From: a virus
Length of the DNA stretch: 64,000 nt
Virus record (IMG/VR): IMGVR_UViG_3300028840_006907
Span: 96,001 to 160,000 of that record
Reading direction: 5' to 3' (one strand)
In this document: piece after piece, positions 1-64,000 of the stretch
Position numbering within the stretch: position 1 is the first letter of the stretch
How the letters are laid out: every line of letters starts with the position of its first letter
Position numbers and translations under genes: made by a program
The notes under the pieces: model-generated
Told to the model about the DNA's origin: nothing
Database searches by the model: none
The model's input: only the letters and a program-made list of their open reading frames with translations

Positions 1-270
1 TGAAGATACAATGATTTGATTCTGACCTTGATATACATTAACTTTCCCTTGAATACGACAAACTTTAGCATTTTTAACTATTTCGTAATAAGTATCTGCA
101 TGATTGAAAGCGGTTGCTGCTATCTGTCCTTTTTTATCTCTCAACTCAAAAGTTAGAAAATTACCTTTTGAAGCGTTTTTGAATGGTCTTAGTGAAGCGT
201 CTGCTATAACGAAGATTCCATCTATATCTGTTCCACTACTCAATGTTAATATATCTGCTGTGTTTACCAT
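1..270 (-). CDS. OB-fold-like nucleic-acid-binding protein, N-terminal part (ORF open to window edge)
   Basis: Hand translation of minus strand from ATG at 270 is stop-free to position 1 (MVNTADILTLSSGTDIDG...RDKKGQIAATAF...); not in ORF track because truncated. Confidence 0.4.
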   Translation of the reverse strand, partial: MVNTADILTLSSGTDIDGIFVIADASLRPFKNASKGNFLTFELRDKKGQIAATAFNHADTYYEIVKNAKVCRIQGKVNVYQGQNQIIVSS

Positions 271-474
271 TATTCTCCTCCTATATCTATGTCTATTTCA
301 CCAATACCATCACCGACTTCTTCAATACCATCACAAATGATATCACAAAATGGTATATGCTTTCGGAAGATATAGCAGAAAATTATAATGAGAATTATTA
401 TTGCAACAACAATTAAAACCCAACCCCACCAAGGCATAGGTCACTCCTTTATTATGTGTTATCTATTATTTTAT

Positions 475-885
475 TTATACAAATTCAGTCATTGCTGTTA
501 TATCAAATTTTAACTGAATCGGTATTGGTGCACCAAAATCCCATATAGAGAATTCTTTACAGTCAGTGCATCTATAAATTACTTCATTATCAGATTCTGT
601 TATGAAACTTCCAGAAGTAATCAGCTCATTTCCGCAATTACATTTTAAAAAAGTGCATGGTTCATATGTAAATCTAACATCATACCAATCCAAACATTTC
701 TGTGAAACTGAATTGAATGTTTCCATTCCTATTTGATTTTTTAAGCATCTTTGTAGGATATAAGCAGTTGAAAGGATTTTTAATTTTCCTTCAAGCTTTT
801 TCCACCAAATGAATCTTCTCACAATTCTGGTTTTATTATAGACTTTCTTATGTATGCCTGGGTATGGATGAATATTGATCGCCAT
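475..885 (-). CDS. Cys-rich zinc-ribbon hypothetical protein
   Basis: ORF track 136 aa; CxxC pairs (CNCGNE, CTDCKE). Confidence 0.45.
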   Translation of the reverse strand: MAINIHPYPGIHKKVYNKTRIVRRFIWWKKLEGKLKILSTAYILQRCLKNQIGMETFNSVSQKCLDWYDVRFTYEPCTFLKCNCGNELITSGSFITESDNEVIYRCTDCKEFSIWDFGAPIPIQLKFDITAMTEFV

Positions 886-1242
886 CTTGAATTACTCCAT
901 AATATAAAAAGAACCTCATACTCTCAGTGCCTTTCAAGTCAAATTCCATTGCCAAATCCATGCATTAATCTGATATAGAATATATTTGTACTTGAGGTGA
1001 CATAATCGCCTGTCCCGCCTAGGCCAATCGTCTCTCGTTGGGCAAAGGATCGAACATATTAGTTGTCCCTATACCCTTGTGAGCCCGATTTTCAAGAGCA
1101 GAAATCTTTCTGGTATCGTCAAGAAAGATCCGCGACTGCACTTCGATAACATTTCTTTATCTTTTATTTTCGAGATACCACCGGAAATATCTTCATCAAT
1201 ACTTTGTAACCTCCTTTTGAGAGGGTATGAGGCCCTATTAAT

Positions 1243-1881
1243 TTAAAAAATACTTTTATATAATGTATTGTCACTATTTCCAATTTTATATGAAACTAGC
1301 GCTCCGAATTCTACAAATCGTTGCATTAATAAATATGCTTTGGCTCCAAATTTTTTAGAATAATCTTCAATCAATTCTGCCAGCTCTTCACGAGAAAATA
1401 AATGCGTGGTTATATCTTCACTTGCTTCGCTTAGATCTGAACTTATTTCTCCTTTAACAGAGCATAAAATCATAAATACCGATTCGTTCGTTAATCCTGT
1501 TGAACTATATATCGGAGGAGATACATGAAATATTTGATCGATATCTAATCCAGTTTCCTCCTTCATTTCTCTACGAGCCGCGATTTCGGGTGTCTCTCCT
1601 TTATCTATGAGCCCAGCAGGAAGGCCCCACTCGTAGTCTTCCAATGGTACTCTGTACTCTTTTGTTATCACCATTTTTCCATTATATAAAGCAGCGATAA
1701 CTACAGCTTTTTGATTATTAATTCTACGTACCCAATCCCATTTTTTATGTTCACCTCTTGTATCAATATATGGTGATGTAACCATTTGGATAAAAGGTGT
1801 TTTAAAATTAATTTCGATTAGATCCTTTAATATCCTCATTTTTCCATTAATCCTTAGAAATAAATGTTTCTGGTAACTCAT
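1243..1881 (-). CDS. NUDIX hydrolase (ADP-ribose pyrophosphatase-like)
   Basis: 212 aa; Nudix box GLPAGLIDKGETPEIAARREMKEETGL. Confidence 0.8.
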   Translation of the reverse strand: MSYQKHLFLRINGKMRILKDLIEINFKTPFIQMVTSPYIDTRGEHKKWDWVRRINNQKAVVIAALYNGKMVITKEYRVPLEDYEWGLPAGLIDKGETPEIAARREMKEETGLDIDQIFHVSPPIYSSTGLTNESVFMILCSVKGEISSDLSEASEDITTHLFSREELAELIEDYSKKFGAKAYLLMQRFVEFGALVSYKIGNSDNTLYKSIF

Positions 1882-2335
1882 GTTCTGATATTATCATGGT
1901 TCTTGTATTTGTTACTCGTAATGTATGCCATTTATATTCAAGATCATCCCAGAGTCCCTTAAATGTAAAAAGGTATTTTTCTTTTTTATCATACACATTG
2001 TATTCAAGACCGAGCATTCTAGTTTCTACCCACCGTTCAAGAAAAGAATCTCCGTAAGTGTTGCTGTCTTTAATATCATATTCTATAAGAGCTGTGTTAG
2101 GATCATTGAATCTTCCACTTATAACCAATCTTCTTTTTTCTATATCAACACATACATATTTAGATAAATCACGGCAGACACTTTTCAGTTTATTTTTATC
2201 AATCTTTTTTGAAGATTGATCTAAAACAGCTATACAAGAACATACAGGGACATCGGTTTTTTTCATTGTCTCAGCACCTGGAGACACTAAATGTCTTGTG
2301 GAGCTTAAATAAACAGTGAATTGTTTTAAACCCAT
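1847..2335 (-). CDS. hypothetical protein
   Basis: 162 aa ORF, tightly coupled upstream of NUDIX gene. Confidence 0.45.
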   Translation of the reverse strand: MGLKQFTVYLSSTRHLVSPGAETMKKTDVPVCSCIAVLDQSSKKIDKNKLKSVCRDLSKYVCVDIEKRRLVISGRFNDPNTALIEYDIKDSNTYGDSFLERWVETRMLGLEYNVYDKKEKYLFTFKGLWDDLEYKWHTLRVTNTRTMIISEHELPETFISKD

Positions 2336-2425
2336 AATAACCTCGAATCGTTGAAGTTAAATGCTCCTATATATTATACAAGATTGGGATAAGTAATATT
2401 CACTTTTTTTAAAAAAAATTTAGGA

Positions 2426-2502
2426 TGGTACCCCAATCAGGACTCTAACCTGAAATCTTTGGCTCCGGAAACCAACGCTTTATACAATTAAGCTATTGGG
2501 GC
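2426..2502 (-). tRNA. tRNA-Arg (anticodon CCG)
   Basis: Hand fold: acceptor GCCCCAA/TTGGGGT, anticodon loop TTCCGGA, encoded CCA. Confidence 0.8.
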
Positions 2503-2511
2503 ATTATAAGA

Positions 2512-2586
2512 TGGCGGTGCGTAAGGGAATCGAACCCTTGCCAGGAGATCGACAGTCTCCGGTCCTAACCACTGAACGAACGCACC
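2512..2586 (-). tRNA. tRNA-Asp (anticodon GTC)
   Basis: Hand fold: acceptor GGTGCGT/ACGCACC, loop CTGTCGA, T-loop GGTTCGATTCC, CCA. Confidence 0.85.
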
Positions 2587-2783
2587 GTATTTTTATTAAT
2601 CAATTTTTTTATTTCCGATAAAAAGACCGCAGTCGCATTGCCGAGCCATTTTCGTTTTATTCTTTATTACAATGCCTATTGCTTTAATAGGCTTTTTACA
2701 AGTGTTGCAAATATTTTGCTGTGTCTTTTTGTCATGCTGTTTCACTGCTGTTTTAGCCATTACTTGTACTCCTTAAATGTTAT

Positions 2784-2856
2784 GGCAGGGACGGTCAGAT
2801 TCGAACTGACATCGCCGGTTTTGGAGACCGGGTGCTTGACCGTTAGCGACGCCCCT
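2784..2856 (-). tRNA. tRNA-Trp (anticodon CCA)
   Basis: Hand fold: anticodon stem CCGGT/ACCGG, loop CTCCAAA, T-loop GTTCGAATC. Confidence 0.8.
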
Positions 2857-3062
2857 GTATTGACAAATTTTTCATGATTTGAACCATTCACTACAACCTT
2901 CGGCTAGTTCTAATAAATGAACACAAGGTTTTGTTTCTTTTGCCAGAACACAGCCACACACTGTACAAATTACCACAGCAGGTTTCAAATCATGTTTCTC
3001 AATTTCAGCGAATGCTTTCACTATATCATTCACTATATCATTCATTTTTTCTCCGAATTATC

Positions 3063-3135
3063 TGGGCGCAGACGGACTTGAACCGCCCACGAATGGCTTA
3101 TGAGACCACTACTCTACCGACTGAGTTATACGCCC
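3063..3135 (-). tRNA. tRNA-Met/Ile2 (anticodon CAT)
   Basis: Hand fold: acceptor GGGCGTA/TGCGCCC, loop CTCATAA, no encoded CCA. Confidence 0.8.
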
Positions 3136-3144
3136 TTGACTTAT

Positions 3145-3221
3145 GGCACACCCGGCACGATTTGAACGTGCGACTTCTTCGTTCGTGGCGAAGATCTCTA
3201 TCCGGACTGAGTTACGGGTGC
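3145..3221 (-). tRNA. tRNA-Arg (anticodon ACG)
   Basis: Hand fold: anticodon stem CTTCG/CGAAG, loop CCACGAA, T-arm GCACGTTCAAATCGTGC, CCA. Confidence 0.8.
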
Positions 3222-3227
3222 GTATTT

Positions 3228-3728
3228 TTATAAAAAAGTTTTATACGTTTTTTTATTAATGATATATGATAATGTTGATTTTGCTGATTTATATTCCTTT
3301 GCTAATTTATTTAAACTTTCTCCATTTTTATTTCTGTTAATTATAGATTCTATCTCTTTTTTTGTGAATTTTCTTAATTTATACGCAGCTTTAACTGCTT
3401 GCTCTTTTCTTTCTTTTTCAGGTATATCAAATGAATTCTCTGATCTTGTACCAATTGATATATTAGAATCATTGAAATTTAATCTATTTCTATCTAAGTG
3501 TCTAGTCTCAATCCCTTCTTCAAAAACTTTATCCCCAAATAAAAAGTATGCTTTTAATTTATGTACTTTTAAATTTTTAATCTTTTTGTTTACATAGATA
3601 TTTATGGTAGGGTAACCTTTTGAATAATGGAATCTTAAAGGTTTTCCCATTGGCCCAATAACTTCATTTTTATCATTAAAATGATATCCTTTTTTTACAG
3701 CTATTTTTAAGACATCATTATTTTTCAT
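3228..3728 (-). CDS. HNH homing endonuclease
   Basis: 166 aa; HNH_3-like motif HLDRNRLNFNDSN; abuts tRNA cluster. Confidence 0.7.
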   Translation of the reverse strand: MKNNDVLKIAVKKGYHFNDKNEVIGPMGKPLRFHYSKGYPTINIYVNKKIKNLKVHKLKAYFLFGDKVFEEGIETRHLDRNRLNFNDSNISIGTRSENSFDIPEKERKEQAVKAAYKLRKFTKKEIESIINRNKNGESLNKLAKEYKSAKSTLSYIINKKTYKTFL

Positions 3729-3748
3729 ATATTAATTTTTCTTTCTAA

Positions 3749-3821
3749 TAGGGGTACGGGGAGTCGAACCCCGGTCGTGGGAGAGAAAATCCCATATCCT
3801 AAGCCATTAGAAGATACCCCC
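3749..3821 (-). tRNA. tRNA-Glu (anticodon TTC)
   Basis: Hand fold: acceptor GGGGGTA/TACCCCT, anticodon stem TGGGA/TCCCA, loop TTTTCTC, T-arm CGGGGTTCGACTCCCCG; D-arm atypical. Confidence 0.65.
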
Positions 3822-3865
3822 ATAAAATAAAAAAGCTCCTGTCTGGTTCTCACCCGACAGGAGCT
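3822..3865 (-). terminator. rho-independent terminator (minus strand)
   Basis: 10-bp stem AGCTCCTGTC/GACAGGAGCT followed on minus strand by TTTTTTATTTT. Confidence 0.6.
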
Positions 3866-4023
3866 TGTATTTGCTTTATTGTTAGACAATATTATACCCT
3901 ATCAGGTGATATGTACCTCCCGATCTCGTTCGCGCCATTCTATAGCGATTGATATAATATTGTTTGTTGTTTTCATAATAATTTAAATATACCCCAAAAG
4001 GAAAGATATGTCAACTTTAAATT

Positions 4024-4653
4024 TTATTTTTTCTTGAGTCGCTTATGAAAAGTATAAGCTTGAGCTGTTTGAAGTAAAAGAGTTAACCAGTTTTCTTCAA
4101 ATTCTGTTATTAGATAAGGGAATTTTTTGACATCTTTATCTAATTTTGCCCACTTCCAATTAATTGGATCATCGTTACTACTAACCCATATATCTCCATT
4201 GTGCTGATTAATATAAGCTACCCAAAGTTCATTTCTTTCATTAGTATAAGAGTGAAAACAGAATCCTGTTATAAACGGCCCATCGGGAAGTTTGAATGGA
4301 TCTTGGTATTCTTCGAAAAATTGTTTTGATGTTTTTAATCCTGTTTTAATACATCCTGGAATAATTATTTTTTCTATGACATTTTTTTCTGACATTTCTT
4401 CGTTCAATTTTAAAGTAAATTTTGTACTACCTGAGTGCCTTTTCTTCATTTCTTCTTCTGATAATTGTTTAACAATACCGTAATCTTTAAAAGAGGATAG
4501 GTTGAAGGAAGCCCCAATATTCTTTTTACTTTTATTATTAAAAGTAGCTTTTTTTGTCAATCCAGTAATATCTGATATTACATACCCTATGTAAGTTAAA
4601 TTTTCTTTACGCCTAATTTCTAAACCATTTTCTAATAGCTGTGTGTCTTTCAA
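4024..4653 (-). CDS. hypothetical protein
   Basis: 209 aa ORF followed by terminator. Confidence 0.5.
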   Translation of the reverse strand: MKDTQLLENGLEIRRKENLTYIGYVISDITGLTKKATFNNKSKKNIGASFNLSSFKDYGIVKQLSEEEMKKRHSGSTKFTLKLNEEMSEKNVIEKIIIPGCIKTGLKTSKQFFEEYQDPFKLPDGPFITGFCFHSYTNERNELWVAYINQHNGDIWVSSNDDPINWKWAKLDKDVKKFPYLITEFEENWLTLLLQTAQAYTFHKRLKKK

Positions 4654-5193
4654 AACATCTCCTTTGATTTATTATATGGATTTAAGATTTCTATATAATT
4701 AGAAATATATGAAAAATATAAGGAAAAATCAAGAAAAATTTAAGATATCGTGAAAAAGTCGTGAGAACTATTTAAGTATAAAAATCGGAAGTACATAGAT
4801 AGGGATGAATTATATTATTAATCGACACTTTTTTAAAATGATGAAGCCCTTTTGAGGGTAGTCGCACGGGATATCTGTGATTATGAAAATTATCATAGGT
4901 ATCCCATTTTATTGTATTATATGTAGCTGATTATCTATTTCCCAATTATCCTCATCTTTAATAATATCTTCTGGCCATCTGGCTGCAGGAGAAAATTCAT
5001 TATTTTGCCAAATTATAAATTTTTTCATAGCTTCTGATTTGTCTTTTGCTAATACAAGATATTGGTGGCATCCACATCCTTCAGCAAGGAATGTATAATA
5101 GTTCACTTAAAAGAGCCTTTTTAATATGTAGGAATTTAAATTGGAGGATCCGCATTATGACGCAGATCCTCCAACAATGAAAGGAACTTAATA

Positions 5194-6192
5194 TTATTTA
5201 GATTTATTACTACCGGCGGCAATTTTCGAAACTTCTGAAATAGTCGCAGCGTCACCTTGTGCTTTCAGAGCTGCCTGTGCCATTGTAGCAACTTTTTCGT
5301 TGGCACTTAATACAGCTTCATTTGCTCTATTAATTTGTTTTTCCAGATCCACCACTTTAGCTTCAAGATTGGCAATAGTAGATTGAGCAATTTTAGCCTC
5401 AGCATCGGTATGGGATTTAACCATATTAGCCTGGAATTGCGCCGATTTCTTAGCTTTTTCCTCACCATTAGTAAAAGCTTCATCAATTTTATCTTGAATA
5501 CTCTTTTCAAGATTTTCAATCTTTCTAGAAAGTTCATCAATTTTACTATCTTTTTCATTGGCTATTTTTTCACGTTCACCGACTTCTTTTTCACGTTGAT
5601 CAAGGGATTTTGATTTCAACTCTAATTCATCAGCGACCTTATCAGCATCTTTACGACGGTTGCGTGTAGTATCATAGTTATATTGTTCTTCTTCACGAGC
5701 ACGTTCAATATCTTGTTTTTCTGTAATTTTTTCTGCTTCCTCATTGGTTTTCTTAATGGTGTCACGATAATATTCATCGGCTTCTTTCTTTTTCTCTTCA
5801 GCGTCAGCAATAATTTTCTTGGCCTCTTCATCTTTGTCAGCAATTAATTTTTCTTTAACCGCAGCCAGAGCAGCCAGGTCATTAGCACTAACTTCAATAC
5901 CATGAACTTCTTTTAATTCTGCTTTTTTAGCACCAATTGCAGTAACAAGATCATCGTATTCTTTTTTTAAGCCAACAACACCTTCGACAAGTTTTGTAAG
6001 AACAGTTTCAATAGTACTCGTGTCAATTCCAGAAGCATTTTTAACCGCACTTGATACAGCATCTTTGTTTGCTCTTTCAGTAGTACTGACAGGTTCATTT
6101 GCTTTTAATTTAGTTAATTCAGCTTTAGTTTCTTTATATGCATCCCATATTTCTTTTTTTGTGGAACCCATATATTTAATCTCTTCTGCCAT
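5194..6192 (-). CDS. coiled-coil protein (Lys/Glu-rich)
   Basis: 332 aa, low-complexity heptad-like K/E/A-rich sequence. Confidence 0.55.
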   Translation of the reverse strand: MAEEIKYMGSTKKEIWDAYKETKAELTKLKANEPVSTTERANKDAVSSAVKNASGIDTSTIETVLTKLVEGVVGLKKEYDDLVTAIGAKKAELKEVHGIEVSANDLAALAAVKEKLIADKDEEAKKIIADAEEKKKEADEYYRDTIKKTNEEAEKITEKQDIERAREEEQYNYDTTRNRRKDADKVADELELKSKSLDQREKEVGEREKIANEKDSKIDELSRKIENLEKSIQDKIDEAFTNGEEKAKKSAQFQANMVKSHTDAEAKIAQSTIANLEAKVVDLEKQINRANEAVLSANEKVATMAQAALKAQGDAATISEVSKIAAGSNKSK

Positions 6193-6334
6193 TTGAAATT
6201 CCTTTCTTTCAAAAGATTATTAATAAAAAGTTTGTACTACCCAACTATTTTTTGGTTGAGTAGTCCGTTAAATAATATTTAATTGTGAATATTTTTACTA
6301 GAGGAATTGGATGCTCCTTTACGGAGCACCTTTA

Positions 6335-7456
6335 TTATTTCATTCCGTGTTCCCAGTCCTCGACCTCATAAAGAAATTTTGTACCAGCAAGCAACTTCCG
6401 GTTATAGGAAGTACTCTGGATAAATATATTGTATTTGCCAAGATCTGCTTCTTTAGGAGCAAAAGAGACTCTTCCTTCTGGAATGCCTACGATCTCTCTT
6501 GCTTCACTACCACTGAAAAAATCTCCGGTGATTTTATCCTGGAGAATGACTTCTTTATATTCCTGAATCAGAACACGTTTAATAAATTCGTAGAATCCTC
6601 GGCCCTTCTTAAATGTCATCCCATTGTCTAGGACAAATTGTTTAATTGGACAATCTTCCTCAACATCCATAACCTGAAACCGTCCTGGTGGTACTGCAGA
6701 TAGCTTTGTGGTAGCATAACGCTCTTTATATTCTTTCGGAAGTGTAATTTCAGCTCCAGTAAGGGCTGTAAGGTTTTTGACCATGGAACGAGAGAAGTGA
6801 CGCTTCTTGAATCTCTTATTTACAAATTCAACAACTTTCTCTTTCCCGGCCTGGGAATAACATATAGCTTTAATCAGATCTGGAACATCTGAAAACTGAT
6901 TTAGTTCAAGATGAAGTCCTTCAGTTTTTCTGGCTACTTCTTTATAAAAACTGGTAGCATGACGACGGCCTAGTGCCTGAACTGCATATACGTGAACGCC
7001 CATTTCCAGGAGACAGTCTAGTTCGTTTCTCCAATCAAGATGTTTGTAATTTTGAGCCTCATTCTGTTTATGGGGAACATCATCACCGATAAGAACTAAA
7101 ACTTTGTTTTTGCCTGCTGTCCAGTTAAAGGCTCTGGCAGAATGAAGAACTAATTCATAACATTCCGGTGCATCACCACCGTAAGTATTACCACAATGAC
7201 GAATAAATTTTATTAATGAACTTTGATCGGTTGAGAGTTCATGTGTTTTAATAACATAAGTATTTCCATCATCACAATAATCCCCATGTGCAATTAACCC
7301 CATGCGAAAATTTGGTATGTCTTTAAAGAGATTTTTTGTAAACTTTTCGACCTCTTTTCGAACCTGGGTCAGGCATGGGTACATCGAGCCAGTAGTGTCA
7401 AAAGACACTAACACTTCGACGATTCCTTCTTTTTCATCCATAATTTTTTCCTCCAA
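6335..7456 (-). CDS. von Willebrand factor A (vWA) domain protein
   Basis: 373 aa; MIDAS-like DTTGSM near N-terminus, LIGDDVPH. Confidence 0.65.
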   Translation of the reverse strand: MEEKIMDEKEGIVEVLVSFDTTGSMYPCLTQVRKEVEKFTKNLFKDIPNFRMGLIAHGDYCDDGNTYVIKTHELSTDQSSLIKFIRHCGNTYGGDAPECYELVLHSARAFNWTAGKNKVLVLIGDDVPHKQNEAQNYKHLDWRNELDCLLEMGVHVYAVQALGRRHATSFYKEVARKTEGLHLELNQFSDVPDLIKAICYSQAGKEKVVEFVNKRFKKRHFSRSMVKNLTALTGAEITLPKEYKERYATTKLSAVPPGRFQVMDVEEDCPIKQFVLDNGMTFKKGRGFYEFIKRVLIQEYKEVILQDKITGDFFSGSEAREIVGIPEGRVSFAPKEADLGKYNIFIQSTSYNRKLLAGTKFLYEVEDWEHGMK

Positions 7457-7495
7457 TTTATGATTTTGGATTTTTGAATTTGTTTATTTATGTAT

Positions 7496-7852
7496 TTATG
7501 TTTTTTTGGCTGGAAAACCTAAATATGTAAGTTTCCAATCTAATTTTTGAGTCCATCCTTTTTCGATGGCTATATTTCTTGCTTCTTTTCTTGTCCTTGC
7601 TTGAATAACTTTAAAAAAATCTTTACGTGCAGGTACAGTAAAAAGAAAGAGAGGGGGATTTCCGTTAGGCATCTCCACTTTTGGAAGATGTTGATCTTTA
7701 GAGAAAATCCTCTCTATAGTTGTTACCCGATACCCACACTTTGGATTGGTACATAATCTCCTTCGCCTAGTGACATAAGGAGTTTTACAACGTGAATCTA
7801 TTACTTGAGTAGCACTCTCACATTGAGGGCATTTAAATTTTGTATGTGTCAT
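7496..7852 (-). CDS. NrdR-like zinc-ribbon protein (no ATP-cone)
   Basis: 118 aa; [15 protein letters not shown]...[21 protein letters not shown] resembles NrdR N-terminal zinc ribbon. Confidence 0.5.
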
Positions 7853-8726
7853 CTATACTTTGTTCCGCTATATTTAACAAATATTTTCCGTAATTATTCT
7901 TTTCCATTGGTAGAGCTAGGTTCATTAATTGCCCCTCATTTATATAACCATTTCGGTATGCTATCTCTTCAGGAGAAGAAATGATCAGTCCTTGTCTGGT
8001 TTGTATAGCTTCTACAAACTGGGAAGCTTGCATCATGGATTCATGTGTACCCGTATCAAGCCATGCTACTCCTCGGCCAAGAAGTTCTACTTTCAATAAT
8101 TCTTTTTCAAGATAAATCTGGTTAAGGCTAGTTATTTCAAGTTCTCCTCTGGGGGAGGGTTTTACCTGATGAGCGTATTCCACAACATTTTCATCATAGC
8201 AATATAAACCGGTAACAGCATAGTTTGATTTTGGATATTTGGGTTTCTCTTCAATACTAATGGCTCTTCCGTGTCCATTAAATTCTACAACTCCATATCT
8301 TTGGGGATCTGTGACTTGGTAACCGAAAACAGTAGCACCATGATTAAGTGTTACTGATTTTCGGAGTTTATCAATGAATTTATGACCCCAGAATATATTG
8401 TCTCCTAAAATGAGTGTCGTAGGTGAATCCATGGCAAAATCAGCCCCGACAAGAAAGGCTTGAGCCAGCCCTTCAGGTTTAGGTTGTATTACATAAGAGA
8501 AGGACAGCCCCAATTTATGGCCATCTCCGAGTAATCGTTTATACGACTCTATATCCTGGGGTGTTGATATTATGAGAATTTCTCTAATTCCTGCAAGCAT
8601 TAGTATTGATAGAGGATAATATATCATCGGCTTATCGTATATAGGAATTAACTGTTTGCTTATTCCTATAGTAGCTGGATAGAGCCTAGTCCCTGATCCT
8701 CCGGCAAGGATAATACCTTTTACCAT
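7833..8726 (-). CDS. rmlA: glucose-1-phosphate thymidylyltransferase
   Basis: 297 aa; [16 protein letters not shown], full-length RmlA-like. Confidence 0.9.
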
Positions 8727-8944
8727 TATTTTGTCTCTCCTTCAAAAGCTGCTTCTTTTTCATCACCTTTATTTTTATTAGCCATTTCGATGTATCTTTG
8801 TTCAATAAGATATGCTATCTCACCAGGTTCTAAATTTAATACAGCAAACCATCCTGGCATATCATTACGCATTAATCTTATTTGTACAACAGTAGGAGAG
8901 TGTTTTACATCACAGATGCTTATAACAGGCTTTTGTTTTGACAT
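8726..8944 (-). CDS. hypothetical protein (MPGWFA-motif paralog 1)
   Basis: 72 aa; shares MPGWFAxLxL motif with adjacent ORF. Confidence 0.45.
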
Positions 8945-8952
8945 AATTCCCC

Positions 8953-9177
8953 CTATTTTGATTTTAATTTTCTTGGTAATTTAGAAAACCCGCTACGGTC
9001 TTCAATTCCATTTTGAATTAAATTTTCATCAATTTTATATTTCTCTTCAAGTAATTGAGTAATTTCTTCTGCATCTAAATCCAATTCTGCAAACCATCCT
9101 GGCATATTTTTTTCTTTTAGTGTGATTCTGATAGCCCCCTCAACAGGTATCACATCTAATATGCTAAATGATCCCAT
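8953..9177 (-). CDS. hypothetical protein (MPGWFA-motif paralog 2)
   Basis: 74 aa; paralog of 8726-8944. Confidence 0.45.
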   Translation of the reverse strand: MGSFSILDVIPVEGAIRITLKEKNMPGWFAELDLDAEEITQLLEEKYKIDENLIQNGIEDRSGFSKLPRKLKSK

Positions 9178-9189
9178 CCTTTCTCCTTA

Positions 9190-9441
9190 TTAACATTTGG
9201 GTGGTTGGTTATAACTGGACACATTTGCAAGAGAACCAAATGCACTTTTAACTCCTTTAAAAGTTGATGTGATTATATTGTCTATTGTTGAAATAGTAAC
9301 TTTACATATAGTTACTATCCCTGTAACAATCACCCACAATGAAAATCCTGCCGTAACTAGAGTGAAACAACAAACAATTGTTTCTTGCACGTTGAGCCCA
9401 TCATTAATTAATTCCACTATTGCTTGCATTAATTCATTCAT
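9190..9441 (-). CDS. small membrane protein
   Basis: 83 aa with hydrophobic segments. Confidence 0.4.
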   Translation of the reverse strand: MNELMQAIVELINDGLNVQETIVCCFTLVTAGFSLWVIVTGIVTICKVTISTIDNIITSTFKGVKSAFGSLANVSSYNQPPKC

Positions 9442-9466
9442 ATCTGATTCCTATTTTATTTATTAT

Positions 9467-9931
9467 TTAATCTTCCCAAACAGTGTATTTATTAACACCT
9501 TGCCAATTAGTCTTATCATAAATGATCACAGGTCTTAAGAGATCCGGATCCAGAGCCATGGGAATCAACCATCTTAAATTTGGAATGATATTATTTGGCA
9601 AGTTGTTAATATCTGCTATAATTACTTTCTCATCTGTGGGATTATGTTCGGGTAAAATCAGTGCTGCTTTATTCAAAGCATAGAAAAAATAAACTCTCCA
9701 TCCTGAACCATTTATGATAGCAAAGTTTTTAAAATCCGCGATAGTATAAGAAGTTTCTTCTTTAAATTCCCTGATCATTGCCTGTTCAGGAGACTCCATT
9801 GGTTCAATATGACCTCCTATTCCGTTTACTTTATTTATCTGCCATTCTGGTCGATTTTTTTCTATCAGCATTACTTTATTAGTATGCCCTAAACAATCAT
9901 TAAAAAGAAATCCGACTACCATTTCAGTCAT
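9467..9931 (-). CDS. NUDIX hydrolase
   Basis: 154 aa; Nudix box GIGGHIEPMESPEQAMIREFKEETSYT. Confidence 0.75.
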   Translation of the reverse strand: MTEMVVGFLFNDCLGHTNKVMLIEKNRPEWQINKVNGIGGHIEPMESPEQAMIREFKEETSYTIADFKNFAIINGSGWRVYFFYALNKAALILPEHNPTDEKVIIADINNLPNNIIPNLRWLIPMALDPDLLRPVIIYDKTNWQGVNKYTVWED

Positions 9932-10317
9932 TCTTTTACTACCTCGATTGCGGGTTCACCTGGTTTATATGAATTACAAAGAGAATCGATAAATTCTTCT
10001 ATTGTACCGTACCTTTCTCGGGCACCTAATCCTTTATATTTTTCATTGTTCCAAAATTGGTCTGCCCGTTTCTCCATATACTCTCGATGTTTCTCAGGAG
10101 TAAGATCTGTAAAGATCCTGGAACCAACGGGAGGATCGTAATTAGGAAGACAACAATCTCCTTCCCAGTTTATATGAAGCATGTCTTTACCACATTTTAT
10201 ACATGTGATACCAAACGGGGTAACACCATCACGGCTGTTCCATATTGTTTCGGAATATCCACAATCCTTACACTGATATTTCATTAAACAGAAAGCTTCT
10301 TTGTGTAGATATGCCAT
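9928..10317 (-). CDS. zinc-ribbon protein
   Basis: 129 aa; CKDCG and CIKCG CxxC pairs. Confidence 0.5.
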   Translation of the reverse strand: MAYLHKEAFCLMKYQCKDCGYSETIWNSRDGVTPFGITCIKCGKDMLHINWEGDCCLPNYDPPVGSRIFTDLTPEKHREYMEKRADQFWNNEKYKGLGARERYGTIEEFIDSLCNSYKPGEPAIEVVKE

Positions 10318-10329
10318 AGATCCTCCTTG

Positions 10330-10542
10330 TTAATGTCCAAATACTTCATCTGTATCATCTTCAACAAATGCTATAGGATCAGCTACTCCGAATTCTCCCA
10401 TATCTTTTACGCACTCATGGTAAACACAAGTGGGAGTTAACGGCTTGTTTGCTTTAACATTTTCTTTGAATTCAATCTCATTTATACCAATTTCAAAAGT
10501 GCGCTTACAATTTCTGCATAAAAGTTTAATATAATATTTCAT
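10330..10542 (-). CDS. small Cys-rich protein
   Basis: 70 aa; CRNCK motif. Confidence 0.4.
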   Translation of the reverse strand: MKYYIKLLCRNCKRTFEIGINEIEFKENVKANKPLTPTCVYHECVKDMGEFGVADPIAFVEDDTDEVFGH

Positions 10543-10790
10543 TTGGTTTTGTCCTTTTTAAGTCTGTTTTTAACCCGGTCCTTTTCTTGAAAATGCAAAT
10601 CTGCTGTTGACATGTGTGGGCATCCATCATATGGATCAGTGCAGAATTTAATTTCATGCCGAAAACCAATATGTGATTTTATTAATATTATTTTTTTGCA
10701 CCATATGTTTTTGTCTTCATCAGTTATAAGACAACAGACTGGTAGGGTTTCAATACCTTTATTAGAATTTTCTTCGTAATTTACCATCAA
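10539..10790 (-). CDS. small Cys-rich protein
   Basis: 83 aa; 4-nt overlap coupling with neighbours. Confidence 0.4.
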   Translation of the reverse strand: MMVNYEENSNKGIETLPVCCLITDEDKNIWCKKIILIKSHIGFRHEIKFCTDPYDGCPHMSTADLHFQEKDRVKNRLKKDKTK

Positions 10791-10996
10791 TTTAAACCTA
10801 TATGATCAAATCGTTTCAAGGCACATTCTACACATTCATCATCACTTTTTATTTCTATTTTCGGATTTACATCACATCCGCAGTCTATGCATTTCTTTGG
10901 TTTAATTAATCTCGCTTTAATATTTAATTTTGTAAATAGTTGTATAAATTTTCCTATAAACTTTTCTTGTGTTTCTATTATAAAATAGTGGCTCAT
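10787..10996 (-). CDS. small zinc-ribbon protein
   Basis: 69 aa; CIDCGC...CVECA. Confidence 0.4.
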   Translation of the reverse strand: MSHYFIIETQEKFIGKFIQLFTKLNIKARLIKPKKCIDCGCDVNPKIEIKSDDECVECALKRFDHIGLN

Positions 10997-11047
10997 TTAT
11001 TGTTCTTGCCCTTTTGCAAGGTTCCTTTCTTTTTAGGTTTAAATACA

Positions 11048-12658
11048 TTAGTACAGAGGCTTTCCTGGTGCTGATCTCATACTCATAGGTCTTGGTATTT
11101 CTTCTTTCGCTGTTTCATCTTCTATAATAGCTATCTCTTCATTGAATTTATATGCTTTTAAATTCTTTTTAGACTGTTCGAAAAAGGTGATAGCTTTATC
11201 GATTTCATCTATAAGTGTTGATGTTTCCGGATTATCCATATTAATAAAGACCTTTTCAATAATACCGCATGTTAATTCTGCTTGTGTAAAATTATTGTTT
11301 AAGCATCGTGTTAGTATTTTTTCCAGATCTTTTTGTAGAGGAAATTCAATATCTTCGAATTTGGTATAGAAGCGTTTTAGTTTATTGAATTTGGACAGCA
11401 TCACGACATATGCCTCATCCCCGGTTCTGGGAGGTTTTATTTCAACTATTTCATCGAATCTCCCTGGTCGGTCAATGATAGTTTTATGGACTAATTCTGT
11501 GTCGTTAATGGTTATTAAAAGAACTATGTTAAGGTTATTATTTGTATCATCTATTTCATTTATAAAAGCTCCAACACGTTCGTTTTTTTCCTTAAATCCA
11601 AGAGCATCGAGATCTTCAATAATAACAAGAGCTGGTTGAATCATCCGAACAAATTGAAAGCACTTTTTTATTCGGTAAACTGTGCTGAATTCTTCAGGAC
11701 CTAGTTTGATAATAGTTATATCCGTAAGGATCTCTTCGAGTTTTTTTATGATAATAGATTTACCGGTACCCTGAAGCCCTATGAATCCGAAACCCCTTTT
11801 ACGATTATACTTTAAAATTTTCCTTATTACTTGTGCAAAAGCAGGAACATCATATTGGTTGATATTCTCTTCAACCTTCTGACGTGGTTTTGTTATAAGG
11901 CCATTTCTGAATTCCAATATATTGTCATGGGTATTAAAGGTGACAATGAAATCTTTTATTATGAGTTCTTCTAGATCGCGGATAATTTCTTCTGCTGAGT
12001 AAGATGAATTTAACGCATATTGTAAATCAAAGTAATATGAGGAAGATATCAACTTTGTGATCTTTAAATCGAACAATATTTTCTCATCATTAAATTCAAC
12101 CAGAATAAGGATCTCATTAAATTCGTGATCGAGTGAAACCTTTTCTAATGGTTTAAAAGAATGATCATAGTAACCTATTATTTTATATCCATTTGTTTTC
12201 GGGCTTTTAAATAGCCAGAATATGATGTCTTCATTTAAATATTTAGTCTCGTAATAACTGACATTATGGATATCCTCTATCTCTAAAAATTCTTTTAATT
12301 TCTTCTGCCTCTTATCATATTCAGAAAGTTCTTTTTGGTTTATTTTATCTATATATTTCTTGATTTTAATACCCATCTCCAGGCCATAGAGTGAAGCCGG
12401 TAAGGTATAGCGAAATAAGTTGAAGGTGTTTTTAAAAGTGAGTTTTCGATTACCATTGGTTAAGAATTTAAATCCTTTATCTAAATCTAAGATAACAGAT
12501 AAAGCTTTTGTGATATCTGCTGGACTTCCGTAATTTTCACCAATAAAATTGAATAAATGATATAGTTTGTGGTTTCTGGGAACCAGATTCATCAGTGATA
12601 TATCTGTTTTGGGATTTTCATCTCCTGCTGTCGTTACTGGCATATTTACTCGTGGCAT
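11048..12658 (-). CDS. AAA+ family ATPase
   Basis: 536 aa; Walker A GLQGTGKS, Walker B VIIEDLD. Confidence 0.7.
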   Translation of the reverse strand: MPRVNMPVTTAGDENPKTDISLMNLVPRNHKLYHLFNFIGENYGSPADITKALSVILDLDKGFKFLTNGNRKLTFKNTFNLFRYTLPASLYGLEMGIKIKKYIDKINQKELSEYDKRQKKLKEFLEIEDIHNVSYYETKYLNEDIIFWLFKSPKTNGYKIIGYYDHSFKPLEKVSLDHEFNEILILVEFNDEKILFDLKITKLISSSYYFDLQYALNSSYSAEEIIRDLEELIIKDFIVTFNTHDNILEFRNGLITKPRQKVEENINQYDVPAFAQVIRKILKYNRKRGFGFIGLQGTGKSIIIKKLEEILTDITIIKLGPEEFSTVYRIKKCFQFVRMIQPALVIIEDLDALGFKEKNERVGAFINEIDDTNNNLNIVLLITINDTELVHKTIIDRPGRFDEIVEIKPPRTGDEAYVVMLSKFNKLKRFYTKFEDIEFPLQKDLEKILTRCLNNNFTQAELTCGIIEKVFINMDNPETSTLIDEIDKAITFFEQSKKNLKAYKFNEEIAIIEDETAKEEIPRPMSMRSAPGKPLY

Positions 12659-12927
12659 TATTCTTTATCTTCTTCCTCTATTAATTTGTAACCCATACTA
12701 TGAGGCTCTTGTGGTTTAAAATATTTGTCATAAGTATCTGTGTCATCAATGTGAGCTATAATATAATCCCCTTTTATTTCTTTTACTTTCCCTATTATTT
12801 TATCTCCAAATTTAATTGGAGACCCTATAGGAGGTGCCCCTAAATTTGGGTTAATAGGAAATTTTATAAATTCCCCTTTTTCTTTTCGTTTTAAGAATTT
12901 TAAGAATATTTTTGGAAGAGCCATCAT
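12658..12927 (-). CDS. hypothetical protein
   Basis: 89 aa ORF. Confidence 0.4.
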   Translation of the reverse strand: MMALPKIFLKFLKRKEKGEFIKFPINPNLGAPPIGSPIKFGDKIIGKVKEIKGDYIIAHIDDTDTYDKYFKPQEPHSMGYKLIEEEDKE

Positions 12928-13202
12928 AATCCTAGTGCTTCTTTTTCTTTTTTGGTTAATTTTTTTAAAGCTCTTTTTCTGTAAATAACTTTGGGATCTG
13001 TTTTATCCAAATTATAGACTTTTCCTTCAACAATGACACGACCGCCACTGATCTCTTCTCCACTGGCTTTTAAAGGTCTGTAATCAACCCATTCTTCTTT
13101 CAAATCCCCACATTTTAATTCACAAGTTTCTTTATGGATAAATGCCTCTTTCATAAGATTCGACCCACCCATTGTACTTCTTTTCATTAAATAGACTTCC
13201 AT
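12924..13202 (-). CDS. hypothetical protein
   Basis: 92 aa ORF. Confidence 0.4.
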   Translation of the reverse strand: MEVYLMKRSTMGGSNLMKEAFIHKETCELKCGDLKEEWVDYRPLKASGEEISGGRVIVEGKVYNLDKTDPKVIYRKRALKKLTKKEKEALGL

Positions 13203-13612
13203 TATTTATTCCTTTTAATCAATGTCAAAAGAGTCAGCACTTCCACATTTGGGACACCTAGCTTTTCCATGGTTGTGGTCTCTTTTCCAATTCTCATAAA
13301 ACCACCATTTTTGAATCCAAAACTTTCGAAAGATCCTTTTAAATTGCTGTAACGCTAACCACCAGGAGTGCGGGTCAGATCTTTTCCAACCATTTTCTTC
13401 AGCATAATAGTCATCAAACCTAATTCGTGTTGGATACCAGTAACCTTTTTTAGTGAATACATATGAAAGGAAACAGGATATTGGATTATACCCCCATTTT
13501 ATTTTTATGATTGGGAAAGTATAATAACCATATTTTCCAAATTTAAAGTCCCAGAAATCATCCTGACTCCAATCACAGTTATGACAGTGTAAATAAGCGA
13601 TATTTAACTCCT

Positions 13613-14407
13613 TTATATATAGGTAGTGATTGTCTTTTCTACTGCCATAGGCAAAGTCTCAAAATTGGCATCTAATCTAATACAGGGAATTATACTAACA
13701 ATTTCTTCCATATTAAAATGCGATACTTCAAGTTCTCGTTTATAACCATCACTGTAATGATCGTAACATTTTTTATATTTATTAACAAAGTCTTGCCTGA
13801 CAACGAGATTTCTGTTTTCTTCTACAATAAGCCTCCCTTTGGTACCCTTGGTTCTCTGTACTACATTGTAGTATCTTTTCGCATATTTCGGAATTTTAAA
13901 ACGCCATAGATCATCAGGAGAAGCCCCACTGAATTTTACTGCTAATTTTCTTTTTTTCGATGGAGGTAAAAAACCGTCAATTAAAATCAATGCCTGTATG
14001 TTAGGTTTTTTATGATATGGTTTGAAAAAAGACAAGGCGGTAAGGGTATCCCCAACTCCGAAGCTCTTGGCAACAATGATATGATTAACATTATTTCCAT
14101 AATATTGCATAGTTTGTTGTAAAGCCTCAAAGAGACATTCTTCTGAGTCAGATCCAATAGTACCTCGACCAAAGATGAATACATAATTATCTTTGGTCTC
14201 AGGGGCCTTATTGCTCGTCCTGGCTTGTTCAACCCCGGTTAAGACTTCATAAAACAGGGAAGAATTGGTTTTCTCTATTTCTTGAACGTGAGGTAGCCAG
14301 ATAGTATTATAACCATCTAGTGCGTTCATATCAAAAGGATGTTCAGTGTCCTTTTGATGGAACCGGTTCATCCCAAGCATTACTGTTATAATAGTATATG
14401 AATCCAT
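13613..14407 (-). CDS. hypothetical protein
   Basis: 264 aa ORF divergent from rmlB; no motif recognised. Confidence 0.5.
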   Translation of the reverse strand: MDSYTIITVMLGMNRFHQKDTEHPFDMNALDGYNTIWLPHVQEIEKTNSSLFYEVLTGVEQARTSNKAPETKDNYVFIFGRGTIGSDSEECLFEALQQTMQYYGNNVNHIIVAKSFGVGDTLTALSFFKPYHKKPNIQALILIDGFLPPSKKRKLAVKFSGASPDDLWRFKIPKYAKRYYNVVQRTKGTKGRLIVEENRNLVVRQDFVNKYKKCYDHYSDGYKRELEVSHFNMEEIVSIIPCIRLDANFETLPMAVEKTITTYI

Positions 14408-14654
14408 CCATTCTCCTAATTGTTGAAAAAGCTACATATATTTTACGACATAAGGAGACGCTTTCATTAAGTAGTTTTTTTGAAAATCTAAAATAGTTTT
14501 ATTCGGGAAAAATTTCTGTGGTTAAATATTTGATATTAAAGTATGATTTTAAAGGAATTATCTAAGTTAAATCATTTTTTCAACTCAACAACGTAATATT
14601 AATATACCTTCATAAATATAGAACACTCTTTATCACATTTTTTTAGGATGGATT

Positions 14655-15758
14655 ATGAAATTGTTTGTTACCGGTGGAGCAGGATTTATAGGAGCTAATT
14701 TCGTAAATTATTGGATTCAGAAACACCCCAATGACTATGTTACTGTTTTTGATAAATTAACGTATGCAGGGAATCTTAGTAGTTTATCAAAAGTAATGAA
14801 ACATCCTCATTTTAAATTCATTCGTGGGGATATTTTAGATTATAATTTATTATGCAAATCATTGAAAGAAGTAAGTACAGTTGTTCATTTCGCTGCGGAA
14901 TCCCATGTGGATCGGTCTCTTTCGGGATATGAAGCAGAGATGTTGTTTAATCGAACTAATTTGGATGGTACTATCACGCTTCTTCATGCTTGTTCTTTAA
15001 TGGATGTTGAGAGATTTCATCATGTCTCTACAGATGAGGTATATGGTGATTTAGGATATGATGATAAGCCATTTAATGAGAAATCACCCTATAATCCCCA
15101 TAACCCTTATGCTATAAGTAAAGCTGCGGCTGATTTTGCGGTTAGAGGATTTTCCCGTAGTCATGGGTTGGTATATACTATAAGTAATTGTACCAATAAT
15201 TATGGTAAATACCAAACCCCAGAAAAAATTATCCCTCGATCTATATGTCTTTTATTGCAGGATAAAAAGATTGAACTCTATACCGATGAACTAGGAAATC
15301 CAGGGACGAATATTCGAGATTGGATTTTTGTAGAAGATCATTGTAGGGCAATTGAGAAGATCCTTTTATATGGGAAAAATGGAGAAACTTATTGTATTGG
15401 TGGTAATTGTGAGCTAAAAAATATCGAATTGGTTAAAAAGATTTTAGCAATTATGTCAAAATTATTGGGTAAAACCTTTTTTGTTGAAAATAATGTCAAA
15501 CTAGTTAAAGACAGACCCGGGCATGATTTAAGATATGCTATGGATATTGAGAAGATTTCTTCTGAGTTGGACTGGATCCCTAAGCATTCATTTAATGAGG
15601 CATTTGAGTTAACCGTAAAGTGGTATTTATCAGAAGAAGGACAACAGTGGTTAAAATCAGTTGAAAAAACTTCTGGGGAAGTGAGAAAAGATCAGAGTAA
15701 AAAACATAAGAAGAGTTTTGATCTAAAGAATAAATTCAGCCATATTTTCAAACAGTAG
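14655..15758 (+). CDS. rmlB: dTDP-glucose 4,6-dehydratase
   Basis: 367 aa; Rossmann GGAGFIGANFV, full-length RmlB-like. Confidence 0.9.
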   Translation: MKLFVTGGAGFIGANFVNYWIQKHPNDYVTVFDKLTYAGNLSSLSKVMKHPHFKFIRGDILDYNLLCKSLKEVSTVVHFAAESHVDRSLSGYEAEMLFNRTNLDGTITLLHACSLMDVERFHHVSTDEVYGDLGYDDKPFNEKSPYNPHNPYAISKAAADFAVRGFSRSHGLVYTISNCTNNYGKYQTPEKIIPRSICLLLQDKKIELYTDELGNPGTNIRDWIFVEDHCRAIEKILLYGKNGETYCIGGNCELKNIELVKKILAIMSKLLGKTFFVENNVKLVKDRPGHDLRYAMDIEKISSELDWIPKHSFNEAFELTVKWYLSEEGQQWLKSVEKTSGEVRKDQSKKHKKSFDLKNKFSHIFKQ

Positions 15759-15760
15759 AA

Positions 15761-15797
15761 GTTGGCCTCTCCTATAAGAAGAGGCCAACCATTCTTT
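15761..15797 (+). terminator. rho-independent terminator
   Basis: Stem GTTGGCCTCT/AGAGGCCAAC directly after rmlB stop. Confidence 0.6.
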
Positions 15798-15872
15798 AAG
15801 TGGTATACACAACTTAAAGAGCGGTCCTTCATGTTAACGTAGGTAATTTTCTCTGTAAGTTGTTGATTTATA

Positions 15873-16282
15873 TGGAGGTGAGGAGAGTTGAACTCCTGTC
15901 CGCGAAGGTATCTTGAGTAAACCTCTACATGTTTAGTCTATGGTTTAAATCTTATTCATAATCACGTTCACAGACAAACTTAATTAAGAACCAGTCTCTA
16001 GTCTCATTCATTGGTCAAGACTCCTCAATGAACCAGAACCCGTTTGGCTATCCGGAATTAACAGGGTTCAGTTAAAACCGGATTTGTCGTTTTTTGTTTA
16101 AACGACGGCTTCTTCTGCTTGATGAATAGCAGCAAGGTTAAGTGCTGAAAACATCGCACAGAAGTTAACTGTATTAGTTTTTTCAGTTATTATTGAAATC
16201 GGCTTTTTTACGAGGCCAACCGATTAACCTCGACATGCAGTTTACATTTCAACTCATCACGTCGAAAACCAAGTACACCCCC
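15873..16282 (-). ncRNA. ssrA: tmRNA (transfer-messenger RNA, ssrA-like)
   Basis: Minus strand 5' GGGGGTGTACTTGGTTTTCGACG..., internal GGTTGGCCTCGTAAAAAAGCCG matching conserved tmRNA pseudoknot/resume region, 3' tRNA-like GGAGTTCAACTCTCCTCACCTCCA. Confidence 0.8.
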
Positions 16283-16382
16283 AGAATTATCAAAGAACTA
16301 TTAATAGTATAAACTATTTCAATGAAAATATCAAATGTTTTTATCTTTATAAGGCTGTTTTTTAATTAGACTAAATACTAAT

Positions 16383-17201
16383 TTAACTTGATAAAGTTAA
16401 GCTTGGCACTTTTTTAATAGTAGTCTCAGTTTTACTCTCTTCAAAACTGACACCAACAGTAGTCTCATAAAAATCATATAATTTCTCTAATTGTTCTTCC
16501 AATCTTTGATTTGATTCAATAGCTATTTCTCTCGCTTGTTTAAACATGTTATAAGCCATTTTTAAATAATCTTCTTTGTTTTCATCGTAAGCTTCACGAA
16601 TTTCTTCCCTTGATACTTCCATTTTATCACTACAATAAAAATTATCAAAAAACTGGCTAGTTAATTCATATAGTATGATAGCTTTTTTCTCAGCATATTC
16701 TTTAAATTCATTATCAGTCATTTTATCAATATGATTTTGTTTAAATGCTGTAATCATGAGTTCTTTGACATCTCTACACATAATTAAATCTACAAGAGTG
16801 GCAAATGCTTTGTAATCTTCATGAGATGTGACATTTTTACTATCTTTAATATGTGGCATAAGAAGTTTACCATAAGTATTAAGCATGGCTGAACGGGAGA
16901 TAATTAATTGTTCTTCAACAGCAGACATTTGAGCTTTAAGAGTTTCCTGATATTTGATATTGCTATATACAGACATCACTTCAATTGTTTTTACCACGGT
17001 TTTTTTGAAATCAATGTTATGAGGGCATTTTTCATGAGGGGATGTTTTTCCTCCTTTTTGTGTCCCCAGTGCGAATACGAAAGATTTACCTATTTTTATA
17101 TATGGTTTTCCAAGAAAAATGATGATTAGTAATGTGATTAGGATAATGAGCAACACAGTCATAAGTTGCCAAAACTCAAATTTACTTAGAAATTCGACCA
17201 T
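16383..17201 (-). CDS. membrane-anchored hypothetical protein
   Basis: 272 aa; N-terminal hydrophobic helix. Confidence 0.5.
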   Translation of the reverse strand: MVEFLSKFEFWQLMTVLLIILITLLIIIFLGKPYIKIGKSFVFALGTQKGGKTSPHEKCPHNIDFKKTVVKTIEVMSVYSNIKYQETLKAQMSAVEEQLIISRSAMLNTYGKLLMPHIKDSKNVTSHEDYKAFATLVDLIMCRDVKELMITAFKQNHIDKMTDNEFKEYAEKKAIILYELTSQFFDNFYCSDKMEVSREEIREAYDENKEDYLKMAYNMFKQAREIAIESNQRLEEQLEKLYDFYETTVGVSFEESKTETTIKKVPSLTLSS

Positions 17202-17300
17202 AAGATAAACTCCTCCGAAATATTTAAACGATTAAAATGCTGTTATCTTGTTGCAATTTCTGTTTAATAAATTTTCGGTATTAATACATTATTGGAGTTT

Positions 17301-17651
17301 TTAGCTCTTTTTGATGAATTTTTTAGTGAGTGCTGTAAAACGATTGTGTCTAATCTCTTCTTTTTTTGGCTCCATTCTAAGGATCTTATTACTCCATAAA
17401 AATTCGCCTTTTTTTAGTATAAACCATATATCTTCTTCTACTAAATAACCCAATTCAAGATGGTCATGTTTCTTAAATAGTCTCCCTAAAACATTTATAA
17501 TGTCATCTGGAATGATAAAGGTTATGACAGAATTTCTAAGATTTGCTACGAATTGCTTTATTTCGGTTTTTTTTATTGGGTCAATAATTTTTTCTATTAA
17601 AACAGTGACTGTATTTTTTCTTAGAATTTTGTTAGTATAAAAATTGTGCAT
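17301..17651 (-). CDS. hypothetical protein (paralog flanking amidase)
   Basis: Start trimmed to internal ATG with AAGGAG RBS; C-terminus LWSNKILRMEPK...RFTAL paralogous to 18631-18987. Confidence 0.5.
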   Translation of the reverse strand: MHNFYTNKILRKNTVTVLIEKIIDPIKKTEIKQFVANLRNSVITFIIPDDIINVLGRLFKKHDHLELGYLVEEDIWFILKKGEFLWSNKILRMEPKKEEIRHNRFTALTKKFIKKS

Positions 17652-17706
17652 TATTGTTCTCCTTAACAATAATACACAATTTAGGTAAGAAAGATTTAGA
17701 AAAAAA

Positions 17707-18627
17707 TTAAATAATTTTATCCCAGTCGAATCCTGGGCCAATATCAAGTTTTCCATAGCCTCGATAGTTTACATGTGAACAAATTCCCTGGAAAGTCTGA
17801 GCTTCCTCTTTAGAAGGGAATAATCTGTAACGTTTATTCTCTGGAAGTAGTTCATGAGGAATATTGAATCTACTACATAGATAGGCTAATAAGTTACGAA
17901 GAGAGTCATATTGCTCTTCTGTGAAAGTAGCAAAATACGTATATTTGCGAAATGGCGTATCCAATTTAACATAAAATTCATCTTCATTAATGCCACAATA
18001 TTTCGTTCCGTAAACGGTATGTAAGTCTCCATTCTCTCTTACCAATGGGCCTATATTGGATAATTCAATAGCGATACTTCGTTTCGAATTTATACCATTT
18101 CCACCGACAGATCCTCGGCCCAGATGGTATGACCAATATCTTGGATCAAAAAGCTCGTATACAACACCATTTCGGCCTATCACATAAGCCGTAGACATAT
18201 GGACATCCTGCTCAGTCAGAGAGGCTAAATCACTCCGTAAAAACCCAACTGTAAAATGCAAGACTACCATATCTTTATCATATTCTGTCTCATAATAATA
18301 GCCAGTCACACCCTTTGGAGTTAAAATCGATAAAGGGAAAGTGAATGACCCATCTTCTTTCACATCATAAGAGACTCCGTCAGTATCTTTTTTTGTCCTT
18401 TCAAATTTTTCCTCGTGATTAGTAATACCTTCAGGGTACATCATTACCTCCTTTGTCTGATTGGTATTATCCTTTTCTGGTTCTTCTTTAATAGGCTCCG
18501 GCATTAAAGAAGTAGATGCAATAACTGATTCTTTTATTTTTGGTTGATCAGTTATTTTTTTGTTTGACTCGGTATTTGCAAACATTTGGCTTAAAAACCT
18601 GAAAAATGATTCTAATAAATTTTTCAT
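17707..18627 (-). CDS. N-acetylmuramoyl-L-alanine amidase (amidase_2/PGRP-like), endolysin candidate
   Basis: 306 aa; HFTVG...STAYVIGRNG pattern typical of amidase_2. Confidence 0.7.
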   Translation of the reverse strand: MKNLLESFFRFLSQMFANTESNKKITDQPKIKESVIASTSLMPEPIKEEPEKDNTNQTKEVMMYPEGITNHEEKFERTKKDTDGVSYDVKEDGSFTFPLSILTPKGVTGYYYETEYDKDMVVLHFTVGFLRSDLASLTEQDVHMSTAYVIGRNGVVYELFDPRYWSYHLGRGSVGGNGINSKRSIAIELSNIGPLVRENGDLHTVYGTKYCGINEDEFYVKLDTPFRKYTYFATFTEEQYDSLRNLLAYLCSRFNIPHELLPENKRYRLFPSKEEAQTFQGICSHVNYRGYGKLDIGPGFDWDKII

Positions 18628-18630
18628 AGT

Positions 18631-18987
18631 TTAACCTCCTTCCTTTATAAGTGCAGTATACCGATTGAACCTTTTCTTTGGTTCTGATTTTACTTCTTTA
18701 GGTTTTTCTGTAGTGATTTTAAAGTTACTCCATAGAATTTCCTCACCTAGAATCACAAACCATAATCTGTGTTTTCGGATATAACCTACATCACATATAT
18801 TATTTTTAAGAAGTACTTGATTAATTTTATAAAGAGTACCATTTGGTATCTTTAAACTAATCGTCCTATCTACATTGCGTGCATAAGTATCACCACCCTC
18901 CGTAAAAAGTAATACTTTGTTATAAGTGTCTTGTAATTCATCTATGGGAACATAAATAGGAAATTTTTTACTCATAATTCTACCCAA
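18631..18987 (-). CDS. hypothetical protein (paralog flanking amidase)
   Basis: 118 aa; C-terminus LWSNFKITTEKPK...RFNRYTAL. Confidence 0.5.
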   Translation of the reverse strand: MGRIMSKKFPIYVPIDELQDTYNKVLLFTEGGDTYARNVDRTISLKIPNGTLYKINQVLLKNNICDVGYIRKHRLWFVILGEEILWSNFKITTEKPKEVKSEPKKRFNRYTALIKEGG

Positions 18988-19305
18988 TTCATTATATATT
19001 TAAAATTCACCCTCAATACATTATACAAGATGTATAAGAGAGAAATTTGGTACTATTTTACTTTTTGAATATATTTAAGAGTACATCTTCAACTTTTTGC
19101 TTTGTAAGTTTTGTCTTTTTAGTGGCATATAGATATTGAATATCCAATAAATATTTCTTGGCTTCATTCATCTCATTTGAGGTATCTGTCTTTGATGTTT
19201 TTAAGTCCATAAGGTTAAAAAATAAAATTAAAGGATTATTACAGAAATTAATTATATTAAAAACAGATTTATAAAGAAAAAAACCATATTTACAAGAGAA
19301 CTACC

Positions 19306-19476
19306 ATGCCGAAATGTAGCGTATGTGGCCAGGATAAAGGAACTGTTGATAGAAATATGTTTGATGGTATGTGTGCTGAATGTACGGATAAAGCTTTATA
19401 TGACCCTTCAGTTAGTAAAAAGGCTGAAGAGAATAATAAATTACTTAAACAATTAAATGAATTGAACATTTTTTAG
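19306..19476 (+). CDS. small zinc-ribbon protein (56 aa)
   Basis: Hand translation MPKCSVCGQDKGTV...CAECTDK; below ORF-track size cutoff. Confidence 0.45.
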   Translation: MPKCSVCGQDKGTVDRNMFDGMCAECTDKALYDPSVSKKAEENNKLLKQLNELNIF

Positions 19477-19484
19477 GATTAATT

Positions 19485-19946
19485 ATGCTAGATAAAGTAC
19501 CTACATTATATGTATTAATCGGTATCCCGGGTTCAGGGAAGAGCCGTTGGGCCATAAAGAATTCTCAGTATTACCGAATATGTCCTGATGATATGATGAA
19601 TCAGAAGAATAATATCAATGCTCATTTAATTGTAAGAGGAATGTTGATCACAGCTTTAAAATTTGGTATAGACACCGTTTTAGACGGGACTAATCTTAAT
19701 ACACGTTTTCGTAGAGAGATGTTTGCTAAACTCCCATTTCATAAAAGATGTGCAAAAATGTTTGAGATAGATCCTGAAATAGCTTTTGACCGCATGAGCA
19801 AAGATATAAAAGACGGTATTTATAGAGCCGATGTACCTAAATCCACATTTTATCGATATTATGGAGATTTTTTATATTGTAAAGAGGCTGTGAAAGAAGA
19901 AGAAGAATTCGATTCGATAGATTATGTTGATCAGGATTCATTTTAA
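19485..19946 (+). CDS. P-loop kinase, polynucleotide-kinase (Pnk) kinase-domain-like
   Basis: 153 aa; Walker A LIGIPGSGKSRWA, resembles T4 Pnk N-terminus. Confidence 0.55.
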   Translation: MLDKVPTLYVLIGIPGSGKSRWAIKNSQYYRICPDDMMNQKNNINAHLIVRGMLITALKFGIDTVLDGTNLNTRFRREMFAKLPFHKRCAKMFEIDPEIAFDRMSKDIKDGIYRADVPKSTFYRYYGDFLYCKEAVKEEEEFDSIDYVDQDSF

Positions 19947-20063
19947 GTCATCTACTTCAAAGACCCACAGAAAAACCATATATAGTAAGAAAAAATCTGT
20001 TTTCTCTGAAAAATGTATTATTTTAATATCTATATATAATATAGAGCATAGGAGGAAACTGAT

Positions 20064-20522
20064 ATGAATATAAGAGATAGAGTGTTAGATCTTTTAGAGA
20101 AAAGTTCGAAACCCTTATCTTCAGAAGAAATTGCAAAGCAATTGAAGCTAACTAATCGGCAGGTTCAAGAAGCAAACACAAAACTTAAAAGACAAAAGCG
20201 TATTAAATCACATGGTATTCGTCCATGTAAGTTTTCGTTTCTCACAAGAGAACTAGGGACAAAACTATCAACCAAAAAAGTCGAAAAGAAAAAAACTGAA
20301 AAGAAGAAAACGACTGTTAAAAATAGTTCTTCTTTTAAATTTAATGGCTACATATTGATGTTTTTAACGGAGGATTCTCCTGACCCTAAGATGCTCCATG
20401 ATTTTGATAATGCTAAAGAATTAACTGATAAATTCGAAGAACTTCAAGATATGGATGGATTGATTGATATAGCGGCTTATTCAAAAATTGGGATGGTTCG
20501 AAAACTACAATTAGAAATTTAA
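20064..20522 (+). CDS. winged-helix DNA-binding protein
   Basis: 152 aa; N-terminal MarR-like VLDLLEKSSKPLSSEEIAKQL. Confidence 0.45.
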   Translation: MNIRDRVLDLLEKSSKPLSSEEIAKQLKLTNRQVQEANTKLKRQKRIKSHGIRPCKFSFLTRELGTKLSTKKVEKKKTEKKKTTVKNSSSFKFNGYILMFLTEDSPDPKMLHDFDNAKELTDKFEELQDMDGLIDIAAYSKIGMVRKLQLEI

Positions 20523-20523
20523 T

Positions 20524-21405
20524 TTATTTGTCTATATAGTGATAGCCCATTTTCTCCCACTGCTCTCTGAATTGAATAGCTTCATATTCTATCCCTAATA
20601 AATTTATTAGTATCTTTTCACTCTTTTTTGTTTTTTGTTGAATAGCTTGTTTAGTGATTTTATAAGAGTTAGCTAATTCTTCAAAAGTCCATTTACCTTT
20701 ATTATCCAAATTATACCGATGGATAATAATATTTTGTTGTTGTTCATTTAAATAGTTTTTTATGACTCTTCGAATGATAACATCTATTTCCGAATTCTCA
20801 TATTCTTTTCCGGTTAAGTAATGTTCATCAAGATCAGGTATATTATTTATTAGAAGGATGTCTTCAATTTCATTTCCATTACCTATGGGTTCATAGAGAG
20901 ATTCAACTTTTAATAATTTAAATCTCAATTTTTCCTTTTCTGTATATCTAATGTGAGGCATGTATTTTGTAATTATATTCTTTCTCGCTATTGGTGGTAT
21001 CATACTCATTATAAAAGTGGTCTCTTTATAAGCTGGGTTATAGCATTTACTTGAATGGGTGAGAATAGTAAGATTGATTTCATTTATAATATCCTGATAT
21101 TCTACTCCACCTTGTAAAGAGGTATATATCTTCTTTGCTATATTCACGACTATTCCTTCGTGTTTGGCTGGATCTATACGGTATATCTGTCGTATTAAAA
21201 TTTCTTTTCCTTTTATGGATGGTGAAGGTCTTTCTTTAAAGAGGCGGTATTCAGCTATTTTATTTTTTATTTGTTTAATTCCCGCTTTTTTGGCTGTCTT
21301 TTCATCGGTACAATTTGTTACTACTGCTGTGAATACTCTTTTGGAACCACTGAGATTTAATTTATCAGCTTTACCTTGTAATTTTACCTTAACTTCAAAT
21401 AGCAT
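20524..21405 (-). CDS. sigma-70-family-like transcription factor (divergent)
   Basis: 293 aa; C-terminal region-4-like HTH (FEELANSYKITKQAIQQ). Confidence 0.45.
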   Translation of the reverse strand: MLFEVKVKLQGKADKLNLSGSKRVFTAVVTNCTDEKTAKKAGIKQIKNKIAEYRLFKERPSPSIKGKEILIRQIYRIDPAKHEGIVVNIAKKIYTSLQGGVEYQDIINEINLTILTHSSKCYNPAYKETTFIMSMIPPIARKNIITKYMPHIRYTEKEKLRFKLLKVESLYEPIGNGNEIEDILLINNIPDLDEHYLTGKEYENSEIDVIIRRVIKNYLNEQQQNIIIHRYNLDNKGKWTFEELANSYKITKQAIQQKTKKSEKILINLLGIEYEAIQFREQWEKMGYHYIDK

Positions 21406-21564
21406 TATAACTCTCTTATTTTTTATATGAATATTTTCCAGGAATCACCCTAGCATGATCTGTGATATTTTGTTGTGGAATTTATTTAAATTACAGTTTA
21501 TGGGATTCTAATTATGACATGAATATTTAAAGAATATTACGATTTAATTTATTTGAAGAAGTTG

Positions 21565-21593
21565 TTGACTTTTTATTCGAAATTGAGTATACT
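21565..21593 (+). promoter_or_regulatory. sigma70-like promoter TTGACT-N17-TATACT
   Basis: Near-consensus -35/-10 with 17-nt spacer. Confidence 0.5.
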
Positions 21594-21632
21594 ATACAAA
21601 TAGCAAATGAAATTTAAATTAAAGAAGGAAAA

Positions 21633-21722
21633 ATGACTTCAATAAATCTAAGCGCAATTATAAAAACAGCGGGAGCCACCGGGACAACAGTCGTAGTGGG
21701 TACGGCAGGAGTATTGCCTTAG
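21633..21722 (+). CDS. small Gly/Thr/Ala-rich peptide (29 aa)
   Basis: AAGGA RBS then MTSINLSAIIKTAGATGTTVVVGTAGVLP, followed by terminator. Confidence 0.4.
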   Translation: MTSINLSAIIKTAGATGTTVVVGTAGVLP

Positions 21723-21757
21723 AGGAAGTCTATATTATATATAAAGTCAAAGAAAAA

Positions 21758-21792
21758 GGACTTCCTCGATAAAAAGAGGGAGTCCTTTTTTT
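21758..21792 (+). terminator. rho-independent terminator
   Basis: Stem GGACTTCCTC/GAGGGAGTCC then TTTTTTT. Confidence 0.6.
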
Positions 21793-21794
21793 AT

Positions 21795-21868
21795 GCCGGA
21801 ATAGCTCAGTTGGCCAGAGCGGTTGATTTGTAATCAATTCGTCGGGGGTTCGAATCCCTCTTTCGGCT
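21795..21868 (+). tRNA. tRNA-Thr (anticodon TGT)
   Basis: Hand fold: acceptor GCCGGAA/TTTCGGC, loop TTTGTAA, T-loop GGTTCGAATCC. Confidence 0.8.
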
Positions 21869-21934
21869 TGTAAATTTATTTGGAAAGGAGATGACATGAT
21901 GGCGAAAGTGTGATACTTAAACAAAGGAGCCGTT

Positions 21935-22234
21935 ATGTCTCATCCGAAAAACAAAAGAGAACGTTTTCTTATTGGGAAACGTAAAGGGGAAAAACGTTCT
22001 TATTTGTATTGGAGTGGTTATTCCAATTGGTTTGACCTTCCAGATTATTTCTATAAGAAAAGCCCTCGTAATAAGGGTGTTGAGTATGAGGAGAAAAAGA
22101 GATTACTCGAAAAGAGTAAAGCAATAAGAAGGGATACAACAAAGTTATGCTCTTGTCCTCAGTGTGGAAATCCGCGCAGACATTTTAAAGAGCGTACTTT
22201 ACAAGAAAAAAGATATTTTACTGCGGGGGGCTAG
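21935..22234 (+). CDS. hypothetical basic protein with C-terminal CxxC
   Basis: 99 aa; CSCPQCGNPRRH. Confidence 0.45.
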   Translation: MSHPKNKRERFLIGKRKGEKRSYLYWSGYSNWFDLPDYFYKKSPRNKGVEYEEKKRLLEKSKAIRRDTTKLCSCPQCGNPRRHFKERTLQEKRYFTAGG

Positions 22235-22294
22235 GCCTGGTGGTCTGGCAGGTCTCATAAGCCTGCAACTCAAGTTCAATTCTTGGCCCCGCAA
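22222..22294 (+). tRNA. tRNA-Met-like (anticodon CAT), atypical D-arm
   Basis: Hand fold: acceptor TGCGGGG/CCCCGCA, anticodon stem CAGGT/GCCTG, loop CTCATAA, T-loop TTCAATT. Confidence 0.5.
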
Positions 22295-22314
22295 ATGCAT
22301 ATAAAGGGGAAATA

Positions 22315-22683
22315 ATGGGAATGGATATACATGAGTGTTTTGAATATAAATTAAAATCATTTAATGAAATGGTTGCAAAGATCAATGAGAAACCGAAAGA
22401 AGATGAAGAGATCGATCTTGATAAACCTTATATCAGTCAATGGGATCATTTTGAGAGCTTCTTGAGGGAATTAATCTCTGATGATCACAGTCGGTTTAAA
22501 AGTGCTATTTTATGGCTTTTCTTTGCTGATGAAGAATTAGAGTTGCATGAAAAGATGAAAAACTTGTTTAACATATTAACAGATTTTGACGATAAACAAT
22601 TGATCTCTATGGTTTATGATTCGGGTTGTGATCGAGTGAAAGTTGATTTTGATAAATCGGAAAGTATAATTCATATGGAATAA
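22315..22683 (+). CDS. hypothetical acidic protein
   Basis: 122 aa ORF. Confidence 0.5.
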   Translation: MGMDIHECFEYKLKSFNEMVAKINEKPKEDEEIDLDKPYISQWDHFESFLRELISDDHSRFKSAILWLFFADEELELHEKMKNLFNILTDFDDKQLISMVYDSGCDRVKVDFDKSESIIHME

Positions 22684-22689
22684 AAATGG

Positions 22690-22765
22690 GGGCCGGAATG
22701 TTCCAAGGGGGCGAGAATGCCTTGCAAGCAATCTGCGGTGAGTTCGATTCTCACTCGGTCCACCA
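22690..22765 (+). tRNA. tRNA-Ala-like (anticodon TGC), degenerate D-arm
   Basis: G3:U70 acceptor pair, loop CTTGCAA, 3' half close to canonical tRNA-Ala (GTTCGATTC...TCCACCA); D-arm and one anticodon-stem pair irregular. Confidence 0.45.
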
Positions 22766-22919
22766 TAAGTAAAATAACAAAATCTTTCAAAAGGAAGTAG
22801 GCTTAAGAGTAGCCACTTTAATGAGTGATGAAAGGCGATGTGCACACGAATTTCGTGGAGTAGTTATCCGAATAGTCTTTGGTGTAACAACACACCTTTT
22901 GAAAGATTATTAATATAAT

Positions 22920-22994
22920 GCGAGTGTAGTTCAATGGCAGAACCCCACCCTTCCAAGGTGGTTGTTGTGAGTTCAAATCTCATCACTCGCTCCA
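22920..22994 (+). tRNA. tRNA-Gly (anticodon TCC)
   Basis: Hand fold: acceptor GCGAGTG/CACTCGC, loop CTTCCAA, CCA. Confidence 0.85.
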
Positions 22995-23001
22995 AATTTA
23001 T

Positions 23002-23076
23002 GCGGTAGTAGCTCAATGGTGGAGTTCCTCTTTGCCAAGGAGGAGGTTATCGGTTCAAGCCCGATCTACCGCTCCA
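23002..23076 (+). tRNA. tRNA-Gly (anticodon GCC)
   Basis: Hand fold: acceptor GCGGTAG/CTACCGC, loop TTGCCAA, CCA. Confidence 0.85.
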
Positions 23077-23166
23077 GGTCAAAGGCTCTGGCAGGTTGCC
23101 TTAAATAAAATGGGGTGTGGGTACCTAGGCACTTCTCACATCTCTGCCTGACCTGATTAAATTTAC

Positions 23167-23245
23167 GGGCGCGTAGCCTAGCTGGTTAGGGCACCTGTTT
23201 TACACGCAGGAGATTTCGTAGGTTCAAGTCCTACCGCGCCTACCA
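23167..23245 (+). tRNA. tRNA-Val (anticodon TAC)
   Basis: Hand fold: acceptor GGGCGCG/CGCGCCT, loop TTTACAC, T-arm GTAGGTTCAAGTCCTAC, CCA. Confidence 0.8.
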
Positions 23246-23253
23246 TAAATCAA

Positions 23254-23328
23254 GCCGGAGTAGCTCAGAGGCAGAGCAACGCTCTCGTAAAGCGTAGGTC
23301 AAGGGTTCAAGTCCCTTTTCCGGCTCCA
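23254..23328 (+). tRNA. tRNA-Thr (anticodon CGT)
   Basis: Hand fold: acceptor GCCGGAG/TTCCGGC, loop CTCGTAA, CCA. Confidence 0.85.
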
Positions 23329-23424
23329 TTATGAAAGAAGAAATAATATGCCAAAAGCAGAAAGGGCAGATGCCCATTAACTATCTCTGGAAAAACAATT
23401 GATGGAAATTTCGTTGTTAAGGGT

Positions 23425-23655
23425 GTGTTTCCATTATTCTCTTCATTAACAGGCTTACCTCTTGAAGATATCCTAGAAGTTTTAAAACAGAATAATATGA
23501 TTGTGGATTGGCTGGATTTTTATGACCAGGCAATGGAAGAGAATTGGAAACCGAAACGGACTTTATTGAAAATTCGTGATTCGGTCGGAGAGGTATATGG
23601 ATCTAAGGTAGGAGAAGAGATCATGAAAAAATTTAAAATTTTTCGGGATATTTGA
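23425..23655 (+). CDS. hypothetical protein
   Basis: 76 aa ORF. Confidence 0.4.
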   Translation: MFPLFSSLTGLPLEDILEVLKQNNMIVDWLDFYDQAMEENWKPKRTLLKIRDSVGEVYGSKVGEEIMKKFKIFRDI

Positions 23656-23705
23656 TATTCTAGTCTCGTATAATATTTATAGGGATATTTAAATATAAAT
23701 AATAA

Positions 23706-24290
23706 ATGGAGGGAAATATGGTAAATAAAGATCCAGAAGATGTGGCTTTATTCGACATGGATGGCACTCTCTGTGACTACGAGAAAGGACTTATAAAGAG
23801 CTTGGAACAACTCAGGTCACCAATGGAGCCTCCTGTAACGAAACCACCTTCAAAAAGTTCCCCGAACTATTTAAGGGTACGTGCGGATCTGGTACGTACG
23901 AATGAAGATTGGTATGTTAACCTTGATCGATTTGAACTTGGTTTTGATATCTGGAATATTGCTGAAGAACTCGATTATACCAGAATGATTTTAACCCAAG
24001 GCCCGAAACGAAATCCATTCGCATGGTCTGGGAAAAAGATGTGGATCGATAAGCATCTGGGGACGGATGTTGGCATCACCATCACGCGAGATAAAGGGTT
24101 AGTGTATGGACGTGTTCTTGTAGATGACTACCCAGGATATATCAATCGTTGGTTGGAATGGCGTAGGAACGGGTTGGTAGTAATGCCAGCTAGTAGAATT
24201 AATGGTGATTTCAAGCATCCTCAGGTTATCCGATATGACGGGAGTAATTTAAATGAAGTCAGAGAAAGAATGATTGCAGTGAAGAGGTAA
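23706..24290 (+). CDS. HAD-superfamily 5'(3')-deoxyribonucleotidase-like phosphatase
   Basis: 194 aa; motif I FDMDGTL, VLVDDYP. Confidence 0.6.
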   Translation: MEGNMVNKDPEDVALFDMDGTLCDYEKGLIKSLEQLRSPMEPPVTKPPSKSSPNYLRVRADLVRTNEDWYVNLDRFELGFDIWNIAEELDYTRMILTQGPKRNPFAWSGKKMWIDKHLGTDVGITITRDKGLVYGRVLVDDYPGYINRWLEWRRNGLVVMPASRINGDFKHPQVIRYDGSNLNEVRERMIAVKR

Positions 24291-24291
24291 T

Positions 24292-24693
24292 ATGAGAATG
24301 GTTTATTGTTTTCAAGATTTTGGGTCACACGGATTAATATATCCTCTTGAAGGTGATAATACTCCTAATATGGTTTTTTATATTGAGGAAAATGAAAACG
24401 GTATTTTAGATAATGCATATTTAATGAATACTATTTTTTGTAAAACAAAAGAGATATTCAATACAATTCTTAATAGAATTAAGAATGATCTATTTGAAGT
24501 GAAATATAAAGATTATTCGATTATGTTTAAAGCAATGAAATCGGATAAATCTTATGTGGGTAAATTAAAAAAGCCTTCGAATTCTCTATGGACATTAACA
24601 GAAATTGAAAAAAAAGATACAATCACTCAAATAGATTTATTTATAAAATGTGGCATTGTTCTAATAGGTTATTCTGAGGGAAAAGTAAAATGA
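24292..24693 (+). CDS. hypothetical protein
   Basis: 133 aa ORF. Confidence 0.4.
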   Translation: MRMVYCFQDFGSHGLIYPLEGDNTPNMVFYIEENENGILDNAYLMNTIFCKTKEIFNTILNRIKNDLFEVKYKDYSIMFKAMKSDKSYVGKLKKPSNSLWTLTEIEKKDTITQIDLFIKCGIVLIGYSEGKVK

Positions 24694-24902
24694 ATAATTT
24701 AAATAATTCCGAAGATTTAATTCAAAATTTATCTAATAGATCGCTTTTTTTATTAGATCAAGTCTCTGTTTTGAAAAACGATGAAGATTTTCTACTTTTA
24801 TGTTTACATATTGATTCATTGAAATCTTTCGAAAAAAAGATATTTATTAAATTACTTGAGAAAGAAAATATGGATTTTTATGAAAGATTTAAAAATTTAT
24901 GA
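24690..24902 (+). CDS. hypothetical protein
   Basis: 70 aa ORF, 4-nt overlap coupling. Confidence 0.4.
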   Translation: MNNLNNSEDLIQNLSNRSLFLLDQVSVLKNDEDFLLLCLHIDSLKSFEKKIFIKLLEKENMDFYERFKNL

Positions 24903-25333
24903 AATGTCCTGTTTGTAGTACTAAAATAAAAACAATGCCGAATGACGAAGATACGGTTTATTGCCCTAATTGCCATTCAGAGATTCCTCAAAGATTTGCT
25001 GAGAATTTTGAATTATATAAAGAAATGGGAAAAAGGATCAATCCATTCAATGAAATTGAAATCGCTCCTCAGGTCTTAGCGGATCAGTATGAAGATATTG
25101 CAAATCATTTTATACCACAAATCATTGGAGTAAAAGGATTCCTGATAACTGATGAATCGAGTTTGCTTGATTTTAATTTCGAAATTGTAGATGGGAAAAT
25201 AAAAAGAGAGACCAAAAAGACACTGAAGAAAATAAAAAAAATTTATGATGTAGATGTATCTGATATCAAAGATTTGAATTTAATGAAAATCTTTGAACGG
25301 TTAAGGATATTATCACCTGTATTTAATCAGTAA
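24899..25333 (+). CDS. zinc-ribbon protein
   Basis: 144 aa; CPVCS...CPNCH. Confidence 0.45.
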   Translation: MKCPVCSTKIKTMPNDEDTVYCPNCHSEIPQRFAENFELYKEMGKRINPFNEIEIAPQVLADQYEDIANHFIPQIIGVKGFLITDESSLLDFNFEIVDGKIKRETKKTLKKIKKIYDVDVSDIKDLNLMKIFERLRILSPVFNQ

Positions 25334-25475
25334 AGTGAGGTATTATGCTTTATTTAATTATTAACTCAATAATGATTCTTATAGCTATAGGGGTTTTAGT
25401 AATGTTCTATAGATTCAGTGAACAAGATATTGGCATGGAGTATGCCAGGGACGGATTACCATATAAGGGGAAAAT

Positions 25476-26360
25476 GTGGATTTAATAATTGAAACAGATA
25501 TAGGTCATGATCCTGATGATTTCTTTGCACTCTGTTATTTCTTTTCTGTAGGAGTAAATGTACGGGCTATTTTAATCTCACCAGGAGATGAATCACAAGT
25601 TGCTATTGTTCGTTTTCTCCTCTCTGAACTGGGTAGAGAGGATGTAGTTGTAGGTGTCCCGGAACTGGGCAGAAGAAAGGAATATTTAACAAGTATTCAT
25701 AAATATTTTATTATAAGATATAATTATCCACGTTTTTCAGATGATTGTTGTGTTGGTGAAGAAATTCTTCATACTGTTTTTGATATATACCCTCAGAGTG
25801 AATTGTTTATTTGTGGTGCAATAAGAAATATTGGTAATTATCTTATCAGAAATGAAAATATAAAAATACCGAAAGCAGTCATGCAAGGTGGGTTTATAGG
25901 ATACGATACTCATGGTATTGATGTACCTAAATTAGATAAGTTCATTGGTAAAGAGAGTGTACCAACTTTTAATCTCAATGGATATGTCAGAGGTTCTCAG
26001 GCTTTTTTAAATCATTATAATATTGGGGAAAGATGGTTTGTTTCTAAAAATGTGTGTCACACAGCTATCTATGATTCAAAGATCCATGAAAAAGTTACGG
26101 CTATTCCGGCCAAGAACAGAGCAATGGAATTATTCCAGGAAGGAATGACAGAGTATTTAAGGAAACATCCTAAAGGTAAGAAATTCCATGATCCAACGGC
26201 AGCGGTATGCCATCTTCATCCTGAAATCGGGACTTGGGTAAAAGCCCGGTTATATCGATATCAAGGGGGATGGGGTTCTCGTATAGACGGTAATGGTGAT
26301 AATATTATAGTTGATATTGATCATAAAAAATTATGGGATTACATTGCAAAAGGAAAATAA
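25476..26360 (+). CDS. nucleoside hydrolase (IU-preferring family-like)
   Basis: 294 aa; N-terminal ETDIGHDPDDFFAL resembles DxDxxxDD nucleoside hydrolase signature. Confidence 0.6.
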   Translation: MDLIIETDIGHDPDDFFALCYFFSVGVNVRAILISPGDESQVAIVRFLLSELGREDVVVGVPELGRRKEYLTSIHKYFIIRYNYPRFSDDCCVGEEILHTVFDIYPQSELFICGAIRNIGNYLIRNENIKIPKAVMQGGFIGYDTHGIDVPKLDKFIGKESVPTFNLNGYVRGSQAFLNHYNIGERWFVSKNVCHTAIYDSKIHEKVTAIPAKNRAMELFQEGMTEYLRKHPKGKKFHDPTAAVCHLHPEIGTWVKARLYRYQGGWGSRIDGNGDNIIVDIDHKKLWDYIAKGK

Positions 26361-26369
26361 TAGTTTGAT

Positions 26370-26645
26370 ATGTTACAGATTGCTTTTGATGTAGATGGTT
26401 GTTTAATTCAACAAATTGGGGTAAAAGAAGATACTCCCCGATATGATGTTATTGCTCTTTATCGTTTATTTGAAAAATTTGAAAATGATCTGTACATTTG
26501 GTCCGGCGGTGGTATAGATTATGCTACTAGATGGAGAGATAAATTAGGTTTAACAGGTGAGGTCGTTCAAAAAGGCTCTTTTAAACCTGATATTGCTGTT
26601 GATGACGAAGAAGTTGATCTTGGTATAGTAAATTTAAGGGTTTGA
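26370..26645 (+). CDS. small HAD-like phosphatase
   Basis: 91 aa; AFDVDGCL motif I, VDDEE. Confidence 0.45.
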   Translation: MLQIAFDVDGCLIQQIGVKEDTPRYDVIALYRLFEKFENDLYIWSGGGIDYATRWRDKLGLTGEVVQKGSFKPDIAVDDEEVDLGIVNLRV

Positions 26646-26646
26646 T

Positions 26647-26829
26647 ATGAATGCAAATAATGAAGAAAATCTGGATCAGGAAGATACTGGTTTTATATTA
26701 TGGTGTTTAGGATTTGTCCTTGGTGTATCAGAAGGTTTAGATGATAAACATAAAAAATTTATAAAAGATAATCATGATAGGGTTGCTTTAAAAATAGGCC
26801 GAATACATGAGAGGCAACAGGTAAATTAA
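26647..26829 (+). CDS. hypothetical protein
   Basis: 60 aa ORF. Confidence 0.35.
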   Translation: MNANNEENLDQEDTGFILWCLGFVLGVSEGLDDKHKKFIKDNHDRVALKIGRIHERQQVN

Positions 26830-26989
26830 TGGGACTTATAGGAAAACCTAATAAAGAATATAAAATCCGATTAAAATATTGGACCAAAGGCATGGAAATA
26901 CAATGCCCTAGTTGTAAAACAATGGTTAAAGAACCCTATAAATGTCCTAAATGTTTTTCTATTCTTAAACCATATGTTAAGGGGAAAAG

Positions 26990-27796
26990 ATGATAAAGTT
27001 AATTTATGCTACTGACCTTCATGGGGATCCTCGTAAGTATCGAGCTGTTCTGGAATTCGCTCTGAAACATGATATAAAGTTAATTCATCTCGGTGCTGAT
27101 ATATTACCGAAAGGTACCAATCTGTTAAAGATACAGAAAAGGTTCGTTAAGAATTACTTAAAAGATTTTCATACTGAGTGCGACTCTTATGGTATCAAAA
27201 TTTTAAGTTTCTTTGGCAATGACGATATCTATACTCGTAAGAAGTATTTTCGGGAATATGGTGAATTGCTCGATGAGAATCCATGTACAATAGAAGGCTA
27301 TGAATTTAAAGCTTACCCCTATGTCTTGGATTATCCCTTTGGTATAAAATCCGCTTGTAAACTGGATTATCCTGGGTGGAAATGTCCCGATCTTTATTTA
27401 ACCAATCCATGTGAGTTTAATGAAAAAGGTTATTATCTCATTGAAGATATAAATGATTACTTTCTGCAGAAGGGTACTGTGGAAGATGATCTTAAAGAGA
27501 TCCATGCCGATGATAAAACTATCATGGCGATGCATATGCCTCCGCAGGGACTCGGTATGGATGTCTGTTACGGGAACAGGCGTGTAGGTTCCAAGTCAGT
27601 CCTGGACTGGATCTATCGGGAACAACCCTTGTTATTTCTGTCAGGTCATATTCATGAAAGTCCTGAGATAACGGGTATTTGGAAGACTATGGTAGGTGAC
27701 ACAGTGGTTATTCAGCCCGGACAAAAAACCGATAAAACCACAATGGTTTATATCGAAATAGATGGTAATAAAGTTGATGCTCAATTAATAGGATAA
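26990..27796 (+). CDS. calcineurin-like metallophosphoesterase
   Basis: 268 aa; DLHGD, GNDD, GHIHE motifs. Confidence 0.65.
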   Translation: MIKLIYATDLHGDPRKYRAVLEFALKHDIKLIHLGADILPKGTNLLKIQKRFVKNYLKDFHTECDSYGIKILSFFGNDDIYTRKKYFREYGELLDENPCTIEGYEFKAYPYVLDYPFGIKSACKLDYPGWKCPDLYLTNPCEFNEKGYYLIEDINDYFLQKGTVEDDLKEIHADDKTIMAMHMPPQGLGMDVCYGNRRVGSKSVLDWIYREQPLLFLSGHIHESPEITGIWKTMVGDTVVIQPGQKTDKTTMVYIEIDGNKVDAQLIG

Positions 27797-27799
27797 ATT

Positions 27800-28072
27800 A
27801 TGTTTGAAAATTTACAGATAATAGTTTCTTCGGAAGAAGAGAAACAGGAATTATTAAGAGGGTGTAAGCATATTCATGATTTTACTGTGTTGTCTCAGGA
27901 TGATAAAAGCATCACAGCTCACGATGAATTTGGTGAAACTAGACCTCTTGAAAAAGATGTTGTTGGGGTATGTTTGAATTTCGATGAGTACCCTTTTGTT
28001 AATTTCCTAGCCGGACTATACGACTGTGATGATAAATCGATTCAAGAAGATATTATTAAAGTAAAACCCTAA
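27800..28072 (+). CDS. hypothetical protein
   Basis: 90 aa ORF. Confidence 0.4.
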   Translation: MFENLQIIVSSEEEKQELLRGCKHIHDFTVLSQDDKSITAHDEFGETRPLEKDVVGVCLNFDEYPFVNFLAGLYDCDDKSIQEDIIKVKP

Positions 28073-28170
28073 TTGCTCATACTAAATTATGATGTGATTA
28101 TAAAGTGAAAATATAAAAAGAAACAGTCTAATACCTGAAGAATACAGAAAAAATAAAAATAAAAAACTGG

Positions 28171-28199
28171 TTGACACGGTTATGTTTTTTTAGTATTAT
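28171..28199 (+). promoter_or_regulatory. sigma70-like promoter TTGACA-N17-TATTAT
   Basis: Consensus -35 with 17-nt spacer. Confidence 0.5.
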
Positions 28200-28408
28200 T
28201 AAGGGTAGTTATTGAAGATTAAATTTTTAAAAAGTAGGAAAATGATGAATTTATTTAAGGCCCAGAACACAGTCAAAAGCATAAGACTACTATCAAGTAG
28301 TTTTAAATGCTCATTGTGTTTATCCCATATGCTCTATTCAATTAGAGGAAAACAGGTATGGGTGGGGTCTATGTGAATGTGATTTAATACATAATACGGA
28401 TAAAAAAA

Positions 28409-28442
28409 GCCCCCGCCCGATAAAAAGGACGGGGGCTTTTTT
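28409..28442 (+). terminator. rho-independent terminator
   Basis: GC stem GCCCCCG/CGGGGGC then TTTTTT. Confidence 0.65.
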
Positions 28443-28462
28443 CGTTTATAGGGTTAAAAGTA

Positions 28463-28711
28463 ATGAAAACAGTAAAAGACAGAGCATATTCATTTAATCA
28501 TACGAAAGATCGGCTTCTTGAAAGATGCCAGGTATCTTTATCGTTCGATGAATACAATGAGCTTTGTCAGAGATATATTGATAATAAAGTAACAATTGAT
28601 AATGTGGAAGGAGAGCAGATAGTATTCCTGACTGGATTTAAAGGAAACATGATTAAGTTTGTCTGGTCAAATAAACGTAAGTTGATTACAACTGCTCTTA
28701 AAACAATTTAA
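28463..28711 (+). CDS. hypothetical protein
   Basis: 82 aa ORF. Confidence 0.45.
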   Translation: MKTVKDRAYSFNHTKDRLLERCQVSLSFDEYNELCQRYIDNKVTIDNVEGEQIVFLTGFKGNMIKFVWSNKRKLITTALKTI

Positions 28712-28767
28712 CAAAGGAGACAGCCATTATGGTTGATGACTTTAGTGACTTTAGAAGTTTTAATTAT

Positions 28768-28843
28768 GGCTGTCTGACCGATGTGGTAAAGGTGCTGGAC
28801 TGAAAATCCAGAAATTCCGGTTCAATTCCGGAGGCAGCCACCA
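28768..28843 (+). tRNA. tRNA-Phe (anticodon GAA)
   Basis: Hand fold: acceptor GGCTGTC/GGCAGCC, loop CTGAAAA, CCA. Confidence 0.85.
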
Positions 28844-28870
28844 TTAGTAAATTAGTGTTTTTTAATAAAA

Positions 28871-28946
28871 GGGCGTATCGGCAAGCGGTTAAGCCACTAC
28901 TCTGATAAGGTAGCATGCGAAAGTTCAAATCTTTCTACGCCCACCA
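28871..28946 (+). tRNA. tRNA-Ile (anticodon GAT)
   Basis: Hand fold: acceptor GGGCGTA/TACGCCC, loop CTGATAA, CCA. Confidence 0.85.
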
Positions 28947-28965
28947 TAAATCTTAGGAGGACAAG

Positions 28966-29187
28966 GTGTTCTGGGTTTTACAAAACAATCTTTTTAATGA
29001 AGTAGGGTTTCAGTCTTTGGTAGGAACTCTGGAAAGGATGAATATAAAACATATCATTGTGAAAGTGGTTCCTTTTGTAGGAGATATAATTCCTGACATA
29101 AACCCGAAGAACCCTGTCATAGCAGTGGGAGCCTATTCCATGTGGAAGGTTGCCAAAAGAAAAGATGGCACCCAGGTGTCTTTGTGA
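28966..29187 (+). CDS. ATP-grasp protein, N-terminal fragment (frame differs from downstream part)
   Basis: 73 aa ORF overlapping 29142-29732 in another frame. Confidence 0.4.
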   Translation: MFWVLQNNLFNEVGFQSLVGTLERMNIKHIIVKVVPFVGDIIPDINPKNPVIAVGAYSMWKVAKRKDGTQVSL

Positions 29188-29732
29188 ATGAGAATTTTAC
29201 GTATCCGAAATTGATAAAACATTATGGAGACAATCTCTTAAATAAAGAATGCAATATAACTACACTTGAGAATGTTCTCCCGAAATATAACGAATTTTTT
29301 ATAAAACCTTGTAAGGATAGTAAAGTTTTCTCAGGACAAAGGATGACCTGGGTAGAATTTAAAGAGTGGAGAGAAAGAATCTTAGAACTCGGATGGGAGG
29401 GTTCAGTAAAGGGAAGTACCTGTGTAGTACAGGCACCTGTAAAAGAAATCTACCGGGAGTACCGGTTCTTTATAGTGAATGGTAAAGTTGTCACAGGTTC
29501 GCAATACAGAGTAGGAATGCGGGTATTTTCAACGGAATGTCATGAAAAGGATGTAATTGAATATGCTCAACGAATGGTTGATCTCTGGAGTCCGGATGTA
29601 GGTTTTGTCATTGACATAGCACTAACTCCTGAAGGATTCAAAGTTATCGAGATAAACTGTTTAAATGCTTCAGGCTTTTATGCCTGTGATATGAGTAAAG
29701 TAGTTTTTGCATTGGAGAAAATTTATAATTAA
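29142..29732 (+). CDS. ATP-grasp domain protein (C-terminal part)
   Basis: 196 aa; EYRFFIVNGKVV...VIDIALT...KVIEINCLNASGFY. Confidence 0.55.
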   Translation: MEGCQKKRWHPGVFVNENFTYPKLIKHYGDNLLNKECNITTLENVLPKYNEFFIKPCKDSKVFSGQRMTWVEFKEWRERILELGWEGSVKGSTCVVQAPVKEIYREYRFFIVNGKVVTGSQYRVGMRVFSTECHEKDVIEYAQRMVDLWSPDVGFVIDIALTPEGFKVIEINCLNASGFYACDMSKVVFALEKIYN

Positions 29733-29733
29733 C

Positions 29734-29819
29734 GCAGACGTGCTGGAATGGTAGACAGGCTTGGCTAAGGACCAAGTGTTCGTATGGGCGTGAGAGTTCG
29801 AGTCTCTCCGTCTGCACCA
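29734..29819 (+). tRNA. tRNA-Leu (anticodon read as AAG), type II
   Basis: Hand fold: acceptor GCAGACG/CGTCTGC, loop CTAAGGA, long variable arm, CCA. Confidence 0.75.
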
Positions 29820-29833
29820 TATAGGAAGTAAAG

Positions 29834-29998
29834 ATGGGCGAATGTAATTGCTGTTATATGACAATGGGAGAACATGCTTTGACTTGCCCTGCGTATAAAA
29901 GGGATAAAAGTCAGCCCTGTGATTGTTGCTATATGACAACAGGAGAACATGCTCTTACTTGCCCACAGTATGAAATTGAAGATAATGAGGAGGATTAA
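29834..29998 (+). CDS. small Cys-rich protein with internal tandem repeat (54 aa)
   Basis: Hand translation MGECNCCYMTMGEHALTCPAYKRDKSQPCDCCYMTTGEHALTCPQYEIEDNEED; RBS AGGAAG. Confidence 0.45.
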   Translation: MGECNCCYMTMGEHALTCPAYKRDKSQPCDCCYMTTGEHALTCPQYEIEDNEED

Positions 29999-30077
29999 GA
30001 TGGGACTGAACTCATCGTTGTTTAAACGTAAGTGGTTTGTAGATTAAGACCTGAGCCTGAGTGCTACAGGTCTGTAC

Positions 30078-30150
30078 GGGCTTGTGGCCAAGTTGGTAAG
30101 GCTCTTGACTTTTAATCAAGAAATCGTCAGTTCGATCCTGACCAGGCCCA
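30078..30150 (+). tRNA. tRNA-Lys (anticodon TTT)
   Basis: Hand fold: acceptor GGGCTTG/CAGGCCC, loop CTTTTAA. Confidence 0.85.
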
Positions 30151-30159
30151 TATGTAAAC

Positions 30160-30236
30160 GCTCCCGTAACTCAGTTGGTCAGAGTAGCTGATTCTTAATC
30201 AGCGAGTCGAGTGTTCAAATCACTCCGGGAGTACCA
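30160..30236 (+). tRNA. tRNA-Lys (anticodon CTT)
   Basis: Hand fold: acceptor GCTCCCG/CGGGAGT, loop TTCTTAA, CCA. Confidence 0.8.
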
Positions 30237-30255
30237 TAAGTAAAGTAAATAATTC

Positions 30256-30344
30256 GGAAGGGAGCCAGATATTGGTTAGCTGGGGCTGTCTGCTAAACAG
30301 TTGTTCTATAAGGACTTAGGGTTCAATTCCCTATCCTTCCGCCA
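30256..30344 (+). tRNA. tRNA-Ser (anticodon GCT), type II
   Basis: Hand fold: acceptor GGAAGGG/TCCTTCC, loop CTGCTAA, long variable arm, CCA. Confidence 0.8.
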
Positions 30345-30360
30345 TAAAAAGAAGATTAGC

Positions 30361-30603
30361 ATGAAAGATGAAGATGAACTTAAATGGTGTGATGACGATT
30401 GCAAAAATTGTGATGACGATTCAATAATTAAAGAAATACATGCTATTCGGAAGGAACATGCTAAAAGGTTTAATTATGATATAAAAGCTATGGGAGACGA
30501 TCACAAATTAAAACATCCAATCATTGTAGAGATGATGACTGCAAGTAGAAAAGGAGATCATGAAACTGTTAGAAAATTAAGACAAAAGTTGAATTCTATG
30601 TGA
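30361..30603 (+). CDS. small Cys-rich protein
   Basis: ORF trimmed to first ATG after tRNA-Ser; WCDDDCKNCDDD. Confidence 0.45.
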   Translation: MKDEDELKWCDDDCKNCDDDSIIKEIHAIRKEHAKRFNYDIKAMGDDHKLKHPIIVEMMTASRKGDHETVRKLRQKLNSM

Positions 30604-30767
30604 ATGAAAAGATTTTAAAAATGAATATGAAAAAGAAAGAACAGAAAAAGGCAATAAAATGGGGCAGAAGAAAGATATACATAGGAAGAAAAAGATTAAT
30701 GCCCGTAAACGAAAACCGTGTAATCGGGATTGCGAAAACTATAAAAAATTCAAGTGTTAATATATAG

Positions 30768-30845
30768 GGCCGAGTGGTGAAGTTGTTTTAACACGGTAGT
30801 CTGCAAAACTATTATGCGTCGGTTAGAATCCGACCTCGGCCTCCA
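30768..30845 (+). tRNA. tRNA-Cys (anticodon GCA)
   Basis: Hand fold: acceptor GGCCGAG/CTCGGCC, loop CTGCAAA, CCA. Confidence 0.75.
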
Positions 30846-31068
30846 GTTCTTTGAAATAAATAAGTATATCGAGTCCACGCGCAGATGTTAAGTCTGTGAG
30901 GAAGCTCAGGACATCACCGCTGACGGAAGGAGACGTAAGTCGTAGGTACTTCCTAGGATGCAACACAAACAGACCTATGCCGGTGAGCGGGGCTATGATG
31001 GTCGGGTTAGTGGCAAAGATAAATGTGGACATAAAACAGAATCCTGGCTACGGATATACTTATTATAC

Positions 31069-31175
31069 GGAGAGGTAGGTTTAATTGGTAAAATCAGTGC
31101 TTTGCACAGCACCTAAGCTAGCAAGGTGCCATTCCAGGGATGGATTTCGGGGTTCAAGTCCCCGTCTCTCTGCCA
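31069..31175 (+). other. atypical 107-nt tRNA-like element (canonical acceptor, D-arm and T-arm; aberrant anticodon region)
   Basis: GGAGAGG/TCTCTCT acceptor pairing, D-arm GGTTTAATTGGTAAAATC, T-arm CGGGGTTCAAGTCCCCG, CCA; middle holds GTGCTTTGCAC hairpin and GCTAGC palindrome. Confidence 0.35.
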
Positions 31176-31186
31176 ATAAATTATAC

Positions 31187-31275
31187 GGAGGTAGACCGGC
31201 TGGACGAGGAGCCTGTCTTGAAAACAGGTAGGGCTGTAAAAGGTCTTCGGGGTTCAAGTCCTCGTGCCTCCGCCA
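31187..31275 (+). tRNA. tRNA-Ser (anticodon TGA), type II
   Basis: Hand fold: acceptor GGAGGTA/TGCCTCC, loop CTTGAAA, CCA. Confidence 0.8.
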
Positions 31276-31351
31276 TAAAAACAATAGTTATCAAAAGGTA
31301 ACTATAAGTTCTTTGACATTTCGGTTATTATGAAGTAAGCACATATTTATA

Positions 31352-31430
31352 TGGTGAGCGTAGCTTAACTTGGTTAGAGCACTGGATTGTGGTTCCAGGA
31401 GTTGGGGATTCGAGTTCCCTCGCTCACCCC
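31352..31430 (+). tRNA. tRNA-His (anticodon GTG)
   Basis: Extra 5' G(-1) opposite C73, loop TTGTGGT, CCA. Confidence 0.85.
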
Positions 31431-31459
31431 ATAAATTTTCATTTTATATAGAATGAAAC

Positions 31460-31549
31460 GAGTAGGAGGTCAGATAGTGGTTGGCTGCACCGGACTGTAA
31501 ATCCGGATCTCGTAAAGGGACGCTGGGGGTTCGACGCCCTCCCTACTCA
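31460..31549 (+). tRNA. tRNA-Tyr (anticodon GTA), type II
   Basis: Hand fold: acceptor GAGTAGG/CCTACTC, loop CTGTAAA, long variable arm. Confidence 0.8.
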
Positions 31550-31563
31550 TTTGTCAATTTTAT

Positions 31564-31649
31564 GGAGAGCAACCGAATGGTTAGGAGGCGGTTTCGAAAA
31601 CCGTTAAGGCTGAAAGGCTAACTAAGTTCGATTCTTAGGCTCTCCGCCA
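31564..31649 (+). tRNA. tRNA-Ser (anticodon CGA), type II
   Basis: Hand fold: acceptor GGAGAGC/GCTCTCC, loop TTCGAAA, CCA. Confidence 0.8.
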
Positions 31650-32066
31650 TTAACAAACAGATTTTAAAAAAGATGATGCTACTCTTTTAATTGCTTCTTT
31701 ATCGGCGTTTTCCATTTGATTAACAATTTTTTTGGCCCAGGTATATCCAGAATCACCTCCCCAAACAAGCCATGCTACATAACCTTTATCTTTCCATGGT
31801 TCATTTTTATATTCTGGGTTTATCTTTTTATTCTTTTGATGACGGTCGAAGAAAGCTTTCATTCTTTTGACTGTTTTGGGAGATAAAATATCTCTGTTTT
31901 TAAGATTAACAGCTCTTTGAACACCAGACCCAACACCTTCTGCTTTTGCCTGTTCAACTGTTAGTCCTCCTTTACCACCGGCCATTCTTCTATATCTTAA
32001 ACCTTTTTCAGCTTCTTTGGCTACTGATTCAGGAGGTTTAAAATTGATATGTTCATATTTTTTCAT
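31650..32066 (-). CDS. hypothetical protein
   Basis: 138 aa ORF, Gly-rich GGKGGLT and WLVWGGDSGY motifs. Confidence 0.5.
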   Translation of the reverse strand: MKKYEHINFKPPESVAKEAEKGLRYRRMAGGKGGLTVEQAKAEGVGSGVQRAVNLKNRDILSPKTVKRMKAFFDRHQKNKKINPEYKNEPWKDKGYVAWLVWGGDSGYTWAKKIVNQMENADKEAIKRVASSFLKSVC

Positions 32067-32116
32067 AATAAATAACTCCTTATTATGTTTTTATATATTT
32101 ATAGATAATTATTTTT

Positions 32117-32202
32117 GGAGGATATCCGAATTGGTTTAGGGGCTCGGTTGGAAACCGAGTGGGCTCAATGCCTTGCAGGTTCGATCCCTGTGTCCTCCGC
32201 CA
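32117..32202 (+). tRNA. tRNA-Ser (anticodon GGA), type II
   Basis: Hand fold: acceptor GGAGGAT/GTCCTCC, loop TTGGAAA, CCA. Confidence 0.8.
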
Positions 32203-32282
32203 CTTTTTCAAAAAAACTTCCGAACAATTCTTGTTCTCATGTCGTATCATATATAGGGGCTGTTTTTTATGAAAGGTAAGAT

Positions 32283-32624
32283 ATGGGTCGATACCAAATA
32301 GCACTGGAGAAAAAACCTAAAAAGATCGAGTTAAATAAATCCGATACTAAGAAAATTGATATTTCTAATAAATCTGAATTAAAACAATCATATTTCACCG
32401 ATCTTAAAGTGATGATGGAGTTTATGGCTGAAAAGGGTGGTAATTGGATACCAGAAAAAGATCTTTATTTTGAAGAGATCCCTTTAGTAGCCTATAAATC
32501 TGATAACGAAATGGTTGTCATTACTGCAAAGGATATGCATCTTACGGAAAAGAATATAACGGAAATGGACAGAAAATCTTTTAGATCTGAGAAACCTCTT
32601 CGATTTAAAAAGTTTTTTGAGTAG
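32283..32624 (+). CDS. MxRY-family small protein (paralog 1)
   Basis: 113 aa; N-terminus MGRYQIALEKKPKK. Confidence 0.5.
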   Translation: MGRYQIALEKKPKKIELNKSDTKKIDISNKSELKQSYFTDLKVMMEFMAEKGGNWIPEKDLYFEEIPLVAYKSDNEMVVITAKDMHLTEKNITEMDRKSFRSEKPLRFKKFFE

Positions 32625-32636
32625 GATAGGAATCAT

Positions 32637-32945
32637 ATGAGCCGGTATCGTATCATAGTTGATGAAAAAAAAGAAGAAGAACAGATCCATTTAAGACAGG
32701 AACGAAATAAAGAAGAGAATAATCGCATATTTGACGATGTAAAAAAGATGAGTGACTTTATGTCCCTATTAAATTCAGTATGGGTTCCTACTCATTTTGG
32801 GTTCATTATGAAATACAGGGAATTTGAAGGAGTGATAACAGTTATTATAAGTACTGCAGAGTATAATAAAACAAAAGATCTTTTACCCAAAGAATTGTTA
32901 ATACAATTCGAAGCTCATGGAGTGGTAGTTTTTAAAAAATCATGA
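32637..32945 (+). CDS. MxRY-family small protein (paralog 2)
   Basis: 102 aa; N-terminus MSRYRIIVDEKK. Confidence 0.5.
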   Translation: MSRYRIIVDEKKEEEQIHLRQERNKEENNRIFDDVKKMSDFMSLLNSVWVPTHFGFIMKYREFEGVITVIISTAEYNKTKDLLPKELLIQFEAHGVVVFKKS

Positions 32946-33262
32946 GTAGATACAAAATAGCATTAAATAAGGGAAAGTCTCCCGAAGATAAAGAATTAAA
33001 TGAGTATTTTGCAAATAAACCAGAACATAGTATTTCGTTTATAAGTGCTGTAGATGTTTATAATTTTTTATCTGAAGAAAGTGATAAATGGTTCCCAGAT
33101 TCTGGGACACCTTTGATAATAAGTTATGTAAATAAAGATAAAAATAGATCGTTTATGATAACTCAATATAACTGGAATAAGACAAAGCATTTTATACCAG
33201 TATCTATTTTGAGATCCATTGAAGAAAGAGCACCGTTTTTCGTATCAAAAAAGAGAGTATGA
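32942..33262 (+). CDS. MxRY-family small protein (paralog 3)
   Basis: 106 aa; N-terminus MSRYKIALNKGK. Confidence 0.5.
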   Translation: MSRYKIALNKGKSPEDKELNEYFANKPEHSISFISAVDVYNFLSEESDKWFPDSGTPLIISYVNKDKNRSFMITQYNWNKTKHFIPVSILRSIEERAPFFVSKKRV

Positions 33263-33263
33263 A

Positions 33264-33788
33264 ATGGGACAAGAAATTTGGTTGTACCCAGATCCGGTTC
33301 AGATACCTAAGGTAAAAGAGTACGTTAAACTTTTAGGTAAGAGGGTGGATGATTATAATTACATCGATGGACCGGATTTTGATGGTTGGGAAATGAATTG
33401 TTGGATTGAATGGACAACAGTGGATCCCGAATGGGAGAGTGATACAGAAGAATACAGTTTTGAAGGTATGGATGAATTCTTAGAAATAGGTTATCAATCT
33501 CATCACTATAAGGGTGATTTCGCAGAATGTATTGCCTGGGAAATTAAAAAACGATTTACAATACTTAAAGTTGGTTGGGATTCAATTGGATGGTCCACTC
33601 AGTTCTGGGATAATGAGCCTTTTGATTTTCAGATAAAGATGAGACAAAAAACATTGAAAAAAGATTTGAGTGATGAAATGCGAAGGGATTTCGAAGAAGA
33701 AATAGTTATGATAAAAAAGATAAAAGAAGGCTGTATGGGTTTTGCCAAAGAGCTGTTCTTAAAAGCTGATCAATTACTAAAAAATTAA
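33264..33788 (+). CDS. hypothetical Trp-rich acidic protein
   Basis: ORF-track 33219-33788 trimmed to ATG just after upstream stop (MGQEIWLYPDP...). Confidence 0.5.
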   Translation: MGQEIWLYPDPVQIPKVKEYVKLLGKRVDDYNYIDGPDFDGWEMNCWIEWTTVDPEWESDTEEYSFEGMDEFLEIGYQSHHYKGDFAECIAWEIKKRFTILKVGWDSIGWSTQFWDNEPFDFQIKMRQKTLKKDLSDEMRRDFEEEIVMIKKIKEGCMGFAKELFLKADQLLKN

Positions 33789-33790
33789 AT

Positions 33791-33946
33791 ATGGGTAGAT
33801 ACGAGATAGCACTAGATAAGCAACCGAAGAGAGTTTTAAATTTGAATCATTTTAAACAACAAGCCCAAACTGTTATATCAAGCTGGCCTAAATGGAAAAG
33901 ACAGGGAGCGGGTAAAGAGGAAACAGCTCCAATTAAAAGAAAATGA
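33791..33946 (+). CDS. MxRY-family small protein (paralog 4, 51 aa)
   Basis: Hand translation MGRYEIALDKQPKRVLNL...; below ORF-track cutoff. Confidence 0.4.
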   Translation: MGRYEIALDKQPKRVLNLNHFKQQAQTVISSWPKWKRQGAGKEETAPIKRK

Positions 33947-33964
33947 GTTATTAAGGGATACAGT

Positions 33965-34318
33965 ATGAGTCGTTTTGATATTGCCTTGGGTAAAGAACTC
34001 CCAAAGGTAAAAAAGACCAAAAATTCTAAGAAAAGTAAGAAGGCTAAAAAGAAGGTTATTTCTCCGTATGATTTAAAGAGTAATGTAACTGTATTTACGA
34101 ATGCTCGTAAGATGTATGAGTTTATGGGTTTGGCAATAGGTTCTTGGCATCCTGTTATTTCTGACCCACCGGTGATTGGTTATCATAACCCGGCTTGGGA
34201 AGGGATCTCGGTTACAATTAGTGTTGAAGATTACAACAAAACAAAAAGTCCAATTAAGGGTATTAAGATGCCTGTTATGAGTCCTGTTGAAATTGTAGGA
34301 AATTTGTTTAGAAAATAA
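33965..34318 (+). CDS. MxRY-family small protein (paralog 5)
   Basis: 117 aa; N-terminus MSRFDIALGKELPK. Confidence 0.5.
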   Translation: MSRFDIALGKELPKVKKTKNSKKSKKAKKKVISPYDLKSNVTVFTNARKMYEFMGLAIGSWHPVISDPPVIGYHNPAWEGISVTISVEDYNKTKSPIKGIKMPVMSPVEIVGNLFRK

Positions 34319-34320
34319 AT

Positions 34321-34397
34321 GGCAGTGTAGCATAGTAGATTAATGCATTCGGCTCATATCCGGGAGATCGGAGGTTTAATTCCTCTCACTGCCACCA
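34321..34397 (+). tRNA. tRNA-Met/Ile2 (anticodon CAT)
   Basis: Hand fold: acceptor GGCAGTG/CACTGCC, loop CTCATAT, CCA. Confidence 0.75.
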
Positions 34398-34420
34398 ATT
34401 TACATAAAGAAAGAAGTAGT

Positions 34421-34621
34421 ATGACATATGAATTAGAATTTGATCCTGAATATGAAGAACAAATTCGTGAGGCAGAATTACTTGCTAGTGATATATGCCC
34501 TACGTGCCTTGGTTCAGGTAAGGTCTATGGTAAATGGAATACAAAAAAACGGTGTACTGACTGTGATGGTACAGGAAAACACCCGGATAATCATAAAGAA
34601 GAAAAGGAGCTTCCTTATTAA
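34421..34621 (+). CDS. small DnaJ-type zinc-finger protein (CXXCXGXG x2)
   Basis: Trimmed to ATG after tRNA; CPTCLGSGK and CTDCDGTGK. Confidence 0.5.
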   Translation: MTYELEFDPEYEEQIREAELLASDICPTCLGSGKVYGKWNTKKRCTDCDGTGKHPDNHKEEKELPY

Positions 34622-34900
34622 TGGCAACAAACAACCAGACTACAACGCGCTGGGATCCTAATGGTGAAATCGTGAAAAACTATGGTTGTTTGAGCGATTG
34701 TGACGGTGCGATAATCCGATGACGGTGGACTCCGTAGCTGAAGCTCCATATCAGCTTCTATGGGTAACAATGGAGATAACCCATAGCGCAGGGCTGTCAT
34801 AGCTTTAGAGTGTCATATAAGGAAGTATCCTTATATAAATTTATTAACCCTTTACAAAGGAGGTAGATATGCTATAACACAATAAACAAGGAGTTATAGT

Positions 34901-35137
34901 ATGTCTAGAAGTTACAGAAAGCCGTATGTAAAAGACGGCTATGGATCAAAGGGCAAAAGATTCATGAAGAATTATGCCAATCGGGTGGTAAGGCATTCTA
35001 AGGATGTTCCGAATGGCAGAGCCTATAAGAAATTATTTTGTTCTTATGATATTTGTGATTATTATTTCTACGTGGAAGTAAAGAGAAAGGATGATCCTTA
35101 TTTTGAACCAGAGTTCTGGAAATACGCCAGAAAATGA
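34901..35137 (+). CDS. hypothetical basic protein
   Basis: 78 aa ORF. Confidence 0.4.
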   Translation: MSRSYRKPYVKDGYGSKGKRFMKNYANRVVRHSKDVPNGRAYKKLFCSYDICDYYFYVEVKRKDDPYFEPEFWKYARK

Positions 35138-35309
35138 AATAAAAGTACAAGCTACAAGGATAATGCAGGAATTACTTAAACGCATCTTAGACAATTCTGC
35201 AGAGGTAGGACGACCAGACCCAGACATAAGATATGGCTCTTCTCTTCATGTTTTAAGTAAATCCATTGGGCAAGTCATGGCGGAGGAATTGGAGAAATTG
35301 AAGAAATGA
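35091..35309 (+). CDS. hypothetical protein
   Basis: 72 aa ORF overlapping neighbour in another frame. Confidence 0.35.
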   Translation: MILILNQSSGNTPENEIKVQATRIMQELLKRILDNSAEVGRPDPDIRYGSSLHVLSKSIGQVMAEELEKLKK

Positions 35310-35503
35310 AAGTTTCATTCCATTTTTTATGGTATGACTTCTGGGTCGGGTTCTTTTGGGATCAAAAGAAACGAATTTTGTACTTTTGCCCATTACCATG
35401 TGCCGTTATTAAAATGAAATTCAGGAAAAGGAAAATTGATAAAGGTTTTCGACATCCAAAATTAAGCTTCTTTTATAAAGTTTTTAAAGGGAAAAAAGAA
35501 TAA
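35306..35503 (+). CDS. hypothetical protein
   Basis: 65 aa ORF. Confidence 0.35.
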   Translation: MKVSFHFLWYDFWVGFFWDQKKRILYFCPLPCAVIKMKFRKRKIDKGFRHPKLSFFYKVFKGKKE

Positions 35504-35557
35504 CTATTTGTGCTGTAATAAAGATGGGATTTTAATTGTAGAAAAAGTTATAGGATT

Positions 35558-36142
35558 ATGATGAGTGAAGCTCGTAAAAGTTATGCTAAACGTTCATTTA
35601 TTATAGGTAAATTTAAATATATCTTTAAAATATATGTTACTGAAGAACTAATATTTTCATCAGAGGATCTATTCCCTTTAAGGGATAAGACTATGATAAC
35701 ATTTTTTAGAACGAATTCTTATATTGAAACAGCAAAACAAATGAATATCTCAATTCCTGAATTAAAGAAAAAGATCTTAAATACTATAGAATTACTTGGA
35801 GAAGTTAGATCATTCTATTTAACGAAAAAACTTGTTAGGCATAATAAAAAAAGTAAAGATTGTAATTTAGGAACTTATAGAACAAAAAGAATAAGAGTAA
35901 GTGAATATAAAAAACCATTAGTTGAAGAATTCAGATGTAATATTAAGAGGTATCAAAATATAATGGGTAAATTTTTGAGCCCTTTAAAAAAGGATGTTAT
36001 GGAATTAATATTGAAAAACGGCTCTTATTTAAAAACAGCTAAAAGATTGAATATAACACCCAAAAAAGTCAGAAATGAGCTTGTGGGAATAGTTAAATTA
36101 CTTAAAAAGGTGAAAAAGACTGATTGGATTATTCCATCATAG
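35558..36142 (+). CDS. DNA-binding protein with two HTH repeats (sigma-70 region-4-like)
   Basis: 194 aa; repeated YIETAKQMNIS / YLKTAKRLNIT helix-turn-helix-like segments. Confidence 0.5.
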   Translation: MMSEARKSYAKRSFIIGKFKYIFKIYVTEELIFSSEDLFPLRDKTMITFFRTNSYIETAKQMNISIPELKKKILNTIELLGEVRSFYLTKKLVRHNKKSKDCNLGTYRTKRIRVSEYKKPLVEEFRCNIKRYQNIMGKFLSPLKKDVMELILKNGSYLKTAKRLNITPKKVRNELVGIVKLLKKVKKTDWIIPS

Positions 36143-36328
36143 AAAAGAGATATTATGACCATATGTCCTTATTGTAATGAACAAAGAAGTTTAGAGCATG
36201 ATAATTCATGTGTTCTCTGGAAACGAAGAATATACATAGGTTTTACGAATGCCCTGATGTGCCTTTTCGGGATACTTTTAATATTTGGTCTAATGTTTCT
36301 TGTAATAAAGTATGGTTGAAAGATTTAT

Positions 36329-36410
36329 GGCCGAGTGGCAGAATTGGCAGACGCGCTAGATTTAGGATCTAGTTTCGAAAGAATTGGAGGTTCGATCCCT
36401 CTCTCGGCTA
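36329..36410 (+). tRNA. tRNA-Leu (anticodon TAG), type II
   Basis: Hand fold: acceptor GGCCGAG/CTCGGCT, loop TTTAGGA, long variable arm. Confidence 0.8.
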
Positions 36411-36438
36411 TTTAAAGAATTCTTTAAAGGTAAATAAG

Positions 36439-36741
36439 ATGAGAACTTATGGACAAATAGTAGATGATGTAAAAAAGGTTTCAGGGCCTCAATTAGTGGC
36501 TTTGTTCTGCGTCATAGCAGGTGAGTGTATAAAAAAGAAATGTTTCAATCCTGGTGGGATGAAAACAACTATTGCCAGAATAGAAAACAGAATTGCTGAA
36601 GAAATGGGTAAAGAAGAACCTAAACCTAAGATAGCGGAATTAACGTGTGGAAGTTGTGGAGCCACTTACACTTTAGATACGAATTATATACATCGTACAT
36701 GTGGCTTACGGGGCTGTAAAGGTAAGTTACATAAATTATAA
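36439..36741 (+). CDS. zinc-ribbon protein
   Basis: 100 aa; CGSCG...CGLRGC. Confidence 0.45.
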   Translation: MRTYGQIVDDVKKVSGPQLVALFCVIAGECIKKKCFNPGGMKTTIARIENRIAEEMGKEEPKPKIAELTCGSCGATYTLDTNYIHRTCGLRGCKGKLHKL

Positions 36742-36749
36742 ATAAAAAT

Positions 36750-36833
36750 GATCGGGTGGAGGAATTGGGATACTCAGCAAATTTAAGCTTTGCTGTCCTT
36801 TGTGACATGCGGGTTCGATTCCCGCCCCGATTA
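36750..36833 (+). tRNA. tRNA-Leu (anticodon TAA), type II
   Basis: Hand fold: acceptor GATCGGG/CCCGATT, loop TTTAAGC, long variable arm. Confidence 0.8.
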
Positions 36834-36846
36834 TTATATAATAATT

Positions 36847-37323
36847 ATGGTTTACAAAAATTGTAGAACATACGGCCCTTATGAAGGTAAAGATGGTAGA
36901 CTAAGAGTATGTGTAGTTTACCCTGATTTGAGTAAAAGAACAGTATCATATCCTAAATATCTTATGGAGAAACATTTGAATAGATATTTAGAAAAGAATG
37001 AAACAATAGATCATAAAGATGAAAATCCTTTAAATAATAAATTAAGTAATTTGAATATTCTTATTAAAGGTGATCATTGCCGTAAACATGCTAAGAGATT
37101 GTTACCTAGAAGTTTTAGCTGCCCTCAATGTAAGAAACCGTTTGTTTTATCAGGACGAAGATTACATGATGCTATACAAAACAGAAAAAGAGGTAAAGTG
37201 GGTCCTTTTTGTAATAAAAGATGTGGGGGAATATACGGAACAGATGTTCAAAATAAAAGAATAGAAGTTTTAGATGTGATTCAAATACCTGTTGAATATG
37301 AGCCTAAAATAAAAGAGATATAG
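36847..37323 (+). CDS. HNH homing endonuclease
   Basis: Trimmed to ATG after tRNA-Leu; IDHKDENPLNNKLSNL HNH_3-like motif. Confidence 0.7.
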   Translation: MVYKNCRTYGPYEGKDGRLRVCVVYPDLSKRTVSYPKYLMEKHLNRYLEKNETIDHKDENPLNNKLSNLNILIKGDHCRKHAKRLLPRSFSCPQCKKPFVLSGRRLHDAIQNRKRGKVGPFCNKRCGGIYGTDVQNKRIEVLDVIQIPVEYEPKIKEI

Positions 37324-37325
37324 AC

Positions 37326-37637
37326 ATGAATTTATATTGTCCAAAATGCAAGGAGCGTCGTGTTGCCCAAGTAGGTGCAGGGGCTTCTATAATGGTAAAT
37401 GGTAAACCTGCTGATTATAGCATTTTAAAAGGAATTATGAGATGCGGTGAGTGTGGTAGCTCATTGGTAGCAGAAGAAGATTTAATAGAATACAATCCTC
37501 ATAAATGTTTACCTGTTGGGTTTTCTTTTTGTGAAGGGTTTTGTCCACAGAAGACAGAAGATGGTAAATGCGGGTTTGATAAGTATGAGTTGTTAAGTTG
37601 TCCTTATGATTTAGGTAATCGTAATTGTAATTGTTAA
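37326..37637 (+). CDS. Cys-rich zinc-binding protein
   Basis: 103 aa with many Cys (CPKCKE, CGECG, CNC). Confidence 0.45.
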   Translation: MNLYCPKCKERRVAQVGAGASIMVNGKPADYSILKGIMRCGECGSSLVAEEDLIEYNPHKCLPVGFSFCEGFCPQKTEDGKCGFDKYELLSCPYDLGNRNCNC

Positions 37638-37644
37638 TAAATAA

Positions 37645-37727
37645 GGCCGGATGTTGGAATTGGTATACAAGGACGGCTCAAACCCGTTCGCCTTTACGGT
37701 ATGGGAGTTCGATTCTCCCTCCGGCTA
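37645..37727 (+). tRNA. tRNA-Leu (anticodon CAA), type II
   Basis: Hand fold: acceptor GGCCGGA/TCCGGCT, loop CTCAAAC, long variable arm. Confidence 0.8.
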
Positions 37728-37741
37728 AATAAAGGATTCTT

Positions 37742-38035
37742 ATGAATAAAAGGTGCTTTTATACGTCAATAGTGCAAAGCCGGTATCATATCAGAGGCAC
37801 TAAGCCACAGGAACCTTATATTCATTATATAGATCCTTATCTTCGGAAGGTATTGAGATATCCTCGGTGGTTAAGATCTGATCTTAAATTTGAAGTACAA
37901 GAGCCCGTTTTATCGAAAAAAGAATATTTAAAAATAAAAATGAAAATTATAGCTAAAATTGCAAAAAAAGCTACAGAGCAAATTCAAGCTGAAGAAGATA
38001 GACGCATTATCAAATTTTTAAAGAAAGTTGCATAA
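37742..38035 (+). CDS. hypothetical protein
   Basis: 97 aa ORF. Confidence 0.4.
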   Translation: MNKRCFYTSIVQSRYHIRGTKPQEPYIHYIDPYLRKVLRYPRWLRSDLKFEVQEPVLSKKEYLKIKMKIIAKIAKKATEQIQAEEDRRIIKFLKKVA

Positions 38036-38376
38036 TGGAAAATAAAGAAATTACTCTTAGGGAAATTGGTGAATTAGCCAATAAACTAGAAGATGAAATC
38101 GGAATAAATCTGGATGCTGTGATGAATAAGTTGACTCAGGAGGTTGGAGAGTTCAATGATGCCATCCAAAAGCACAGAGGTATTCACAGCCGGTCATGGG
38201 TACCTTTGGTTAAAGTGATAGATGAGCTAGGTGATGTCCTTGTGAATTTAATATCGATAGCTTATAGGCTTGAAATTAATCCAGATGCCTTTCCTGGTAT
38301 AGCTGAGAAGACTCTTAATAAGTTCAAAGAGCGTAAGAATGATTACATAGAAAATAAGGGGATTGATAATGTATAG
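38035..38376 (+). CDS. MazG-like nucleoside triphosphate pyrophosphohydrolase
   Basis: 113 aa; EVGEF...DELGDVLVNLISIA all-alpha NTP-PPase-like motifs. Confidence 0.55.
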   Translation: MENKEITLREIGELANKLEDEIGINLDAVMNKLTQEVGEFNDAIQKHRGIHSRSWVPLVKVIDELGDVLVNLISIAYRLEINPDAFPGIAEKTLNKFKERKNDYIENKGIDNV

Positions 38377-38557
38377 TTCGATTCAAACTGATTTAGTGAC
38401 CAGACGTGTCCTTATAAATGATTATGAGGTAAAGGATTATGAGGGAATTGTAAGAGCCGTCTTTCATGATGGTAAATATTTAAAAGCCATAGTGGAAAAA
38501 GAAGGTGGTGAATTAGAACAGTGTAATGTTGTAGAGATGAAAATTATTAGAAAATAA
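38363..38557 (+). CDS. hypothetical protein
   Basis: 64 aa ORF. Confidence 0.4.
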   Translation: MIMYSSIQTDLVTRRVLINDYEVKDYEGIVRAVFHDGKYLKAIVEKEGGELEQCNVVEMKIIRK

Positions 38558-38563
38558 ATATAC

Positions 38564-38642
38564 GCCCTGTTAGCTCAGTTGGATCTAGAGCAAGGCCCTT
38601 CTAAGGCTTAGGTCGGGGGTTCGAGTCCCTCACAGGGTGCCA
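38564..38642 (+). tRNA. tRNA-Arg (anticodon TCT)
   Basis: Hand fold: acceptor GCCCTGT/ACAGGGT, loop CTTCTAA, CCA. Confidence 0.85.
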
Positions 38643-38867
38643 TTTTAATAATGCTCTAATAGCGCATTTTTAATAAATGCGAATGGAGGATTATTATGGA
38701 CGAGAACAAGAAGCATTTAATTGAAATGGCTACACTTAAGTACGGAGAAATTTATCCCACTAGTGAATGTAATTCCCTCTTAGAATGATTTACTGTAGTG
38801 GGAGGTAAGTTGTACCTCTGGTTTAATTTAAAGGATGGGAATACAAGAGTCCTGTCACGGGAGATAA

Positions 38868-39443
38868 ATGATGGGGATAAGGATTGATATTGAACATGTC
38901 CGGAAGATCCAGGAAGAACGGAAAAGAATTAATTCTATACCATTAGAACAAATTGAATGGTACGAAGATGGGATAAAATTGGAAATTCATCCCGATTTAA
39001 TAAGAGAATTTTTATTTACAGGATTAGATAATACTGACTTCATAATAAGTGAAATGTACAAAGATAAAGGTCCTTACAGAGTTTTTAAAGATTCTGAATG
39101 TGGTAGATTATTTGATGAGAAGCAAATTGTCGGGCAGAAAATGTGCTATTTAGGTGATGTTGGTTGTGGCTCAACCGGTATAGGACCTAGACCTATATTT
39201 GTTGATGCTGAAGAGTTTGTGAAAAGAGTAAGTACTTTACGATCAGAAGGTATGACAAAAGAACAGTGTAAAGAGTTTGTCTTTAAGAAACTGGAAAAGA
39301 AAGGGTGTGGTTATAATTTTAGTGGATCCTGGATTGAATGGGATAGTCTTATAGAAGCAGTTTTCGGTAATTTAGAAACTGATAACACGAATCCAGTTGT
39401 CCGGAACGTAATTGAAATAATGAAACGTGATAAGTCCCTGTAG
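38868..39443 (+). CDS. hypothetical protein
   Basis: 191 aa ORF; stop overlaps start of tRNA-Arg. Confidence 0.5.
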   Translation: MMGIRIDIEHVRKIQEERKRINSIPLEQIEWYEDGIKLEIHPDLIREFLFTGLDNTDFIISEMYKDKGPYRVFKDSECGRLFDEKQIVGQKMCYLGDVGCGSTGIGPRPIFVDAEEFVKRVSTLRSEGMTKEQCKEFVFKKLEKKGCGYNFSGSWIEWDSLIEAVFGNLETDNTNPVVRNVIEIMKRDKSL

Positions 39444-39509
39444 TTCAACAGGATAGAACATAGGTTTCCTAAACCTAGTATTGGGGTTCGAGTCCCTACA
39501 GGGATACCA
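39434..39509 (+). tRNA. tRNA-Arg (anticodon CCT)
   Basis: Hand fold: acceptor GTCCCTG/CAGGGAT, loop TTCCTAA, CCA. Confidence 0.8.
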
Positions 39510-39640
39510 TAAATTCATAATAGAAAGGAACATCAGAGTGCAGAAAAACATGTTGAAGGTGTTTAGCATTTTGCCCCATTATTACATACAATATGACACT
39601 CGAAATGTATAATTAAAAATGAGAGGAGGATGATGTAGCT

Positions 39641-40192
39641 ATGAACAACTATAAGACATTAGTATTAGCAGGTGGAGTACCTATTGACGTGGAAAGCTGG
39701 CAAAAATCATTAACAAAATGTATATCGGGAAAGGCCATAGCAATCAAGAATAGGAAAGAAATTGCCTTTGAGACTAATGGAGTAGTTACATACATACCTT
39801 CGATCATTGTAATCTTAAATACCTATTTTATGGGTAGATTAAGGTTTGTAAATACGGTTCCTCTTAATAGGCGTAATTTGTGGCTTAGGGATAAAGGTCA
39901 TTGTATGTATTGTAATAGTAAAATAACGACAGAAGAAGTGACTTTTGATCATGTCATTCCTCAAAGTAAAGGCGGTAAAACAACTTGGACGAACGTTGTC
40001 TGCTCGTGTTCTATTTGTAATAATAAAAAAGACAATAGAACTCCAAAACAGGCTAGGATGACTTTGGTAAAAGCACCAACGGTTCCTAAACTTAGTAAAA
40101 AGGTTGTCCAAAGAATGATAAAAAAGTTGGGAACTATTTCTATTAATGAGGATTCTTGGAAAGGTTATTGGGACGTGACTTTATTGTCGTAA
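39641..40192 (+). CDS. HNH endonuclease
   Basis: 183 aa; CMYCNSKIT...FDHVIPQSKGG...CSCSICNNKK. Confidence 0.7.
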   Translation: MNNYKTLVLAGGVPIDVESWQKSLTKCISGKAIAIKNRKEIAFETNGVVTYIPSIIVILNTYFMGRLRFVNTVPLNRRNLWLRDKGHCMYCNSKITTEEVTFDHVIPQSKGGKTTWTNVVCSCSICNNKKDNRTPKQARMTLVKAPTVPKLSKKVVQRMIKKLGTISINEDSWKGYWDVTLLS

Positions 40193-40253
40193 GAAAAAGG
40201 GAGTATTTTTACTCCCTTTTTTTATATTTAAAATTATAAAAGGAGAAAAAATT

Positions 40254-40514
40254 TTGAAAGCTGTATGCACATGGGGTGATGGACCCGATGTAATCTTATG
40301 TTTAGATGGAACACCTTTGGTTTTACTCGAAAATCCTGATTTAAATAATGGCCAATCAGTTCATGGTGTTGTAACTAAAGGTGATGTAGATTTAACTGCT
40401 GATCAGGCTTATAAATTGGGTTTTCAATTAATAAATGCCGCTCAACAGGCCAAAAAATTGTATGAAGGGATTAGGGGACAGGATGAGAAAAGAAATTCAG
40501 GAAATGATAGATAA
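40254..40514 (+). CDS. hypothetical protein
   Basis: 86 aa ORF. Confidence 0.35.
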   Translation: MKAVCTWGDGPDVILCLDGTPLVLLENPDLNNGQSVHGVVTKGDVDLTADQAYKLGFQLINAAQQAKKLYEGIRGQDEKRNSGNDR

Positions 40515-40662
40515 AATTGATCGTGGTGAACACATGCCTTATAAAGTTATTAAAGGGCGGGTGCCTATAACAAACGGTGAAGAAGACTGGGACCAAGCAG
40601 AATTTACATCAACCGAGGAGAGGGTATTATGTCCAGAGACAGCGAATGCGAAGAATCATTAA
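40435..40662 (+). CDS. hypothetical protein (start likely internal)
   Basis: 75 aa ORF overlapping neighbours. Confidence 0.3.
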   Translation: MPLNRPKNCMKGLGDRMRKEIQEMIDKIDRGEHMPYKVIKGRVPITNGEEDWDQAEFTSTEERVLCPETANAKNH

Positions 40663-40841
40663 GGTACCATACCTGCCAGGGACCTCTGCATAAAGTTATA
40701 GATAATGGTGAATCCAGAGTTATTTGTATGGGTGCTATAAAAACTTTAATATTAAAAGGCCATGAAATAGATATAGAGGAAAATGTTCCCAGGAAGTTTA
40801 AGAAGGAGTTGTCCAGTATTGTTATAATCGATAATTCATAA
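40629..40841 (+). CDS. hypothetical protein
   Basis: 70 aa ORF. Confidence 0.3.
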   Translation: MSRDSECEESLRYHTCQGPLHKVIDNGESRVICMGAIKTLILKGHEIDIEENVPRKFKKELSSIVIIDNS

Positions 40842-40868
40842 TAATTCATTAATATCGATTTAAATAGT

Positions 40869-41246
40869 ATGGCAAAGAAAAAAATATTCGAAATCGATAA
40901 AGACAGTATTGTTAAAGCAACTAAAGAGGGTTATCTATATTGTTGTACTATACCACCTCATGGAGAAATCCGTGGGGATAGAAATAAGCGTTATATTTAT
41001 TACCATAGAGCTTTAATGGAACAAAAATTAGGTCGTTTTCTTAAATCTTGGGAAGAGGTTGACCATAAAAATGGGGATAAAACTGATAACCGCCTATCAA
41101 ATCTTGTTTTAAAGGTACATGGAGAGCATCAACGTGATCATGCCAATAATGGTAATAGCTTCTGGAAAAAGAGTCCTCTGAATAAACCTGGTGCGAAACG
41201 AAAGGCTCATAGAGTAATAGCTAAGTTTTTGGGAGAAATGTGTTAA
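40869..41246 (+). CDS. HNH homing endonuclease
   Basis: 125 aa; VDHKNGDKTDNRLSNL HNH_3-like motif. Confidence 0.7.
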   Translation: MAKKKIFEIDKDSIVKATKEGYLYCCTIPPHGEIRGDRNKRYIYYHRALMEQKLGRFLKSWEEVDHKNGDKTDNRLSNLVLKVHGEHQRDHANNGNSFWKKSPLNKPGAKRKAHRVIAKFLGEMC

Positions 41247-41478
41247 AGAATACTTTTTCGGCTTCTTGTGGAGTATACTTTTTAAATAAGAGTGATATCT
41301 TTTTTCCTTCAATATCTAAAATTCTTTCTACATAAGGTTGCCCTATTTCAGGTATAAATTTATTTGCAAATTTATTATTTTTCTGTATTTTCAATGAATG
41401 GTGATATCTTAATTTTGAAGGAATATCTTTTATTCTTTTTTTAGGTTTTTTCTCTAAAATTATCTCATATCTACCCAT
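41221..41478 (-). CDS. MxRY-family small protein (paralog 6, dispersed copy)
   Basis: 85 aa; N-terminus MGRYEIILEKKPKK. Confidence 0.5.
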   Translation of the reverse strand: MGRYEIILEKKPKKRIKDIPSKLRYHHSLKIQKNNKFANKFIPEIGQPYVERILDIEGKKISLLFKKYTPQEAEKVFFNTFLPKT

Positions 41479-41481
41479 GAT

Positions 41482-41985
41482 TTAAAAAGTTTTCCATGAA
41501 GTCCCTTCTGAATTACCTGCTCCGGGTCCAGCAGTAAAACCGCAGGTCTTACAAGTAGGGTACTGCCAGCATGTGGTACCATTTCCTTCATAAGTCCGAC
41601 AACAACGACAGTTTGTATATGTATATTTTATATCAATTCCCCCACATTTGGGGCATGGGTCTTGTCCGTTTCTTAGAATACCTTTTTCATCAAATAACTT
41701 TTTCAGTCGTCTTTTTTCTTTGTATAGGTTCTCAATCTTTTTATCTATTTTTTCAATCATTTTAGTAAAGATAGGATTAGCCTTGTTCCAAGCAATTCGG
41801 ATTGATTCATATTCTGCTCCTAAAGCACAAATACTTACCTTTACTGTATTATTACATTTTTTATTTGAGCACCGGGCCTCACCGGGATTAAAGGTTGTAT
41901 AACCGCAATGCCCAGCCAAGATTCCTTTGGTACCACATTTTAAACAGGGGTTAACCTTTTTATTAATAGGAGTTTTTAGTTCCAT
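41482..41985 (-). CDS. Lar-like restriction alleviation protein with extra C-terminal zinc ribbon
   Basis: 167 aa; PCLKCG...C..C...IRIAWNKANP resembles Lar family; second CPKCGG...CKTCG. Confidence 0.5.
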   Translation of the reverse strand: MELKTPINKKVNPCLKCGTKGILAGHCGYTTFNPGEARCSNKKCNNTVKVSICALGAEYESIRIAWNKANPIFTKMIEKIDKKIENLYKEKRRLKKLFDEKGILRNGQDPCPKCGGIDIKYTYTNCRCCRTYEGNGTTCWQYPTCKTCGFTAGPGAGNSEGTSWKTF

Positions 41986-42164
41986 TTAAGTCTCTTTCTG
42001 TTTAAAGCAATCACGCCAATTATCACCGAAATGTTCTTGTGCAAATTTAATTGTAATAACTCTGACTGAATTACAATTATCACAAGGTCTATCCATACTA
42101 TCCTGCTCATGACCACATTCTGAACATACATAATTCATTTTATTGCCTCCCTCAGGTTTATATA

Positions 42165-42566
42165 TTATCTACAAGCTCCTGCACAACTCTTACCACAGTG
42201 CTTCCAAAATTCATCCCATTTCTTTTTACTGGCATTTTTCTTAGGTAACCGGGCAATGGGGCCTATCCATCTTACATCATCTGACCCACATTTACACATA
42301 CGTACTACACCAGAACGTTTAAGTACAAAATAATCAGGCCATACATAAATTTTATGGCATTCGTAACATATTACTTTATAGGAAGCTCGGGTAGTTTCTG
42401 TCCTTTCACAATAAACTTCCCCTTTCCTAGGTTTATTTTTTCGTAAAGGTTTAAGGGGTGTTTGTTTATATACCTTTGCTCTTATAGTTTTAAGAAATTT
42501 CTGGAATATCCTTTGTCTTTCCTCACCATTAATAGCATCTCTTAATTCTTGGCCTAACGTTTTCAT
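42165..42566 (-). CDS. zinc-ribbon protein
   Basis: 133 aa; CYECH, CKCGS, CGKSCAGAC. Confidence 0.4.
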   Translation of the reverse strand: MKTLGQELRDAINGEERQRIFQKFLKTIRAKVYKQTPLKPLRKNKPRKGEVYCERTETTRASYKVICYECHKIYVWPDYFVLKRSGVVRMCKCGSDDVRWIGPIARLPKKNASKKKWDEFWKHCGKSCAGACR

Positions 42567-42612
42567 GTAAATATTCCTCTTAAAATTGTGCCTTGAAAAC
42601 TTGCACCGTTTT

Positions 42613-42915
42613 TTAAATATTTTGATTTATGATTTTGCCTTTATATTCCTTAAGCATCTCATCCATATTGGTGATCCGAATTTTTTTATTGAACTGCTTT
42701 GCCATTCCCCTGGGACTTTTTAAAATTAGTCCAGTATCATCTAATTCGAAATATTCCCATTCCCGACGTTGATATCCAAGAGATTTAACAATACGCATAC
42801 CGTAACCTCCCCCTTCATTTTTATGTACTGCATTAGATTGACAGCCCATAACATTGTAACTGGCTAAATATTTTAGGAGGGGAAATTCCTCATATTTGAT
42901 TTCTTTGACTTTCAT
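42613..42915 (-). CDS. hypothetical protein
   Basis: 100 aa ORF. Confidence 0.4.
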   Translation of the reverse strand: MKVKEIKYEEFPLLKYLASYNVMGCQSNAVHKNEGGGYGMRIVKSLGYQRREWEYFELDDTGLILKSPRGMAKQFNKKIRITNMDEMLKEYKGKIINQNI

Positions 42916-43277
42916 TTTTTACTGTAACCTTTTTTACGTTTATATTCTACTCTTGTTAACCATCCACTAAAAGAAATTAATGCTCTTCTTTTTAATCTGG
43001 GCTTTGAATAAAAGCGTGATTTATAGTGCTTCCTTTGAAATGATAACTTTCTTCTGAGTTTGATTAATTCAGGATCAATCGGTTTTAAATGATACTCTTC
43101 TTGTTTTTCAGGTTCAGGCTCTCCCGTAAAAGTACCCATGGCAACTGGAGTCCTACCTACAAAAACAATAGTACAAGTCCATGTGCAATTAGCACAACAA
43201 GTAGAAGTTAATCCCCATCCTTGAGGGCATTGATTATAATAAGTTCCTCCAGTGCCTGTGCAAGAGATATCTATCAT
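42912..43277 (-). CDS. Cys-rich hypothetical protein
   Basis: 121 aa; CPQGWGLTSTCCANCTWTC. Confidence 0.4.
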   Translation of the reverse strand: MIDISCTGTGGTYYNQCPQGWGLTSTCCANCTWTCTIVFVGRTPVAMGTFTGEPEPEKQEEYHLKPIDPELIKLRRKLSFQRKHYKSRFYSKPRLKRRALISFSGWLTRVEYKRKKGYSKK

Positions 43278-44089
43278 TTGTCAGGTATCTCCTGGAATTT
43301 GTTACTGTATTTCCATTTAAATCCACCACCTGTTCTATTTGTAAAAAATTTTTTTCCAGACGGATCATTTCTATTCCTATCTTTTCGGTTCCTGGCTACT
43401 GCTGTTATTTTAGACTTATCTACACCTGTTACAAAAGAAGCTTCTTTAATACTGCTGTATGTGCATATTAAGTTTACTCCCTTTTTATCCCATTGTTCTA
43501 CAGGTCTTTCAAATTTTTTGCACCATTGTTCTTTGGTTATTATTTCAAGGTTGTCTAATGCATATGGTTTATTTGTATCAATTCGGGTTATATATGGTGT
43601 TAAACCTTTATTTTGTTTATCTTGTACCCATATCCGAAACATTTTGAAAAATTTATATTGATCGGAGATCCATCCTAAAAACTCATCGAATGAATAAGAA
43701 AGATCTTCTCCTTTTTTTCTTGAAAGTGCCTTATGACGATTGTAAACTTTATTTAGAAAATCATTAACATAATTGAGCCTTTTTTTCTTCCAAATTTTAT
43801 GACAGTCTTTGCATATGTTGAAATTTTTACGAGCTTTATTTTTATCAGTTAATTCAACTCTACATTTACAACATACTTTTTGGTTATCATGTTCATAATT
43901 TTCTGCATATTTCCAGATGTAACCTCCACAACTTTTAGATTTACCAACAACACAATTATTTATAGTTTGTCGATGTAATTTATTCTTTCTTGCAGCCATG
44001 GATATTGAAGGGTAAGTCTTTATGGCTCTACCGGTTTCCATTGAATATTTTGTAACTGCTCTCCATCGAGTCTTTGGTATATTAATCAT
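43274..44089 (-). CDS. homing-endonuclease-like DNA-binding protein (NUMOD/HTH-like modules)
   Basis: 271 aa; repeated SI..AAR.. and YSSIKEASFVTGV segments like homing-endonuclease DNA-binding modules; no clear catalytic motif seen. Confidence 0.4.
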   Translation of the reverse strand: MINIPKTRWRAVTKYSMETGRAIKTYPSISMAARKNKLHRQTINNCVVGKSKSCGGYIWKYAENYEHDNQKVCCKCRVELTDKNKARKNFNICKDCHKIWKKKRLNYVNDFLNKVYNRHKALSRKKGEDLSYSFDEFLGWISDQYKFFKMFRIWVQDKQNKGLTPYITRIDTNKPYALDNLEIITKEQWCKKFERPVEQWDKKGVNLICTYSSIKEASFVTGVDKSKITAVARNRKDRNRNDPSGKKFFTNRTGGGFKWKYSNKFQEIPDK

Positions 44090-45297
44090 GGTTTTTTACA
44101 GAAATGATAAAGTTTACGTTTTTCTGGAAAAGATTTACCTATCCGGGATTCTCCTAATAACTTATAATAATTAAATCCGACATCTCTGAAAATAGTTACA
44201 ACATCTCCGTCCGAGTCATGAGGCTCAAGAAATACATGTCGAAAAAGTGATAAATATTTAAGTAGTCTCTTTTTCTTTTTAATCCATCGTAAAAAACTGA
44301 AACAAAAAACTACGTCATAATCATATCCAAGGATGTTTTCATATTCTGAATTATCAAGATCTATTTGAATAATTCTCATCTTATCAGTAGGAATTCGAAA
44401 AGCATTTTTTACTATCTGTGTAGCTTGTAGATGAACCGAATTAAAATCAATTGCAGTAGCTGAATCTATCCCACAATATTTGAAGAGATAGGCAGGGACA
44501 AGTCCCATACAGGTACCTAGATCAAGTACTTTGAGCCCTTCCCAGCAAATTTCATTTTTAAATTTAGTCCATCTTAAATTCCAATTTCTTTCCCCTTCAT
44601 AATACTTCCCATTTATGGTAACGTTATAATAGGGTTTAAAATTCATACCACCCGTGGAATAAGACCAGGCTTTTTCTATAAGAGGAATATCGATTCCAGA
44701 ACGTTCGATAGTAATTGTTTCATTATATAAATTCTTTAGAAATTCATAATAGTCAACTGGGATGCATTGTAAGTGGTATAAAGGGATCTTTATAAAATCT
44801 CTGATATTTGCTATTGATTCAAGATCGATTATACCGTATTCATATCCATTATCAGTTACATTTGATTGGACTAAGTCATAAAAGAAGAACCCAGTTTTTC
44901 GGGCATTTTCGGTTAAAGTTTTAAAGAATCGTTTATACTTGTCGTTCTGTTTATTTACATTTTCAAAAGTACTAAATTCATGCTTATTTTTATACCGTTG
45001 AATATCCCCGTATAGTTTACCATCTATTTCCTTCATGGGACAAGAGACATATCCCATGCTGTACCCTATACAAGAGCCGTTATCAGAAAGAATAACTTCT
45101 TTGATGTCAGCAAGACCATTATAAAATCCTGCATTTACAGCTTGTAGAAATAGACTTCCTATATGTCGTTCCCAAAGGACATAGTCTTCTTTCCAAAGTT
45201 TGTAATATGTTTTATTTAAAGGGTCGTAAAATAATCTGTTTTCTTTTACAATTTCTAGTGCACAGAAGTCAATAGTATCTATATATGTAAATTTCAT
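44086..45297 (-). CDS. SAM-dependent methyltransferase-like protein
   Basis: 403 aa; motif I VLDLGTCMG, DYDVVFCFSFL. Confidence 0.5.
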   Translation of the reverse strand: MKFTYIDTIDFCALEIVKENRLFYDPLNKTYYKLWKEDYVLWERHIGSLFLQAVNAGFYNGLADIKEVILSDNGSCIGYSMGYVSCPMKEIDGKLYGDIQRYKNKHEFSTFENVNKQNDKYKRFFKTLTENARKTGFFFYDLVQSNVTDNGYEYGIIDLESIANIRDFIKIPLYHLQCIPVDYYEFLKNLYNETITIERSGIDIPLIEKAWSYSTGGMNFKPYYNVTINGKYYEGERNWNLRWTKFKNEICWEGLKVLDLGTCMGLVPAYLFKYCGIDSATAIDFNSVHLQATQIVKNAFRIPTDKMRIIQIDLDNSEYENILGYDYDVVFCFSFLRWIKKKKRLLKYLSLFRHVFLEPHDSDGDVVTIFRDVGFNYYKLLGESRIGKSFPEKRKLYHFCKKP

Positions 45298-45306
45298 TAA
45301 TTCTCC

Positions 45307-45804
45307 TTAATCTGATATAAGAATAAATTCACTTTCATGAACATTAAATTTGTCAGGATCCCATGTTGATACGATAATTTGGATTAATTCATTGGCTTTG
45401 TTTTTTGTCGCATCAATTCCTTGAAGACCGCATTTTACATTATTTTTAATATTACTAGCACCTGAAATTGTGACCATATCATCATTTTTGGAAATTGTAT
45501 TTAAGATACGGCCCATTGTATCCATGGAAAGAAGTTGTACATCTTTAAAGATAAAACGAAATAGAGAATATTTTTTTTCTTCGTAATGTCTTTTCTGTAT
45601 ATCAGGCCAACAAATATTATGGAATTTTTTAATTTCTTTTTTAATACTGTTTATGTCTTCAATCACTTCTTTCCATTCATTAGAGATGGTATAATTAGGG
45701 ATAGAAATTTCATGAGCCGTTTCAATTCCGGCTTCAATTAGTAAAGTCGTTCTTAATATTCTTGTTTTCTGATAATATTCGAGATAATTTTTTATTTGAC
45801 CCAT
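45307..45804 (-). CDS. hypothetical protein
   Basis: 165 aa ORF. Confidence 0.45.
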   Translation of the reverse strand: MGQIKNYLEYYQKTRILRTTLLIEAGIETAHEISIPNYTISNEWKEVIEDINSIKKEIKKFHNICWPDIQKRHYEEKKYSLFRFIFKDVQLLSMDTMGRILNTISKNDDMVTISGASNIKNNVKCGLQGIDATKNKANELIQIIVSTWDPDKFNVHESEFILISD

Positions 45805-46084
45805 TTTTTATTTCCTCTTCTTTTTTCTTAATATCAAATGAAATCATCCCTATTATATAAATTATAAAAGTTGCAGTAAAAATTATAATAGGAGGTAAGA
45901 TTTTAAACCCTAACCATAGGATAATACTGACAACATAAATAATAATAATAATAATCCATGTAATAATGAATCTGTTAGGTGGCTCATAAAAACATTTCAA
46001 TTCTTCATAAGTACTATTTTTCATATGGTAATTTTTTCTCCCACTGCTTTCCACAAATTTTACATTCCATAGTGACTTTACCAT
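45734..46084 (-). CDS. small membrane protein
   Basis: 116 aa; two hydrophobic helices. Confidence 0.35.
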   Translation of the reverse strand: MVKSLWNVKFVESSGRKNYHMKNSTYEELKCFYEPPNRFIITWIIIIIIYVVSIILWLGFKILPPIIIFTATFIIYIIGMISFDIKKKEEEIKNGSNKKLSRILSENKNIKNDFTN

Positions 46085-46382
46085 CTCTTTTGCTATTCGG
46101 GATTTCTCTACTTTCAGTATGTATCCAACGTATATCTTCAGAATCCCTGTCTTGTGTATAAGGGTAATCAGGTGTACATTTTTCTATAGTCTTTTTTAAC
46201 TTTTTCAGTCTTTCTCTAATTTTTTCTTGCCTCTTTCCGAATTCTGGGTCACATTTTTCCATGTGCTCACTCCAGTGGCCCCGTTTTATTCTTTTATGGC
46301 ATATTTGACAAGTAAAACAACATGCAATAGTGTGTTTGATGCTTTTATTGTCATGGCATTTACAGTGGCATTCTTCAGTCAA
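46014..46382 (-). CDS. Cys/His-rich zinc-binding protein
   Basis: 122 aa; CHCKCH, CCFTCQICH. Confidence 0.4.
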   Translation of the reverse strand: MTEECHCKCHDNKSIKHTIACCFTCQICHKRIKRGHWSEHMEKCDPEFGKRQEKIRERLKKLKKTIEKCTPDYPYTQDRDSEDIRWIHTESREIPNSKRDGKVTMECKICGKQWEKKLPYEK

Positions 46383-46401
46383 TTTTATATCTCCCCTTTA
46401 A

Positions 46402-47571
46402 TTATCCAAAATTAGACTTTCGGGTCAGAGGTATCTTTTTTGCAGTATCCGCAAATAGTTTTAACCCTTTCCATGAATCAATGTGGTAGGAAGTAATATA
46501 AGGTGCCTTAGGAGGTGGGCAACCACAATGCCCGTTAACTCTAACTGATCTTTTACCCTCTTTATTGGCATACATCTCCTTAGCATCTTTTAAAGGCATA
46601 TTCCCATCGACCATCCAGTAAGTCCATGCTCTTTCAAAGGTGAAACCCGGGAGTTCTCCAGAGATAGAGAAAGGAACTTCTCCGTCACCTTTTTTAGATA
46701 CAATATCAATACCGGCTAGATCAAGTTCAAGTCTGATGTAATGATCACAAGCTACCTCTCCAGCAAGATTCCCCATTGTATAACTTTCTCCATTATTGGC
46801 TAGATGCGTTTCGCATTTCTTTTTGATTTTTTTCTGATAACATTCTTCGTGGAAATATTTCCATTTTTCATAAAGAACTTCATCATTTTCTTCAATGACA
46901 TAATTTTCATCTATATTTTTTCTGCCATTTTTGTTTTTCTCATAACCATATTCTTTATCAATAGTCAGGTCAATGAGCCCCCTATTGAAAATAGTATGAT
47001 GAAATATATAGACAGTATTTTTGTCTGTGTTTCGAAGCTCTTTTTCAATTTCTGTTAAAGTTTTCCCGACGTATTTGGAGTTTATCTCAAATTGGTTAGA
47101 GTACCGTAATCTTTTGGTTTTATGGCAATACTCTACTTCCCATCCTTTATTACAGTGGGAACATTTTACATAAGCGGGAGGTAAATCATTGCCCATTGAG
47201 AATGAGATACTTATAGGATACGGCCTTTTGTTTTTTGCCCAATCAAAATCTTCTGCATCCATCTCTTCTCGGGTTAATATATTAGGGATATTTTCTTTAC
47301 TCCATCTTTCAATAAAATCCCAAAATTCTGTCTTTGTAAAAACTTTTCCTACAGGAAAATTGAAAATTTTCTCTACCGGAATAAAACCTGTCGCAGTACC
47401 TAAATTACCACACGTATCGAGATAATATCGACCTAAGACATAATATTCGTATAGTCTTTCATCACGTTTGTAACCTGCTTCGTGTCTTTCATTGATCATT
47501 TCCCAAAATGTGTTGTAAGATTTAAGTGACTTTTCGATTCCTTTAATTGTGTTATAGTCTTGTTTTTTCAT
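46402..47571 (-). CDS. hypothetical protein
   Basis: 389 aa ORF, no motif recognised. Confidence 0.5.
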   Translation of the reverse strand: MKKQDYNTIKGIEKSLKSYNTFWEMINERHEAGYKRDERLYEYYVLGRYYLDTCGNLGTATGFIPVEKIFNFPVGKVFTKTEFWDFIERWSKENIPNILTREEMDAEDFDWAKNKRPYPISISFSMGNDLPPAYVKCSHCNKGWEVEYCHKTKRLRYSNQFEINSKYVGKTLTEIEKELRNTDKNTVYIFHHTIFNRGLIDLTIDKEYGYEKNKNGRKNIDENYVIEENDEVLYEKWKYFHEECYQKKIKKKCETHLANNGESYTMGNLAGEVACDHYIRLELDLAGIDIVSKKGDGEVPFSISGELPGFTFERAWTYWMVDGNMPLKDAKEMYANKEGKRSVRVNGHCGCPPPKAPYITSYHIDSWKGLKLFADTAKKIPLTRKSNFG

Positions 47572-48599
47572 TTTACCACATGTTTAGAAGTGATTGTTTC
47601 TGCGAATTCTGGCCCCCTATCATAGTCATCAATCCATATGTTATCACAGTGCCGATTTCCTTTTTTCTCACTGCCGTACCATTGTGTCCTCCAATGTGCC
47701 TCAACTCTTATCTTATGATCCAGTTTCCATTTTCCGACACCTCCAGCTTGTTTGATACGAGTTATATCGTTATTCTTATCCTTTATATTTGAACCAACAA
47801 TAATAAATCTTTTGTTGGTAGCTTTTTCTTTCCTTTGTTCCAGTTTTCTTTTCTTGGTTTTATTTTTAATATTTTTTAATCTTGCATCAAAATCTAGTGG
47901 ATCATGGTTTTTTAAATCAGGTTTTTTGCTTGTGATATATAAAAGAGTGTTAAATACAAATTTTGCGAATTCTTCTAAATGATCAACATTTTTATATAAA
48001 TCATATTTATCTACTTCTTCCTTTTTTCTTTTTGTCTCATTTTCAATATAAATCTTTAATTGATCCTGAATTTTTCCAGGTTGCATTTCTATGTGGAAAT
48101 AAAAGGTGGTATCATTAAATGGTATGTCTGGTGTAGGTTTTAATAATGAACATGCCATTACTCTAATATGCTTTTCAGTATTGAAATCTCGAAGATAAAC
48201 GTAAAAACCATTTACAGGATGTTTACTTCCATCTATATCATTTATAGAAAAAAGACCTGGATCTATCTGTATAAAAATTTCTCTAAACGGGGATCTTAAG
48301 AAATAAGCATCAGTATTACAATTTGTTTGGGCTAGTCTTGCTGAAAGTTCTGGTGTTATATAGTATATCTGATCAGCATTATTTTTCATTTGATACATAT
48401 GAAAATATGTATTGTAAAAATGACTTATTCTTGCTGGTGAATCAAATTCAGTAAAAATAGAAGAAGTAGCATTACAAAATTGTTTGAATGTAGGATCAAA
48501 ACCAATATCGAGCATATTTTGTACTAGTATAGTTGGGGCTACTGTCTCTAGATGTTTAATAGCCAGTTCATAATGAGTTTTTGTGAAATACTTCTCCAT
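47568..48599 (-). CDS. hypothetical protein
   Basis: 343 aa ORF. Confidence 0.5.
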   Translation of the reverse strand: MEKYFTKTHYELAIKHLETVAPTILVQNMLDIGFDPTFKQFCNATSSIFTEFDSPARISHFYNTYFHMYQMKNNADQIYYITPELSARLAQTNCNTDAYFLRSPFREIFIQIDPGLFSINDIDGSKHPVNGFYVYLRDFNTEKHIRVMACSLLKPTPDIPFNDTTFYFHIEMQPGKIQDQLKIYIENETKRKKEEVDKYDLYKNVDHLEEFAKFVFNTLLYITSKKPDLKNHDPLDFDARLKNIKNKTKKRKLEQRKEKATNKRFIIVGSNIKDKNNDITRIKQAGGVGKWKLDHKIRVEAHWRTQWYGSEKKGNRHCDNIWIDDYDRGPEFAETITSKHVVK

Positions 48600-48763
48600 A
48601 ATAATTATACAAAGTTTATAAGGTGTTTCAATAAGAAAAAAATGATTTAATTTCTATTTAATCGTTTAATCAGCGATTATCTATTAATATAATTACCGTA
48701 TATAGAAAGTAATGTACTATAAAAATAAAGTGAAATACCATAAAAGCAAACAGAAATGATAAA

Positions 48764-49390
48764 ATGATTGAGACACTTTTTTATTTTTGCTATTATTCTT
48801 ATTTACTAGGTGACTTAAAAAGTACTGAGATGTACTATTCTCTATTGAGAAAAGAATTCAAAGAACATGGCCGAAAAGATTCATTAGAATCTCACCAATA
48901 CCGAGAATTGAAAAAAGTTAAAGATGCTCTTGATTCTGGAACCATATCCAAGAAGGAATGGGTAGCTGATAAAGTTATTGTACCCAAGATTAATTCAGAG
49001 ATAAAAATAAAACAAGATGAATTGGTCCGGAAGATCCATATGGAGGGGCTAGAACAGCTTAAAGTTATCTTGGATGATTGTGTGCAGATATATAATATTG
49101 AGCATCCTTGTGGCTCCTACGGGGCTGTAGATATGGTTTATAAAGGATTGAATACGATCTATCCGGTGGAAGTGAAACGAAGTCGGGGAGAACATGATTT
49201 AATTGGACAAATAGGAAAGTATGATTTATATCATCGTTTAAGGCTCCATTACAAACATTATAAACATGTTCAACCGGTAACGATATGTCATTCTTATCAG
49301 AAATTTGCTTTAAATGAGTTAAGACAAATGAGGGTTTTGACCTTAATTTATACCATAATTAATAAGAAAATTACTCTAAATGTAATATAA
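48764..49390 (+). CDS. hypothetical protein, possible PD-(D/E)xK nuclease fold
   Basis: 208 aa; AVDMVY...IYPVEVKRS resembles D...E.K motif. Confidence 0.4.
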   Translation: MIETLFYFCYYSYLLGDLKSTEMYYSLLRKEFKEHGRKDSLESHQYRELKKVKDALDSGTISKKEWVADKVIVPKINSEIKIKQDELVRKIHMEGLEQLKVILDDCVQIYNIEHPCGSYGAVDMVYKGLNTIYPVEVKRSRGEHDLIGQIGKYDLYHRLRLHYKHYKHVQPVTICHSYQKFALNELRQMRVLTLIYTIINKKITLNVI

Positions 49391-49402
49391 ATTACTTTTC
49401 TA

Positions 49403-49431
49403 TTGACTTTAAGATCATTTAGGGGTATATT
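49403..49431 (+). promoter_or_regulatory. sigma70-like promoter TTGACT-N17-TATATT
   Basis: Near-consensus -35/-10. Confidence 0.5.
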
Positions 49432-49487
49432 TAAATTAAATTACCTTTTGTTAGAAAACGATAATTTCTAAAGAGTGTGTCAAAGAA

Positions 49488-49565
49488 ATGCTGAGAATGA
49501 CTTTTAATAGTAACCCAAATCCACAACCAAAGAATTTGCTATTCGTTGGGGTTGTTATGATATAG
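49488..49565 (+). CDS. micro-ORF (25 aa) with NPNPQP motif
   Basis: MLRMTFNSNPNPQPKNLLFVGVVMI between promoter and terminator. Confidence 0.35.
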   Translation: MLRMTFNSNPNPQPKNLLFVGVVMI

Positions 49566-49592
49566 TCATAATCTCTACCTTGGATCAGGAAA

Positions 49593-49628
49593 AGCCCCGG
49601 CAAATGAGAGTTCTCCGGGGCTTTTCTT
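49593..49628 (+). terminator. rho-independent terminator / conserved hairpin (copy 1)
   Basis: GCCCCGG-caaatgagagttct-CCGGGGC then TTTT. Confidence 0.6.
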
Positions 49629-49646
49629 ATTTAATAATGTACTAAT

Positions 49647-49979
49647 ATGAAATTCGGTTCTATCACAGGTTTTTATAAGGGAAGGATAGAACTTATGAAT
49701 AAAGTATCTTGGGATGAGTATAATAGTATGGTAAATTCAGCAATTGATAGTGGGTATCCTTATGCTAGTGGTATTTTAATAGCTGAATTAGAATCCATAG
49801 CTAAGAATCTAACTCATCAAAATAAAAAGATAGAGGAAACATTAGTAAAAGAAGATAAGGATAAATTGGAAATTAGATTGGAATCAGTAAAGTCATGGAA
49901 TAAAGATACTATTGAGGGTATCGAAAGAGCTATTAAAAAAGCTGATGAAGCAGTAAAAAAATTAAGTGTTGACATTTAA
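49647..49979 (+). CDS. hypothetical protein
   Basis: 110 aa ORF. Confidence 0.45.
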   Translation: MKFGSITGFYKGRIELMNKVSWDEYNSMVNSAIDSGYPYASGILIAELESIAKNLTHQNKKIEETLVKEDKDKLEIRLESVKSWNKDTIEGIERAIKKADEAVKKLSVDI

Positions 49980-49997
49980 TACAATTTGTGGTATCTT
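49969..49997 (+). promoter_or_regulatory. possible promoter TTGACA-N17-TATCTT
   Basis: Consensus -35, weak -10. Confidence 0.35.
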
Positions 49998-50035
49998 TAA
50001 ATTTACATAGTTTTTATTATAAGGAAAGTTTTAAA

Positions 50036-50110
50036 ATGTTGTTTACAAAAATACTCAATAATAACCCGCAACCTAATCAACCAACGAATATTTATTTGTC
50101 GGGGGCCTGA
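50036..50110 (+). CDS. micro-ORF (24 aa) with NNNPQPNQP motif
   Basis: MLFTKILNNNPQPNQPTNIYLSGA; RBS AAGGAAAG. Confidence 0.35.
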   Translation: MLFTKILNNNPQPNQPTNIYLSGA

Positions 50111-50141
50111 GTATTGTCCAAAAGTTAAACTGAAATCACAA

Positions 50142-50178
50142 CCCCCGGCGAATGAGAGTTCACCGGGGGTTTTTATTT
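50142..50178 (+). terminator. rho-independent terminator / conserved hairpin (copy 2)
   Basis: CCCCCGG-cgaatgagagttca-CCGGGGG then TTTTTATTTTT. Confidence 0.6.
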
Positions 50179-50179
50179 T

Positions 50180-50255
50180 TGGGATGTCGCCTAACGGTAT
50201 GGCACCTGACTCTGGCTCAGGAATAATCAGGGTTCAAGTCCTTGCATCCCAGCCA
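50180..50255 (+). tRNA. tRNA-Gln (anticodon CTG)
   Basis: U1:A72 acceptor TGGGATG/CATCCCA, loop CTCTGGC, CCA. Confidence 0.8.
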
Positions 50256-50279
50256 ATTAACTTTAGGAAACAACAATAA

Positions 50280-50353
50280 CGGGGTGTGGCCTAGTCTGGT
50301 AAGGCGTCTGCTTCGGGAGTAGAAAATCGGAGGTTCAAATCCTCTCATCCCGA
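50280..50353 (+). tRNA. tRNA-Pro (anticodon CGG)
   Basis: C1:G72 acceptor CGGGGTG/CATCCCG, loop TTCGGGA. Confidence 0.8.
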
Positions 50354-50371
50354 TTAATAAAGGTAAAAATT

Positions 50372-50926
50372 ATGAGACCCATGATATATCCTAAAAAGAA
50401 TAGGAAAATAAAAAGACCACGAAGATCGAGACCATTAAAAAGATGTGTTCATATTGATGGAAAAGAATGGAGGTGGGAAACAACAGGTCACTGGGATAGT
50501 GATGCAGGTAGTTATGGTTGTTTAACTGATCAGAGCGTTAAAATACTTTCTCCTGATAATAAATTTTTTTCTATACGTGCTCATGAAGTAATGAAATGTG
50601 AACCGATAAGATGGGAATGTTGTGTTGGTGAAAAATTAATAACAGTTTTACCGGGGAAAGTAAAACAGTATATAATAGATAATTTAATTGATCATGATAT
50701 TTCAAGATCGTTAAGGAGACGCATTCATATAGATGGTAGAGAATGGGGTTGGCAGTTTAGTAAAGGAAATCCTGCATATCAGCTCTGTGGAGTATCTGTC
50801 CGTTCTCCTGATAATCGGTATTTATGGATTTATGCAAAAGAGTTAGGATACGAGATTAAACCATCAGTAATTAAAAAGTATATAATTGATAATTTATTAT
50901 ATCGGGGTATAGCGCAGCCTGGTTAG
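50372..50926 (+). CDS. hypothetical protein with internal duplicated ~75-aa module
   Basis: 184 aa; repeats HIDG(K/R)EW(R/G)W...SPDN(K/R)...YIIDNL; 3' end overlaps tRNA-Pro. Confidence 0.45.
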   Translation: MRPMIYPKKNRKIKRPRRSRPLKRCVHIDGKEWRWETTGHWDSDAGSYGCLTDQSVKILSPDNKFFSIRAHEVMKCEPIRWECCVGEKLITVLPGKVKQYIIDNLIDHDISRSLRRRIHIDGREWGWQFSKGNPAYQLCGVSVRSPDNRYLWIYAKELGYEIKPSVIKKYIIDNLLYRGIAQPG

Positions 50927-50979
50927 CGCGTCTGAATGGGGTTCAGAAGGTCGCCAGTTCAACTCTGGCTACCCCGACC
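50902..50979 (+). tRNA. tRNA-Pro (anticodon GGG)
   Basis: C1:G72 acceptor CGGGGTA/TACCCCG, loop ATGGGGT, CCA. Confidence 0.8.
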
Positions 50980-50998
50980 AAAGTTCTTTGAAAATTAT

Positions 50999-51274
50999 GG
51001 GGGTGTGGCAGAAGGGATATGCAGTCCTCAAAAAGTAGACAGGTCTGGGTAAAACCGGGTCATTACAGGAAGTTTGTATTCGCTACTGAAACGAAACAAA
51101 GGGAAGGTAGTGTAACGCTTACGGACTGGTGCTTGCAAGGGTTTACGGAAGACACTGACACGTTGCCTGGGATCTGGAGACAGCCCAGGAGGGTTTGTAA
51201 ATAACGGCAGGAAGTCCTTTTTCCCAATAGTGAGCTTTGGATGACTTATGCCGGTTCGAATCCGGTCACCTCCA
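50999..51274 (+). other. tRNA-like ends (acceptor GGGGGTG/CACCTCC, T-arm GCCGGTTCGAATCCGGT) enclosing ~200-nt GC-rich insert; unresolved structured RNA or intron-containing tRNA
   Basis: Acceptor complementarity and canonical T-arm at 3' end; no normal anticodon arm found by hand; GC content far above surroundings. Confidence 0.4.
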
Positions 51275-51360
51275 TCAAAATAAATTAAATAGATAGATAG
51301 GCAAACTGGCAAGCCATTTGGTTGTAATAGAAAATGTGTAGCAAGATCATAAAGACATAC

Positions 51361-51632
51361 TGGAGTGTAGCTCAGTGGCAGAGCGGGTGGCTGTCTTGGT
51401 TGGCAGCTCTTATAGGAAACTGTAAGATGAAAACTCGGTGAATTCAGGGAAACCTAAGTCTTAAACAGATATGGCAATCCTGAGCGAAGCCTTGAGAAAG
51501 GAACGTGCAGAGACTTATAGCGCCGAGCACCTAAGGTGAAAACTATGGTGATGAGATAGTCCAGGCCCTTGGGAAATCAGGGGAATTACTGTAACCACTT
51601 GGTCGGGGGTTCAAATCCCTCCACTCCAGCCA
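51361..51632 (+). tRNA. tRNA-Asn (anticodon GTT) interrupted by a group I intron
   Basis: Exon 1 51361-51394 (TGGAGTG...GGTGG-CTGT), exon 2 51592-51632 (TAA-CCACT...CACTCCAGCCA); spliced loop CTGTTAA; U1:A72 as in bacterial tRNA-Asn. Confidence 0.7.
51395..51591 (+). ncRNA. group I intron (~197 nt) in tRNA-Asn anticodon loop
   Basis: 5' exon ends in U; IGS GGCAG pairs with exon CUGU; R-like GCAGAGACTTATAGCG and S-like GAGATAGTCC elements; terminal G before exon 2. Confidence 0.65.
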
Positions 51633-51683
51633 ATTTTAAAGGGTCCTAGAGGAATTTACTTTAAAGAAAAGGAGAAAAATTAA

Positions 51684-51884
51684 ATGAGTAAAGATGAGAA
51701 ACCTGATTATTCGAAAGATTTCGATACATGTCCTTGGTGTAATAAAATACCAAAAGTATCGAAACATTTCAGATATGATGAATGGCAACTGATCCATCGT
51801 TGTGATAAATTACTTACTGTAATTAGTATGGATTGGACTGAATTAGATAGTCTTAAAAATCGATGGAATCGACCTAAGAAATGA
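51684..51884 (+). CDS. hypothetical protein
   Basis: 66 aa ORF; CPWCNK. Confidence 0.4.
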   Translation: MSKDEKPDYSKDFDTCPWCNKIPKVSKHFRYDEWQLIHRCDKLLTVISMDWTELDSLKNRWNRPKK

Positions 51885-52156
51885 CAGAATGTACTATATG
51901 TGAAAGAGAAACTCCTGAGAAATATGTGGAGAAACATCACTTGACTCCTTGTAGCCGAGGAGGAAAGGATAAGGAGAAAACACTTACTTGTATTGATTGC
52001 GGAGATCAGGTACATCGATTATTTACGAATAAAGAATTGGAGAGAGACTATTATACACTCGAAAAATTATTAGCTCATCCTAAAATCCAGAAATGGAAGA
52101 AATGGGTTAAGAATAAGAGATTCGGGATATGTATGAAACGAAAAAAGAAGAGATAA
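51881..52156 (+). CDS. small HNH-type endonuclease-like protein
   Basis: 91 aa; CTICE...EKHHLTPCSRGG...CIDCGDQVH. Confidence 0.5.
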   Translation: MTECTICERETPEKYVEKHHLTPCSRGGKDKEKTLTCIDCGDQVHRLFTNKELERDYYTLEKLLAHPKIQKWKKWVKNKRFGICMKRKKKR

Positions 52157-52163
52157 TATATAA

Positions 52164-52239
52164 CGGGCGGTCGCCTAATCTGGTATGGCACCACATTTGG
52201 GATGTGGAATAACTGGAAGTTCAAATCTTCTCCGCCCGA
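52164..52239 (+). tRNA. tRNA-Pro (anticodon TGG)
   Basis: C1:G72 acceptor CGGGCGG/CCGCCCG, loop TTTGGGA. Confidence 0.8.
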
Positions 52240-52253
52240 TATATTTTTAAATC

Positions 52254-52329
52254 AATAAGTTACTGGGATGTAGTTCAGTTGAAAGAACACCGGAATTTGG
52301 ATCCGGGGGTCGCAGGTTTGAGCCCTGCC
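52254..52329 (+). tRNA. tRNA-Gln (anticodon TTG)
   Basis: U1:A72 acceptor TGGGATG/CATCCCA, loop ATTTGGA, CCA. Confidence 0.8.
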
Positions 52330-52537
52330 ATCCCAGCCATTTAATTTTTTTATCAATATATTTACCACAAAGACGTATATTATTTATACAACTTAAAAAT
52401 AGGAATAATATATGACATAGATAAAAATACCACCCTAGATCCTCAAAATATTCAAACCTCCTTAAAACACGGTTATTATACCAAATGGTGTTATACCAAA
52501 CAGTACAATATTCATTCATTTAAACAGGAGAATAACC

Positions 52538-52837
52538 GTGATCAAAAATAGAAAATTTTTAAAATTTGAATTAAAATTAGAAGCTCAAAAATTACGAAAA
52601 ATCAAGACTGATATTAAAACCAAGCAGAGAGCTGGCCAGTATGCCGGTCATGAACAGTCCGAATTATTGACTCTTAAATGGAATTACCGCCATCGATTTA
52701 TTGCTTATTGTATGATGCGGGGTAGAGAATATAAGCAAATCGAAAGAACATGTAGAGTTGAACCAAATCATGACTGGGTAAAGGAGATCATCAATGAATA
52801 CTCCCCGCAAAAAGAAACTATACGTGCTTCTGCGTAA
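52538..52837 (+). CDS. hypothetical protein
   Basis: 99 aa ORF. Confidence 0.4.
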   Translation: MIKNRKFLKFELKLEAQKLRKIKTDIKTKQRAGQYAGHEQSELLTLKWNYRHRFIAYCMMRGREYKQIERTCRVEPNHDWVKEIINEYSPQKETIRASA

Positions 52838-53108
52838 AGATTTGGATGAAACTTATCGATGTGTTCAAGGAGGCCATGCTATTGCTGAGTATTCTCTAAA
52901 GGATTACCAGTCATTTAAAGAATGGGCAAATGGAACTCTGATTTATCTTGGAGTACCTGATTTAAAAGCTTTGGAATTATGGTTGCTCAAATTGGAACGG
53001 AAAAATATTTTTCATATCAGGTTTCATGAACCCGATCTTGGGAATGAGTTAACATCGGTAGCTTGTATAAATACAGGGAAAATTTTTAAAAGTCTTCCTC
53101 TTGCTTAA
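52794..53108 (+). CDS. possible PTH2-like peptidyl-tRNA hydrolase
   Basis: 104 aa; KLYVLLRKDLDE...GGHAIAEY weakly resembles PTH2 family. Confidence 0.35.
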   Translation: MNTPRKKKLYVLLRKDLDETYRCVQGGHAIAEYSLKDYQSFKEWANGTLIYLGVPDLKALELWLLKLERKNIFHIRFHEPDLGNELTSVACINTGKIFKSLPLA

Positions 53109-53115
53109 AGTTACA

Positions 53116-53189
53116 GCGCCTGAGGCTCTGAGGTGAGCAACTTGGACTCTAAATCCAAGTTTTTCAGGGTTCGACTCCCTACAGGCGCA
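53116..53189 (+). tRNA. suppressor tRNA (anticodon CTA, reads UAG)
   Basis: Hand fold: acceptor GCGCCTG/CAGGCGC, anticodon stem TTGGA/TCCAA, loop CTCTAAA (U33, CUA, A37), T-loop TTCGACT. Confidence 0.65.
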
Positions 53190-53287
53190 TTATAACTATA
53201 ATCTTTCCAACATTTTAAATTTTTAGTTATCACAATCATCTCTCAATCTTGTATAATATATAAGGGAAAAATTTAAGGAGATATAAA

Positions 53288-54022
53288 GTGATAATAATTT
53301 CTAAATTCCATGATTATTACGATAGTGGAATGACATATGGTATTGATAAAGAATTGAGGTTTATAAGAAAAACTGAAAAAATAGATAAACAATTGGAGAT
53401 ACCTGAAAAGATTACTGAATTAATGAAAGATTTGCCTAAGGTTTATGATTATTATAGAAGTCAACAATTTACAGCTCAACCTTTTATAATAATTTTCTGT
53501 GGTCAGGTTCATCTGGGGTATCATTTTTTTAATTTGAAAGATCCTAAGGATAAGAACTATTATGTGCGTCATACAGATCCAGATATCTATACATATGATT
53601 TGCCTTCAGTAGAAAAAGTGATTCAGAAATACGAACCGGAGATGTTCAAAACGTTTCGTAATAAAGATACACTCTTTCACCGTATCCTACCTTCATTCAA
53701 ATATGACGTTCTGGAAAGAGCATTCAAAAAATTCGAAGACAAGAAAATGGATGTCGGGATTCATCTGGATGAAGAATCCCCGATCCTATATCTTGGATAT
53801 GATGACAGAGATTTTATTTACATAAAGAATCCTGTTCTTCGGAAACTTCAATTTTTTAAAAAGGTTAATTCATTTACAGCTTTCCAGAATATCTCAATGT
53901 TTATAGGAGGAATTTGTAGCAAGACTTTCCCTCCCACCGTGGAACTCAGTGAAAAAGACAGAATCGGAAAACAAGGATTTGACAAGTGGTCTTTCAGAAA
54001 GAAGGGGGAAAATTCAAAATGA
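53288..54022 (+). CDS. hypothetical protein
   Basis: 244 aa ORF. Confidence 0.5.
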   Translation: MIIISKFHDYYDSGMTYGIDKELRFIRKTEKIDKQLEIPEKITELMKDLPKVYDYYRSQQFTAQPFIIIFCGQVHLGYHFFNLKDPKDKNYYVRHTDPDIYTYDLPSVEKVIQKYEPEMFKTFRNKDTLFHRILPSFKYDVLERAFKKFEDKKMDVGIHLDEESPILYLGYDDRDFIYIKNPVLRKLQFFKKVNSFTAFQNISMFIGGICSKTFPPTVELSEKDRIGKQGFDKWSFRKKGENSK

Positions 54023-54290
54023 ATTTATTAGTAGCAGTAACAGGAGGATTCAATTTGTTTCATTGAAAATGCTATGGAACATTGTAGTGTAGAAGATCGT
54101 AAGAATGTTTATTATAATAATGCAGATAAAATATTGGATGGGGTTTATTTAGATAGATAAAGAAGAGTTTTAAATACATATATTTGAAATTGAAATACCC
54201 ATATTCGAAATTCATGAATCTTGAATATGGGTATTTTAATTATTTATTGATATTTCCATTAATTATAAACCTTAACTAGGAAGATGTATT

Positions 54291-54563
54291 ATGGCCGATA
54301 AAAAAACCGAAAAGAAGAAGTTTAATTGTGAGGTATTATTAGCACTTGATGAGAAGATAGGCCGAGGCAATATAGTCAGGTTACAAGTAGTGCGTTGGAA
54401 TAATTATTCCCCGGTTCTGGAAAAACGGGAGTATTACCAGAAGGATGATGAAGAAAGAACTGGGAAAGCCAAAGGTTTTAATCATGAAGATTTTGAAATG
54501 ATCCTAGAAAATGCAGATAAAATTCAGAAACTCCTTGAAAAGGAGTTTAAAGATAAAAAATAA
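54291..54563 (+). CDS. hypothetical protein
   Basis: 90 aa ORF. Confidence 0.4.
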   Translation: MADKKTEKKKFNCEVLLALDEKIGRGNIVRLQVVRWNNYSPVLEKREYYQKDDEERTGKAKGFNHEDFEMILENADKIQKLLEKEFKDKK

Positions 54564-54580
54564 AATAAAGGTTAGTTTAT

Positions 54581-54763
54581 ATGAGTATCGAGATTGTCGT
54601 AGCTGAATTAACACAAGGACTCAAAACTTTTCAATCAATCCATGGAGTTGATGACGAAGCAATGGTTGATGTTCTTACAGAGTGTGCCGAAATGTATAAA
54701 CGTAAAAAATTAGCAAAGGAAATGATGAAAAATAAAGATATAGTGACTGAACCTATTACTTAG
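54581..54763 (+). CDS. hypothetical protein
   Basis: 60 aa ORF. Confidence 0.35.
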   Translation: MSIEIVVAELTQGLKTFQSIHGVDDEAMVDVLTECAEMYKRKKLAKEMMKNKDIVTEPIT

Positions 54764-55454
54764 ATTTCTTTTCTTTATATTTGCTAAAGAGACCCATAAA
54801 AAGCGTCCAGAGTAATTTCAAGGCGTTATTCCTGACGTATTTTATTATTAATTCAATACCTTTCTTTTCGATATATAATTCAAATTCCTTTTCAAAAGTT
54901 TCTGTTCTATCCTTTATTGATTTTTTCCATACTTCAACCATTTCATTCAGATTGGTTTTACGTTCTTCAATCTCTTCTCGAATAGAATCTATTACCTCTT
55001 CTTTTTTATTACCTATTTCACTCAACAGGTCACTTAAATTTTTATCAATATCATTTTTGACATTCTTTAAAGCATCCTCTAGGAAACCTTGACCTTCATC
55101 CAATATCTTTCTGAGATTGTTATAGACTTCTCCCAATTCCCCTGTCTTGGTATCAGTTTTTCCCAAGAATTCCTTAACATTCTGGAGCTTTTCATCCATA
55201 TTACCAAGGTTGAGCTTTTCCATTGATTTTCTAATTTTTTCTGCTTTATCTTCTTGAATAGCCATATATTCTGCTAAATAATCTACTATTTTGTTTATTT
55301 TAAGTTTTGATTCAGAAAAATCAGGTTTTAGTTTTTCAACTTCCTCTTGTAATTCTTCTAAAAACATTTCACGGATTTTCTGAAGGGCTCCTTCCATTGC
55401 CCCACCGTTTGATGAGACACTGTTAAGTAGGTTCTTAAATTTCTTTTTATTCAT
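54756..55454 (-). CDS. coiled-coil protein
   Basis: 232 aa; E/K/L-rich heptad-like sequence. Confidence 0.5.
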   Translation of the reverse strand: MNKKKFKNLLNSVSSNGGAMEGALQKIREMFLEELQEEVEKLKPDFSESKLKINKIVDYLAEYMAIQEDKAEKIRKSMEKLNLGNMDEKLQNVKEFLGKTDTKTGELGEVYNNLRKILDEGQGFLEDALKNVKNDIDKNLSDLLSEIGNKKEEVIDSIREEIEERKTNLNEMVEVWKKSIKDRTETFEKEFELYIEKKGIELIIKYVRNNALKLLWTLFMGLFSKYKEKKSK

Positions 55455-55726
55455 GATTTCCTTTCTATTATTGTTATTTTTCTTACTTTGAGTTTCGGTC
55501 CTGGTACAACTTTGGCTGGTATTGGTATTTGTTCATGATACCATTCTATAAATCTTTCATCGTTTATATCAAAAATAAGCCCATCAGAGATAACAATATC
55601 AGGTTTATTTGATTTACTATCTGAAGTACCAATATGGACAGGATGGGTATATTCTTTTTCTGATGTTTGAACTTTTTCAGTTACCCAATAATATCCGTTT
55701 TTTTCAGGAGCTTTCTTTGTCCACAT
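55451..55726 (-). CDS. hypothetical protein
   Basis: 91 aa ORF, overlap-coupled in minus-strand gene block. Confidence 0.4.
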   Translation of the reverse strand: MWTKKAPEKNGYYWVTEKVQTSEKEYTHPVHIGTSDSKSNKPDIVISDGLIFDINDERFIEWYHEQIPIPAKVVPGPKLKVRKITIIERKS

Positions 55727-56029
55727 TTATAATATTTCTTTCACTTTGTTTTTTAATGTATCACATTTAGGATCAAATTCTGGCTCTTTTCCATCGTTCC
55801 ATGGTGACTTAATCCAGAAAAAGCATGAGTCAACACGACCCACTCTGATGTCTCCATTCATGTAATCCCTTTGTCCTTTAAAATAAGCCCTCTCAATGGC
55901 TTTAAAGTCGGTAGTGGCCTCTATACTAATGTATTGTATTTTATTGCTCTCAGGGGCAAATAACCGCCATGAGATAAGGAATAGTAAGTAAGCTCCTATT
56001 AAAATTATAAAACTATTAATTTTAAACAT
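55727..56029 (-). CDS. membrane-anchored hypothetical protein
   Basis: 100 aa; N-terminal hydrophobic helix. Confidence 0.4.
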   Translation of the reverse strand: MFKINSFIILIGAYLLFLISWRLFAPESNKIQYISIEATTDFKAIERAYFKGQRDYMNGDIRVGRVDSCFFWIKSPWNDGKEPEFDPKCDTLKNKVKEIL

Positions 56030-56897
56030 ATAAATTGTTCTCTTGTATAATACCAGCTATTAATGTGAGAAAAGGAGACTCCCTAAGATACTTTTCCCGA
56101 TCCTCCTTTAATTCTTTTCTGATATCTGTAGAGGATATCTTTGGTATTTTATTACCAGCATCAAAAAACTTATGTGGTTCTTTCATATACCAATTCACAT
56201 TTGGATCGCGCTTTTCTCCTTGTCTAGATACTACAATGAATGGTATCAATTTTTCAAGGTGTTCATAGTTAACCCATTTATCAAATGTATTGGCATTATC
56301 AAGTCCAATGACATAATTGAATCGGTATTCGTTTTTGGCAAAATCCTCTTCCATAAATTTATTAAGGAAATAATATGTCTCTCCAGCTAGTTCGTGAACA
56401 ATTTCATAATCGCATACTTTCATTCTCTTATCTACCTGTACATATTCTCGACACATGGCTAGCCGTAGTGATGCAGGAGCCATTTCTTTTCCATATAAAT
56501 GTCTGTAGCAGGGGATGTACCAAACTTCATCGAATAACCCTGCTTCATCGAGTAAGAATTTTCCTATAGCAAGATGGCCAGGATGGATGGGATCAAAAGC
56601 ACCCCCGATGAGCGCAACTGATACTTTCCTGCCAAGTTTACGGTATAAAGATCGGCTATTAATTTTGGTGATGTTCATTTCAACCAATTCATTAAAATCA
56701 TAACCGGCTTCATTAATCCATTGTATCAGTGTACCAAGTAGATCGCTCGTTTCATCTTTTAATCCCGTCATGGTCCTGGCTCTTGTCAATTCAAATGCTT
56801 CTTTAAGGATATCATTCAATCTGATATCAGTAGGAGTATTTCCAAAAGCTTCTGAATACGTTTTATTGATATTATTTAATAAATCTGATAAATTCAT
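56022..56897 (-). CDS. nadD: nicotinate-nucleotide adenylyltransferase (NadD/NMNAT-like) with N-terminal MazG-like extension
   Basis: 291 aa; GGAFDPIHPGHL (HxGH nucleotidyltransferase) and ISSTDIR; N-terminal ~90 aa EAFELTRARTMTGLKDETSDLLGTLIQWINEAG resembles MazG/HisE-type NTP-PPase. Confidence 0.75.
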   Translation of the reverse strand: MNLSDLLNNINKTYSEAFGNTPTDIRLNDILKEAFELTRARTMTGLKDETSDLLGTLIQWINEAGYDFNELVEMNITKINSRSLYRKLGRKVSVALIGGAFDPIHPGHLAIGKFLLDEAGLFDEVWYIPCYRHLYGKEMAPASLRLAMCREYVQVDKRMKVCDYEIVHELAGETYYFLNKFMEEDFAKNEYRFNYVIGLDNANTFDKWVNYEHLEKLIPFIVVSRQGEKRDPNVNWYMKEPHKFFDAGNKIPKISSTDIRKELKEDREKYLRESPFLTLIAGIIQENNLYV

Positions 56898-57078
56898 TTT
56901 TCAATTTCTTTTTAGGTAAATTTTTTATTATACAATCAATACAAATATCTTTACTTTTCCACTGCCCATTTTCTATAGTTCTTAATACCACCCTATAACT
57001 TTTATCTCTAATAAAGAGCCTGCTATCGTCAATATCCATTTGTTTTTTGCATATATCACATATTGTAATTTTAGCCAT
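56872..57078 (-). CDS. small zinc-ribbon protein
   Basis: 68 aa; CDICKK...CIDCI. Confidence 0.4.
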   Translation of the reverse strand: MAKITICDICKKQMDIDDSRLFIRDKSYRVVLRTIENGQWKSKDICIDCIIKNLPKKKLKNEFIRFIK

Positions 57079-57095
57079 TTTGTTTTAAATTACAT

Positions 57096-57887
57096 TTATA
57101 TATCTAAATGGCAAATACGAGGCATTTCCATTTTATGAGCATTCTTTTCATGTCGTTCTAGATATAATTCAAGAACTTTCATTTTTCTTTTTTCTATTGT
57201 TAACATAGATTTCATCGCTTCAAGTCCTTTGATAGTTTTTAAACCACCTAATTTTTTACAAAAATCCATAGCCCATTCCAATTCAGAATATGTAGCTCCA
57301 ATCTGATCTTCATCAGTTCTGCCATCTTCCCATAATCCATCAGTAGGTTTTGCTGTTAAAATATCTGAGTTCACTCCAAGATAGGCTCCCATACCATATA
57401 CCTCAGATTTGACTAGCTCTCCTATTGGACTTATATCAACACCACCATCACCGAATTTTGTAAAGAAACCAATTCCGAAATCTTCAACCATATTCCCAGT
57501 ACCAACAACATAATAATTATGGGTATTTGCGATAGCATAAAGAGCTACCATTCGAAGACGGGATCTGGTATTAACCATGGCAAATTCATTGTAATAATTA
57601 CTATGATTAAAATTATTAAAGACAACTGAAAGATCTTCCGTATGACTGGTAACATTGGTATAGTCTTTTTTTAATTTTTCAACATGTGCTTCTGCTCTGG
57701 GAAGAATATCTTGATTTATTGGCATATGGGCACATATAACAGGTTTATAAGTTCTGGCACATAAATTTGATACAACTGCTGAGTCAATTCCACCTGAAAC
57801 TCCAACTACACAGCCATCTACATGGGATTCCTTCATGTCTCTAATAATCCAATTTACAATATGATCTGAGACTTTTTTATAGTCCAA
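57096..57887 (-). CDS. nadE: NAD+ synthetase (NH3-dependent type)
   Basis: 263 aa; PP-loop GVSGGIDSAV. Confidence 0.8.
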   Translation of the reverse strand: MDYKKVSDHIVNWIIRDMKESHVDGCVVGVSGGIDSAVVSNLCARTYKPVICAHMPINQDILPRAEAHVEKLKKDYTNVTSHTEDLSVVFNNFNHSNYYNEFAMVNTRSRLRMVALYAIANTHNYYVVGTGNMVEDFGIGFFTKFGDGGVDISPIGELVKSEVYGMGAYLGVNSDILTAKPTDGLWEDGRTDEDQIGATYSELEWAMDFCKKLGGLKTIKGLEAMKSMLTIEKRKMKVLELYLERHEKNAHKMEMPRICHLDI

Positions 57888-57899
57888 ATTTATCCTCCT

Positions 57900-59624
57900 T
57901 TAATTCATGGCAATTGAGTATATTTTTTTATTGTCAACAAATAACACTTTCATATGTTCATGGTATAATCGCATAGATACATTAATCGGTGTATTCGTAA
58001 TATCCTTACTTCCTTTATTATTTTTAAATAGAGACATTTTATCATTATCGACAGAGATGCACATTCCAGTAGGTAATGTAATAAAATTAACTGGATGGTA
58101 ATCAATCATATCTTCCTGTTTAATATCATAGCTAGTATGGGTTTTATCAAAACAAATTGTATATTTAAAATAACTTCCCTGTTTTTCTGTGACCACTATA
58201 CAGATTCCTTTATCATACCGGGCATCAATGATTCTTTGGCCGTCCAATTCTTTTACATAAGTATTAATACATTTCCCTCTTTCGAAAGGAATAGCTAATC
58301 GTATCTTTGTGAAATCATCCTGTACAATAACACCTCGGAAAGACTTATATGATTTGCTTATTCTACATACAGTTTTAGTCGTATGAATAACTCTCTGGAA
58401 TTTTTCAAAATGATTCTCTATCAATCTTCCATTATTAATGGTGTAAATATACCCATTATACCCCATTATGTCTTCAGCTTTGATGTCGGATATTGATTTA
58501 TTATTTAAATCAAAGAACTCAGCTTTTAAATTCTTGAAATAAACTATTAAGGGATCCGCTCCATAAGCTTCACACATGCCTACTATGGTTGATTTTAAAG
58601 GTTTATGGAACTTAACCACTTTATCTTTATTCTGGTCATATATGGCTTTAGAAGTTATCACAAAGCGTTTATCATTAAAGAAGAAGATATTCCGAATCGG
58701 TTCATTTACTTCGAATACTTTTTCTACTATGAAATCACCTCTACTAGTTATAGTTCTGGCAACTGCTGCTACAACCACGACCTCGTCCGGTAATGGCGGG
58801 ATGGATCTCTCATTATTTTTAAATTCTGATACATACCATTCAAAATGTTTTTTAGGGATCACAGAATAATCTTGGCACATGGCCGGTAATGGCTTTGCTC
58901 CTTTATCAAAATTTGAGACTCCATCATCCATCCTTTTAATCCATTGTTTCGGTTTATAATCGATATGTCTACTTTTGTAAGGGTGAATACCCAGATACAT
59001 TTGATAAGTTACGACACCCCAGGAGAACCAGTCAGAGTACTCAGTAAATTGAGCATTCTTAACCTGTCGATCTCGAACACTATCCATAAGAGCATCTGCT
59101 GGGAAGCTTTTTGTTTTCCAGGCATCCACATCAATGTGATAAACGGTCTTTAAATCACCGCTAAGAAGGAAATTCATCTCATTATAATCAACTACTAGGA
59201 AGCCATTTTTATGGATGTATTGTAGGGCTTTCTGCATTTTAAGAACTAGGTCAGCTATATCTGTTGGACTTAAATGTTTATTGTCTCTGAAAGTCTTAGT
59301 AAATACTTGGCAGAGAAATTCAACTCCATCAACATATCTCATTGTAAACCCAATGGGTGTGTGGTTCCTCACTTCATATAAAGGTTCTATGGGTGACAGG
59401 ATATCATCTCGTTTTAATTCGGTCAATTCGTGTATTTTTGCTTCTGGTATCATATTTTTAGTATCATGATAAATTTTATATGCAATCCCATTTAGATAAA
59501 AAACTGTTCCAAAACCACCAGAAGCTTTATAATTATCATCAGTCAAAGTAACAATTTCTTTTGTTGTCTGAACTTTGAATGACTTCTTTATTATCGGGTT
59601 CATTTTTGTTTTCGGTAAAATCAT
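57900..59624 (-). CDS. protein-kinase-like (Ser/Thr kinase fold) protein with C-terminal extension
   Basis: 574 aa; Gly-rich loop SGGFGTVF, AYKIY Lys, catalytic-loop-like VVDYNEMNFLL, DVDAW. Confidence 0.6.
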   Translation of the reverse strand: MILPKTKMNPIIKKSFKVQTTKEIVTLTDDNYKASGGFGTVFYLNGIAYKIYHDTKNMIPEAKIHELTELKRDDILSPIEPLYEVRNHTPIGFTMRYVDGVEFLCQVFTKTFRDNKHLSPTDIADLVLKMQKALQYIHKNGFLVVDYNEMNFLLSGDLKTVYHIDVDAWKTKSFPADALMDSVRDRQVKNAQFTEYSDWFSWGVVTYQMYLGIHPYKSRHIDYKPKQWIKRMDDGVSNFDKGAKPLPAMCQDYSVIPKKHFEWYVSEFKNNERSIPPLPDEVVVVAAVARTITSRGDFIVEKVFEVNEPIRNIFFFNDKRFVITSKAIYDQNKDKVVKFHKPLKSTIVGMCEAYGADPLIVYFKNLKAEFFDLNNKSISDIKAEDIMGYNGYIYTINNGRLIENHFEKFQRVIHTTKTVCRISKSYKSFRGVIVQDDFTKIRLAIPFERGKCINTYVKELDGQRIIDARYDKGICIVVTEKQGSYFKYTICFDKTHTSYDIKQEDMIDYHPVNFITLPTGMCISVDNDKMSLFKNNKGSKDITNTPINVSMRLYHEHMKVLFVDNKKIYSIAMN

Positions 59625-60487
59625 TAATATTCCTCATTTAAATAAATAGTAGCAGTACCAACGTCATCATAATGATGCCAATTATGTTTTTTAACTTTCT
59701 TACCAAAAAAGATCATGCGCTTTTTTACAAATTCACCGGTAGTGTTTTTAAATCCAATAAATTCGGGTATTGTAATATCTAATCCTATATCTTTTTTATA
59801 ACTATCTCTGTAGGTTGATATACCATCTGTACATATTGTAACAGATAAGAGTTTATCCTTCATAATATTGGAAATTTCTTCGGAATAGATTGTATCAAAA
59901 GGTAATGAAGATTCAAGAGGATTTTCTAGCCCCTTTTCTCCTGACAAAGTAATAATTTCCCGAAAGCATTGAGGATTATCTTCACCTTTAATAGCACAAT
60001 TTTTTAAATAGACTGTTCTATCACTTATTAGATAAAATGGGGCATTTAAGGAATAATCTATTTTCATTATTAGCTGATAATTACCGCCATCTTCTTTTCT
60101 ATAATTAGCTGTAATGACACCATCACCCCATGCAAATACCAATACTCTTGAAGACAATCTTATAGTTATTAATAATGTGGCTTCCAAAGCCTTAGGAGTA
60201 ATGGGGTATATCTTTCTTATTTCATCAGCTCTTTTGTGAATGCCGTTTCCGAGATAAAATGAGAGTTCTTTCAGATTTAATCGTTCGAATAATCCAGTTT
60301 GGATACAAAATTCAATATTATATTTAGCAACATGACATAATATTTGAGCACCTACTTCAGAATGATCCGCAGAAGAACATCCATCTGCAACGATGCCATA
60401 CTCAATTCCTTTAAAAGAGCCACTTAATGCATAGTCTTGACAGACTAAATGAGTGCTTCCTTTTTCATAATATGAGTCACAGCTCAC
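59624..60487 (-). CDS. PP2C-family (PPM) protein phosphatase-like
   Basis: 287 aa; GIVADGCSS, FAWGDGV, ICTDGIS motifs. Confidence 0.6.
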   Translation of the reverse strand: MSCDSYYEKGSTHLVCQDYALSGSFKGIEYGIVADGCSSADHSEVGAQILCHVAKYNIEFCIQTGLFERLNLKELSFYLGNGIHKRADEIRKIYPITPKALEATLLITIRLSSRVLVFAWGDGVITANYRKEDGGNYQLIMKIDYSLNAPFYLISDRTVYLKNCAIKGEDNPQCFREIITLSGEKGLENPLESSLPFDTIYSEEISNIMKDKLLSVTICTDGISTYRDSYKKDIGLDITIPEFIGFKNTTGEFVKKRMIFFGKKVKKHNWHHYDDVGTATIYLNEEY

Positions 60488-60546
60488 AATTACCTCCTTT
60501 TAGTAAGCACAGAAGGCTCCATTACAGAGCCTTCCTGCAAAAATTC

Positions 60547-61314
60547 CTAGTTAAATTTGAAATCTTTAATTGGTTGTGAAGGTTGTCCGGTGCCGAGGGC
60601 ATCTGACTGTGAGCTAACACTCTGACTCATAAACTGGGCTAGTTTAGCTAATTTTGATTCAGAAACATCACCCATTGATATATATTCATCAAGTCCAGCT
60701 TCTTCTTTGAAATCCGTAAGTAATTTCTTTAAATCTTTTCTACCATCATTAACACCAATAAGAATGGTACGAACTGATTCCATCGCTTCATCTTCATCAT
60801 TCATACTGTCTAATGTTTCTTTTATCATTTGTGGAGTAACACCGAATTCGGGGCAATTATCTTCACCATCAGTAATTATGAAAACCATTCCATTAGCATT
60901 TACGATCCTTTCAGAATTATAGAGCTTATTTATATAATCTCTCATGACGTCCAAACCACAAAGAGTCGCTTGAAAAAGATTTGTAGCATTCGCTGGAAAG
61001 ATCACATCGTCGTAATTATCTAGTTCAATATCACTCAGAAGCATCCATCCATGAATTTCCTGGATACCTCCATTATTAAAAGCGATAACACGTAATAAAA
61101 GATTCAAAGCTCGTGGGGAGCCTTTACATGACCCTACACATGCTTTTATCATTTTTTCCAGACCTGTTTTAAACCCTTTCACTGAATAGGTTTTATCAAC
61201 GATTATAGTGACTGCTGTATATTCTGTAGCTCCAAGTCTATCAACTTTAACTTTTGTATAATCGAATTTATGGAGAGATACATCGGAATCACTTACATTC
61301 ATAAACTTAGGCAT
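60547..61314 (-). CDS. vWA-domain protein (TerY-like)
   Basis: 255 aa; VFIITDGEDN and degenerate MIDAS IIVDKTYS. Confidence 0.55.
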   Translation of the reverse strand: MPKFMNVSDSDVSLHKFDYTKVKVDRLGATEYTAVTIIVDKTYSVKGFKTGLEKMIKACVGSCKGSPRALNLLLRVIAFNNGGIQEIHGWMLLSDIELDNYDDVIFPANATNLFQATLCGLDVMRDYINKLYNSERIVNANGMVFIITDGEDNCPEFGVTPQMIKETLDSMNDEDEAMESVRTILIGVNDGRKDLKKLLTDFKEEAGLDEYISMGDVSESKLAKLAQFMSQSVSSQSDALGTGQPSQPIKDFKFN

Positions 61315-61326
61315 AAGTTATCCTTT

Positions 61327-62154
61327 CTAGAAAAAGTCCACTGTTGTAGCAACCTGCATACCATAATCATCTGCAGTATACTTGTTAATAAAGTCTTCAC
61401 CATTTTGCTCACATCCAGGTACACTTGAAGTAGCATCTTTGAGTAAAACGAATTTTTTAACTTGGTCGGCACCTAAATATTCAAAGATATCTCTGAATGT
61501 AAAGGAATAGCAGTGTGAAAGAGCTTCACCAGCTCCAAGAATTATATCATATTCCTTGATTACATTGATAAAATCTTCGTTTAATCTGGTTCCTTCATCC
61601 TCTGGGTCAATCACGTCAGCCACTAATGCTGAATAGTGCTCAGTGAAAGGATTACTCCCTTTGGTGGTACGGGGAGCAATACCGTAATAAGTGGCTTCCC
61701 ATTCAGAGACCGCATTGAGAAATTCAGGCTCTAACATTTGTCCATCACTTCCGATAATACAATGTTCAGGCCATATCATTAATTGATATCTGTTATTAGC
61801 CTTTAATTGTTTCAAGTAGTCAACATAACGCTCTTGAAAGCCTGGATTGAAAGCACGGTATTCTCCATCTAAGACCATTTCTAAAGTTAAGTACGTAGGT
61901 ACAGTATTCCCTTTGTGAAGGAAAATAGGTGTGGGGTGGTTTCCCTCTCTGTCAATCCAAGATCGGCTGTGAGCCACGTGGAGCTTATAATGTGAGTCCA
62001 TCGTGATTTGGATTTCATCAATATCACCCCCGAATTTTCGAATCATTTTTGAAAGTCTTGCCATGTCTTCAACGGCACCAGGAACAGTGAGAGTTCCCCT
62101 TGTAAAGTCTTTTTGAGGGTCAATTACCACAAGGCACACTTTAGGTTTTTCCAT
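61327..62154 (-). CDS. pncA: nicotinamidase (isochorismatase-family)
   Basis: 275 aa; VVIDPQKDF, WPEHCIIGSDGQ, RTTKG, catalytic-Cys context GAGEALSHCY. Confidence 0.8.
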   Translation of the reverse strand: MEKPKVCLVVIDPQKDFTRGTLTVPGAVEDMARLSKMIRKFGGDIDEIQITMDSHYKLHVAHSRSWIDREGNHPTPIFLHKGNTVPTYLTLEMVLDGEYRAFNPGFQERYVDYLKQLKANNRYQLMIWPEHCIIGSDGQMLEPEFLNAVSEWEATYYGIAPRTTKGSNPFTEHYSALVADVIDPEDEGTRLNEDFINVIKEYDIILGAGEALSHCYSFTFRDIFEYLGADQVKKFVLLKDATSSVPGCEQNGEDFINKYTADDYGMQVATTVDFF

Positions 62155-62201
62155 ATCTTATCCTCCTTTAAGATTTAGTATATGTTATCTGTTATTTATA
62201 A

Positions 62202-62444
62202 TTAAAGCAACCCTTTTATATCAGCCCTTTCAATATCAGTTCTGTTAAAAAAGTTCTTATTTCCTTTTTTTCTAGGTTCTGGTAATACCCCGCATTTTAT
62301 ACGACGGTATATAGTTTGTTTGGATATATTATATTCAGTACAAATATCTCTCAAACTAATTTCATCTCTATGATGTTTGTAAAGTATTTTAGCTACTTCT
62401 TCTGCTATAGCTTTTGCTAATTTTTTAATATCTGCATCATCCAT
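62202..62444 (-). CDS. small HTH DNA-binding protein (AlpA/MerR-like)
   Basis: 80 aa; ISKQTIYRRIKCGVLPEP. Confidence 0.5.
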   Translation of the reverse strand: MDDADIKKLAKAIAEEVAKILYKHHRDEISLRDICTEYNISKQTIYRRIKCGVLPEPRKKGNKNFFNRTDIERADIKGLL

Positions 62445-62451
62445 AATATAT

Positions 62452-63624
62452 TTATATCATTAAATCTTTTTTACAATGTACAATCATATCTTTATTACCA
62501 GTGTTCTTTCCTTCGTCATCTGATAACTTGACTGTGTCAATCCATCTGCCATTTATCATACAGGCTATCATTTTAATAACAATATTCAATGGTATGACAT
62601 CTACGTCATTTGTAAACCAGGTTCCAATTCCATATGCATCTCTGATCAAATTGATGCAAGCTTTATGGATAGATTTCACTTTATCTATACTGTTAATAGC
62701 ATCAGAGAATACCAATGTTTTAAGCATCGGATCAATTCTTAATTTTTGGTATTTACTTACTGATTTAGTAATGAAATCAAAAGGTGAACCACTATCTTGC
62801 CGGAGACCATCAAAAAGTTTCGCAAAAAATGTATTGAATGTTTTTAGGAATACATCAGTAGTAAATGTATCTGGAAGAGCAATTCCAAGATCTCCTTGAA
62901 ATATATCAGACCATATTTTCAGAGCCATCTCATTAGCCATACGAAATCCATACATAGCTGCATGGAATTGATACCATTCATGAGCTTTTGTTCCTATGGG
63001 AGTTAAATTGTATTTCTTTGCTAGATAAACATTACTAGGTCCAGAGAAACAACTACCTAGATATTGCTTTGCATCACGAACTACTTCATCATGATTCTTT
63101 AGAGAGTATCTTCTACGAGTACCAAATTCAGCGATGGGTACTCCGATTTCTTTAAGAGCCATAAATTTCAGACGATTTCTTTCTTTACGTTCCTTACGAA
63201 TCATCTTTGTCTTACCAGTTTTCTCAAAATAAAGTTGACTGATAGTAGCCATCAAAGGTACTTCCCAAAGAATCTTTCGGTACCAGGGTCCTATATACTT
63301 ACAATGAAAATTAGATCCTTCTTGTGTTAATATTATCTCATCTGGGTTATACCGGTACCCACTAAGAAGATCGATATAGGCAGGATTTAAATAATAACAT
63401 TTTTCTTTAAGAAAGTCTATATCATCTTTGCTTAATGTAAAACCACGAAATGTGTCTATAATTCTCCTTAATTCATCGGCAAAGCCATCTGGAAACTCTC
63501 TACCATCACGGTTTATAAATTGGTACATAGCGAGAGCATTGGGGTATTTCTGACATGCCCCACACTGCATAGTGAATTTATACACATCATTATCGAGTAT
63601 ACCAGCTACGTACTCATTCTCCAT
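62452..63624 (-). CDS. pncB: nicotinate phosphoribosyltransferase
   Basis: 390 aa; N-terminal LDNDVYKFTM signature of NAPRTase family. Confidence 0.8.
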   Translation of the reverse strand: MENEYVAGILDNDVYKFTMQCGACQKYPNALAMYQFINRDGREFPDGFADELRRIIDTFRGFTLSKDDIDFLKEKCYYLNPAYIDLLSGYRYNPDEIILTQEGSNFHCKYIGPWYRKILWEVPLMATISQLYFEKTGKTKMIRKERKERNRLKFMALKEIGVPIAEFGTRRRYSLKNHDEVVRDAKQYLGSCFSGPSNVYLAKKYNLTPIGTKAHEWYQFHAAMYGFRMANEMALKIWSDIFQGDLGIALPDTFTTDVFLKTFNTFFAKLFDGLRQDSGSPFDFITKSVSKYQKLRIDPMLKTLVFSDAINSIDKVKSIHKACINLIRDAYGIGTWFTNDVDVIPLNIVIKMIACMINGRWIDTVKLSDDEGKNTGNKDMIVHCKKDLMI

Positions 63625-63712
63625 ATATACCCTCCTTTTATTTTATCTATTTCCGTTCTTTTATTTCTAAAATCCTTTTTTTATATTCTTATAATGGAAA
63701 GGAACTATCATA

Positions 63713-63943
63713 TTGGAAACTGAAAAACATATAAAAACGATTATAGCTGAGATTTTATGCCTTAAAGAAGATGAAATAATACCGCAAGCATCTATCGTAG
63801 ATGATCTTGGTGCAGATTCACTAGATGAAATAGAAATTTTAATGGCTTTAGAGGATGAACTTGATATAGATATTCCTGAAAATGAAGCTCAGAGAATGAA
63901 AACAGTTAAGGATATCTTAAAATATATTGAAGAAATCACCTAA
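63713..63943 (+). CDS. acyl carrier protein-like
   Basis: 76 aa; DLGADSLDEIEIL phosphopantetheine-attachment motif. Confidence 0.65.
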   Translation: METEKHIKTIIAEILCLKEDEIIPQASIVDDLGADSLDEIEILMALEDELDIDIPENEAQRMKTVKDILKYIEEIT

Positions 63944-64000
63944 CTAAATACATAACTCCTAAATAGAATAAAAGACCAAAAATAGCAAATAAACTTAAGA

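What the first reader, a model, noticed from the sequence alone, without database searches (positions are those of the whole stretch)
17301..18987. Endolysin-like amidase flanked by two paralogous small proteins
The amidase_2 gene sits between two paralogs (17301-17651 and 18631-18987) sharing the C-terminal motif LWSNxxxxxEPK...RF(N)RxTAL. The upstream paralog is in frame with the amidase and separated by a stop plus one codon. They may be lysis regulators, immunity-like partners or remnants of domain duplication.
Basis: seen in the sequence. Interest (0 to 1): 0.45.

Follow-up and report, generated by a model that had tools for sequence, protein, structure and literature searches.

The report
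Paralogous tagged partners flanking phage amidase
In a huge bacteriophage genome, a cell-wall-cutting enzyme is flanked by two real, related small genes of a rare new family, and their shared tail motif is a portable seven-residue tag also carried by unrelated phage proteins, but what it binds is unknown.

Summary
All three genes lie on the minus strand: smallA (18975-18631, 114 aa), an amidase_2 enzyme (18627-17707, 306 aa) and smallB (17651-17301, 116 aa). A and B are true paralogs (BLASTP E=2e-11; z=16 against shuffles, z=12 without the C-terminal motif). The in-frame "stop plus one codon" junction is real but is ordinary translational coupling and is not conserved in relatives.

The family is tiny: 25 clusters among 1.8 billion representative proteins. 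Every locus recovered comes from relatives of this about 470-kb tRNA-rich phage. A family member always sits beside a peptidoglycan hydrolase, either amidase_2 or, in two contigs, an unrelated M15 peptidase preceded by two tandem family members.

Each protein is an about 85-aa alpha/beta domain with no significant fold match, then a variable linker, then a near-invariant FNR[YF]TAL peptide. That peptide also ends unrelated proteins in related contigs (zinc ribbons, a 141-aa protein, a capsid-like 322-aa protein).

Best reading (about 0.35): co-translated, non-catalytic partners of the phage wall hydrolase that use a clade-wide docking tag. Cell-wall-binding folds and a duplicated amidase domain are not supported. 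Function remains inferred.

The parts
18631..18975 (-). smallA: 114-aa paralog upstream of the amidase (coordinates include the TAA stop). An about 85-aa alpha/beta domain, then a basic linker, then the FNRYTAL tag.
   Evidence: ORF and sequence. Orthologues P0003-P0005 and P0129 at 49-70% identity start at the same MSKK/MNKK. AlphaFold2 model pLDDT 76, with residues about 90-114 disordered. pN/pS 0.30-0.33.
18649..18669 (-). FNRYTAL tag of smallA (7 codons), 5 residues before the stop.
   Evidence: Regex on the six-frame translation. Near-invariant across 27 family members. Synonymous codons differ between loci.
18635..18639 (-). GGAGG Shine-Dalgarno sequence of the amidase, lying inside the last codons of smallA. 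The junction reads TAA-ACT-ATG.
   Evidence: Read directly from the sequence. The junction is a short spacer or an overlap in all related loci.
17707..18627 (-). Amidase_2 (AmpD/AmiD-type zinc N-acetylmuramoyl-L-alanine amidase), 306 aa. It has an N-terminal amphipathic helix, a Pro/Glu-rich linker and an about 245-aa catalytic core.
   Evidence: PF01510 E=5.4e-13. PHROG amidase/endolysin families. 286 homologues. H124, E188, H285 and D295 are invariant and K293 nearly so in 23 homologues. A profile of the alignment hits AmiD, AmpDh2 and AmpD in the PDB.
17659..17664 (-). AAGGAG Shine-Dalgarno sequence of smallB, 7 nt upstream of its ATG.
   Evidence: Read directly from the sequence.
17301..17651 (-). 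smallB: 116-aa paralog downstream of the amidase, with the same domain-linker-tag layout (tag HNRFTAL).
   Evidence: Orthologues are P0006, L001 7118-7462 and L004 6971-7300. AlphaFold2 model pLDDT 79 with the same strand/helix order as smallA. pN/pS 0.38-0.49.
17328..17348 (-). HNRFTAL tag of smallB; orthologues have FNRFTAL or FNRYTAL.
16383..17201 (-). Context only: a 272-aa protein with one N-terminal transmembrane segment, next gene downstream on the same strand. It is the only membrane-protein candidate near the module and its membership in the module is unproven.
   Evidence: Hydropathy scan. No Pfam, PHROG, NCBIfam or PADLOC hit. It does not occupy this position in the related loci inspected.

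Best explanation
smallA and smallB are paralogous, non-catalytic partner proteins of the phage's peptidoglycan-hydrolase module. Each has a compact alpha/beta domain of about 85 residues. A flexible linker of variable length follows, and then a C-terminal FNR[YF]TAL peptide.

Shown:
- smallA is translationally coupled to the hydrolase.
- smallB has its own ribosome-binding site on the same strand, 55 nt downstream of the hydrolase.
- The pairing with a wall hydrolase survives replacement of the catalytic domain type.
- The tag is a modular, protein-level element shared with unrelated proteins in related contigs.

Inferred:
- The small proteins are made together with the hydrolase and bind it, or bind each other.
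- Through the tethered peptide they connect it to a common, still unidentified receptor, controlling where or when the enzyme acts.

The nearest functional analogy is the chaperone-like Gp1 encoded just upstream of lysA in mycobacteriophage Ms6.
For: Association with the hydrolase:
- The order A-amidase-B is kept in the window, L004 and L005. In L001 it is kept despite a 468-aa TnpB-like insertion.
- A precedes the amidase in L002, L003, L006/L007, L011/L012 and L080. It is also present in L013 and L151, where the next ORF is cut at the contig end.
- In L010 and L150, two tandem family members precede a Peptidase_M15_3 instead of an amidase_2.
- A-to-hydrolase junctions are overlaps of 1-4 nt or spacers of 3-14 nt (same calls).

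The proteins:
- Two independent AlphaFold2 models give the same fold with a disordered tail.
- There are no transmembrane or signal segments.
- The linker varies from 0 to about 40 residues while the tag is near-invariant.
- Tag codons vary synonymously between loci.

The amidase:
- Its catalytic residues are intact.
- No binding domain was detected; its only Pfam match is Amidase_2.

The analogy:
- For Gp1 of Ms6, see PMC3111421.
Against: - All loci come from one syntenic block (AAA_33 kinase, CCA-adding enzyme, small protein, hydrolase, AAA ATPase) in related phages. Adjacency could therefore be inherited gene order rather than function.
- L009 has the amidase in this block without any family member.
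- The tag also sits on zinc-ribbon and capsid-like proteins with no link to the cell wall. Its receptor therefore need not be the hydrolase.
- No holin or spanin is evident beside the module in the window, so even the endolysin role of the amidase is presumed.
Confidence: 0.35

Rival explanations
1. Tag-and-hub system unrelated to lysis. A and B are just two of many FNR[YF]TAL-tagged proteins that dock on a common phage or host receptor, for example the conserved neighbouring Cdc48-like AAA ATPase, a capsid or compartment, or a replication hub. Their position beside the hydrolase would then be inherited synteny.
For: - The same tag ends at least four unrelated N-terminal modules: L010 13732-13926, L011 10264-10542, L070 3414-3614, L054 8007-8432 and L096 5426-6394.
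- The L096 protein weakly matches a major head protein PHROG (E=7e-4).
- A 530-aa AAA ATPase with Cdc48/p97-like best PDB matches is a conserved neighbour.
- L009 keeps the amidase without the family.
Against: - The hydrolase type is swapped (amidase_2 to M15) while the family stays immediately upstream.
- smallA is tightly translationally coupled to the hydrolase.
- No receptor has been identified.
Confidence: 0.25
2. Separately encoded cell-wall-binding subunits, as PlyCB is for the catalytic chain PlyCA of the streptococcal phage lysin PlyC. They would give the domain-poor hydrolase its affinity for the wall after release.
For: - The amidase and the M15 enzymes show no detected binding domain, whereas some bacterial homologues of the amidase carry LysM.
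- The small genes are adjacent to the catalytic gene.
- A non-significant B-profile hit to choline-binding repeats of Pce (2bib, E=3.2) aligns GYLxxxxIWFIL with GWxxxxxWYYL.
Against: - No Pfam hit to any wall-binding family in any of 27 members, even at E<=10.
- No structural match to PlyCB, SH3b, LysM or choline-binding folds.
- The tag on zinc-ribbon and capsid-like proteins does not fit a wall-binding role.
Confidence: 0.08
3. Single-domain relatives of the beta sliding clamp. FNRYTAL would correspond to the FPDYRRVLP interdomain connector, so that subunits dock head-to-tail into a ring or hub that other tagged proteins also bind.
For: - The top, non-significant hit of the family profile against 177,635 PDB sequences is a beta clamp (7ybd_A, E=0.51). 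It aligns 48 columns at the IP-helix-strand region of domain II.
- E. coli DnaN has ...FIFTSKLVDGRFPDYRRVLP against ...ILWSNFKITT...RFNRYTAL in smallA.
Against: - hhalign of the family against an 8-sequence DnaN domain II alignment gives P=0.024 over 31 columns and nothing for domains I and III. Clamp domains score 88-97% probability against each other.
- All structural scores are below significance.
- The A-only and B-only profiles do not recover clamps.
Confidence: 0.07

Closest known systems
Gp1 of mycobacteriophage Ms6 (chaperone-like protein encoded upstream of the endolysin gene lysA)
   Same: Both are small soluble proteins encoded immediately upstream of an amidase-type lysin. Gp1 binds the lysin's N-terminal region and is needed for efficient lysis (PMC3111421). 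The gene position and the presumed stoichiometric co-expression match smallA.
   Different: There is no detectable sequence or fold relationship. Here there are two paralogs, flanking or tandem, each with a tethered C-terminal tag that is shared with unrelated proteins. Binding to the hydrolase is untested.
PlyC two-gene lysin (PlyCA catalytic chain plus PlyCB wall-binding subunit) of streptococcal phage C1
   Same: The lysin function is split between a catalytic gene and a separately encoded small (about 70-115 aa) non-catalytic protein in the same cassette. This comparison rests on established knowledge, not on a test here.
AmpD/AmiD/AmpDh2 amidase_2 enzymes and T7-lysozyme-type phage amidases
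   Same: The central gene is a member. It scores above the Pfam threshold. The zinc-ligand and catalytic positions (H124, E188, H285, D295, with K293 nearly invariant) are conserved. A profile of the alignment hits AmiD, AmpDh2 and AmpD.
   Different: The huge-phage versions add an N-terminal amphipathic helix and a Pro/Glu-rich linker. They have no detected signal peptide, lipobox, LysM or PG_binding domain.
Portable C-terminal docking peptides on flexible linkers (encapsulin cargo-loading peptides, SSB C-terminal tip, clamp-binding motifs, the FtsZ C-terminal peptide)
   Same: The architecture matches: a variable disordered linker followed by a short, strongly conserved peptide, carried by otherwise unrelated proteins.
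   Different: The sequence FNR[YF]TAL matches none of these motifs as I recall them. The receptor is unknown.
N-terminal cytoplasmic tail of class B penicillin-binding proteins (E. coli PBP2 tail binds MreB)
   Same: The exact heptapeptide FNRYTAL sits in the cytoplasmic tail, at the start of the transmembrane helix, of class B PBPs from several Clostridia. E. coli PBP2 begins MKLQNSFRDYTAESAL, sharing F..YTA. That tail binds MreB directly (PMC13327600).
   Different: In the PBPs the motif is N-terminal and runs into a membrane helix. In the phage proteins it is C-terminal and soluble. The resemblance may be chance, and the phage's host and its PBPs are unknown.

Membership tests
Amidase_2 / AmpD-AmiD zinc amidases (central gene) | Pfam PF01510 match above the gathering score | tested here: met
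   49.9 bits against a cut-off of 26, E=5.4e-13.
Amidase_2 / AmpD-AmiD zinc amidases (central gene) | Zinc ligands (His, His, Asp/Cys) and catalytic Glu/Lys conserved | tested here: met
   H124, E188, H285 and D295 are invariant and K293 is at least 90% conserved in 23 homologues. The alignment to AmiD 2bh7 covers these blocks.
Canonical endolysin in a lysis cassette | Adjacent holin, spanin or other small membrane proteins | tested here: inconclusive
   In the window, the only nearby membrane candidate is a 272-aa single-pass protein downstream. A 64-aa transmembrane ORF precedes smallA in L006, L011, L013 and L151, and a different one does so in L010.
Canonical endolysin in a lysis cassette | Export signal (signal peptide or signal-anchor-release domain) or a recognised wall-binding domain | tested here: not met
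   Amidase_2 is the only Pfam family matched at E<=1. The alignment shows an amphipathic N-terminal helix and a Pro/Glu-rich linker rather than a hydrophobic signal, judged by eye because no signal-peptide predictor was run. The hydropathy scan found no transmembrane segment in the amidase.
PlyCB-like lysin binding subunit | Sequence or fold similarity to PlyCB | tested here: not met
PlyCB-like lysin binding subunit | Binds the cell wall and assembles with the catalytic chain | not testable with these tools
   Needs biochemistry or multimer modelling.
Ms6 Gp1-like lysin chaperone | Small gene directly upstream of the lysin and translationally linked to it | tested here: met
   smallA's stop is 3 nt before the amidase ATG, and the Shine-Dalgarno sequence lies inside smallA. 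Relatives show overlaps.
Ms6 Gp1-like lysin chaperone | Homology to Gp1, or binding to the lysin's N-terminal region | tested here: inconclusive
   No PHROG or Pfam family matches smallA or smallB, so no homology to any catalogued phage family was seen. Binding was not testable.
Known wall-binding repeats and domains (LysM, SH3b, PG_binding_1, CW_binding_1, CW_7) | Profile match in any family member | tested here: not met
   All 27 members were scanned against Pfam at E<=10 and none matched these families. The only trace is a B-profile hit to choline-binding repeats at E=3.2.
Beta sliding clamp (DnaN) domain | Significant profile-profile or structural similarity to a clamp domain | tested here: inconclusive
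Duplicated domain of the amidase itself | Detectable similarity between the small family and the amidase | tested here: not met
   hhalign probability 0.1%.

The most novel reading that the evidence does not exclude
FNR[YF]TAL is an address tag used across this clade of huge phages. It mimics the cytoplasmic tail of class B penicillin-binding proteins, which in E. coli PBP2 binds MreB. The tag would dock tagged phage proteins, including the two partners of the wall hydrolase, onto the host's cell-wall synthesis machinery. The phage could thereby position or time wall degradation, or hijack the elongation machinery.
Probability: 0.07. Interest if true: 0.85.

Novelty: new variant of a known kind. 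Interest (0 to 1): 0.5.

Why it matters
Lysis in huge phages is almost uncharacterised, and wall hydrolases with no detected binding domain raise the question of how they are controlled and targeted.

A conserved pair of small partners that stays with the hydrolase when its catalytic type is swapped gives a concrete, testable candidate for that control.

Separately, a seven-residue C-terminal tag shared by unrelated proteins would be a protein-addressing code in these phages. Finding its receptor could reveal an organising hub, whether capsid, unfoldase, clamp-like ring or host cytoskeleton, and would supply a ready-made affinity handle.

If none of this holds, the result is still a clean definition of a new, very rare protein family.

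Tried and rejected
- **Read-through or fusion of smallA with the amidase.** Rejected. The stop is TAA, while the window's suppressor-type tRNA reads TAG. The in-frame arrangement is absent in L001, L002, L005, L006 and L011-L013.
- **Stop-codon recoding in the window.** ORF totals under alternative codes gave no sign of it.
- **Duplicated amidase domain.** hhalign probability 0.1%.
- **Known families.** Pfam, PHROGs and NCBIfam gave nothing for the small proteins. PADLOC gave only a weak typeIV_Cas11 hit for smallB (E=7.6e-4), which I did not pursue and consider noise.
- **Reference phage collections.** The family is absent from INPHARED (tblastn) and from IMG/VR.
- **Metagenome and genome DNA-pattern scans.** These were mostly chance hits. 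The genome scan served as a negative control: none of its 75 in-frame motifs is C-terminal.
- **Clamp-domain homology.** Suggestive but not significant.

Full report
**1. What is there**

The window is 33.9% G+C. It carries 34 tRNA genes, a tmRNA and a tRNA with anticodon CTA. The small proteins occur on a 469,617-bp contig. No record in the reference phage collection is similar at the DNA level apart from tRNA genes and one short match. This is a stretch of a huge, uncultivated phage.

The finding's three genes all lie on the minus strand:
- smallA, 18975-18631, 114 aa. The ORF list starts it at a TTG at 18987, but the ATG at 18975 is the start shared with orthologues.
- An amidase_2 gene, 18627-17707, 306 aa (PF01510, E=5.4e-13).
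- smallB, 17651-17301, 116 aa, preceded by AAGGAG plus 7 nt.

**2.

- BLASTP of smallA against smallB gives E=2e-11, with 31% identity over 91 residues.
- The local alignment score is 113, against 29.5 +/- 5.2 for 2000 shuffles (z=16). With the C-terminal motif removed, z is still 11.8. The refutation condition, similarity limited to low-complexity sequence, is therefore not met.
- There is no third copy in the window.
- Orthologue pairs give pN/pS of 0.30-0.49 at near-saturated synonymous sites, so both are real genes under purifying selection.

The junction is as described: GGA GGT TAA ACT ATG.
- The amidase's GGAGG ribosome-binding site lies inside smallA's last codons, which is ordinary translational coupling.
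- The stop is TAA, whereas the window's suppressor-type tRNA would read TAG.
- In relatives the junction is a 4-nt overlap, a 1-nt overlap, a 14-nt spacer or the same 3-nt spacer.
- Being in frame carries no meaning.

**3. A rare family tied to a wall hydrolase**

A word-indexed search of 5.8 billion proteins found only six members. An exhaustive HMMER search of 1.84 billion cluster representatives found 25 hits at E<=1e-3. Two of those are long multi-stretch hits that I left out of the family alignment. The family is absent from INPHARED and IMG/VR.

The members split into an upstream type (A) and a downstream type (B). Gene order in the recovered loci is:

| Locus | Arrangement |
|---|---|
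| window, L004, L005 | A - amidase - B |
| L001 | A - amidase - 468-aa TnpB-like ORF - B |
| L002, L003 | A - amidase, contig ends |
| L006/L007, L011/L012 | distant A (tag LNRYNAL) overlapping the amidase start |
| L013, L151 | distant A, then an ORF cut at the contig end |
| L080 | A - amidase |
| L010 | two tandem members (164 and 131 aa) - Peptidase_M15_3 |
| L150 | two tandem members (163 and 142 aa) - 62-aa ORF - Peptidase_M15_3 |
| L009 | amidase with no family member |

The replacement of the catalytic domain in L010 and L150, with the small pair retained, is the best argument that the link to wall hydrolysis is functional.

The caveat is that all these loci share one syntenic block: AAA_33 kinase, CCA-adding enzyme, small protein, hydrolase, AAA ATPase. 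They are therefore not independent observations.

**4. The hydrolase**

- Twenty-three homologues keep H124, E188, H285 and D295 invariant, and K293 nearly so.
- A profile of the alignment hits AmiD, AmpDh2 and AmpD in the PDB.
- About 250-aa bacterial homologues share 43-55% identity over the core, and some carry LysM.
- Most of the closest, presumably phage, homologues add an N-terminal amphipathic helix and a Pro/Glu-rich linker. The L003 and L004 amidases (P0011, P0013) lack it.
- Amidase_2 is the only Pfam family the protein matches, and the hydropathy scan found no transmembrane segment in it. No dedicated signal-peptide predictor was run.
- In the window, the only nearby membrane candidate is a 272-aa single-pass protein downstream.
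- An endolysin role is likely but presumed.

**5. Anatomy of the small proteins**

- AlphaFold2 models of A (pLDDT 76) and B (pLDDT 79) were built from different alignments. They agree on a short N-terminal helix, three strands, a helix, three strands and then a disordered tail.
- Across 27 members the domain keeps IP...GYI...LW[YF]xL...LWS[NS]. The linker varies from 0 to about 40 residues. The peptide FNR[YF]TAL is near-invariant and lies 2-30 residues before the stop.
- Codons of the peptide differ at synonymous sites between loci, so selection acts on the peptide rather than on the DNA.

**6. The motif is a portable tag**

The same peptide ends unrelated proteins in related contigs:
- zinc-ribbon proteins in L010 (13732-13926), L011/L012 (10264-10542 in L011) and L070 (3414-3614);
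- a 141-aa protein in L054;
- a 322-aa protein in L096 with a weak match to a major head protein PHROG (E=7e-4).

As a control, 120 matches of the same DNA pattern in bacterial and archaeal genomes gave 75 in-frame motifs. None of them lies within 15 residues of a stop in an ORF of at least 60 aa.

**7. Interpretation**

I commit, at about 0.35, to A and B being co-expressed non-catalytic partners of the wall hydrolase that use a clade-wide docking tag. The closest functional analogue is Gp1 of mycobacteriophage Ms6. It is encoded just upstream of lysA, binds the lysin and is needed for efficient lysis (PMC3111421).

Shown:
- paralogy;
- conservation;
- translational coupling of smallA to the hydrolase;
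- persistence through the catalytic-type swap;
- modularity of the tag.

Inferred:
- physical binding;
- a regulatory or targeting role.

Rivals:
- a tag-and-hub system unrelated to lysis (0.25);
- PlyCB-like wall-binding subunits (0.08);
- single clamp-like domains whose tag corresponds to the DnaN interdomain connector (0.07).

The clamp lead rests on recurrent but sub-threshold signals:
- PDB profile top hit 7ybd_A at E=0.51;
- hhalign P=0.024 against domain II only, while clamp domains match one another at 88-97% probability.

"Remnant of a duplicated amidase domain" is rejected (hhalign probability 0.1%).

**8. A speculative lead**

- The exact heptapeptide FNRYTAL occurs in the cytoplasmic N-terminal tail of class B PBPs of several Clostridia.
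- E. coli PBP2 begins MKLQNSFRDYTAESAL.
- That tail binds MreB directly (PMC13327600).
- Mimicry of this tail would connect the tag to the wall-synthesis machinery. The resemblance may be chance, and I rate this reading at about 0.07.

**9. Verdict**

The novelty lies in a rare, phage-clade-specific family and its portable tag. Function remains inferred and needs multimer modelling and simple biochemistry.

Noticed in passing
window 2426-53189 (tRNAs); tmRNA at 15873-16282 (-); tRNA with anticodon CTA at 53116-53189 (+): There are 34 tRNA genes, a tmRNA and an amber-suppressor-type tRNA (called tRNA-Pyl by ARAGORN) in 64 kb. A crude ORF-length comparison under alternative codes showed no sign of stop-codon recoding in this window.
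   Followed up: partly
window 19061-19192 (-), inside ORF 19058-19210: This 50-aa ORF is only the C-terminal remnant (residues 443-486, 55% identity) of the roughly 500-aa CCA-adding enzyme that sits intact upstream of smallA in L001-L004, L006, L009, L013, L080 and L151. No full-length copy is in the window.
   Followed up: partly
L001 5731-7137 (+): A 468-aa ORF with a faint Cas12f1-like/TnpB zinc-finger hit is inserted between the amidase and smallB and overlaps smallB's start. It looks like a mobile-element insertion inside the module.
   Followed up: no
L005 1957-2361 (+): An HNH_3 endonuclease gene lies directly downstream of smallB in the closest relative of this locus.
   Followed up: no
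L006 4430-4624, L011 3866-4060, L013 1899-2093, L151 1835-2029; L010 6826-7020: A conserved 64-aa protein with an N-terminal transmembrane segment (MRIK..LLLLLIILFSVLF..) lies just upstream of the distant smallA members. L010 has a different 64-aa protein with CxxC pairs and a C-terminal transmembrane segment. These are possible holin candidates, and none is present at this position in the window.
   Followed up: partly
window 11048-12658 (-); L004 8713-10329; L006 6907-8496; L010 9373-10980; L011 6118-7719: An AAA ATPase of about 530 aa, whose ATPase domain best matches Cdc48/p97/VAT D2 domains in the PDB, is a conserved neighbour downstream of the hydrolase module. It is a candidate receptor for the tag, untested.
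   Followed up: partly
P0133, P0141, P0144; L150 656-1084: Some family members carry a second short conserved motif, [RN]RKI[QNT][WF]K(D), at the extreme C-terminus after the FNRYTAL tag.
   Followed up: no
L225 2-2722 (-), L265, L227 5264-7999 (+), L232, L095; L280 3039-3218 (-): Class B penicillin-binding proteins of several Clostridia have KK-FNRYTAL at the cytoplasmic start of their membrane helix. E. coli PBP2 has FRDYTAE in its MreB-binding tail.
   Followed up: partly
L033, L036, L037, L045, L049 and about 10 more metagenome loci: A recurrent, near-identical short ORF (...LADADTWTSASRM.YGHLS.RAPPKLDLFGDRSY.TFNRFTALNQK) accounts for many of the pattern hits. It is probably a conserved non-coding or rRNA-like sequence read in frame and is unrelated to the finding.
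   Followed up: no
phage records H39-H44 (e.g. Burkholderia phage Bcep43 10338-10853, Vibrio phages): Several phages give tblastn matches covering only part of E. coli DnaN (about residues 121-306), mostly under features annotated as hypothetical protein or RusA-like resolvase. The length of those genes was not checked; if short, stand-alone clamp-domain proteins already exist in phages.
   Followed up: no

Follow-up and report, generated by a model that had tools for sequence, protein, structure and literature searches.

The short open reading frame (ORF) that lies between a promoter and a terminator directly upstream of a tRNA-Thr gene raises the question of whether it is a regulatory leader or encodes an independently expressed micro-protein, the two options offered by the first-pass annotation of this locus. 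The window, i.e., the whole stretch of viral DNA analyzed in this study, is 64,000 nt long, and the locus, referred to as leader A, covers positions 21565–21792 of its plus strand. The near-consensus promoter that had been proposed is indeed present at 21565–21593, where TTGACT (21565–21570) and TATACT (21588–21593) are separated by 17 nt; it matched 10 of the 12 consensus positions and was the top-scoring site within 20500–24500. Transcription probably starts near 21600, judged from the promoter position. The AAGGA ribosome-binding site was found at 21625–21629, 3 nt ahead of the ATG. The 29-aa peptide was also confirmed: ORF A (21633–21722), whose 29 codons are followed by a TAG stop, encodes MTSINLSAIIKTAGATGTTVVVGTAGVLP and was likewise predicted by the public gene caller on the 388,651-bp source contig (JGI).

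The terminator reported directly upstream of tRNA-Thr proved to be a strong intrinsic one (21753–21792), composed of a 5' arm (segment 3; GGACTTCCTC / GGACUUCCUC, 21758–21767), a loop of GATAAAAA (21768–21775), a 3' arm (segment 4; GAGGGAGTCC / GAGGGAGUCC, 21776–21785) and a U-run (T7 in DNA, 21786–21792). The hairpin energy was −17.4 kcal/mol, and the stem could be extended with A/U pairs to 17 bp, for which an A-tract (21753–21757) is available. tRNA-Thr(UGU) begins at 21795, and the gap between it and the U-run is 2 nt. In addition, the antiterminator strand GAGGAAGUC (segment 2, 21722–21730), which shares the last base of the TAG stop, is complementary to positions 21759–21767 of the terminator 5' arm; the duplex energy was −16.2 kcal/mol, and none of 500 shuffles was as good. 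When the full leader was folded at minimum energy, segment 2 paired with segment 1 (21636–21658; GACUUC ... AUCUAAG.CGCAA), which may have a functional role. The whole leader folded with a z-score of −6.85 against shuffles, none of which (0/200) folded equally well.

Leader A is followed on the same strand by tRNA cluster A (21795–23328), in which small ORFs are situated between seven tRNA genes: Thr(UGU) (21795–21868), Met(CAU) (22224–22294), a cryptic Ala(UGC) (22690–22765), Gly(UCC) (22920–22994), Gly(GCC) (23002–23076), Val(UAC) (23167–23245) and Thr(CGU) (23254–23328), all on the plus strand. The regulatory codon run of leader A, TAGATGTTVVVGTAGV (codons 12–27, T A G A T G T T V V V G T A G V; 21666–21713, plus strand), consisted entirely of Thr, Ala, Gly or Val codons (16/16). 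Under strict wobble rules, the downstream tRNAs read 13 of the 16 run codons and 14 of the 28 sense codons of ORF A, while the other three run codons (GCC, ACC, and GTC) would have to be read by a host tRNA or with expanded U34 wobble. The binomial probability of this cognate-codon content was 1e-5, and that of the run of 7 was 2.5e-5. The peptide composition had been likened to that of membrane-active or precursor peptides; its Gly/Thr/Ala/Val richness instead mirrors the downstream Thr, Ala, Gly, Gly, Val, and Thr tRNAs.

The layout of promoter, short ORF, terminator and tRNA cluster occurred in five copies (A–E) in the window, and all tRNAs of the window were situated downstream of one of these five putative attenuators. 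A scan of the whole window for terminators placed strong hairpins with U-runs 3–7 nt ahead of the first tRNA in clusters A, B, and C and 326 nt ahead of it in cluster E. The energies of the leader terminator hairpins, which are followed by U-runs, ranged from −15 to −21 kcal/mol. Just upstream of each hairpin were a TTGAC(A/T)-17-TATxxT promoter and a 24- to 44-codon ORF, the promoter being 190–240 nt from the hairpin with the short ORF alone in between. Attenuator B (3823–4014, minus strand) has its promoter at 4014–3986, an ORF at 3976–3902 (MKTTNNIISIAIEWRERDREVHIT) and a terminator at 3864–3835 with a U-run to 3829. It precedes cluster B (3822–2426, minus strand), which comprises Glu, Arg(ACG), Met, Trp, Asp, and Arg(CCG). 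On the plus strand, attenuator C (49969–50174) contains TTGACA (49969–49974), TATCTT (49992–49997), an ORF at 50036–50110 (MLFTKILNNNPQPNQPTNIYLSGA) and a terminator at 50142–50169 with a U-run to 50174; cluster C (50180–53189) contains Gln, Pro, Pro, an intron-split Asn, Pro, Gln, and a suppressor tRNA(CUA). Attenuator D (49403–49628, plus strand; promoter 49403–49431, ORF 49488–49565 encoding MLRMTFNSNPNPQPKNLLFVGVVMI, hairpin 49588–49627) is followed by a 110-aa ORF and then by attenuator C. Attenuator E (28171–28442, plus strand) has its promoter at 28171–28199, an ORF of 44 aa at 28242–28376 and a terminator at 28409–28436 plus a U-run, and the 17 tRNAs of cluster E are located downstream of it (28768–39509). 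Leader B was without a Shine-Dalgarno sequence and may be leaderless, and that of leader D was weak. The loop GATAAAAA is common to terminators E and A. Each of these two terminators also has both an A-tract and a T-tract and thus a bidirectional form.

The five ORFs differed greatly in composition, and each mirrored its own tRNA cluster. The run of leader A faces Thr, Met, Ala, Gly, Gly, Val, and Thr tRNAs, whereas the charged run EWRERDRE of leader B is followed by Glu, Arg, Met, Trp, Asp, and Arg, and the polar run NNNPQPNQP of leader C and the run NPNPQP of leader D by Gln, Pro, and Asn. Leader E, which is rich in Ser, Leu, Cys, and Lys, had 21 cognate codons in succession ahead of its 17-tRNA array. 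The codon set of the own cluster was the most enriched in all five leaders (1.5- to 3.7-fold), while the other sets were enriched 0- to 1.3-fold. The single cognate runs of 7, 8, 9, 6, and 21 codons in A, B, C, D, and E, respectively, each had a simulated P <= 5e-5. The regulatory codons, which in a leader peptide are cognate to what the operon supplies, were here cognate to the downstream tRNA genes. Moreover, the default scan showed no tRNA for the Ala, Tyr, and Asn codons of the runs, and a targeted look that followed from this mismatch recovered three missed tRNA genes. The missed tRNA-Ala(UGC) (22690–22765) carries a G3:U70 pair, and in relatives this position is occupied by a canonical tRNA-Ala(UGC). 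The missed tRNA-Tyr(GUA) is located at 31463–31549. A group I intron (Rfam, 92.8 bits) interrupts the third gene (51361–51632); group I splice-site rules predict this gene to be tRNA-Asn with anticodon GUU, an assignment that depends on the choice of splice site, and the default call of ARAGORN was Thr(UGU).

Each of the five copies contained, at its stop codon or close to it, a segment complementary to the 5' arm of the terminator. Among 14 leaders, the duplexes between the stop-codon region and the own 5' arm had energies of −12.9 to −21.7 kcal/mol, which were matched by at most 3% of 500 shuffles each. The matrix of duplex energies was block-diagonal by family with few off-block values, such as those of leader A of the window (W_A) and of L010_A with the arm of W_B. 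A masking simulation, in which the ribosome footprint was masked and the probability of the antiterminator holding the 5' arm was calculated with an equilibrium model, gave probabilities of 0.84–1.0 in A, B, C, and E and 0.69–0.88 in D when the A site was at or before the cognate run. The probability dropped to 0.27–0.6 within the last 4–9 codons, and the cognate run ended at the masking boundary in five of the five leaders. Thus, the simulation, the duplex energies and the pairs kept in relatives all displayed the masked antiterminator that is characteristic of leader-peptide attenuators. In the equilibrium model, the antiterminator also formed without a ribosome, so the default state may be readthrough rather than super-attenuation of the trp type. 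The complete terminator far exceeds the antiterminator in thermodynamic stability, so the switch would have to be kinetic.

Diverged relatives kept the reading frame, the architecture and the pairing, as seen in four A variants and three E variants beyond those of the window as well as in two leaders of a distant 202-kb phage. Loss of the reading frame in homologous loci, which would have argued against the ORF, was looked for in the A variants L007, L009, L010, and L011; the frame was kept in all four, and every indel in the ORF was a multiple of three. The leader DNAs of these variants were 64–83% identical to leader A of the window, and they kept the T/A/G/V composition, a stop codon adjoining the antiterminator strand and a tRNA-Thr 3–5 nt past the U-run. 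The promoter element GTTGACTTTTT...TATACT was kept in L007, L009, and L010, and AAGGAAA(A/G)ATG in L007 and L009. As judged from this sequence comparison, the features of leader A exceed chance, its promoter, frame and terminator having been kept at that level of identity. Compensatory changes were found in the terminator, where C-G was replaced by U-A in L009 and A-U by U-A in L011. The antiterminator pairs were formed in 93% of cases in family A and 100% in family E, compared with 44–72% in slid controls; the shuffle controls for this pairing conservation were weak, and MAFFT misaligned L011 by one column. One antiterminator pair of family E was represented by CG twice, UA once and UG once, which includes one compensatory change. 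As there were 4–5 distinct sequences per family, these covariation counts are suggestive and not statistically decisive.

The tRNA cargo of relatives changed together with the codons of their leaders. The E-family relatives possess tRNA-Leu(CAG) and, in at least L003 and L005, also tRNA-Ser(CGA); the L004 contig stops short of the position of the latter. Their leaders contain CTG and TCG codons, and in the window neither these two tRNA genes nor CTG/TCG codons in leader E were found. Similarly, the leader preceding tRNA-Glu reads EWRERDRE in the window, where the cargo is Glu, Arg, Trp, Asp, and Arg, and EGREGEG in L016, where the cargo is Glu, Met, Gly, and Gly. The second leader of L016, VVKVKVVAKRHK, is accompanied by Lys, Lys, Val, Val, and Arg. 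The idea that the architecture is universal was dropped, as a script scan detected it neither in L014/L015 nor in L002, an unrelated phage of 595 kb. A DNA search of a phage collection with 20500–24500 yielded tRNA-sized matches alone; in IMG/VR, neither three neighbouring proteins nor two conserved DNA patterns of the leader gave a match, and a metagenome scan with the 184-aa ORF was likewise negative. A metagenome scan with DNA patterns returned 64 stretches, of which L048 and L075 alone were real, both identical to the L007 variant.

The regulatory-leader option of the first-pass annotation is therefore strongly supported and can be narrowed to ribosome-mediated attenuation of transcription into the tRNA cluster that follows; the option of a micro-protein did not find support. 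Very probably, leader A is an attenuator of the trp/his/thr type that gates a phage tRNA cluster rather than an amino acid pathway. The leader ORFs are probably translated, and transcription and translation are assumed to be coupled in the host. A host-type RNA polymerase would start near 21600 and transcribe the 29-codon ORF with a ribosome trailing it along ORF A. If Thr, Ala, Gly, and Val codons were decoded fast, the ribosome would reach the last codons and the TAG and cover GAGGAAGUC (21722–21730), which would leave the 5' arm (21758–21767) free for the 3' arm, and transcription would stop at the U-run, 2 nt before tRNA-Thr. If any cognate tRNA were scarce, the ribosome would stall within codons 12–26, and the exposed GAGGAAGUC would pair with the 5' arm once it was made, so that no terminator would form and the polymerase would enter the Thr, Met, Ala, Gly, Gly, Val, and Thr genes and those interspersed with them. 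Readthrough would be expected to rise upon ribosome stalling. The net effect would be negative feedback, in which tRNAs are made while their own codons are limiting and halted when supply returns, and the sister attenuators B, C, D, and E would play the same role for the other tRNA clusters of the window. Natural tRNA shortage might be caused by codon-usage mismatch, decay of host tRNAs or anticodon nucleases.

The same switch might instead report on any ribosome finishing the leader, i.e., on global stress or ribosome shortage, with the codon bias being secondary. Such a general sensor of translation capacity, which is improbable, would accommodate the antiterminator that stays without a ribosome in the equilibrium model, and a bacterial tRNA operon is induced by translational stress via a protein repressor (PMC10272220). 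However, it leaves unexplained why the leader codons match the own cluster, why they change with tRNA cargo among relatives and why the end of each run coincides exactly with the masking boundary. The general and the tRNA-specific models are not mutually exclusive. An independent micro-protein, membrane-active or a precursor, with its own terminator and an incidental place before tRNA-Thr would be in line with the hydrophobicity of peptide A, its fairly well conserved C-terminal half (GTAGVLP) and the prediction of ORF A by a gene caller. The sister ORFs, however, are charged or polar and share with A the architecture alone, without sequence likeness, and peptide composition tracks the tRNA cargo. 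Moreover, the 2 nt between the U-run and tRNA-Thr have no room for a promoter, so the tRNAs of cluster A depend on readthrough of the leader A terminator; no maturation or export genes were adjacent. We thus regard a micro-protein as very unlikely.

Little credence can likewise be given to a T-box-like RNA switch, in which tRNAs would bind codon-like specifiers directly and the ORF would not be a real one. In favour of such a switch, tRNA genes are the output, and anticodons could in principle read the cognate triplets without a ribosome. Rfam returned no match to a T-box or other riboswitch at gathering or E-value thresholds, however, and the cognate triplets are confined to a single frame that runs from an ATG, mostly with a Shine-Dalgarno sequence, to a stop. 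The indels of relatives are multiples of three, the stop-codon position relative to the antiterminator strand is conserved, and up to 21 different specifiers per leader would be unlike any T-box. Terminators A and E, being bidirectional in form, would also suit a plain hairpin that ends upstream transcription or marks the 5' processing of a tRNA precursor next to a chance ORF. This explanation is hardly credible, given a dedicated promoter 190–240 nt upstream of each hairpin with only the short ORF in between, and given an ORF frame, codon runs and antiterminator complementarity that are both conserved and statistically unlikely.

To our knowledge, all classical leader-peptide attenuators regulate amino acid biosynthesis or aminoacyl-tRNA synthetase genes. 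Multi-amino-acid leaders exist: thrL senses Thr and Ile, and ilvL senses Ile, Leu, and Val. Different from the classical attenuators, the phage leaders would regulate tRNAs, the very molecules sensed, so that the loop closes on the supply of tRNA and not of amino acids. Whereas the classical repeats represent 1–2 amino acids, the phage leaders sample up to ~17 tRNA species, mostly with 1–3 codons each, and they are phage-encoded with five copies per 64 kb. The trpL, hisL, thrL, leuL, ilvL, pheL, and pheST leaders share with them a promoter-proximal short ORF with a regulatory codon run, an intrinsic terminator ahead of the regulated genes and an antiterminator that uses the terminator 5' arm and is masked by the ribosome finishing the ORF (see also PMC1183508 and PMC3082878). 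An Rfam scan of the whole window at gathering thresholds identified only tRNAs, a tmRNA and a group I intron, and no membership in a leader family. The Thr_leader family (RF00506), Thr-rich like leader A, matched weakly at 21732–21793, essentially the terminator hairpin, with 26.2 bits against a gathering score of 55 (E = 0.068), so leader A is not a member.

T-boxes need no translation: they contact uncharged tRNA directly, have a single specifier codon and control synthetase or amino acid genes. They sense tRNA status via the choice between terminator and antiterminator, as the phage leaders would. The trn operon of an Anabaena megaplasmid contains 26 tRNA genes under the repressor TrcR and is off normally and on under translational stress (PMC10272220). 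It is also an accessory tRNA array, but its control is exerted by a protein repressor, and the text of PMC10272220, when searched, proved to mention neither attenuation nor a leader, uORF or terminator. Phage tRNAs have been described as a counter to tRNA-targeting defences, which provides a reason for needing them only upon depletion of host tRNAs; judging by titles and abstracts, no cis-acting sensor controlling phage tRNA expression is described there (PMC10264068, PMC11464382, PMC11555353). Leader-peptide control of tRNA genes did not turn up in full-text searches of the literature available without subscription.

It has long been asked why phages have tRNA genes of their own. Leaders that read exactly the codons of the downstream tRNAs imply that these tRNAs are made on demand, which would recast the question in the testable form of which stress relieves termination. 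Current views include codon compensation and the idea that phage tRNAs take the place of those that host defences destroy (PMC10264068, PMC11464382, PMC11555353). We lean slightly toward the broader proposal that the tRNA arrays in a clade of huge phages are governed by demand-sensing feedback, each array standing behind a "test track" peptide composed of codons for its own tRNAs and being transcribed only when the decoding of those codons falters. If so, leader codons would co-evolve with tRNA cargo and could predict cryptic tRNA genes. The leaders would then be the first case in which a cis-acting sensor of tRNA supply controls the tRNA genes themselves, and they would also amount to a built-in detector of immunity directed at tRNAs. 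Attenuation has so far been associated with amino acid metabolism and synthetases and would extend to tRNA genes. For annotation, leader composition could serve as a pointer to tRNAs missed by the default scan, of which there were three here, and modular multi-codon sensors could act as synthetic reporters of the decoding capacity for chosen codons.

Recoding of TAG by the suppressor tRNA(CUA) was considered and rejected: the ORFs of the window fit the standard code, and the leader stops vary among TAG, TGA, and TAA, unlinked to the presence of a suppressor. The sigma-like neighbour of leader A (20524–21405) had no homologue but itself, and the ATP-grasp homologue P0016 (L082) lies outside any tRNA array. 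The genes under putative leader control were tRNAs and small phage ORFs, and the neighbouring genes encode the sigma-like protein, an HTH protein and proteins of nucleotide metabolism.

The window comes from a huge-phage metagenomic contig of 388,651 bp (JGI 3300017963), and contains ~33% G+C, 35 tRNAs (ARAGORN) and a tmRNA. The promoter, ribosome-binding site, short ORF and terminator that the first-pass annotation described upstream of tRNA-Thr were all found where it had placed them. This plus-strand unit (A) starts with a sigma-70-type promoter (TTGACT, 21565-21570; 17 nt; TATACT, 21588-21593) that matches at 10/12 positions and is the top match of its type within 20500-24500. It is followed by a ribosome-binding site (AAGGA, 21625-21629), an ORF of 29 codons (ATG, 21633; TAG, 21720-21722) whose product is MTSINLSAIIKTAGATGTTVVVGTAGVLP, and a terminator at 21758-21792 (GGACTTCCTC / GATAAAAA / GAGGGAGTCC then T7; hairpin, -17.4 kcal/mol). 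tRNA-Thr(UGU) starts at 21795, 2-3 nt past the T-run. The fold of the leader A RNA had a z of -6.85 against shuffled sequences, of which 0/200 equaled it. Of the two roles suggested for this unit, that of a regulatory leader was right, as evidenced by codon runs, alternative pairing and conservation, and that of a micro-protein found no support. A divergently transcribed gene at 20524-21405 (minus strand) encodes a 293-aa protein with a weak sigma-70 region 4 match; a search of 5.8 billion proteins found no homologues besides itself.

A window-wide scan for strong hairpins with T-runs showed that such sites are rare and that the strongest directly precede the first tRNA of each cluster: terminator A lies 3 nt before tRNA-Thr, terminator B (3864-3829, minus strand) 7 nt before tRNA-Glu, terminator C (50142-50174, plus) 6 nt before tRNA-Gln and terminator E (28409-28442, plus) 326 nt before tRNA-Phe. 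The fifth unit, D, has its terminator at 49588-49627 (plus). A TTGAC(A/T)-17-TATxxT promoter was found 190-240 nt upstream of each of the five terminators, and the interval between them holds an ORF of 24-44 codons and is otherwise empty. The gap between terminator and tRNA leaves no space for a further promoter, and all tRNAs of the window are downstream of one of these units. The plus-strand block of tRNAs and genes beginning at leader A ends at a perfect bidirectional terminator (GGGAGTA-loop-TACTCCC, 40199-40223) flanked by A and T runs. No leader ORF accompanies the phage tmRNA (15870-16334, minus; Rfam 159.9 bits), which has a TTGATA-17-TATACT promoter of its own (16334-16306).

The codons of each leader matched the tRNAs of its own cluster. 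Leader A contains the run T A G A T G T T V V V G T A G V before Thr(UGU), Met, Ala(UGC), Gly(UCC), Gly(GCC), Val(UAC) and Thr(CGU), and leader B contains GAA TGG CGC GAA CGA GAT CGG GAG (EWRERDRE) before Glu(UUC), Arg(ACG), Met, Trp, Asp and Arg(CCG). The runs NNNPQPNQP of leader C and NPNPQP of leader D precede the same cluster (Gln, Pro, Pro, Asn, Pro, Gln). In leader E, 21 cognate codons in a row (S, I, R, L, F, K, C, H, M, Y) precede a 17-tRNA array (Phe, Ile, Leu, Lys, Lys, Ser, Cys, Ser, His, Tyr, Ser, Met, Leu, Leu, Leu, Arg, Arg). Under strict wobble rules, and with the long ORFs of the window as background codon usage, the own-cluster codon set was the most enriched in all five leaders (1.5- to 3.7-fold; sets of other clusters, 0 to 1.3-fold). 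Moreover, the cognate codons formed single runs of 7 (A), 8 (B), 9 (C), 6 (D) and 21 (E), each with a simulated P <= 5e-5.

Since the default scan showed no tRNA for the Ala (leader A), Tyr (E) and Asn (C and D) codons, these genes were looked for specifically, and 3/3 were recovered. tRNA-Ala(UGC) (22690-22765, plus), with a G3:U70 identity pair and a weak D-arm, is at the same place as the canonical tRNA-Ala of relatives, and tRNA-Tyr(GUA) (31463-31549, plus) is syntenic with that of relatives; both were detected only at a relaxed ARAGORN threshold. The third, at 51361-51632 (plus), has its anticodon loop interrupted by a group I intron (51385-51583; Rfam RF00028, 92.8 bits). In group I splicing, the 5' splice site must follow a U and the 3' splice site a G. 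Under these rules the anticodon is GUU (Asn), with G as discriminator base; the gene is only probably tRNA-Asn(GUU), because the default ARAGORN splice yields Thr(UGU).

Other RNA genes were also noted. An unusual tRNA of class-II-like or Sec-like type may be encoded at 31069-31172 (plus), where a 104-nt tRNA-like gene (Rfam tRNA, 30.1 bits) has a very long extra arm and an anticodon loop that reads GCA by eye; the related array of relative L003 has a 'SeC(tca)' call after tRNA-Tyr (4982-5080). Cluster C ends with a suppressor tRNA (53116-53189, plus; anticodon CUA, ARAGORN 'Pyl'). The ORF statistics of the window fit the standard code despite this tRNA, and leader stops (TAG, TGA, TAA) had no consistent association with suppressor tRNAs.

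In all five leaders, the terminator's 5' arm has a complementary segment located at the stop codon or directly ahead of it: GAGGAAGUC (21722-21730, which includes the G of TAG) with GACUUCCUC in A, GAUAGGG / CGGGAG with UCCUGUC in B, GUCGGGGG with CCCCCGGC in C, UUGGGGUU with AAGCCCCGG in D and GGGUGGGG with CCCCGCCC in E. For 14 leaders (5 from the window, 9 from relatives), the duplex with the own arm ranged from -12.9 to -21.7 kcal/mol, which <=3% of 500 shuffles matched. The energy matrix was block-diagonal by family with few exceptions, such as the A leaders of the window and L010 with the window's B arm. The transcript was also folded as just before synthesis of the 3' arm, with the ribosome footprint masked codon by codon. 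With the A site at or upstream of the cognate run, the antiterminator was predicted to hold the 5' arm with a probability of 0.84-1.0 (A, B, C, E) or 0.69-0.88 (D), dropping to 0.27-0.6 with the A site in the last 4-9 codons. The cognate run ends at this boundary in all five leaders (codon 26/27 in A, 20/21 in B, 16/17 in C, 14-16 in D and 36/37 in E). As modeled, the geometry follows trp/his-type attenuation logic, in which a stalled ribosome would lead to antitermination and a finishing one to termination.

Relatives of unit A were found through homologs of a conserved 99-aa Lys/Arg-rich ORF adjoining tRNA-Thr (21935-22234, plus). This ORF lies between tRNA-Thr and tRNA-Met, whose 5' end (22224) its final 11 nt overlap; it has a CxxC motif, 21 homologs on other contigs (22 matches with itself) and no Pfam match. 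Conservation of the reading frame, the proposed check on leader A, was observed in four further variants (MTSILSTTITMTVKTTYGTAVFGTAGVLP in L006/7/8, MTSIKTIAIITTAGATGGTVVVGTAGILL in L009, MMISTKTIAIKTTTAGATGTAVVVGTAGVLL in L010 and MKQLTLKATAKATVVGTTGTVGTATLLP in L011), in which ORF indels are multiples of three. Their DNA is 64-83% identical to the window, which is not above the conservation of the neighboring gene. The Thr/Ala/Gly/Val composition was kept, the stop codon still abuts the antiterminator strand, and the terminator is maintained with compensatory changes (C-G to U-A in L009, A-U to U-A in L011). The T-run is followed after 3-5 nt by tRNA-Thr and then Met, Ala, Gly, Gly, as well as Val and Thr where the contig reaches. 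Three variants of leader E (L003, L004 and L005), found through the ATP-grasp gene within cluster E, have a common promoter and an identical codon block, TGT TTA TCC nnn ATG CTC TAT TCA. Their antiterminator, GGGG(U/C)GGGG, covaries with the terminator arm (U-A in L003, C-G in L004 and L005, U·G in the window). The share of possible antiterminator pairs that form was 100% for family E and 93% for family A, compared with 44-72% for slid controls; this supports the antiterminator but, with only 4-5 sequences per family, is not decisive.

Leader codons also varied with tRNA content. CTG and TCG codons occur in the leaders of L003, L004 and L005; tRNA-Leu(CAG) is found in the family E relatives and tRNA-Ser(CGA) in at least L003 and L005, the L004 contig stopping short of its position. 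Both tRNAs and both codons are absent from the window. In L016, a 202-kb phage contig whose 99-aa homolog is only 42% identical, a leader with ...EGREGEG... and a B-related terminator arm precedes Glu, Met, Gly and Gly tRNAs. A second L016 leader, ...VVKVKVVAKRHK..., has a cognate codon for 5/5 downstream tRNAs (Lys(CUU), Lys(UUU), Val(UAC), Val(GAC), Arg(ACG)). L013 has a 55-codon leader ahead of a 37-tRNA array; the ~330 nt of G+C-rich sequence between its terminator and the first tRNA (3273-3600) is probably structured and non-coding and could represent a further RNA gene. Scans of L014/L015 and of the unrelated 595-kb phage L002 did not detect the architecture, which is thus clade-specific, not universal. 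TnpB/Cas12f1-like genes (PF07282) lie within the tRNA arrays of the distant relatives L014 (16487-17602) and L016 (11628-12743).

With the anatomy, statistics, alternative pairings and conservation observed here, the leaders are likely ribosome-mediated attenuators. A host-type RNA polymerase would start at the leader promoter, and a ribosome would presumably translate the leader ORF in coupling with the polymerase ahead of it. With ample cognate aminoacyl-tRNAs, the ribosome at the ORF end would cover the antiterminator strand, and the terminator would form and stop transcription directly before the first tRNA. Should any of the sampled tRNAs be limiting, the ribosome would stall within the run, the antiterminator would win the kinetic competition for the 5' arm, and the polymerase would continue into the tRNA array. 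The net effect would be negative feedback on tRNA supply, a reading of the sequences somewhat less certain than the attenuator assignment; a mismatch in codon usage, decay of host tRNAs or anticodon nucleases could be the natural trigger. As an equilibrium model predicted readthrough with no loaded ribosome, a general failure of translation may be a further signal that the switch reports. Leader B has no Shine-Dalgarno sequence and may be leaderless.

Classical leader-peptide attenuators include trp, his, thr, leu, ilv, pheA and pheST. The phage leaders would work in the same way, but unlike all of these they would regulate tRNA genes, sample many tRNA species, and are phage-encoded and repeated. 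The best reading of them is as a novel form of ribosome-mediated attenuation that would sense the demand for the tRNAs of phage arrays. The Rfam Thr_leader model scored 26.2 bits (threshold, 55), matching essentially the terminator alone, and no T-box or other Rfam leader matched; by sequence, the leaders do not belong to any curated family. The principle of leader-peptide attenuation is described in PMC1183508 and PMC3082878. Full-text searches of the literature open without subscription found no description of tRNA genes controlled by leader peptides. The nearest functional parallel found was the Anabaena trn operon, a tRNA array that, according to PMC10272220, translational stress switches on, but by way of a protein repressor. 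Phage tRNAs are described as a counter-defence in PMC10264068, PMC11464382 and PMC11555353, a role that provides a plausible selective reason for a phage to need its own tRNAs only when those of the host are depleted.

Follow-up and report, generated by a model that had tools for sequence, protein, structure and literature searches.

A putative leader-peptide attenuator ahead of a tRNA operon in a huge phage, with sister modules at the other tRNA clusters

Here, we describe a short transcription unit in a huge phage that is best read as a ribosome-dependent (leader-peptide) transcription attenuator gating a ~12-kb operon of phage tRNA genes. Judging by the sequence, we put the probability of this reading at roughly 75%. 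The unit lies in a 64,000-nucleotide stretch of viral DNA (IMGVR_UViG_3300028840_006907:96001-160000; hereafter, the window), where an initial annotation had marked it as a candidate small RNA or small-protein gene. We present its anatomy, its conservation, its alternative pairings, and the match between its codons and the anticodons encoded downstream, with statistics. The unit has the parts of an attenuator: a short ORF with a ribosome-binding site near a promoter, a codon run, an intervening terminator, and an antiterminator at the end of the ORF. The codon run is heterogeneous and not made of a single amino acid. We find that all four tRNA clusters of the window are preceded by a module of promoter, short ORF, box at the stop codon, and terminator; the flagged unit is module C, and the others are A, B, D1, and D2 (Table 1). 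Somewhat less firmly, we favor the broader view that huge phages run a modular decoding-capacity sensor, in which each tRNA cluster is gated by a leader peptide serving as a codon checklist, and a shortage switches on the matching tRNAs.

The window is a portion of a huge phage genome (GC ~33%), and its sequence is found, identical, in two contigs of 389 kb (JGI 3300017963) and 469 kb (ENA ERZ27256798). Default ARAGORN detects 34 tRNA genes in the window; a tmRNA gene and a group I intron are also present. The INPHARED phage collection, searched by DNA and by protein, yielded no close relative: no deposited phage is near at the DNA level, and the only protein matches were three uncultured huge phages with 25-34% identity to a 574-aa protein. 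IMG/VR scans with two flanking proteins and three DNA patterns gave nothing or a chance match, and a pattern scan of genome contigs gave six chance matches only. A single metagenome pattern scan returned one variant of the unit (L003) and two chance matches. A blastn search with a tRNA segment matched unrelated phage tRNA-Lys genes only, and LR756511.1, checked over 70-170 kb for syntenic tRNA clusters, contained no tRNAs there.

Relatives of the unit were recovered with its neighboring genes as anchors. This yielded five further close versions (L003, L006, L008, L009, and L023; six with the window) and a seventh, more distant version from a 589-kb contig (L026). Identical copies of L003 occur in L004, L019, and L021, and L005 holds a copy cut off by the end of its contig. 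In every version, the unit is directly 5' of an 82-aa ORF (where present) and of a tRNA cluster that starts with tRNA-Phe. The 82-aa flanking protein is 70-87% identical among the versions compared.

The TTGACA-N17-TATTAT promoter noted initially is present, and it is the top plus-strand match in a local scan and joint top in the window. It places the predicted transcription start at ~28206. Sites matching at least 11 of the 12 consensus positions number seven in the window, against 3.5 ± 2.2 in shuffles, and one such match is not beyond chance. The two hexamers and their 17-nt spacing are, however, invariant in the six close versions, whose flanks diverge, and recur in L026. It is this conservation that supports the promoter. 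A gene on the minus strand was considered and dropped, as the conserved promoter is on the plus strand.

The strong terminator described as ending at 28442 is also there. It spans 40 nt, has the sequence AAAAAAGCCCCCG-C-CC / GG-A-CGGGGGCUUUUUU, and folds at -26.8 kcal/mol (z = -4.25), which places it among the strongest in the window. A simple scan for terminators overlooked it on account of a single internal mismatch. Among the relatives, compensatory changes are seen at seven of its pairs, a level of covariation that none of 500 shuffles reached.

As initially reported, no ORF is called between these elements: the annotation pipelines of the source contigs placed no gene in the unit. The 44-codon ORF noted there does exist (28242..28376), and its conserved start is the second ATG, at 28245, which leaves 43 codons. 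A purine-rich GGA/GAA element precedes the ATG in the relatives too. In all seven versions, this frame stays open for 42-46 codons, and each of the other two holds 2-7 stops; from composition, such an open stretch has a chance of 0.015-0.06 in each sequence. Gap lengths in the six close versions are multiples of three within the ORF but not outside it (the L026 row aligns poorly and is not informative for gap lengths). Residues MNL and NT are invariant in the six close versions, and SxCLS, together with the Cys of SLC, is invariant in all seven.

Both coding and RNA signals are present in this ORF. Twelve successive codons (AGT AGT TTT AAA TGC TCA TTG TGT TTA TCC CAT ATG) are identical in three lineages, synonymous sites included. 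The window and L003 share an identical 37-nt stretch, although their neighboring 82-aa proteins are only 70% identical. The substitutions that do occur are radical for a protein (C to L or R or a deletion, L to S, and H to Y), and the leader does not evolve in the manner of a protein sequence. No homologue of the leader ORF was found at E ≤ 0.001 among 1.84 billion protein representatives, and a HMMER search with a 54-aa ORF gave no match. A CxxC zinc-binding peptide was also considered and was dropped, as the first Cys is not conserved.

The G-rich box just ahead of the stop codon is complementary to the 5' arm of the terminator and so forms a predicted antiterminator. The box:arm duplex has a free energy of -19.9 kcal/mol, equalled by 8 of 2000 shuffles. 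When the leader is folded with only the 5' arm of the terminator transcribed, the box:arm helix becomes the minimum-energy structure (-50.5 versus -46.4 kcal/mol). Across the six versions, 93% of cells in this helix pair, compared with at most 60% when the partner is slid. Two pairs carry compensatory changes, of types that include G-C to A-U exchanges and U-G/U-A/C-G. Taken by itself, the C family gives a modest covariation signal, equalled or exceeded in 41 of 500 shuffles. Substitutions in the box alter the amino acid (V to A, G to R, and S to A); wherever the arm permits a check, they preserve or strengthen the pairing, which argues that the 3' end of the leader is under RNA-level selection.

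The predicted fold of the whole leader is a three-way junction, the 3' strand of which is the antiterminator. It folds better than shuffled sequences both without the terminator (z = -3.5) and with it (z = -5.6). Pairings P1 and P3 of this junction are partly to poorly conserved in the C family, on an alignment judged by eye. P2, the long hairpin inside the ORF, is a possible RNA polymerase pause or synchronizing hairpin. Pairing between regions 1 and 2, a candidate anti-antiterminator, is predicted in modules A, C, D1, and D2, and within the C family it is conserved only in part; in module B, region 1 is predicted at codons 1-3.

Downstream of the terminator, the 82-aa ORF is the first gene proposed to be regulated. 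No promoter was found between the terminator and this ORF, and scans revealed no other strong plus-strand terminator or intergenic promoter-like site before ~40222, where a strong terminator probably ends the operon. Since the 82-aa ORF lacks a promoter and no strong terminator follows until ~40222, the unit would gate an operon of ~12 kb with 16-17 tRNA genes. Pfam searches with the neighboring 82-aa, 90-aa, and 110-aa proteins gave nothing significant.

Table 1. Positions of the five modules, their parts, and the genes that follow them, counted from the first letter of the window. Peptides marked "stop" end at a stop codon.
Feature	Position	Strand	Description
Promoter C	28171..28199	+	TTGACA-N17-TATTAT, sigma-70-type; 11/12 consensus positions
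Shine-Dalgarno-like AGGA	28236..28239	+	5 nt 5' of conserved ATG 28245
Leader ORF C	28245..28376	+	43 codons and TGA, MNLFKAQNTVKSIRLLSSSFKCSLCLSHMLYSIRGKQVWVGSM-stop; extra in-frame ATG at 28242 (44 aa)
Hairpin P2, inside ORF C	28265..28321	+	Long; pairing potential in all six aligned versions
Codon run C	28275..28346	+	Codons 11-34; 23/24 codons read by cluster C tRNAs
Region 1	28324..28331	+	CCCAUAUG; candidate anti-antiterminator; pairs with (C)AUAUGGG at 28355-28362
Region 2, G-rich box	28360..28369	+	GGGUGGGGUC; 5-16 nt 5' of stop codon
Terminator C, regions 3 and 4	28403..28442	+	5' arm 28403-28418; loop 28419-28426; 3' arm and U-run 28427-28442
82-aa ORF	28463..28711	+	Proposed first regulated gene; starts 20 nt 3' of terminator C
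tRNA cluster C	28768..39509	+	Small ORFs interspersed; in order Phe gaa, Ile gat, Leu aag, Lys ttt, Lys ctt, Ser gct, Cys gca, odd tRNA-like gene, Ser tga, His gtg, Ser gga, Met cat, Leu tag, Leu taa, Leu caa, Arg tct, Arg cct
Strong terminator	40178..40222	+	Probably the end of the cluster C operon
Module A	3826..4014	-	Promoter 4014-3986; ORF 3976-3902, MKTTNNIISIAIEWRERDREVHIT-stop; codon run 3940-3917; box 3908-3897 over stop codon; terminator 3866-3826
tRNA cluster A, after module A	3822-2426	-	Glu, Arg acg, Met, Trp, Asp, Arg ccg
Module B	21565..21792	+	Promoter 21565-21593; ORF 21633-21722, MTSINLSAIIKTAGATGTTVVVGTAGVLP-stop; codon run 21666-21713; box GAGGAAGUC 21722-21730; terminator 21753-21792
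tRNA cluster B	21795-23328	+	Thr tgt, Met, Ala-tgc-like, Gly tcc, Gly gcc, Val tac, Thr cgt
Module D1	49403..49627	+	Promoter 49403-49431; ORF 49488-49565, MLRMTFNSNPNPQPKNLLFVGVVMI-stop; box 49544-49554; terminator 49590-49627
110-aa ORF	49647-49979	+	Follows D1; module D2 comes next
Module D2	49969..50179	+	Promoter 49969-49997; ORF 50036-50110, MLFTKILNNNPQPNQPTNIYLSGA-stop; codon run 50057-50089; box 50097-50106; terminator 50140-50179
tRNA cluster D	50180-53189	+	Gln ctg, Pro cgg, Pro ggg, Asn gtt (intron-split), Pro tgg, Gln ttg, suppressor cta

We find that modules A, B, D1, and D2 are unrelated to one another and to module C in both nucleotide sequence and peptide; what they have in common is architecture. 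In all five modules, the top upstream complement to the 5' arm of the terminator overlaps or adjoins the end of the ORF (the stop codon). The box:arm duplexes have free energies of -15.4 to -19.9 kcal/mol, values reached by 3-11 of 2000 dinucleotide shuffles, and B, C, D1, and D2 show the antiterminator when folded in truncated form. Leader A would be nearly leaderless, its ATG being 10 nt after the -10 hexamer. As a control, the promoter of the tmRNA gene is of the same type, and no leader follows it.

The codon runs of these leaders mirror the tRNAs that follow them. The run in leader C reads ...KSiRLLSSSFKCSLCLSHMLySIR..., and the amino acids served by cluster C are Phe, Ile, Leu (four tRNAs), Lys (two), Ser (three), Cys, His, Met, and Arg (two). 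Its lone non-cognate codon, TAT, is conserved and is accounted for by relatives that carry tRNA-Tyr(gta) in the same cluster. Throughout the C family, 21-27 successive codons stay within the cluster set despite amino acid changes (C to L/R, L to S, H to Y/I, and K to R or the reverse). The run in leader A reads EWRERDRE, ahead of tRNAs for Glu, Trp, Arg, and Asp; leader B is rich in T, A, G, and V, ahead of Thr, Ala, Gly, and Val tRNAs. Leaders D1 and D2 are rich in N, P, and Q, and D2 is directly ahead of Gln, Pro, and Asn tRNAs.

To quantify this match, codons and anticodons were compared under standard wobble rules; the reading of CTC by tRNA-Leu(aag) presumes A34/I34 decoding. The top segment of each leader scores log-odds of 12.3-18.4 for its own cluster and at most 4.1 for the other clusters. 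Relative to random strings of codons taken from genes of the phage itself, the own-cluster match has P ≤ 6.5e-5 for each of the five leaders. Each also ranks first or second for its own set among the 674 short ORFs (20-60 codons) of the window, with leader C dropping to third in a wider ORF list. Taken singly, leader C has the least specific match, since its codon set is large (42% background). A cognate leader codon exists for 5/5 of the own-cluster tRNAs in A, 6/6 in B, 14/15 in C, and 5/6 in D2. Leader D1 covers only 3/6 of the cluster D tRNAs, and is directly followed by a protein ORF and not by a tRNA.

The leaders also pointed to tRNA genes that had been overlooked. Asn codons are dominant in D1 and D2 and no tRNA-Asn had been called, which led us to a tRNA-Asn(GUU) gene missed by default ARAGORN. 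This gene is split by a 197-nt group I intron, placed at 51385-51583. Splicing at CUGU/...G/UAA yields a canonical tRNA-Asn(GUU), and the 5' splice site has the U.G pair typical of group I introns. Similarly, the Ala codons of leader B led to a tRNA-Ala(UGC)-like gene at 22689-22765, which is aberrant: only relaxed ARAGORN settings detect it, and it is weak in Rfam.

Two more distant leaders have the same layout. L026 carries a diverged C-type leader (MVRTTTLRSTRLTLTKAISLSKSSLCLSIMLHSYFIKRHTEVGFVN-stop) ahead of Phe, Leu, Lys, Ser, Cys, and His tRNAs, and its box:arm helix is a perfect 10 bp. L024 carries an unrelated, Ile-rich leader (MSSTRIISIITSTTIISDSFMDDIVTSGSLFD-stop, with seven Ile codons) ahead of tRNAs Met(cat), Met(cat), and Ile(gat); its box, GCGGAAGUC, is followed by a terminator.

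These features suggest how the unit might work. From them, we infer that the leader ORF is translated, the direction of the regulation, and that tRNA availability is the sensed signal. Host RNA polymerase would start at the sigma-70-type promoter, and a ribosome would translate the 43-codon leader behind it. If decoding is smooth, the ribosome at the stop codon would cover the box, the terminator would fold, and transcription would stop. If a cognate aminoacyl-tRNA is scarce, the ribosome would stall in the run, leaving the box free and region 1 masked; the free box could then pair with the 5' arm of the terminator, and polymerase would read through into the tRNA genes. A run of many codons would thereby act as an OR-gate, in which shortage of any one tRNA turns on the cluster that supplies it. 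As the run consists of codons read by the operon's own tRNAs, demand-driven negative feedback on tRNA supply is the most economical reading. Possible sources of shortage include host tRNA decay, anticodon-nuclease defenses, and the AT-rich codon demand of the phage. Under the attenuator model, changing the box from GGGUGGGG to CCCUCCCC would give constitutive termination. Stalls at the 5'-most codons of the long run in leader C would not obviously unmask the box.

Other explanations have to account for the same features. If the unit were an independent gene for a trans-acting small RNA, ~235 nt from promoter to terminator with an incidental ORF, then the clean promoter and terminator, the better-than-shuffled folding of the body, and the 37-nt identity with L003 beside a less conserved protein would all be natural. 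Terminated attenuator RNAs elsewhere do act in trans, for example rnTrpL (PMC6614838), and the ~235-nt terminated leader RNA could still do so, as some attenuator RNAs do. A mere small RNA has no reason, however, to keep a frame open in 7/7 versions with in-frame gaps in the six close ones. It also leaves unexplained the codon match to the downstream tRNAs and the alternative box:arm pairing, leaves the next gene without a promoter, belongs to no Rfam family, and does not predict four non-homologous sister modules, with a set at every tRNA cluster. We therefore regard it as very unlikely. The conserved ORF, its Shine-Dalgarno-like element, its in-frame indels, and its few invariant residues could instead indicate a gene for a 43-aa protein with its own function, followed by an ordinary terminator. 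Such a protein would be without homologues in the database searched and uncalled by gene callers. Its substitutions would be radical yet confined to the tRNA-cognate codon set, its C-terminal changes would preserve RNA pairing, and its synonymous sites would be frozen over 12 codons in three lineages, while the sister leaders resemble it in architecture without peptide similarity; we give this reading hardly any weight. Of the earlier proposal of a small-RNA or small-protein gene, one part probably holds: a short transcript runs from promoter to terminator and its short ORF is translated. The promoterless downstream gene, the antiterminator, the codon/tRNA match, and the four sister modules speak for a cis-acting leader of the 82-aa ORF and tRNA operon, and not for an independent gene.

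A ribosome-independent RNA switch, in which the leader binds a ligand, a protein, or uncharged tRNA to select between terminator and antiterminator, would make sense of the predicted three-way junction with the antiterminator as its 3' strand, and of the competition between the two hairpins. It is nevertheless quite unlikely: T-box and riboswitch models give no match, not even at E ≤ 10, the five modules have only ORF, box, and terminator in common and no common aptamer-like sequence or fold, and open frames and codon runs would go unexplained. A riboswitch reading of the junction itself was dropped, given the lack of a common aptamer among the modules and the poor conservation of P1 (and, by eye, of P3) in the C family. 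The unit might also be plain operon punctuation, where the terminator closes an operon lying upstream, transcription starts anew at the promoter, and some read-through occurs constitutively. The genes upstream are on the same strand, and the terminator looks bidirectional, being flanked by an A-run on its 5' side and a U-run on its 3' side. In this arrangement, however, the promoter should not be upstream of the terminator, as it is, and neither the conserved ORF, nor the stop-codon box in five modules, nor the correspondence between codons and tRNAs would be explained; its chances are as slight as those of the protein gene.

The attenuator reading places the unit next to well-known systems. 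In classical attenuation (trp, his, leu, thr, and pheA), the terminator forms when the ribosome gets to the stop codon, and read-through follows when it stalls in the codon run. The phage unit has the layout of the enterobacterial leaders (trpL, hisL, leuL, thrL, pheL, and ilv): a short ORF, a codon run, mutually exclusive antiterminator and terminator hairpins, a stop codon near region 2, and a terminator before the genes. The distances are similar too, the stop codon being ~33 nt 5' of region 3, as in the trp attenuator. In contrast to those leaders, the regulated genes are tRNAs and not biosynthetic enzymes, and the likely signal is tRNA supply and not amino-acid supply. Enterobacterial runs are repeats of one amino acid, whereas the phage runs have up to 24 mixed codons for up to nine amino acids and mirror the downstream anticodons. 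The modules are also phage-encoded and form a set, with one per tRNA cluster.

By its sequence, the unit belongs to no Rfam leader family and is no T-box. The Rfam scan suggested by the initial annotation matched no family at gathering or permissive thresholds; only sub-threshold similarity to Phe_leader, His_leader, Leu_leader, and Thr_leader was seen (22-26 bits versus cut-offs of 49-55), in alignments that cover the terminator hairpin only. The T-box model had no match in the window at the gathering threshold, and none in 28000-28600 at E ≤ 10. The pheM-pheST system senses one tRNA and regulates a synthetase, and T-boxes bind uncharged tRNA directly, without a ribosome. The phage modules resemble both in that genes of the translation apparatus are controlled by tRNA state through termination and antitermination. 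They differ in that the products are the tRNAs themselves and, as we propose, in that many tRNAs are sensed at once.

Short ORFs that sense decoding are known in other settings. Published examples are mycobacterial polycysteine sORF attenuators, which are leaderless and whose codon content controls downstream transcription (bioRxiv 10.1101/834739), proline-codon leaders of mgtA and mgtCBR, where short ORFs sense decoding stress (PMC3641672), and further single-amino-acid leaders (PMC3082878). The polycysteine attenuators are leaderless, as module A seems to be. Unlike the phage modules, the polycysteine and mgtA/mgtCBR leaders each respond to one amino acid and control operons that encode proteins. 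The trn operon of Anabaena is a mobile, supernumerary tRNA array induced under translational stress (PMC8421152); it is bacterial and not from a phage, and that report mentions no attenuator, leader, or terminator. A full-text literature search turned up no account of tRNA genes controlled by leader-peptide attenuation. What appears to be new here is the tRNA-gene cargo, the composite multi-codon run that mirrors the downstream anticodons, and the modular use by a phage.

These findings bear on how phages control their own tRNA genes and on why large phages carry so many. They are also of use for annotation: the codons of the leaders revealed two genes that default finders missed, the intron-split tRNA-Asn and the aberrant tRNA-Ala-like gene. 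If the attenuator reading is true, tRNA genes under ribosome-mediated attenuation would be described here for the first time, as would a composite multi-codon attenuator, and classical attenuation would be extended from one amino acid to a whole tRNA set. Such modules would offer synthetic biology compact, portable sensors of individual tRNA availability. For the phages themselves, tRNA output would be tuned to real-time decoding demand, which would give a rationale for the grouping of phage tRNAs into clusters and would point to a direct counter-measure against host defenses that cleave or deplete tRNAs.

Some of the proposed leader-peptide attenuators of the tRNA clusters have terminator loops in common. 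Modules B and C carry the same terminator loop, CGATAAAAAG (21768-21775 and 28419-28426, respectively), and modules D1 and D2 share another, AATGAGAGTTC (49601-49611 and 50151-50161). These common loops suggest that the modules arose by duplication, followed by re-tuning of the ORF and stem. Upstream of module C, the motif CAGTCTAATACCTGAA is kept in all six versions of the module, with AATACC invariant, and may be a binding site or UP-like element.

Module C is followed by a gene for an 82-aa protein and then by a second short ORF, which has a strong Shine-Dalgarno sequence (AAGGAG), encodes the N-terminus MxDDFSDF with two to three TTT codons, and overlaps into tRNA-Phe. Just past the Shine-Dalgarno sequence, AGACAGCCAT (28718-27) is complementary to the 5′ acceptor strand of tRNA-Phe (28766-75). 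The two segments covary in the relatives, where GTGGC is paired with GCCAC or GCCGC. A second, Phe-specific control on tRNA-Phe folding or processing may operate here. Distant homologues of the 82-aa protein (43-50% identity) are found in contigs L011-L018 (3001-3261), without a leader and immediately upstream of the RNA ligase gene rtcB; this hints that the 82-aa protein has a role in RNA or tRNA repair. The same contigs also encode a Gp23-family gene (T4-type major capsid). In another contig, L024, an unrelated Ile-rich leader precedes two Met(cat) tRNAs and an Ile(gat) tRNA; of the two CAT tRNAs, one probably belongs to the lysidine type (tRNA-Ile2).

Further features of the window and of contig L024
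Feature	Location	Strand	Basis or position
Phage-encoded tmRNA	window 15870-16282	-	159.9 bits
Aberrant tRNA-Ala(UGC)-like gene	window 22689-22765	+	relaxed ARAGORN; Rfam tRNA-Sec model
Motif CAGTCTAATACCTGAA	window 28124-28139	+	~30 nt upstream of module C -35 hexamer
Second short ORF	window 28714-28803	+	directly 3′ of 82-aa gene; counterparts in L003, L006, L008, L009
tRNA-like gene, 104-107 nt	window 31069-31175	+	Rfam tRNA, 30.1 bits; ARAGORN
tRNA-ended element, 279 nt, cluster D	window 50999-51277	+	ARAGORN -i; tmRNA model
tRNA-Asn(GUU) split by group I intron	window 51361-51632	+	in-silico splicing
Suppressor tRNA, anticodon CUA	window 53116-53189	+	last in cluster D
Unrelated Ile-rich leader	L024 9075-9230		7 Ile codons, box, terminator

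Several tRNA-like genes are atypical. The tRNA-Ala(UGC)-like gene of cluster B has an odd D-arm, is picked up by ARAGORN only at relaxed settings, and scores 19.8 bits against the tRNA-Sec model; the Ala codons of leader B agree with it. In the tRNA-like gene of cluster C, the anticodon loop apparently measures 6 nt and the variable arm ~32 nt; ARAGORN calls this gene Cys(gca) with an 11-nt intron. In cluster D, tRNA-Asn(GUU) is interrupted after anticodon position 35 by a 197-nt intron (51395-51591). ARAGORN does not call this gene at default settings and mislabels it as Thr(tgt) with -i. In-silico splicing yields a canonical 75-nt tRNA-Asn. Both the 5′ and 3′ ends of the 279-nt element are tRNA-like; ARAGORN -i reads the element as a Gln(ttg) tRNA holding a 207-nt intron, and the tmRNA model matches it weakly (11.7 bits) over its full length. 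It could be a second intron-bearing tRNA or a tmRNA-like RNA. The tmRNA gene itself has its own promoter (TTGATA-17-TATACT, 16334-16306) and no leader module.

TAG, the codon matching the CUA anticodon of the suppressor tRNA, terminates leader ORFs B (21720-21722) and D1 (49563-49565). Read-through in leader B would take the ribosome across the box (the antiterminator segment) and the terminator, a possible override late in infection. TAG may also be recoded in some phage genes.
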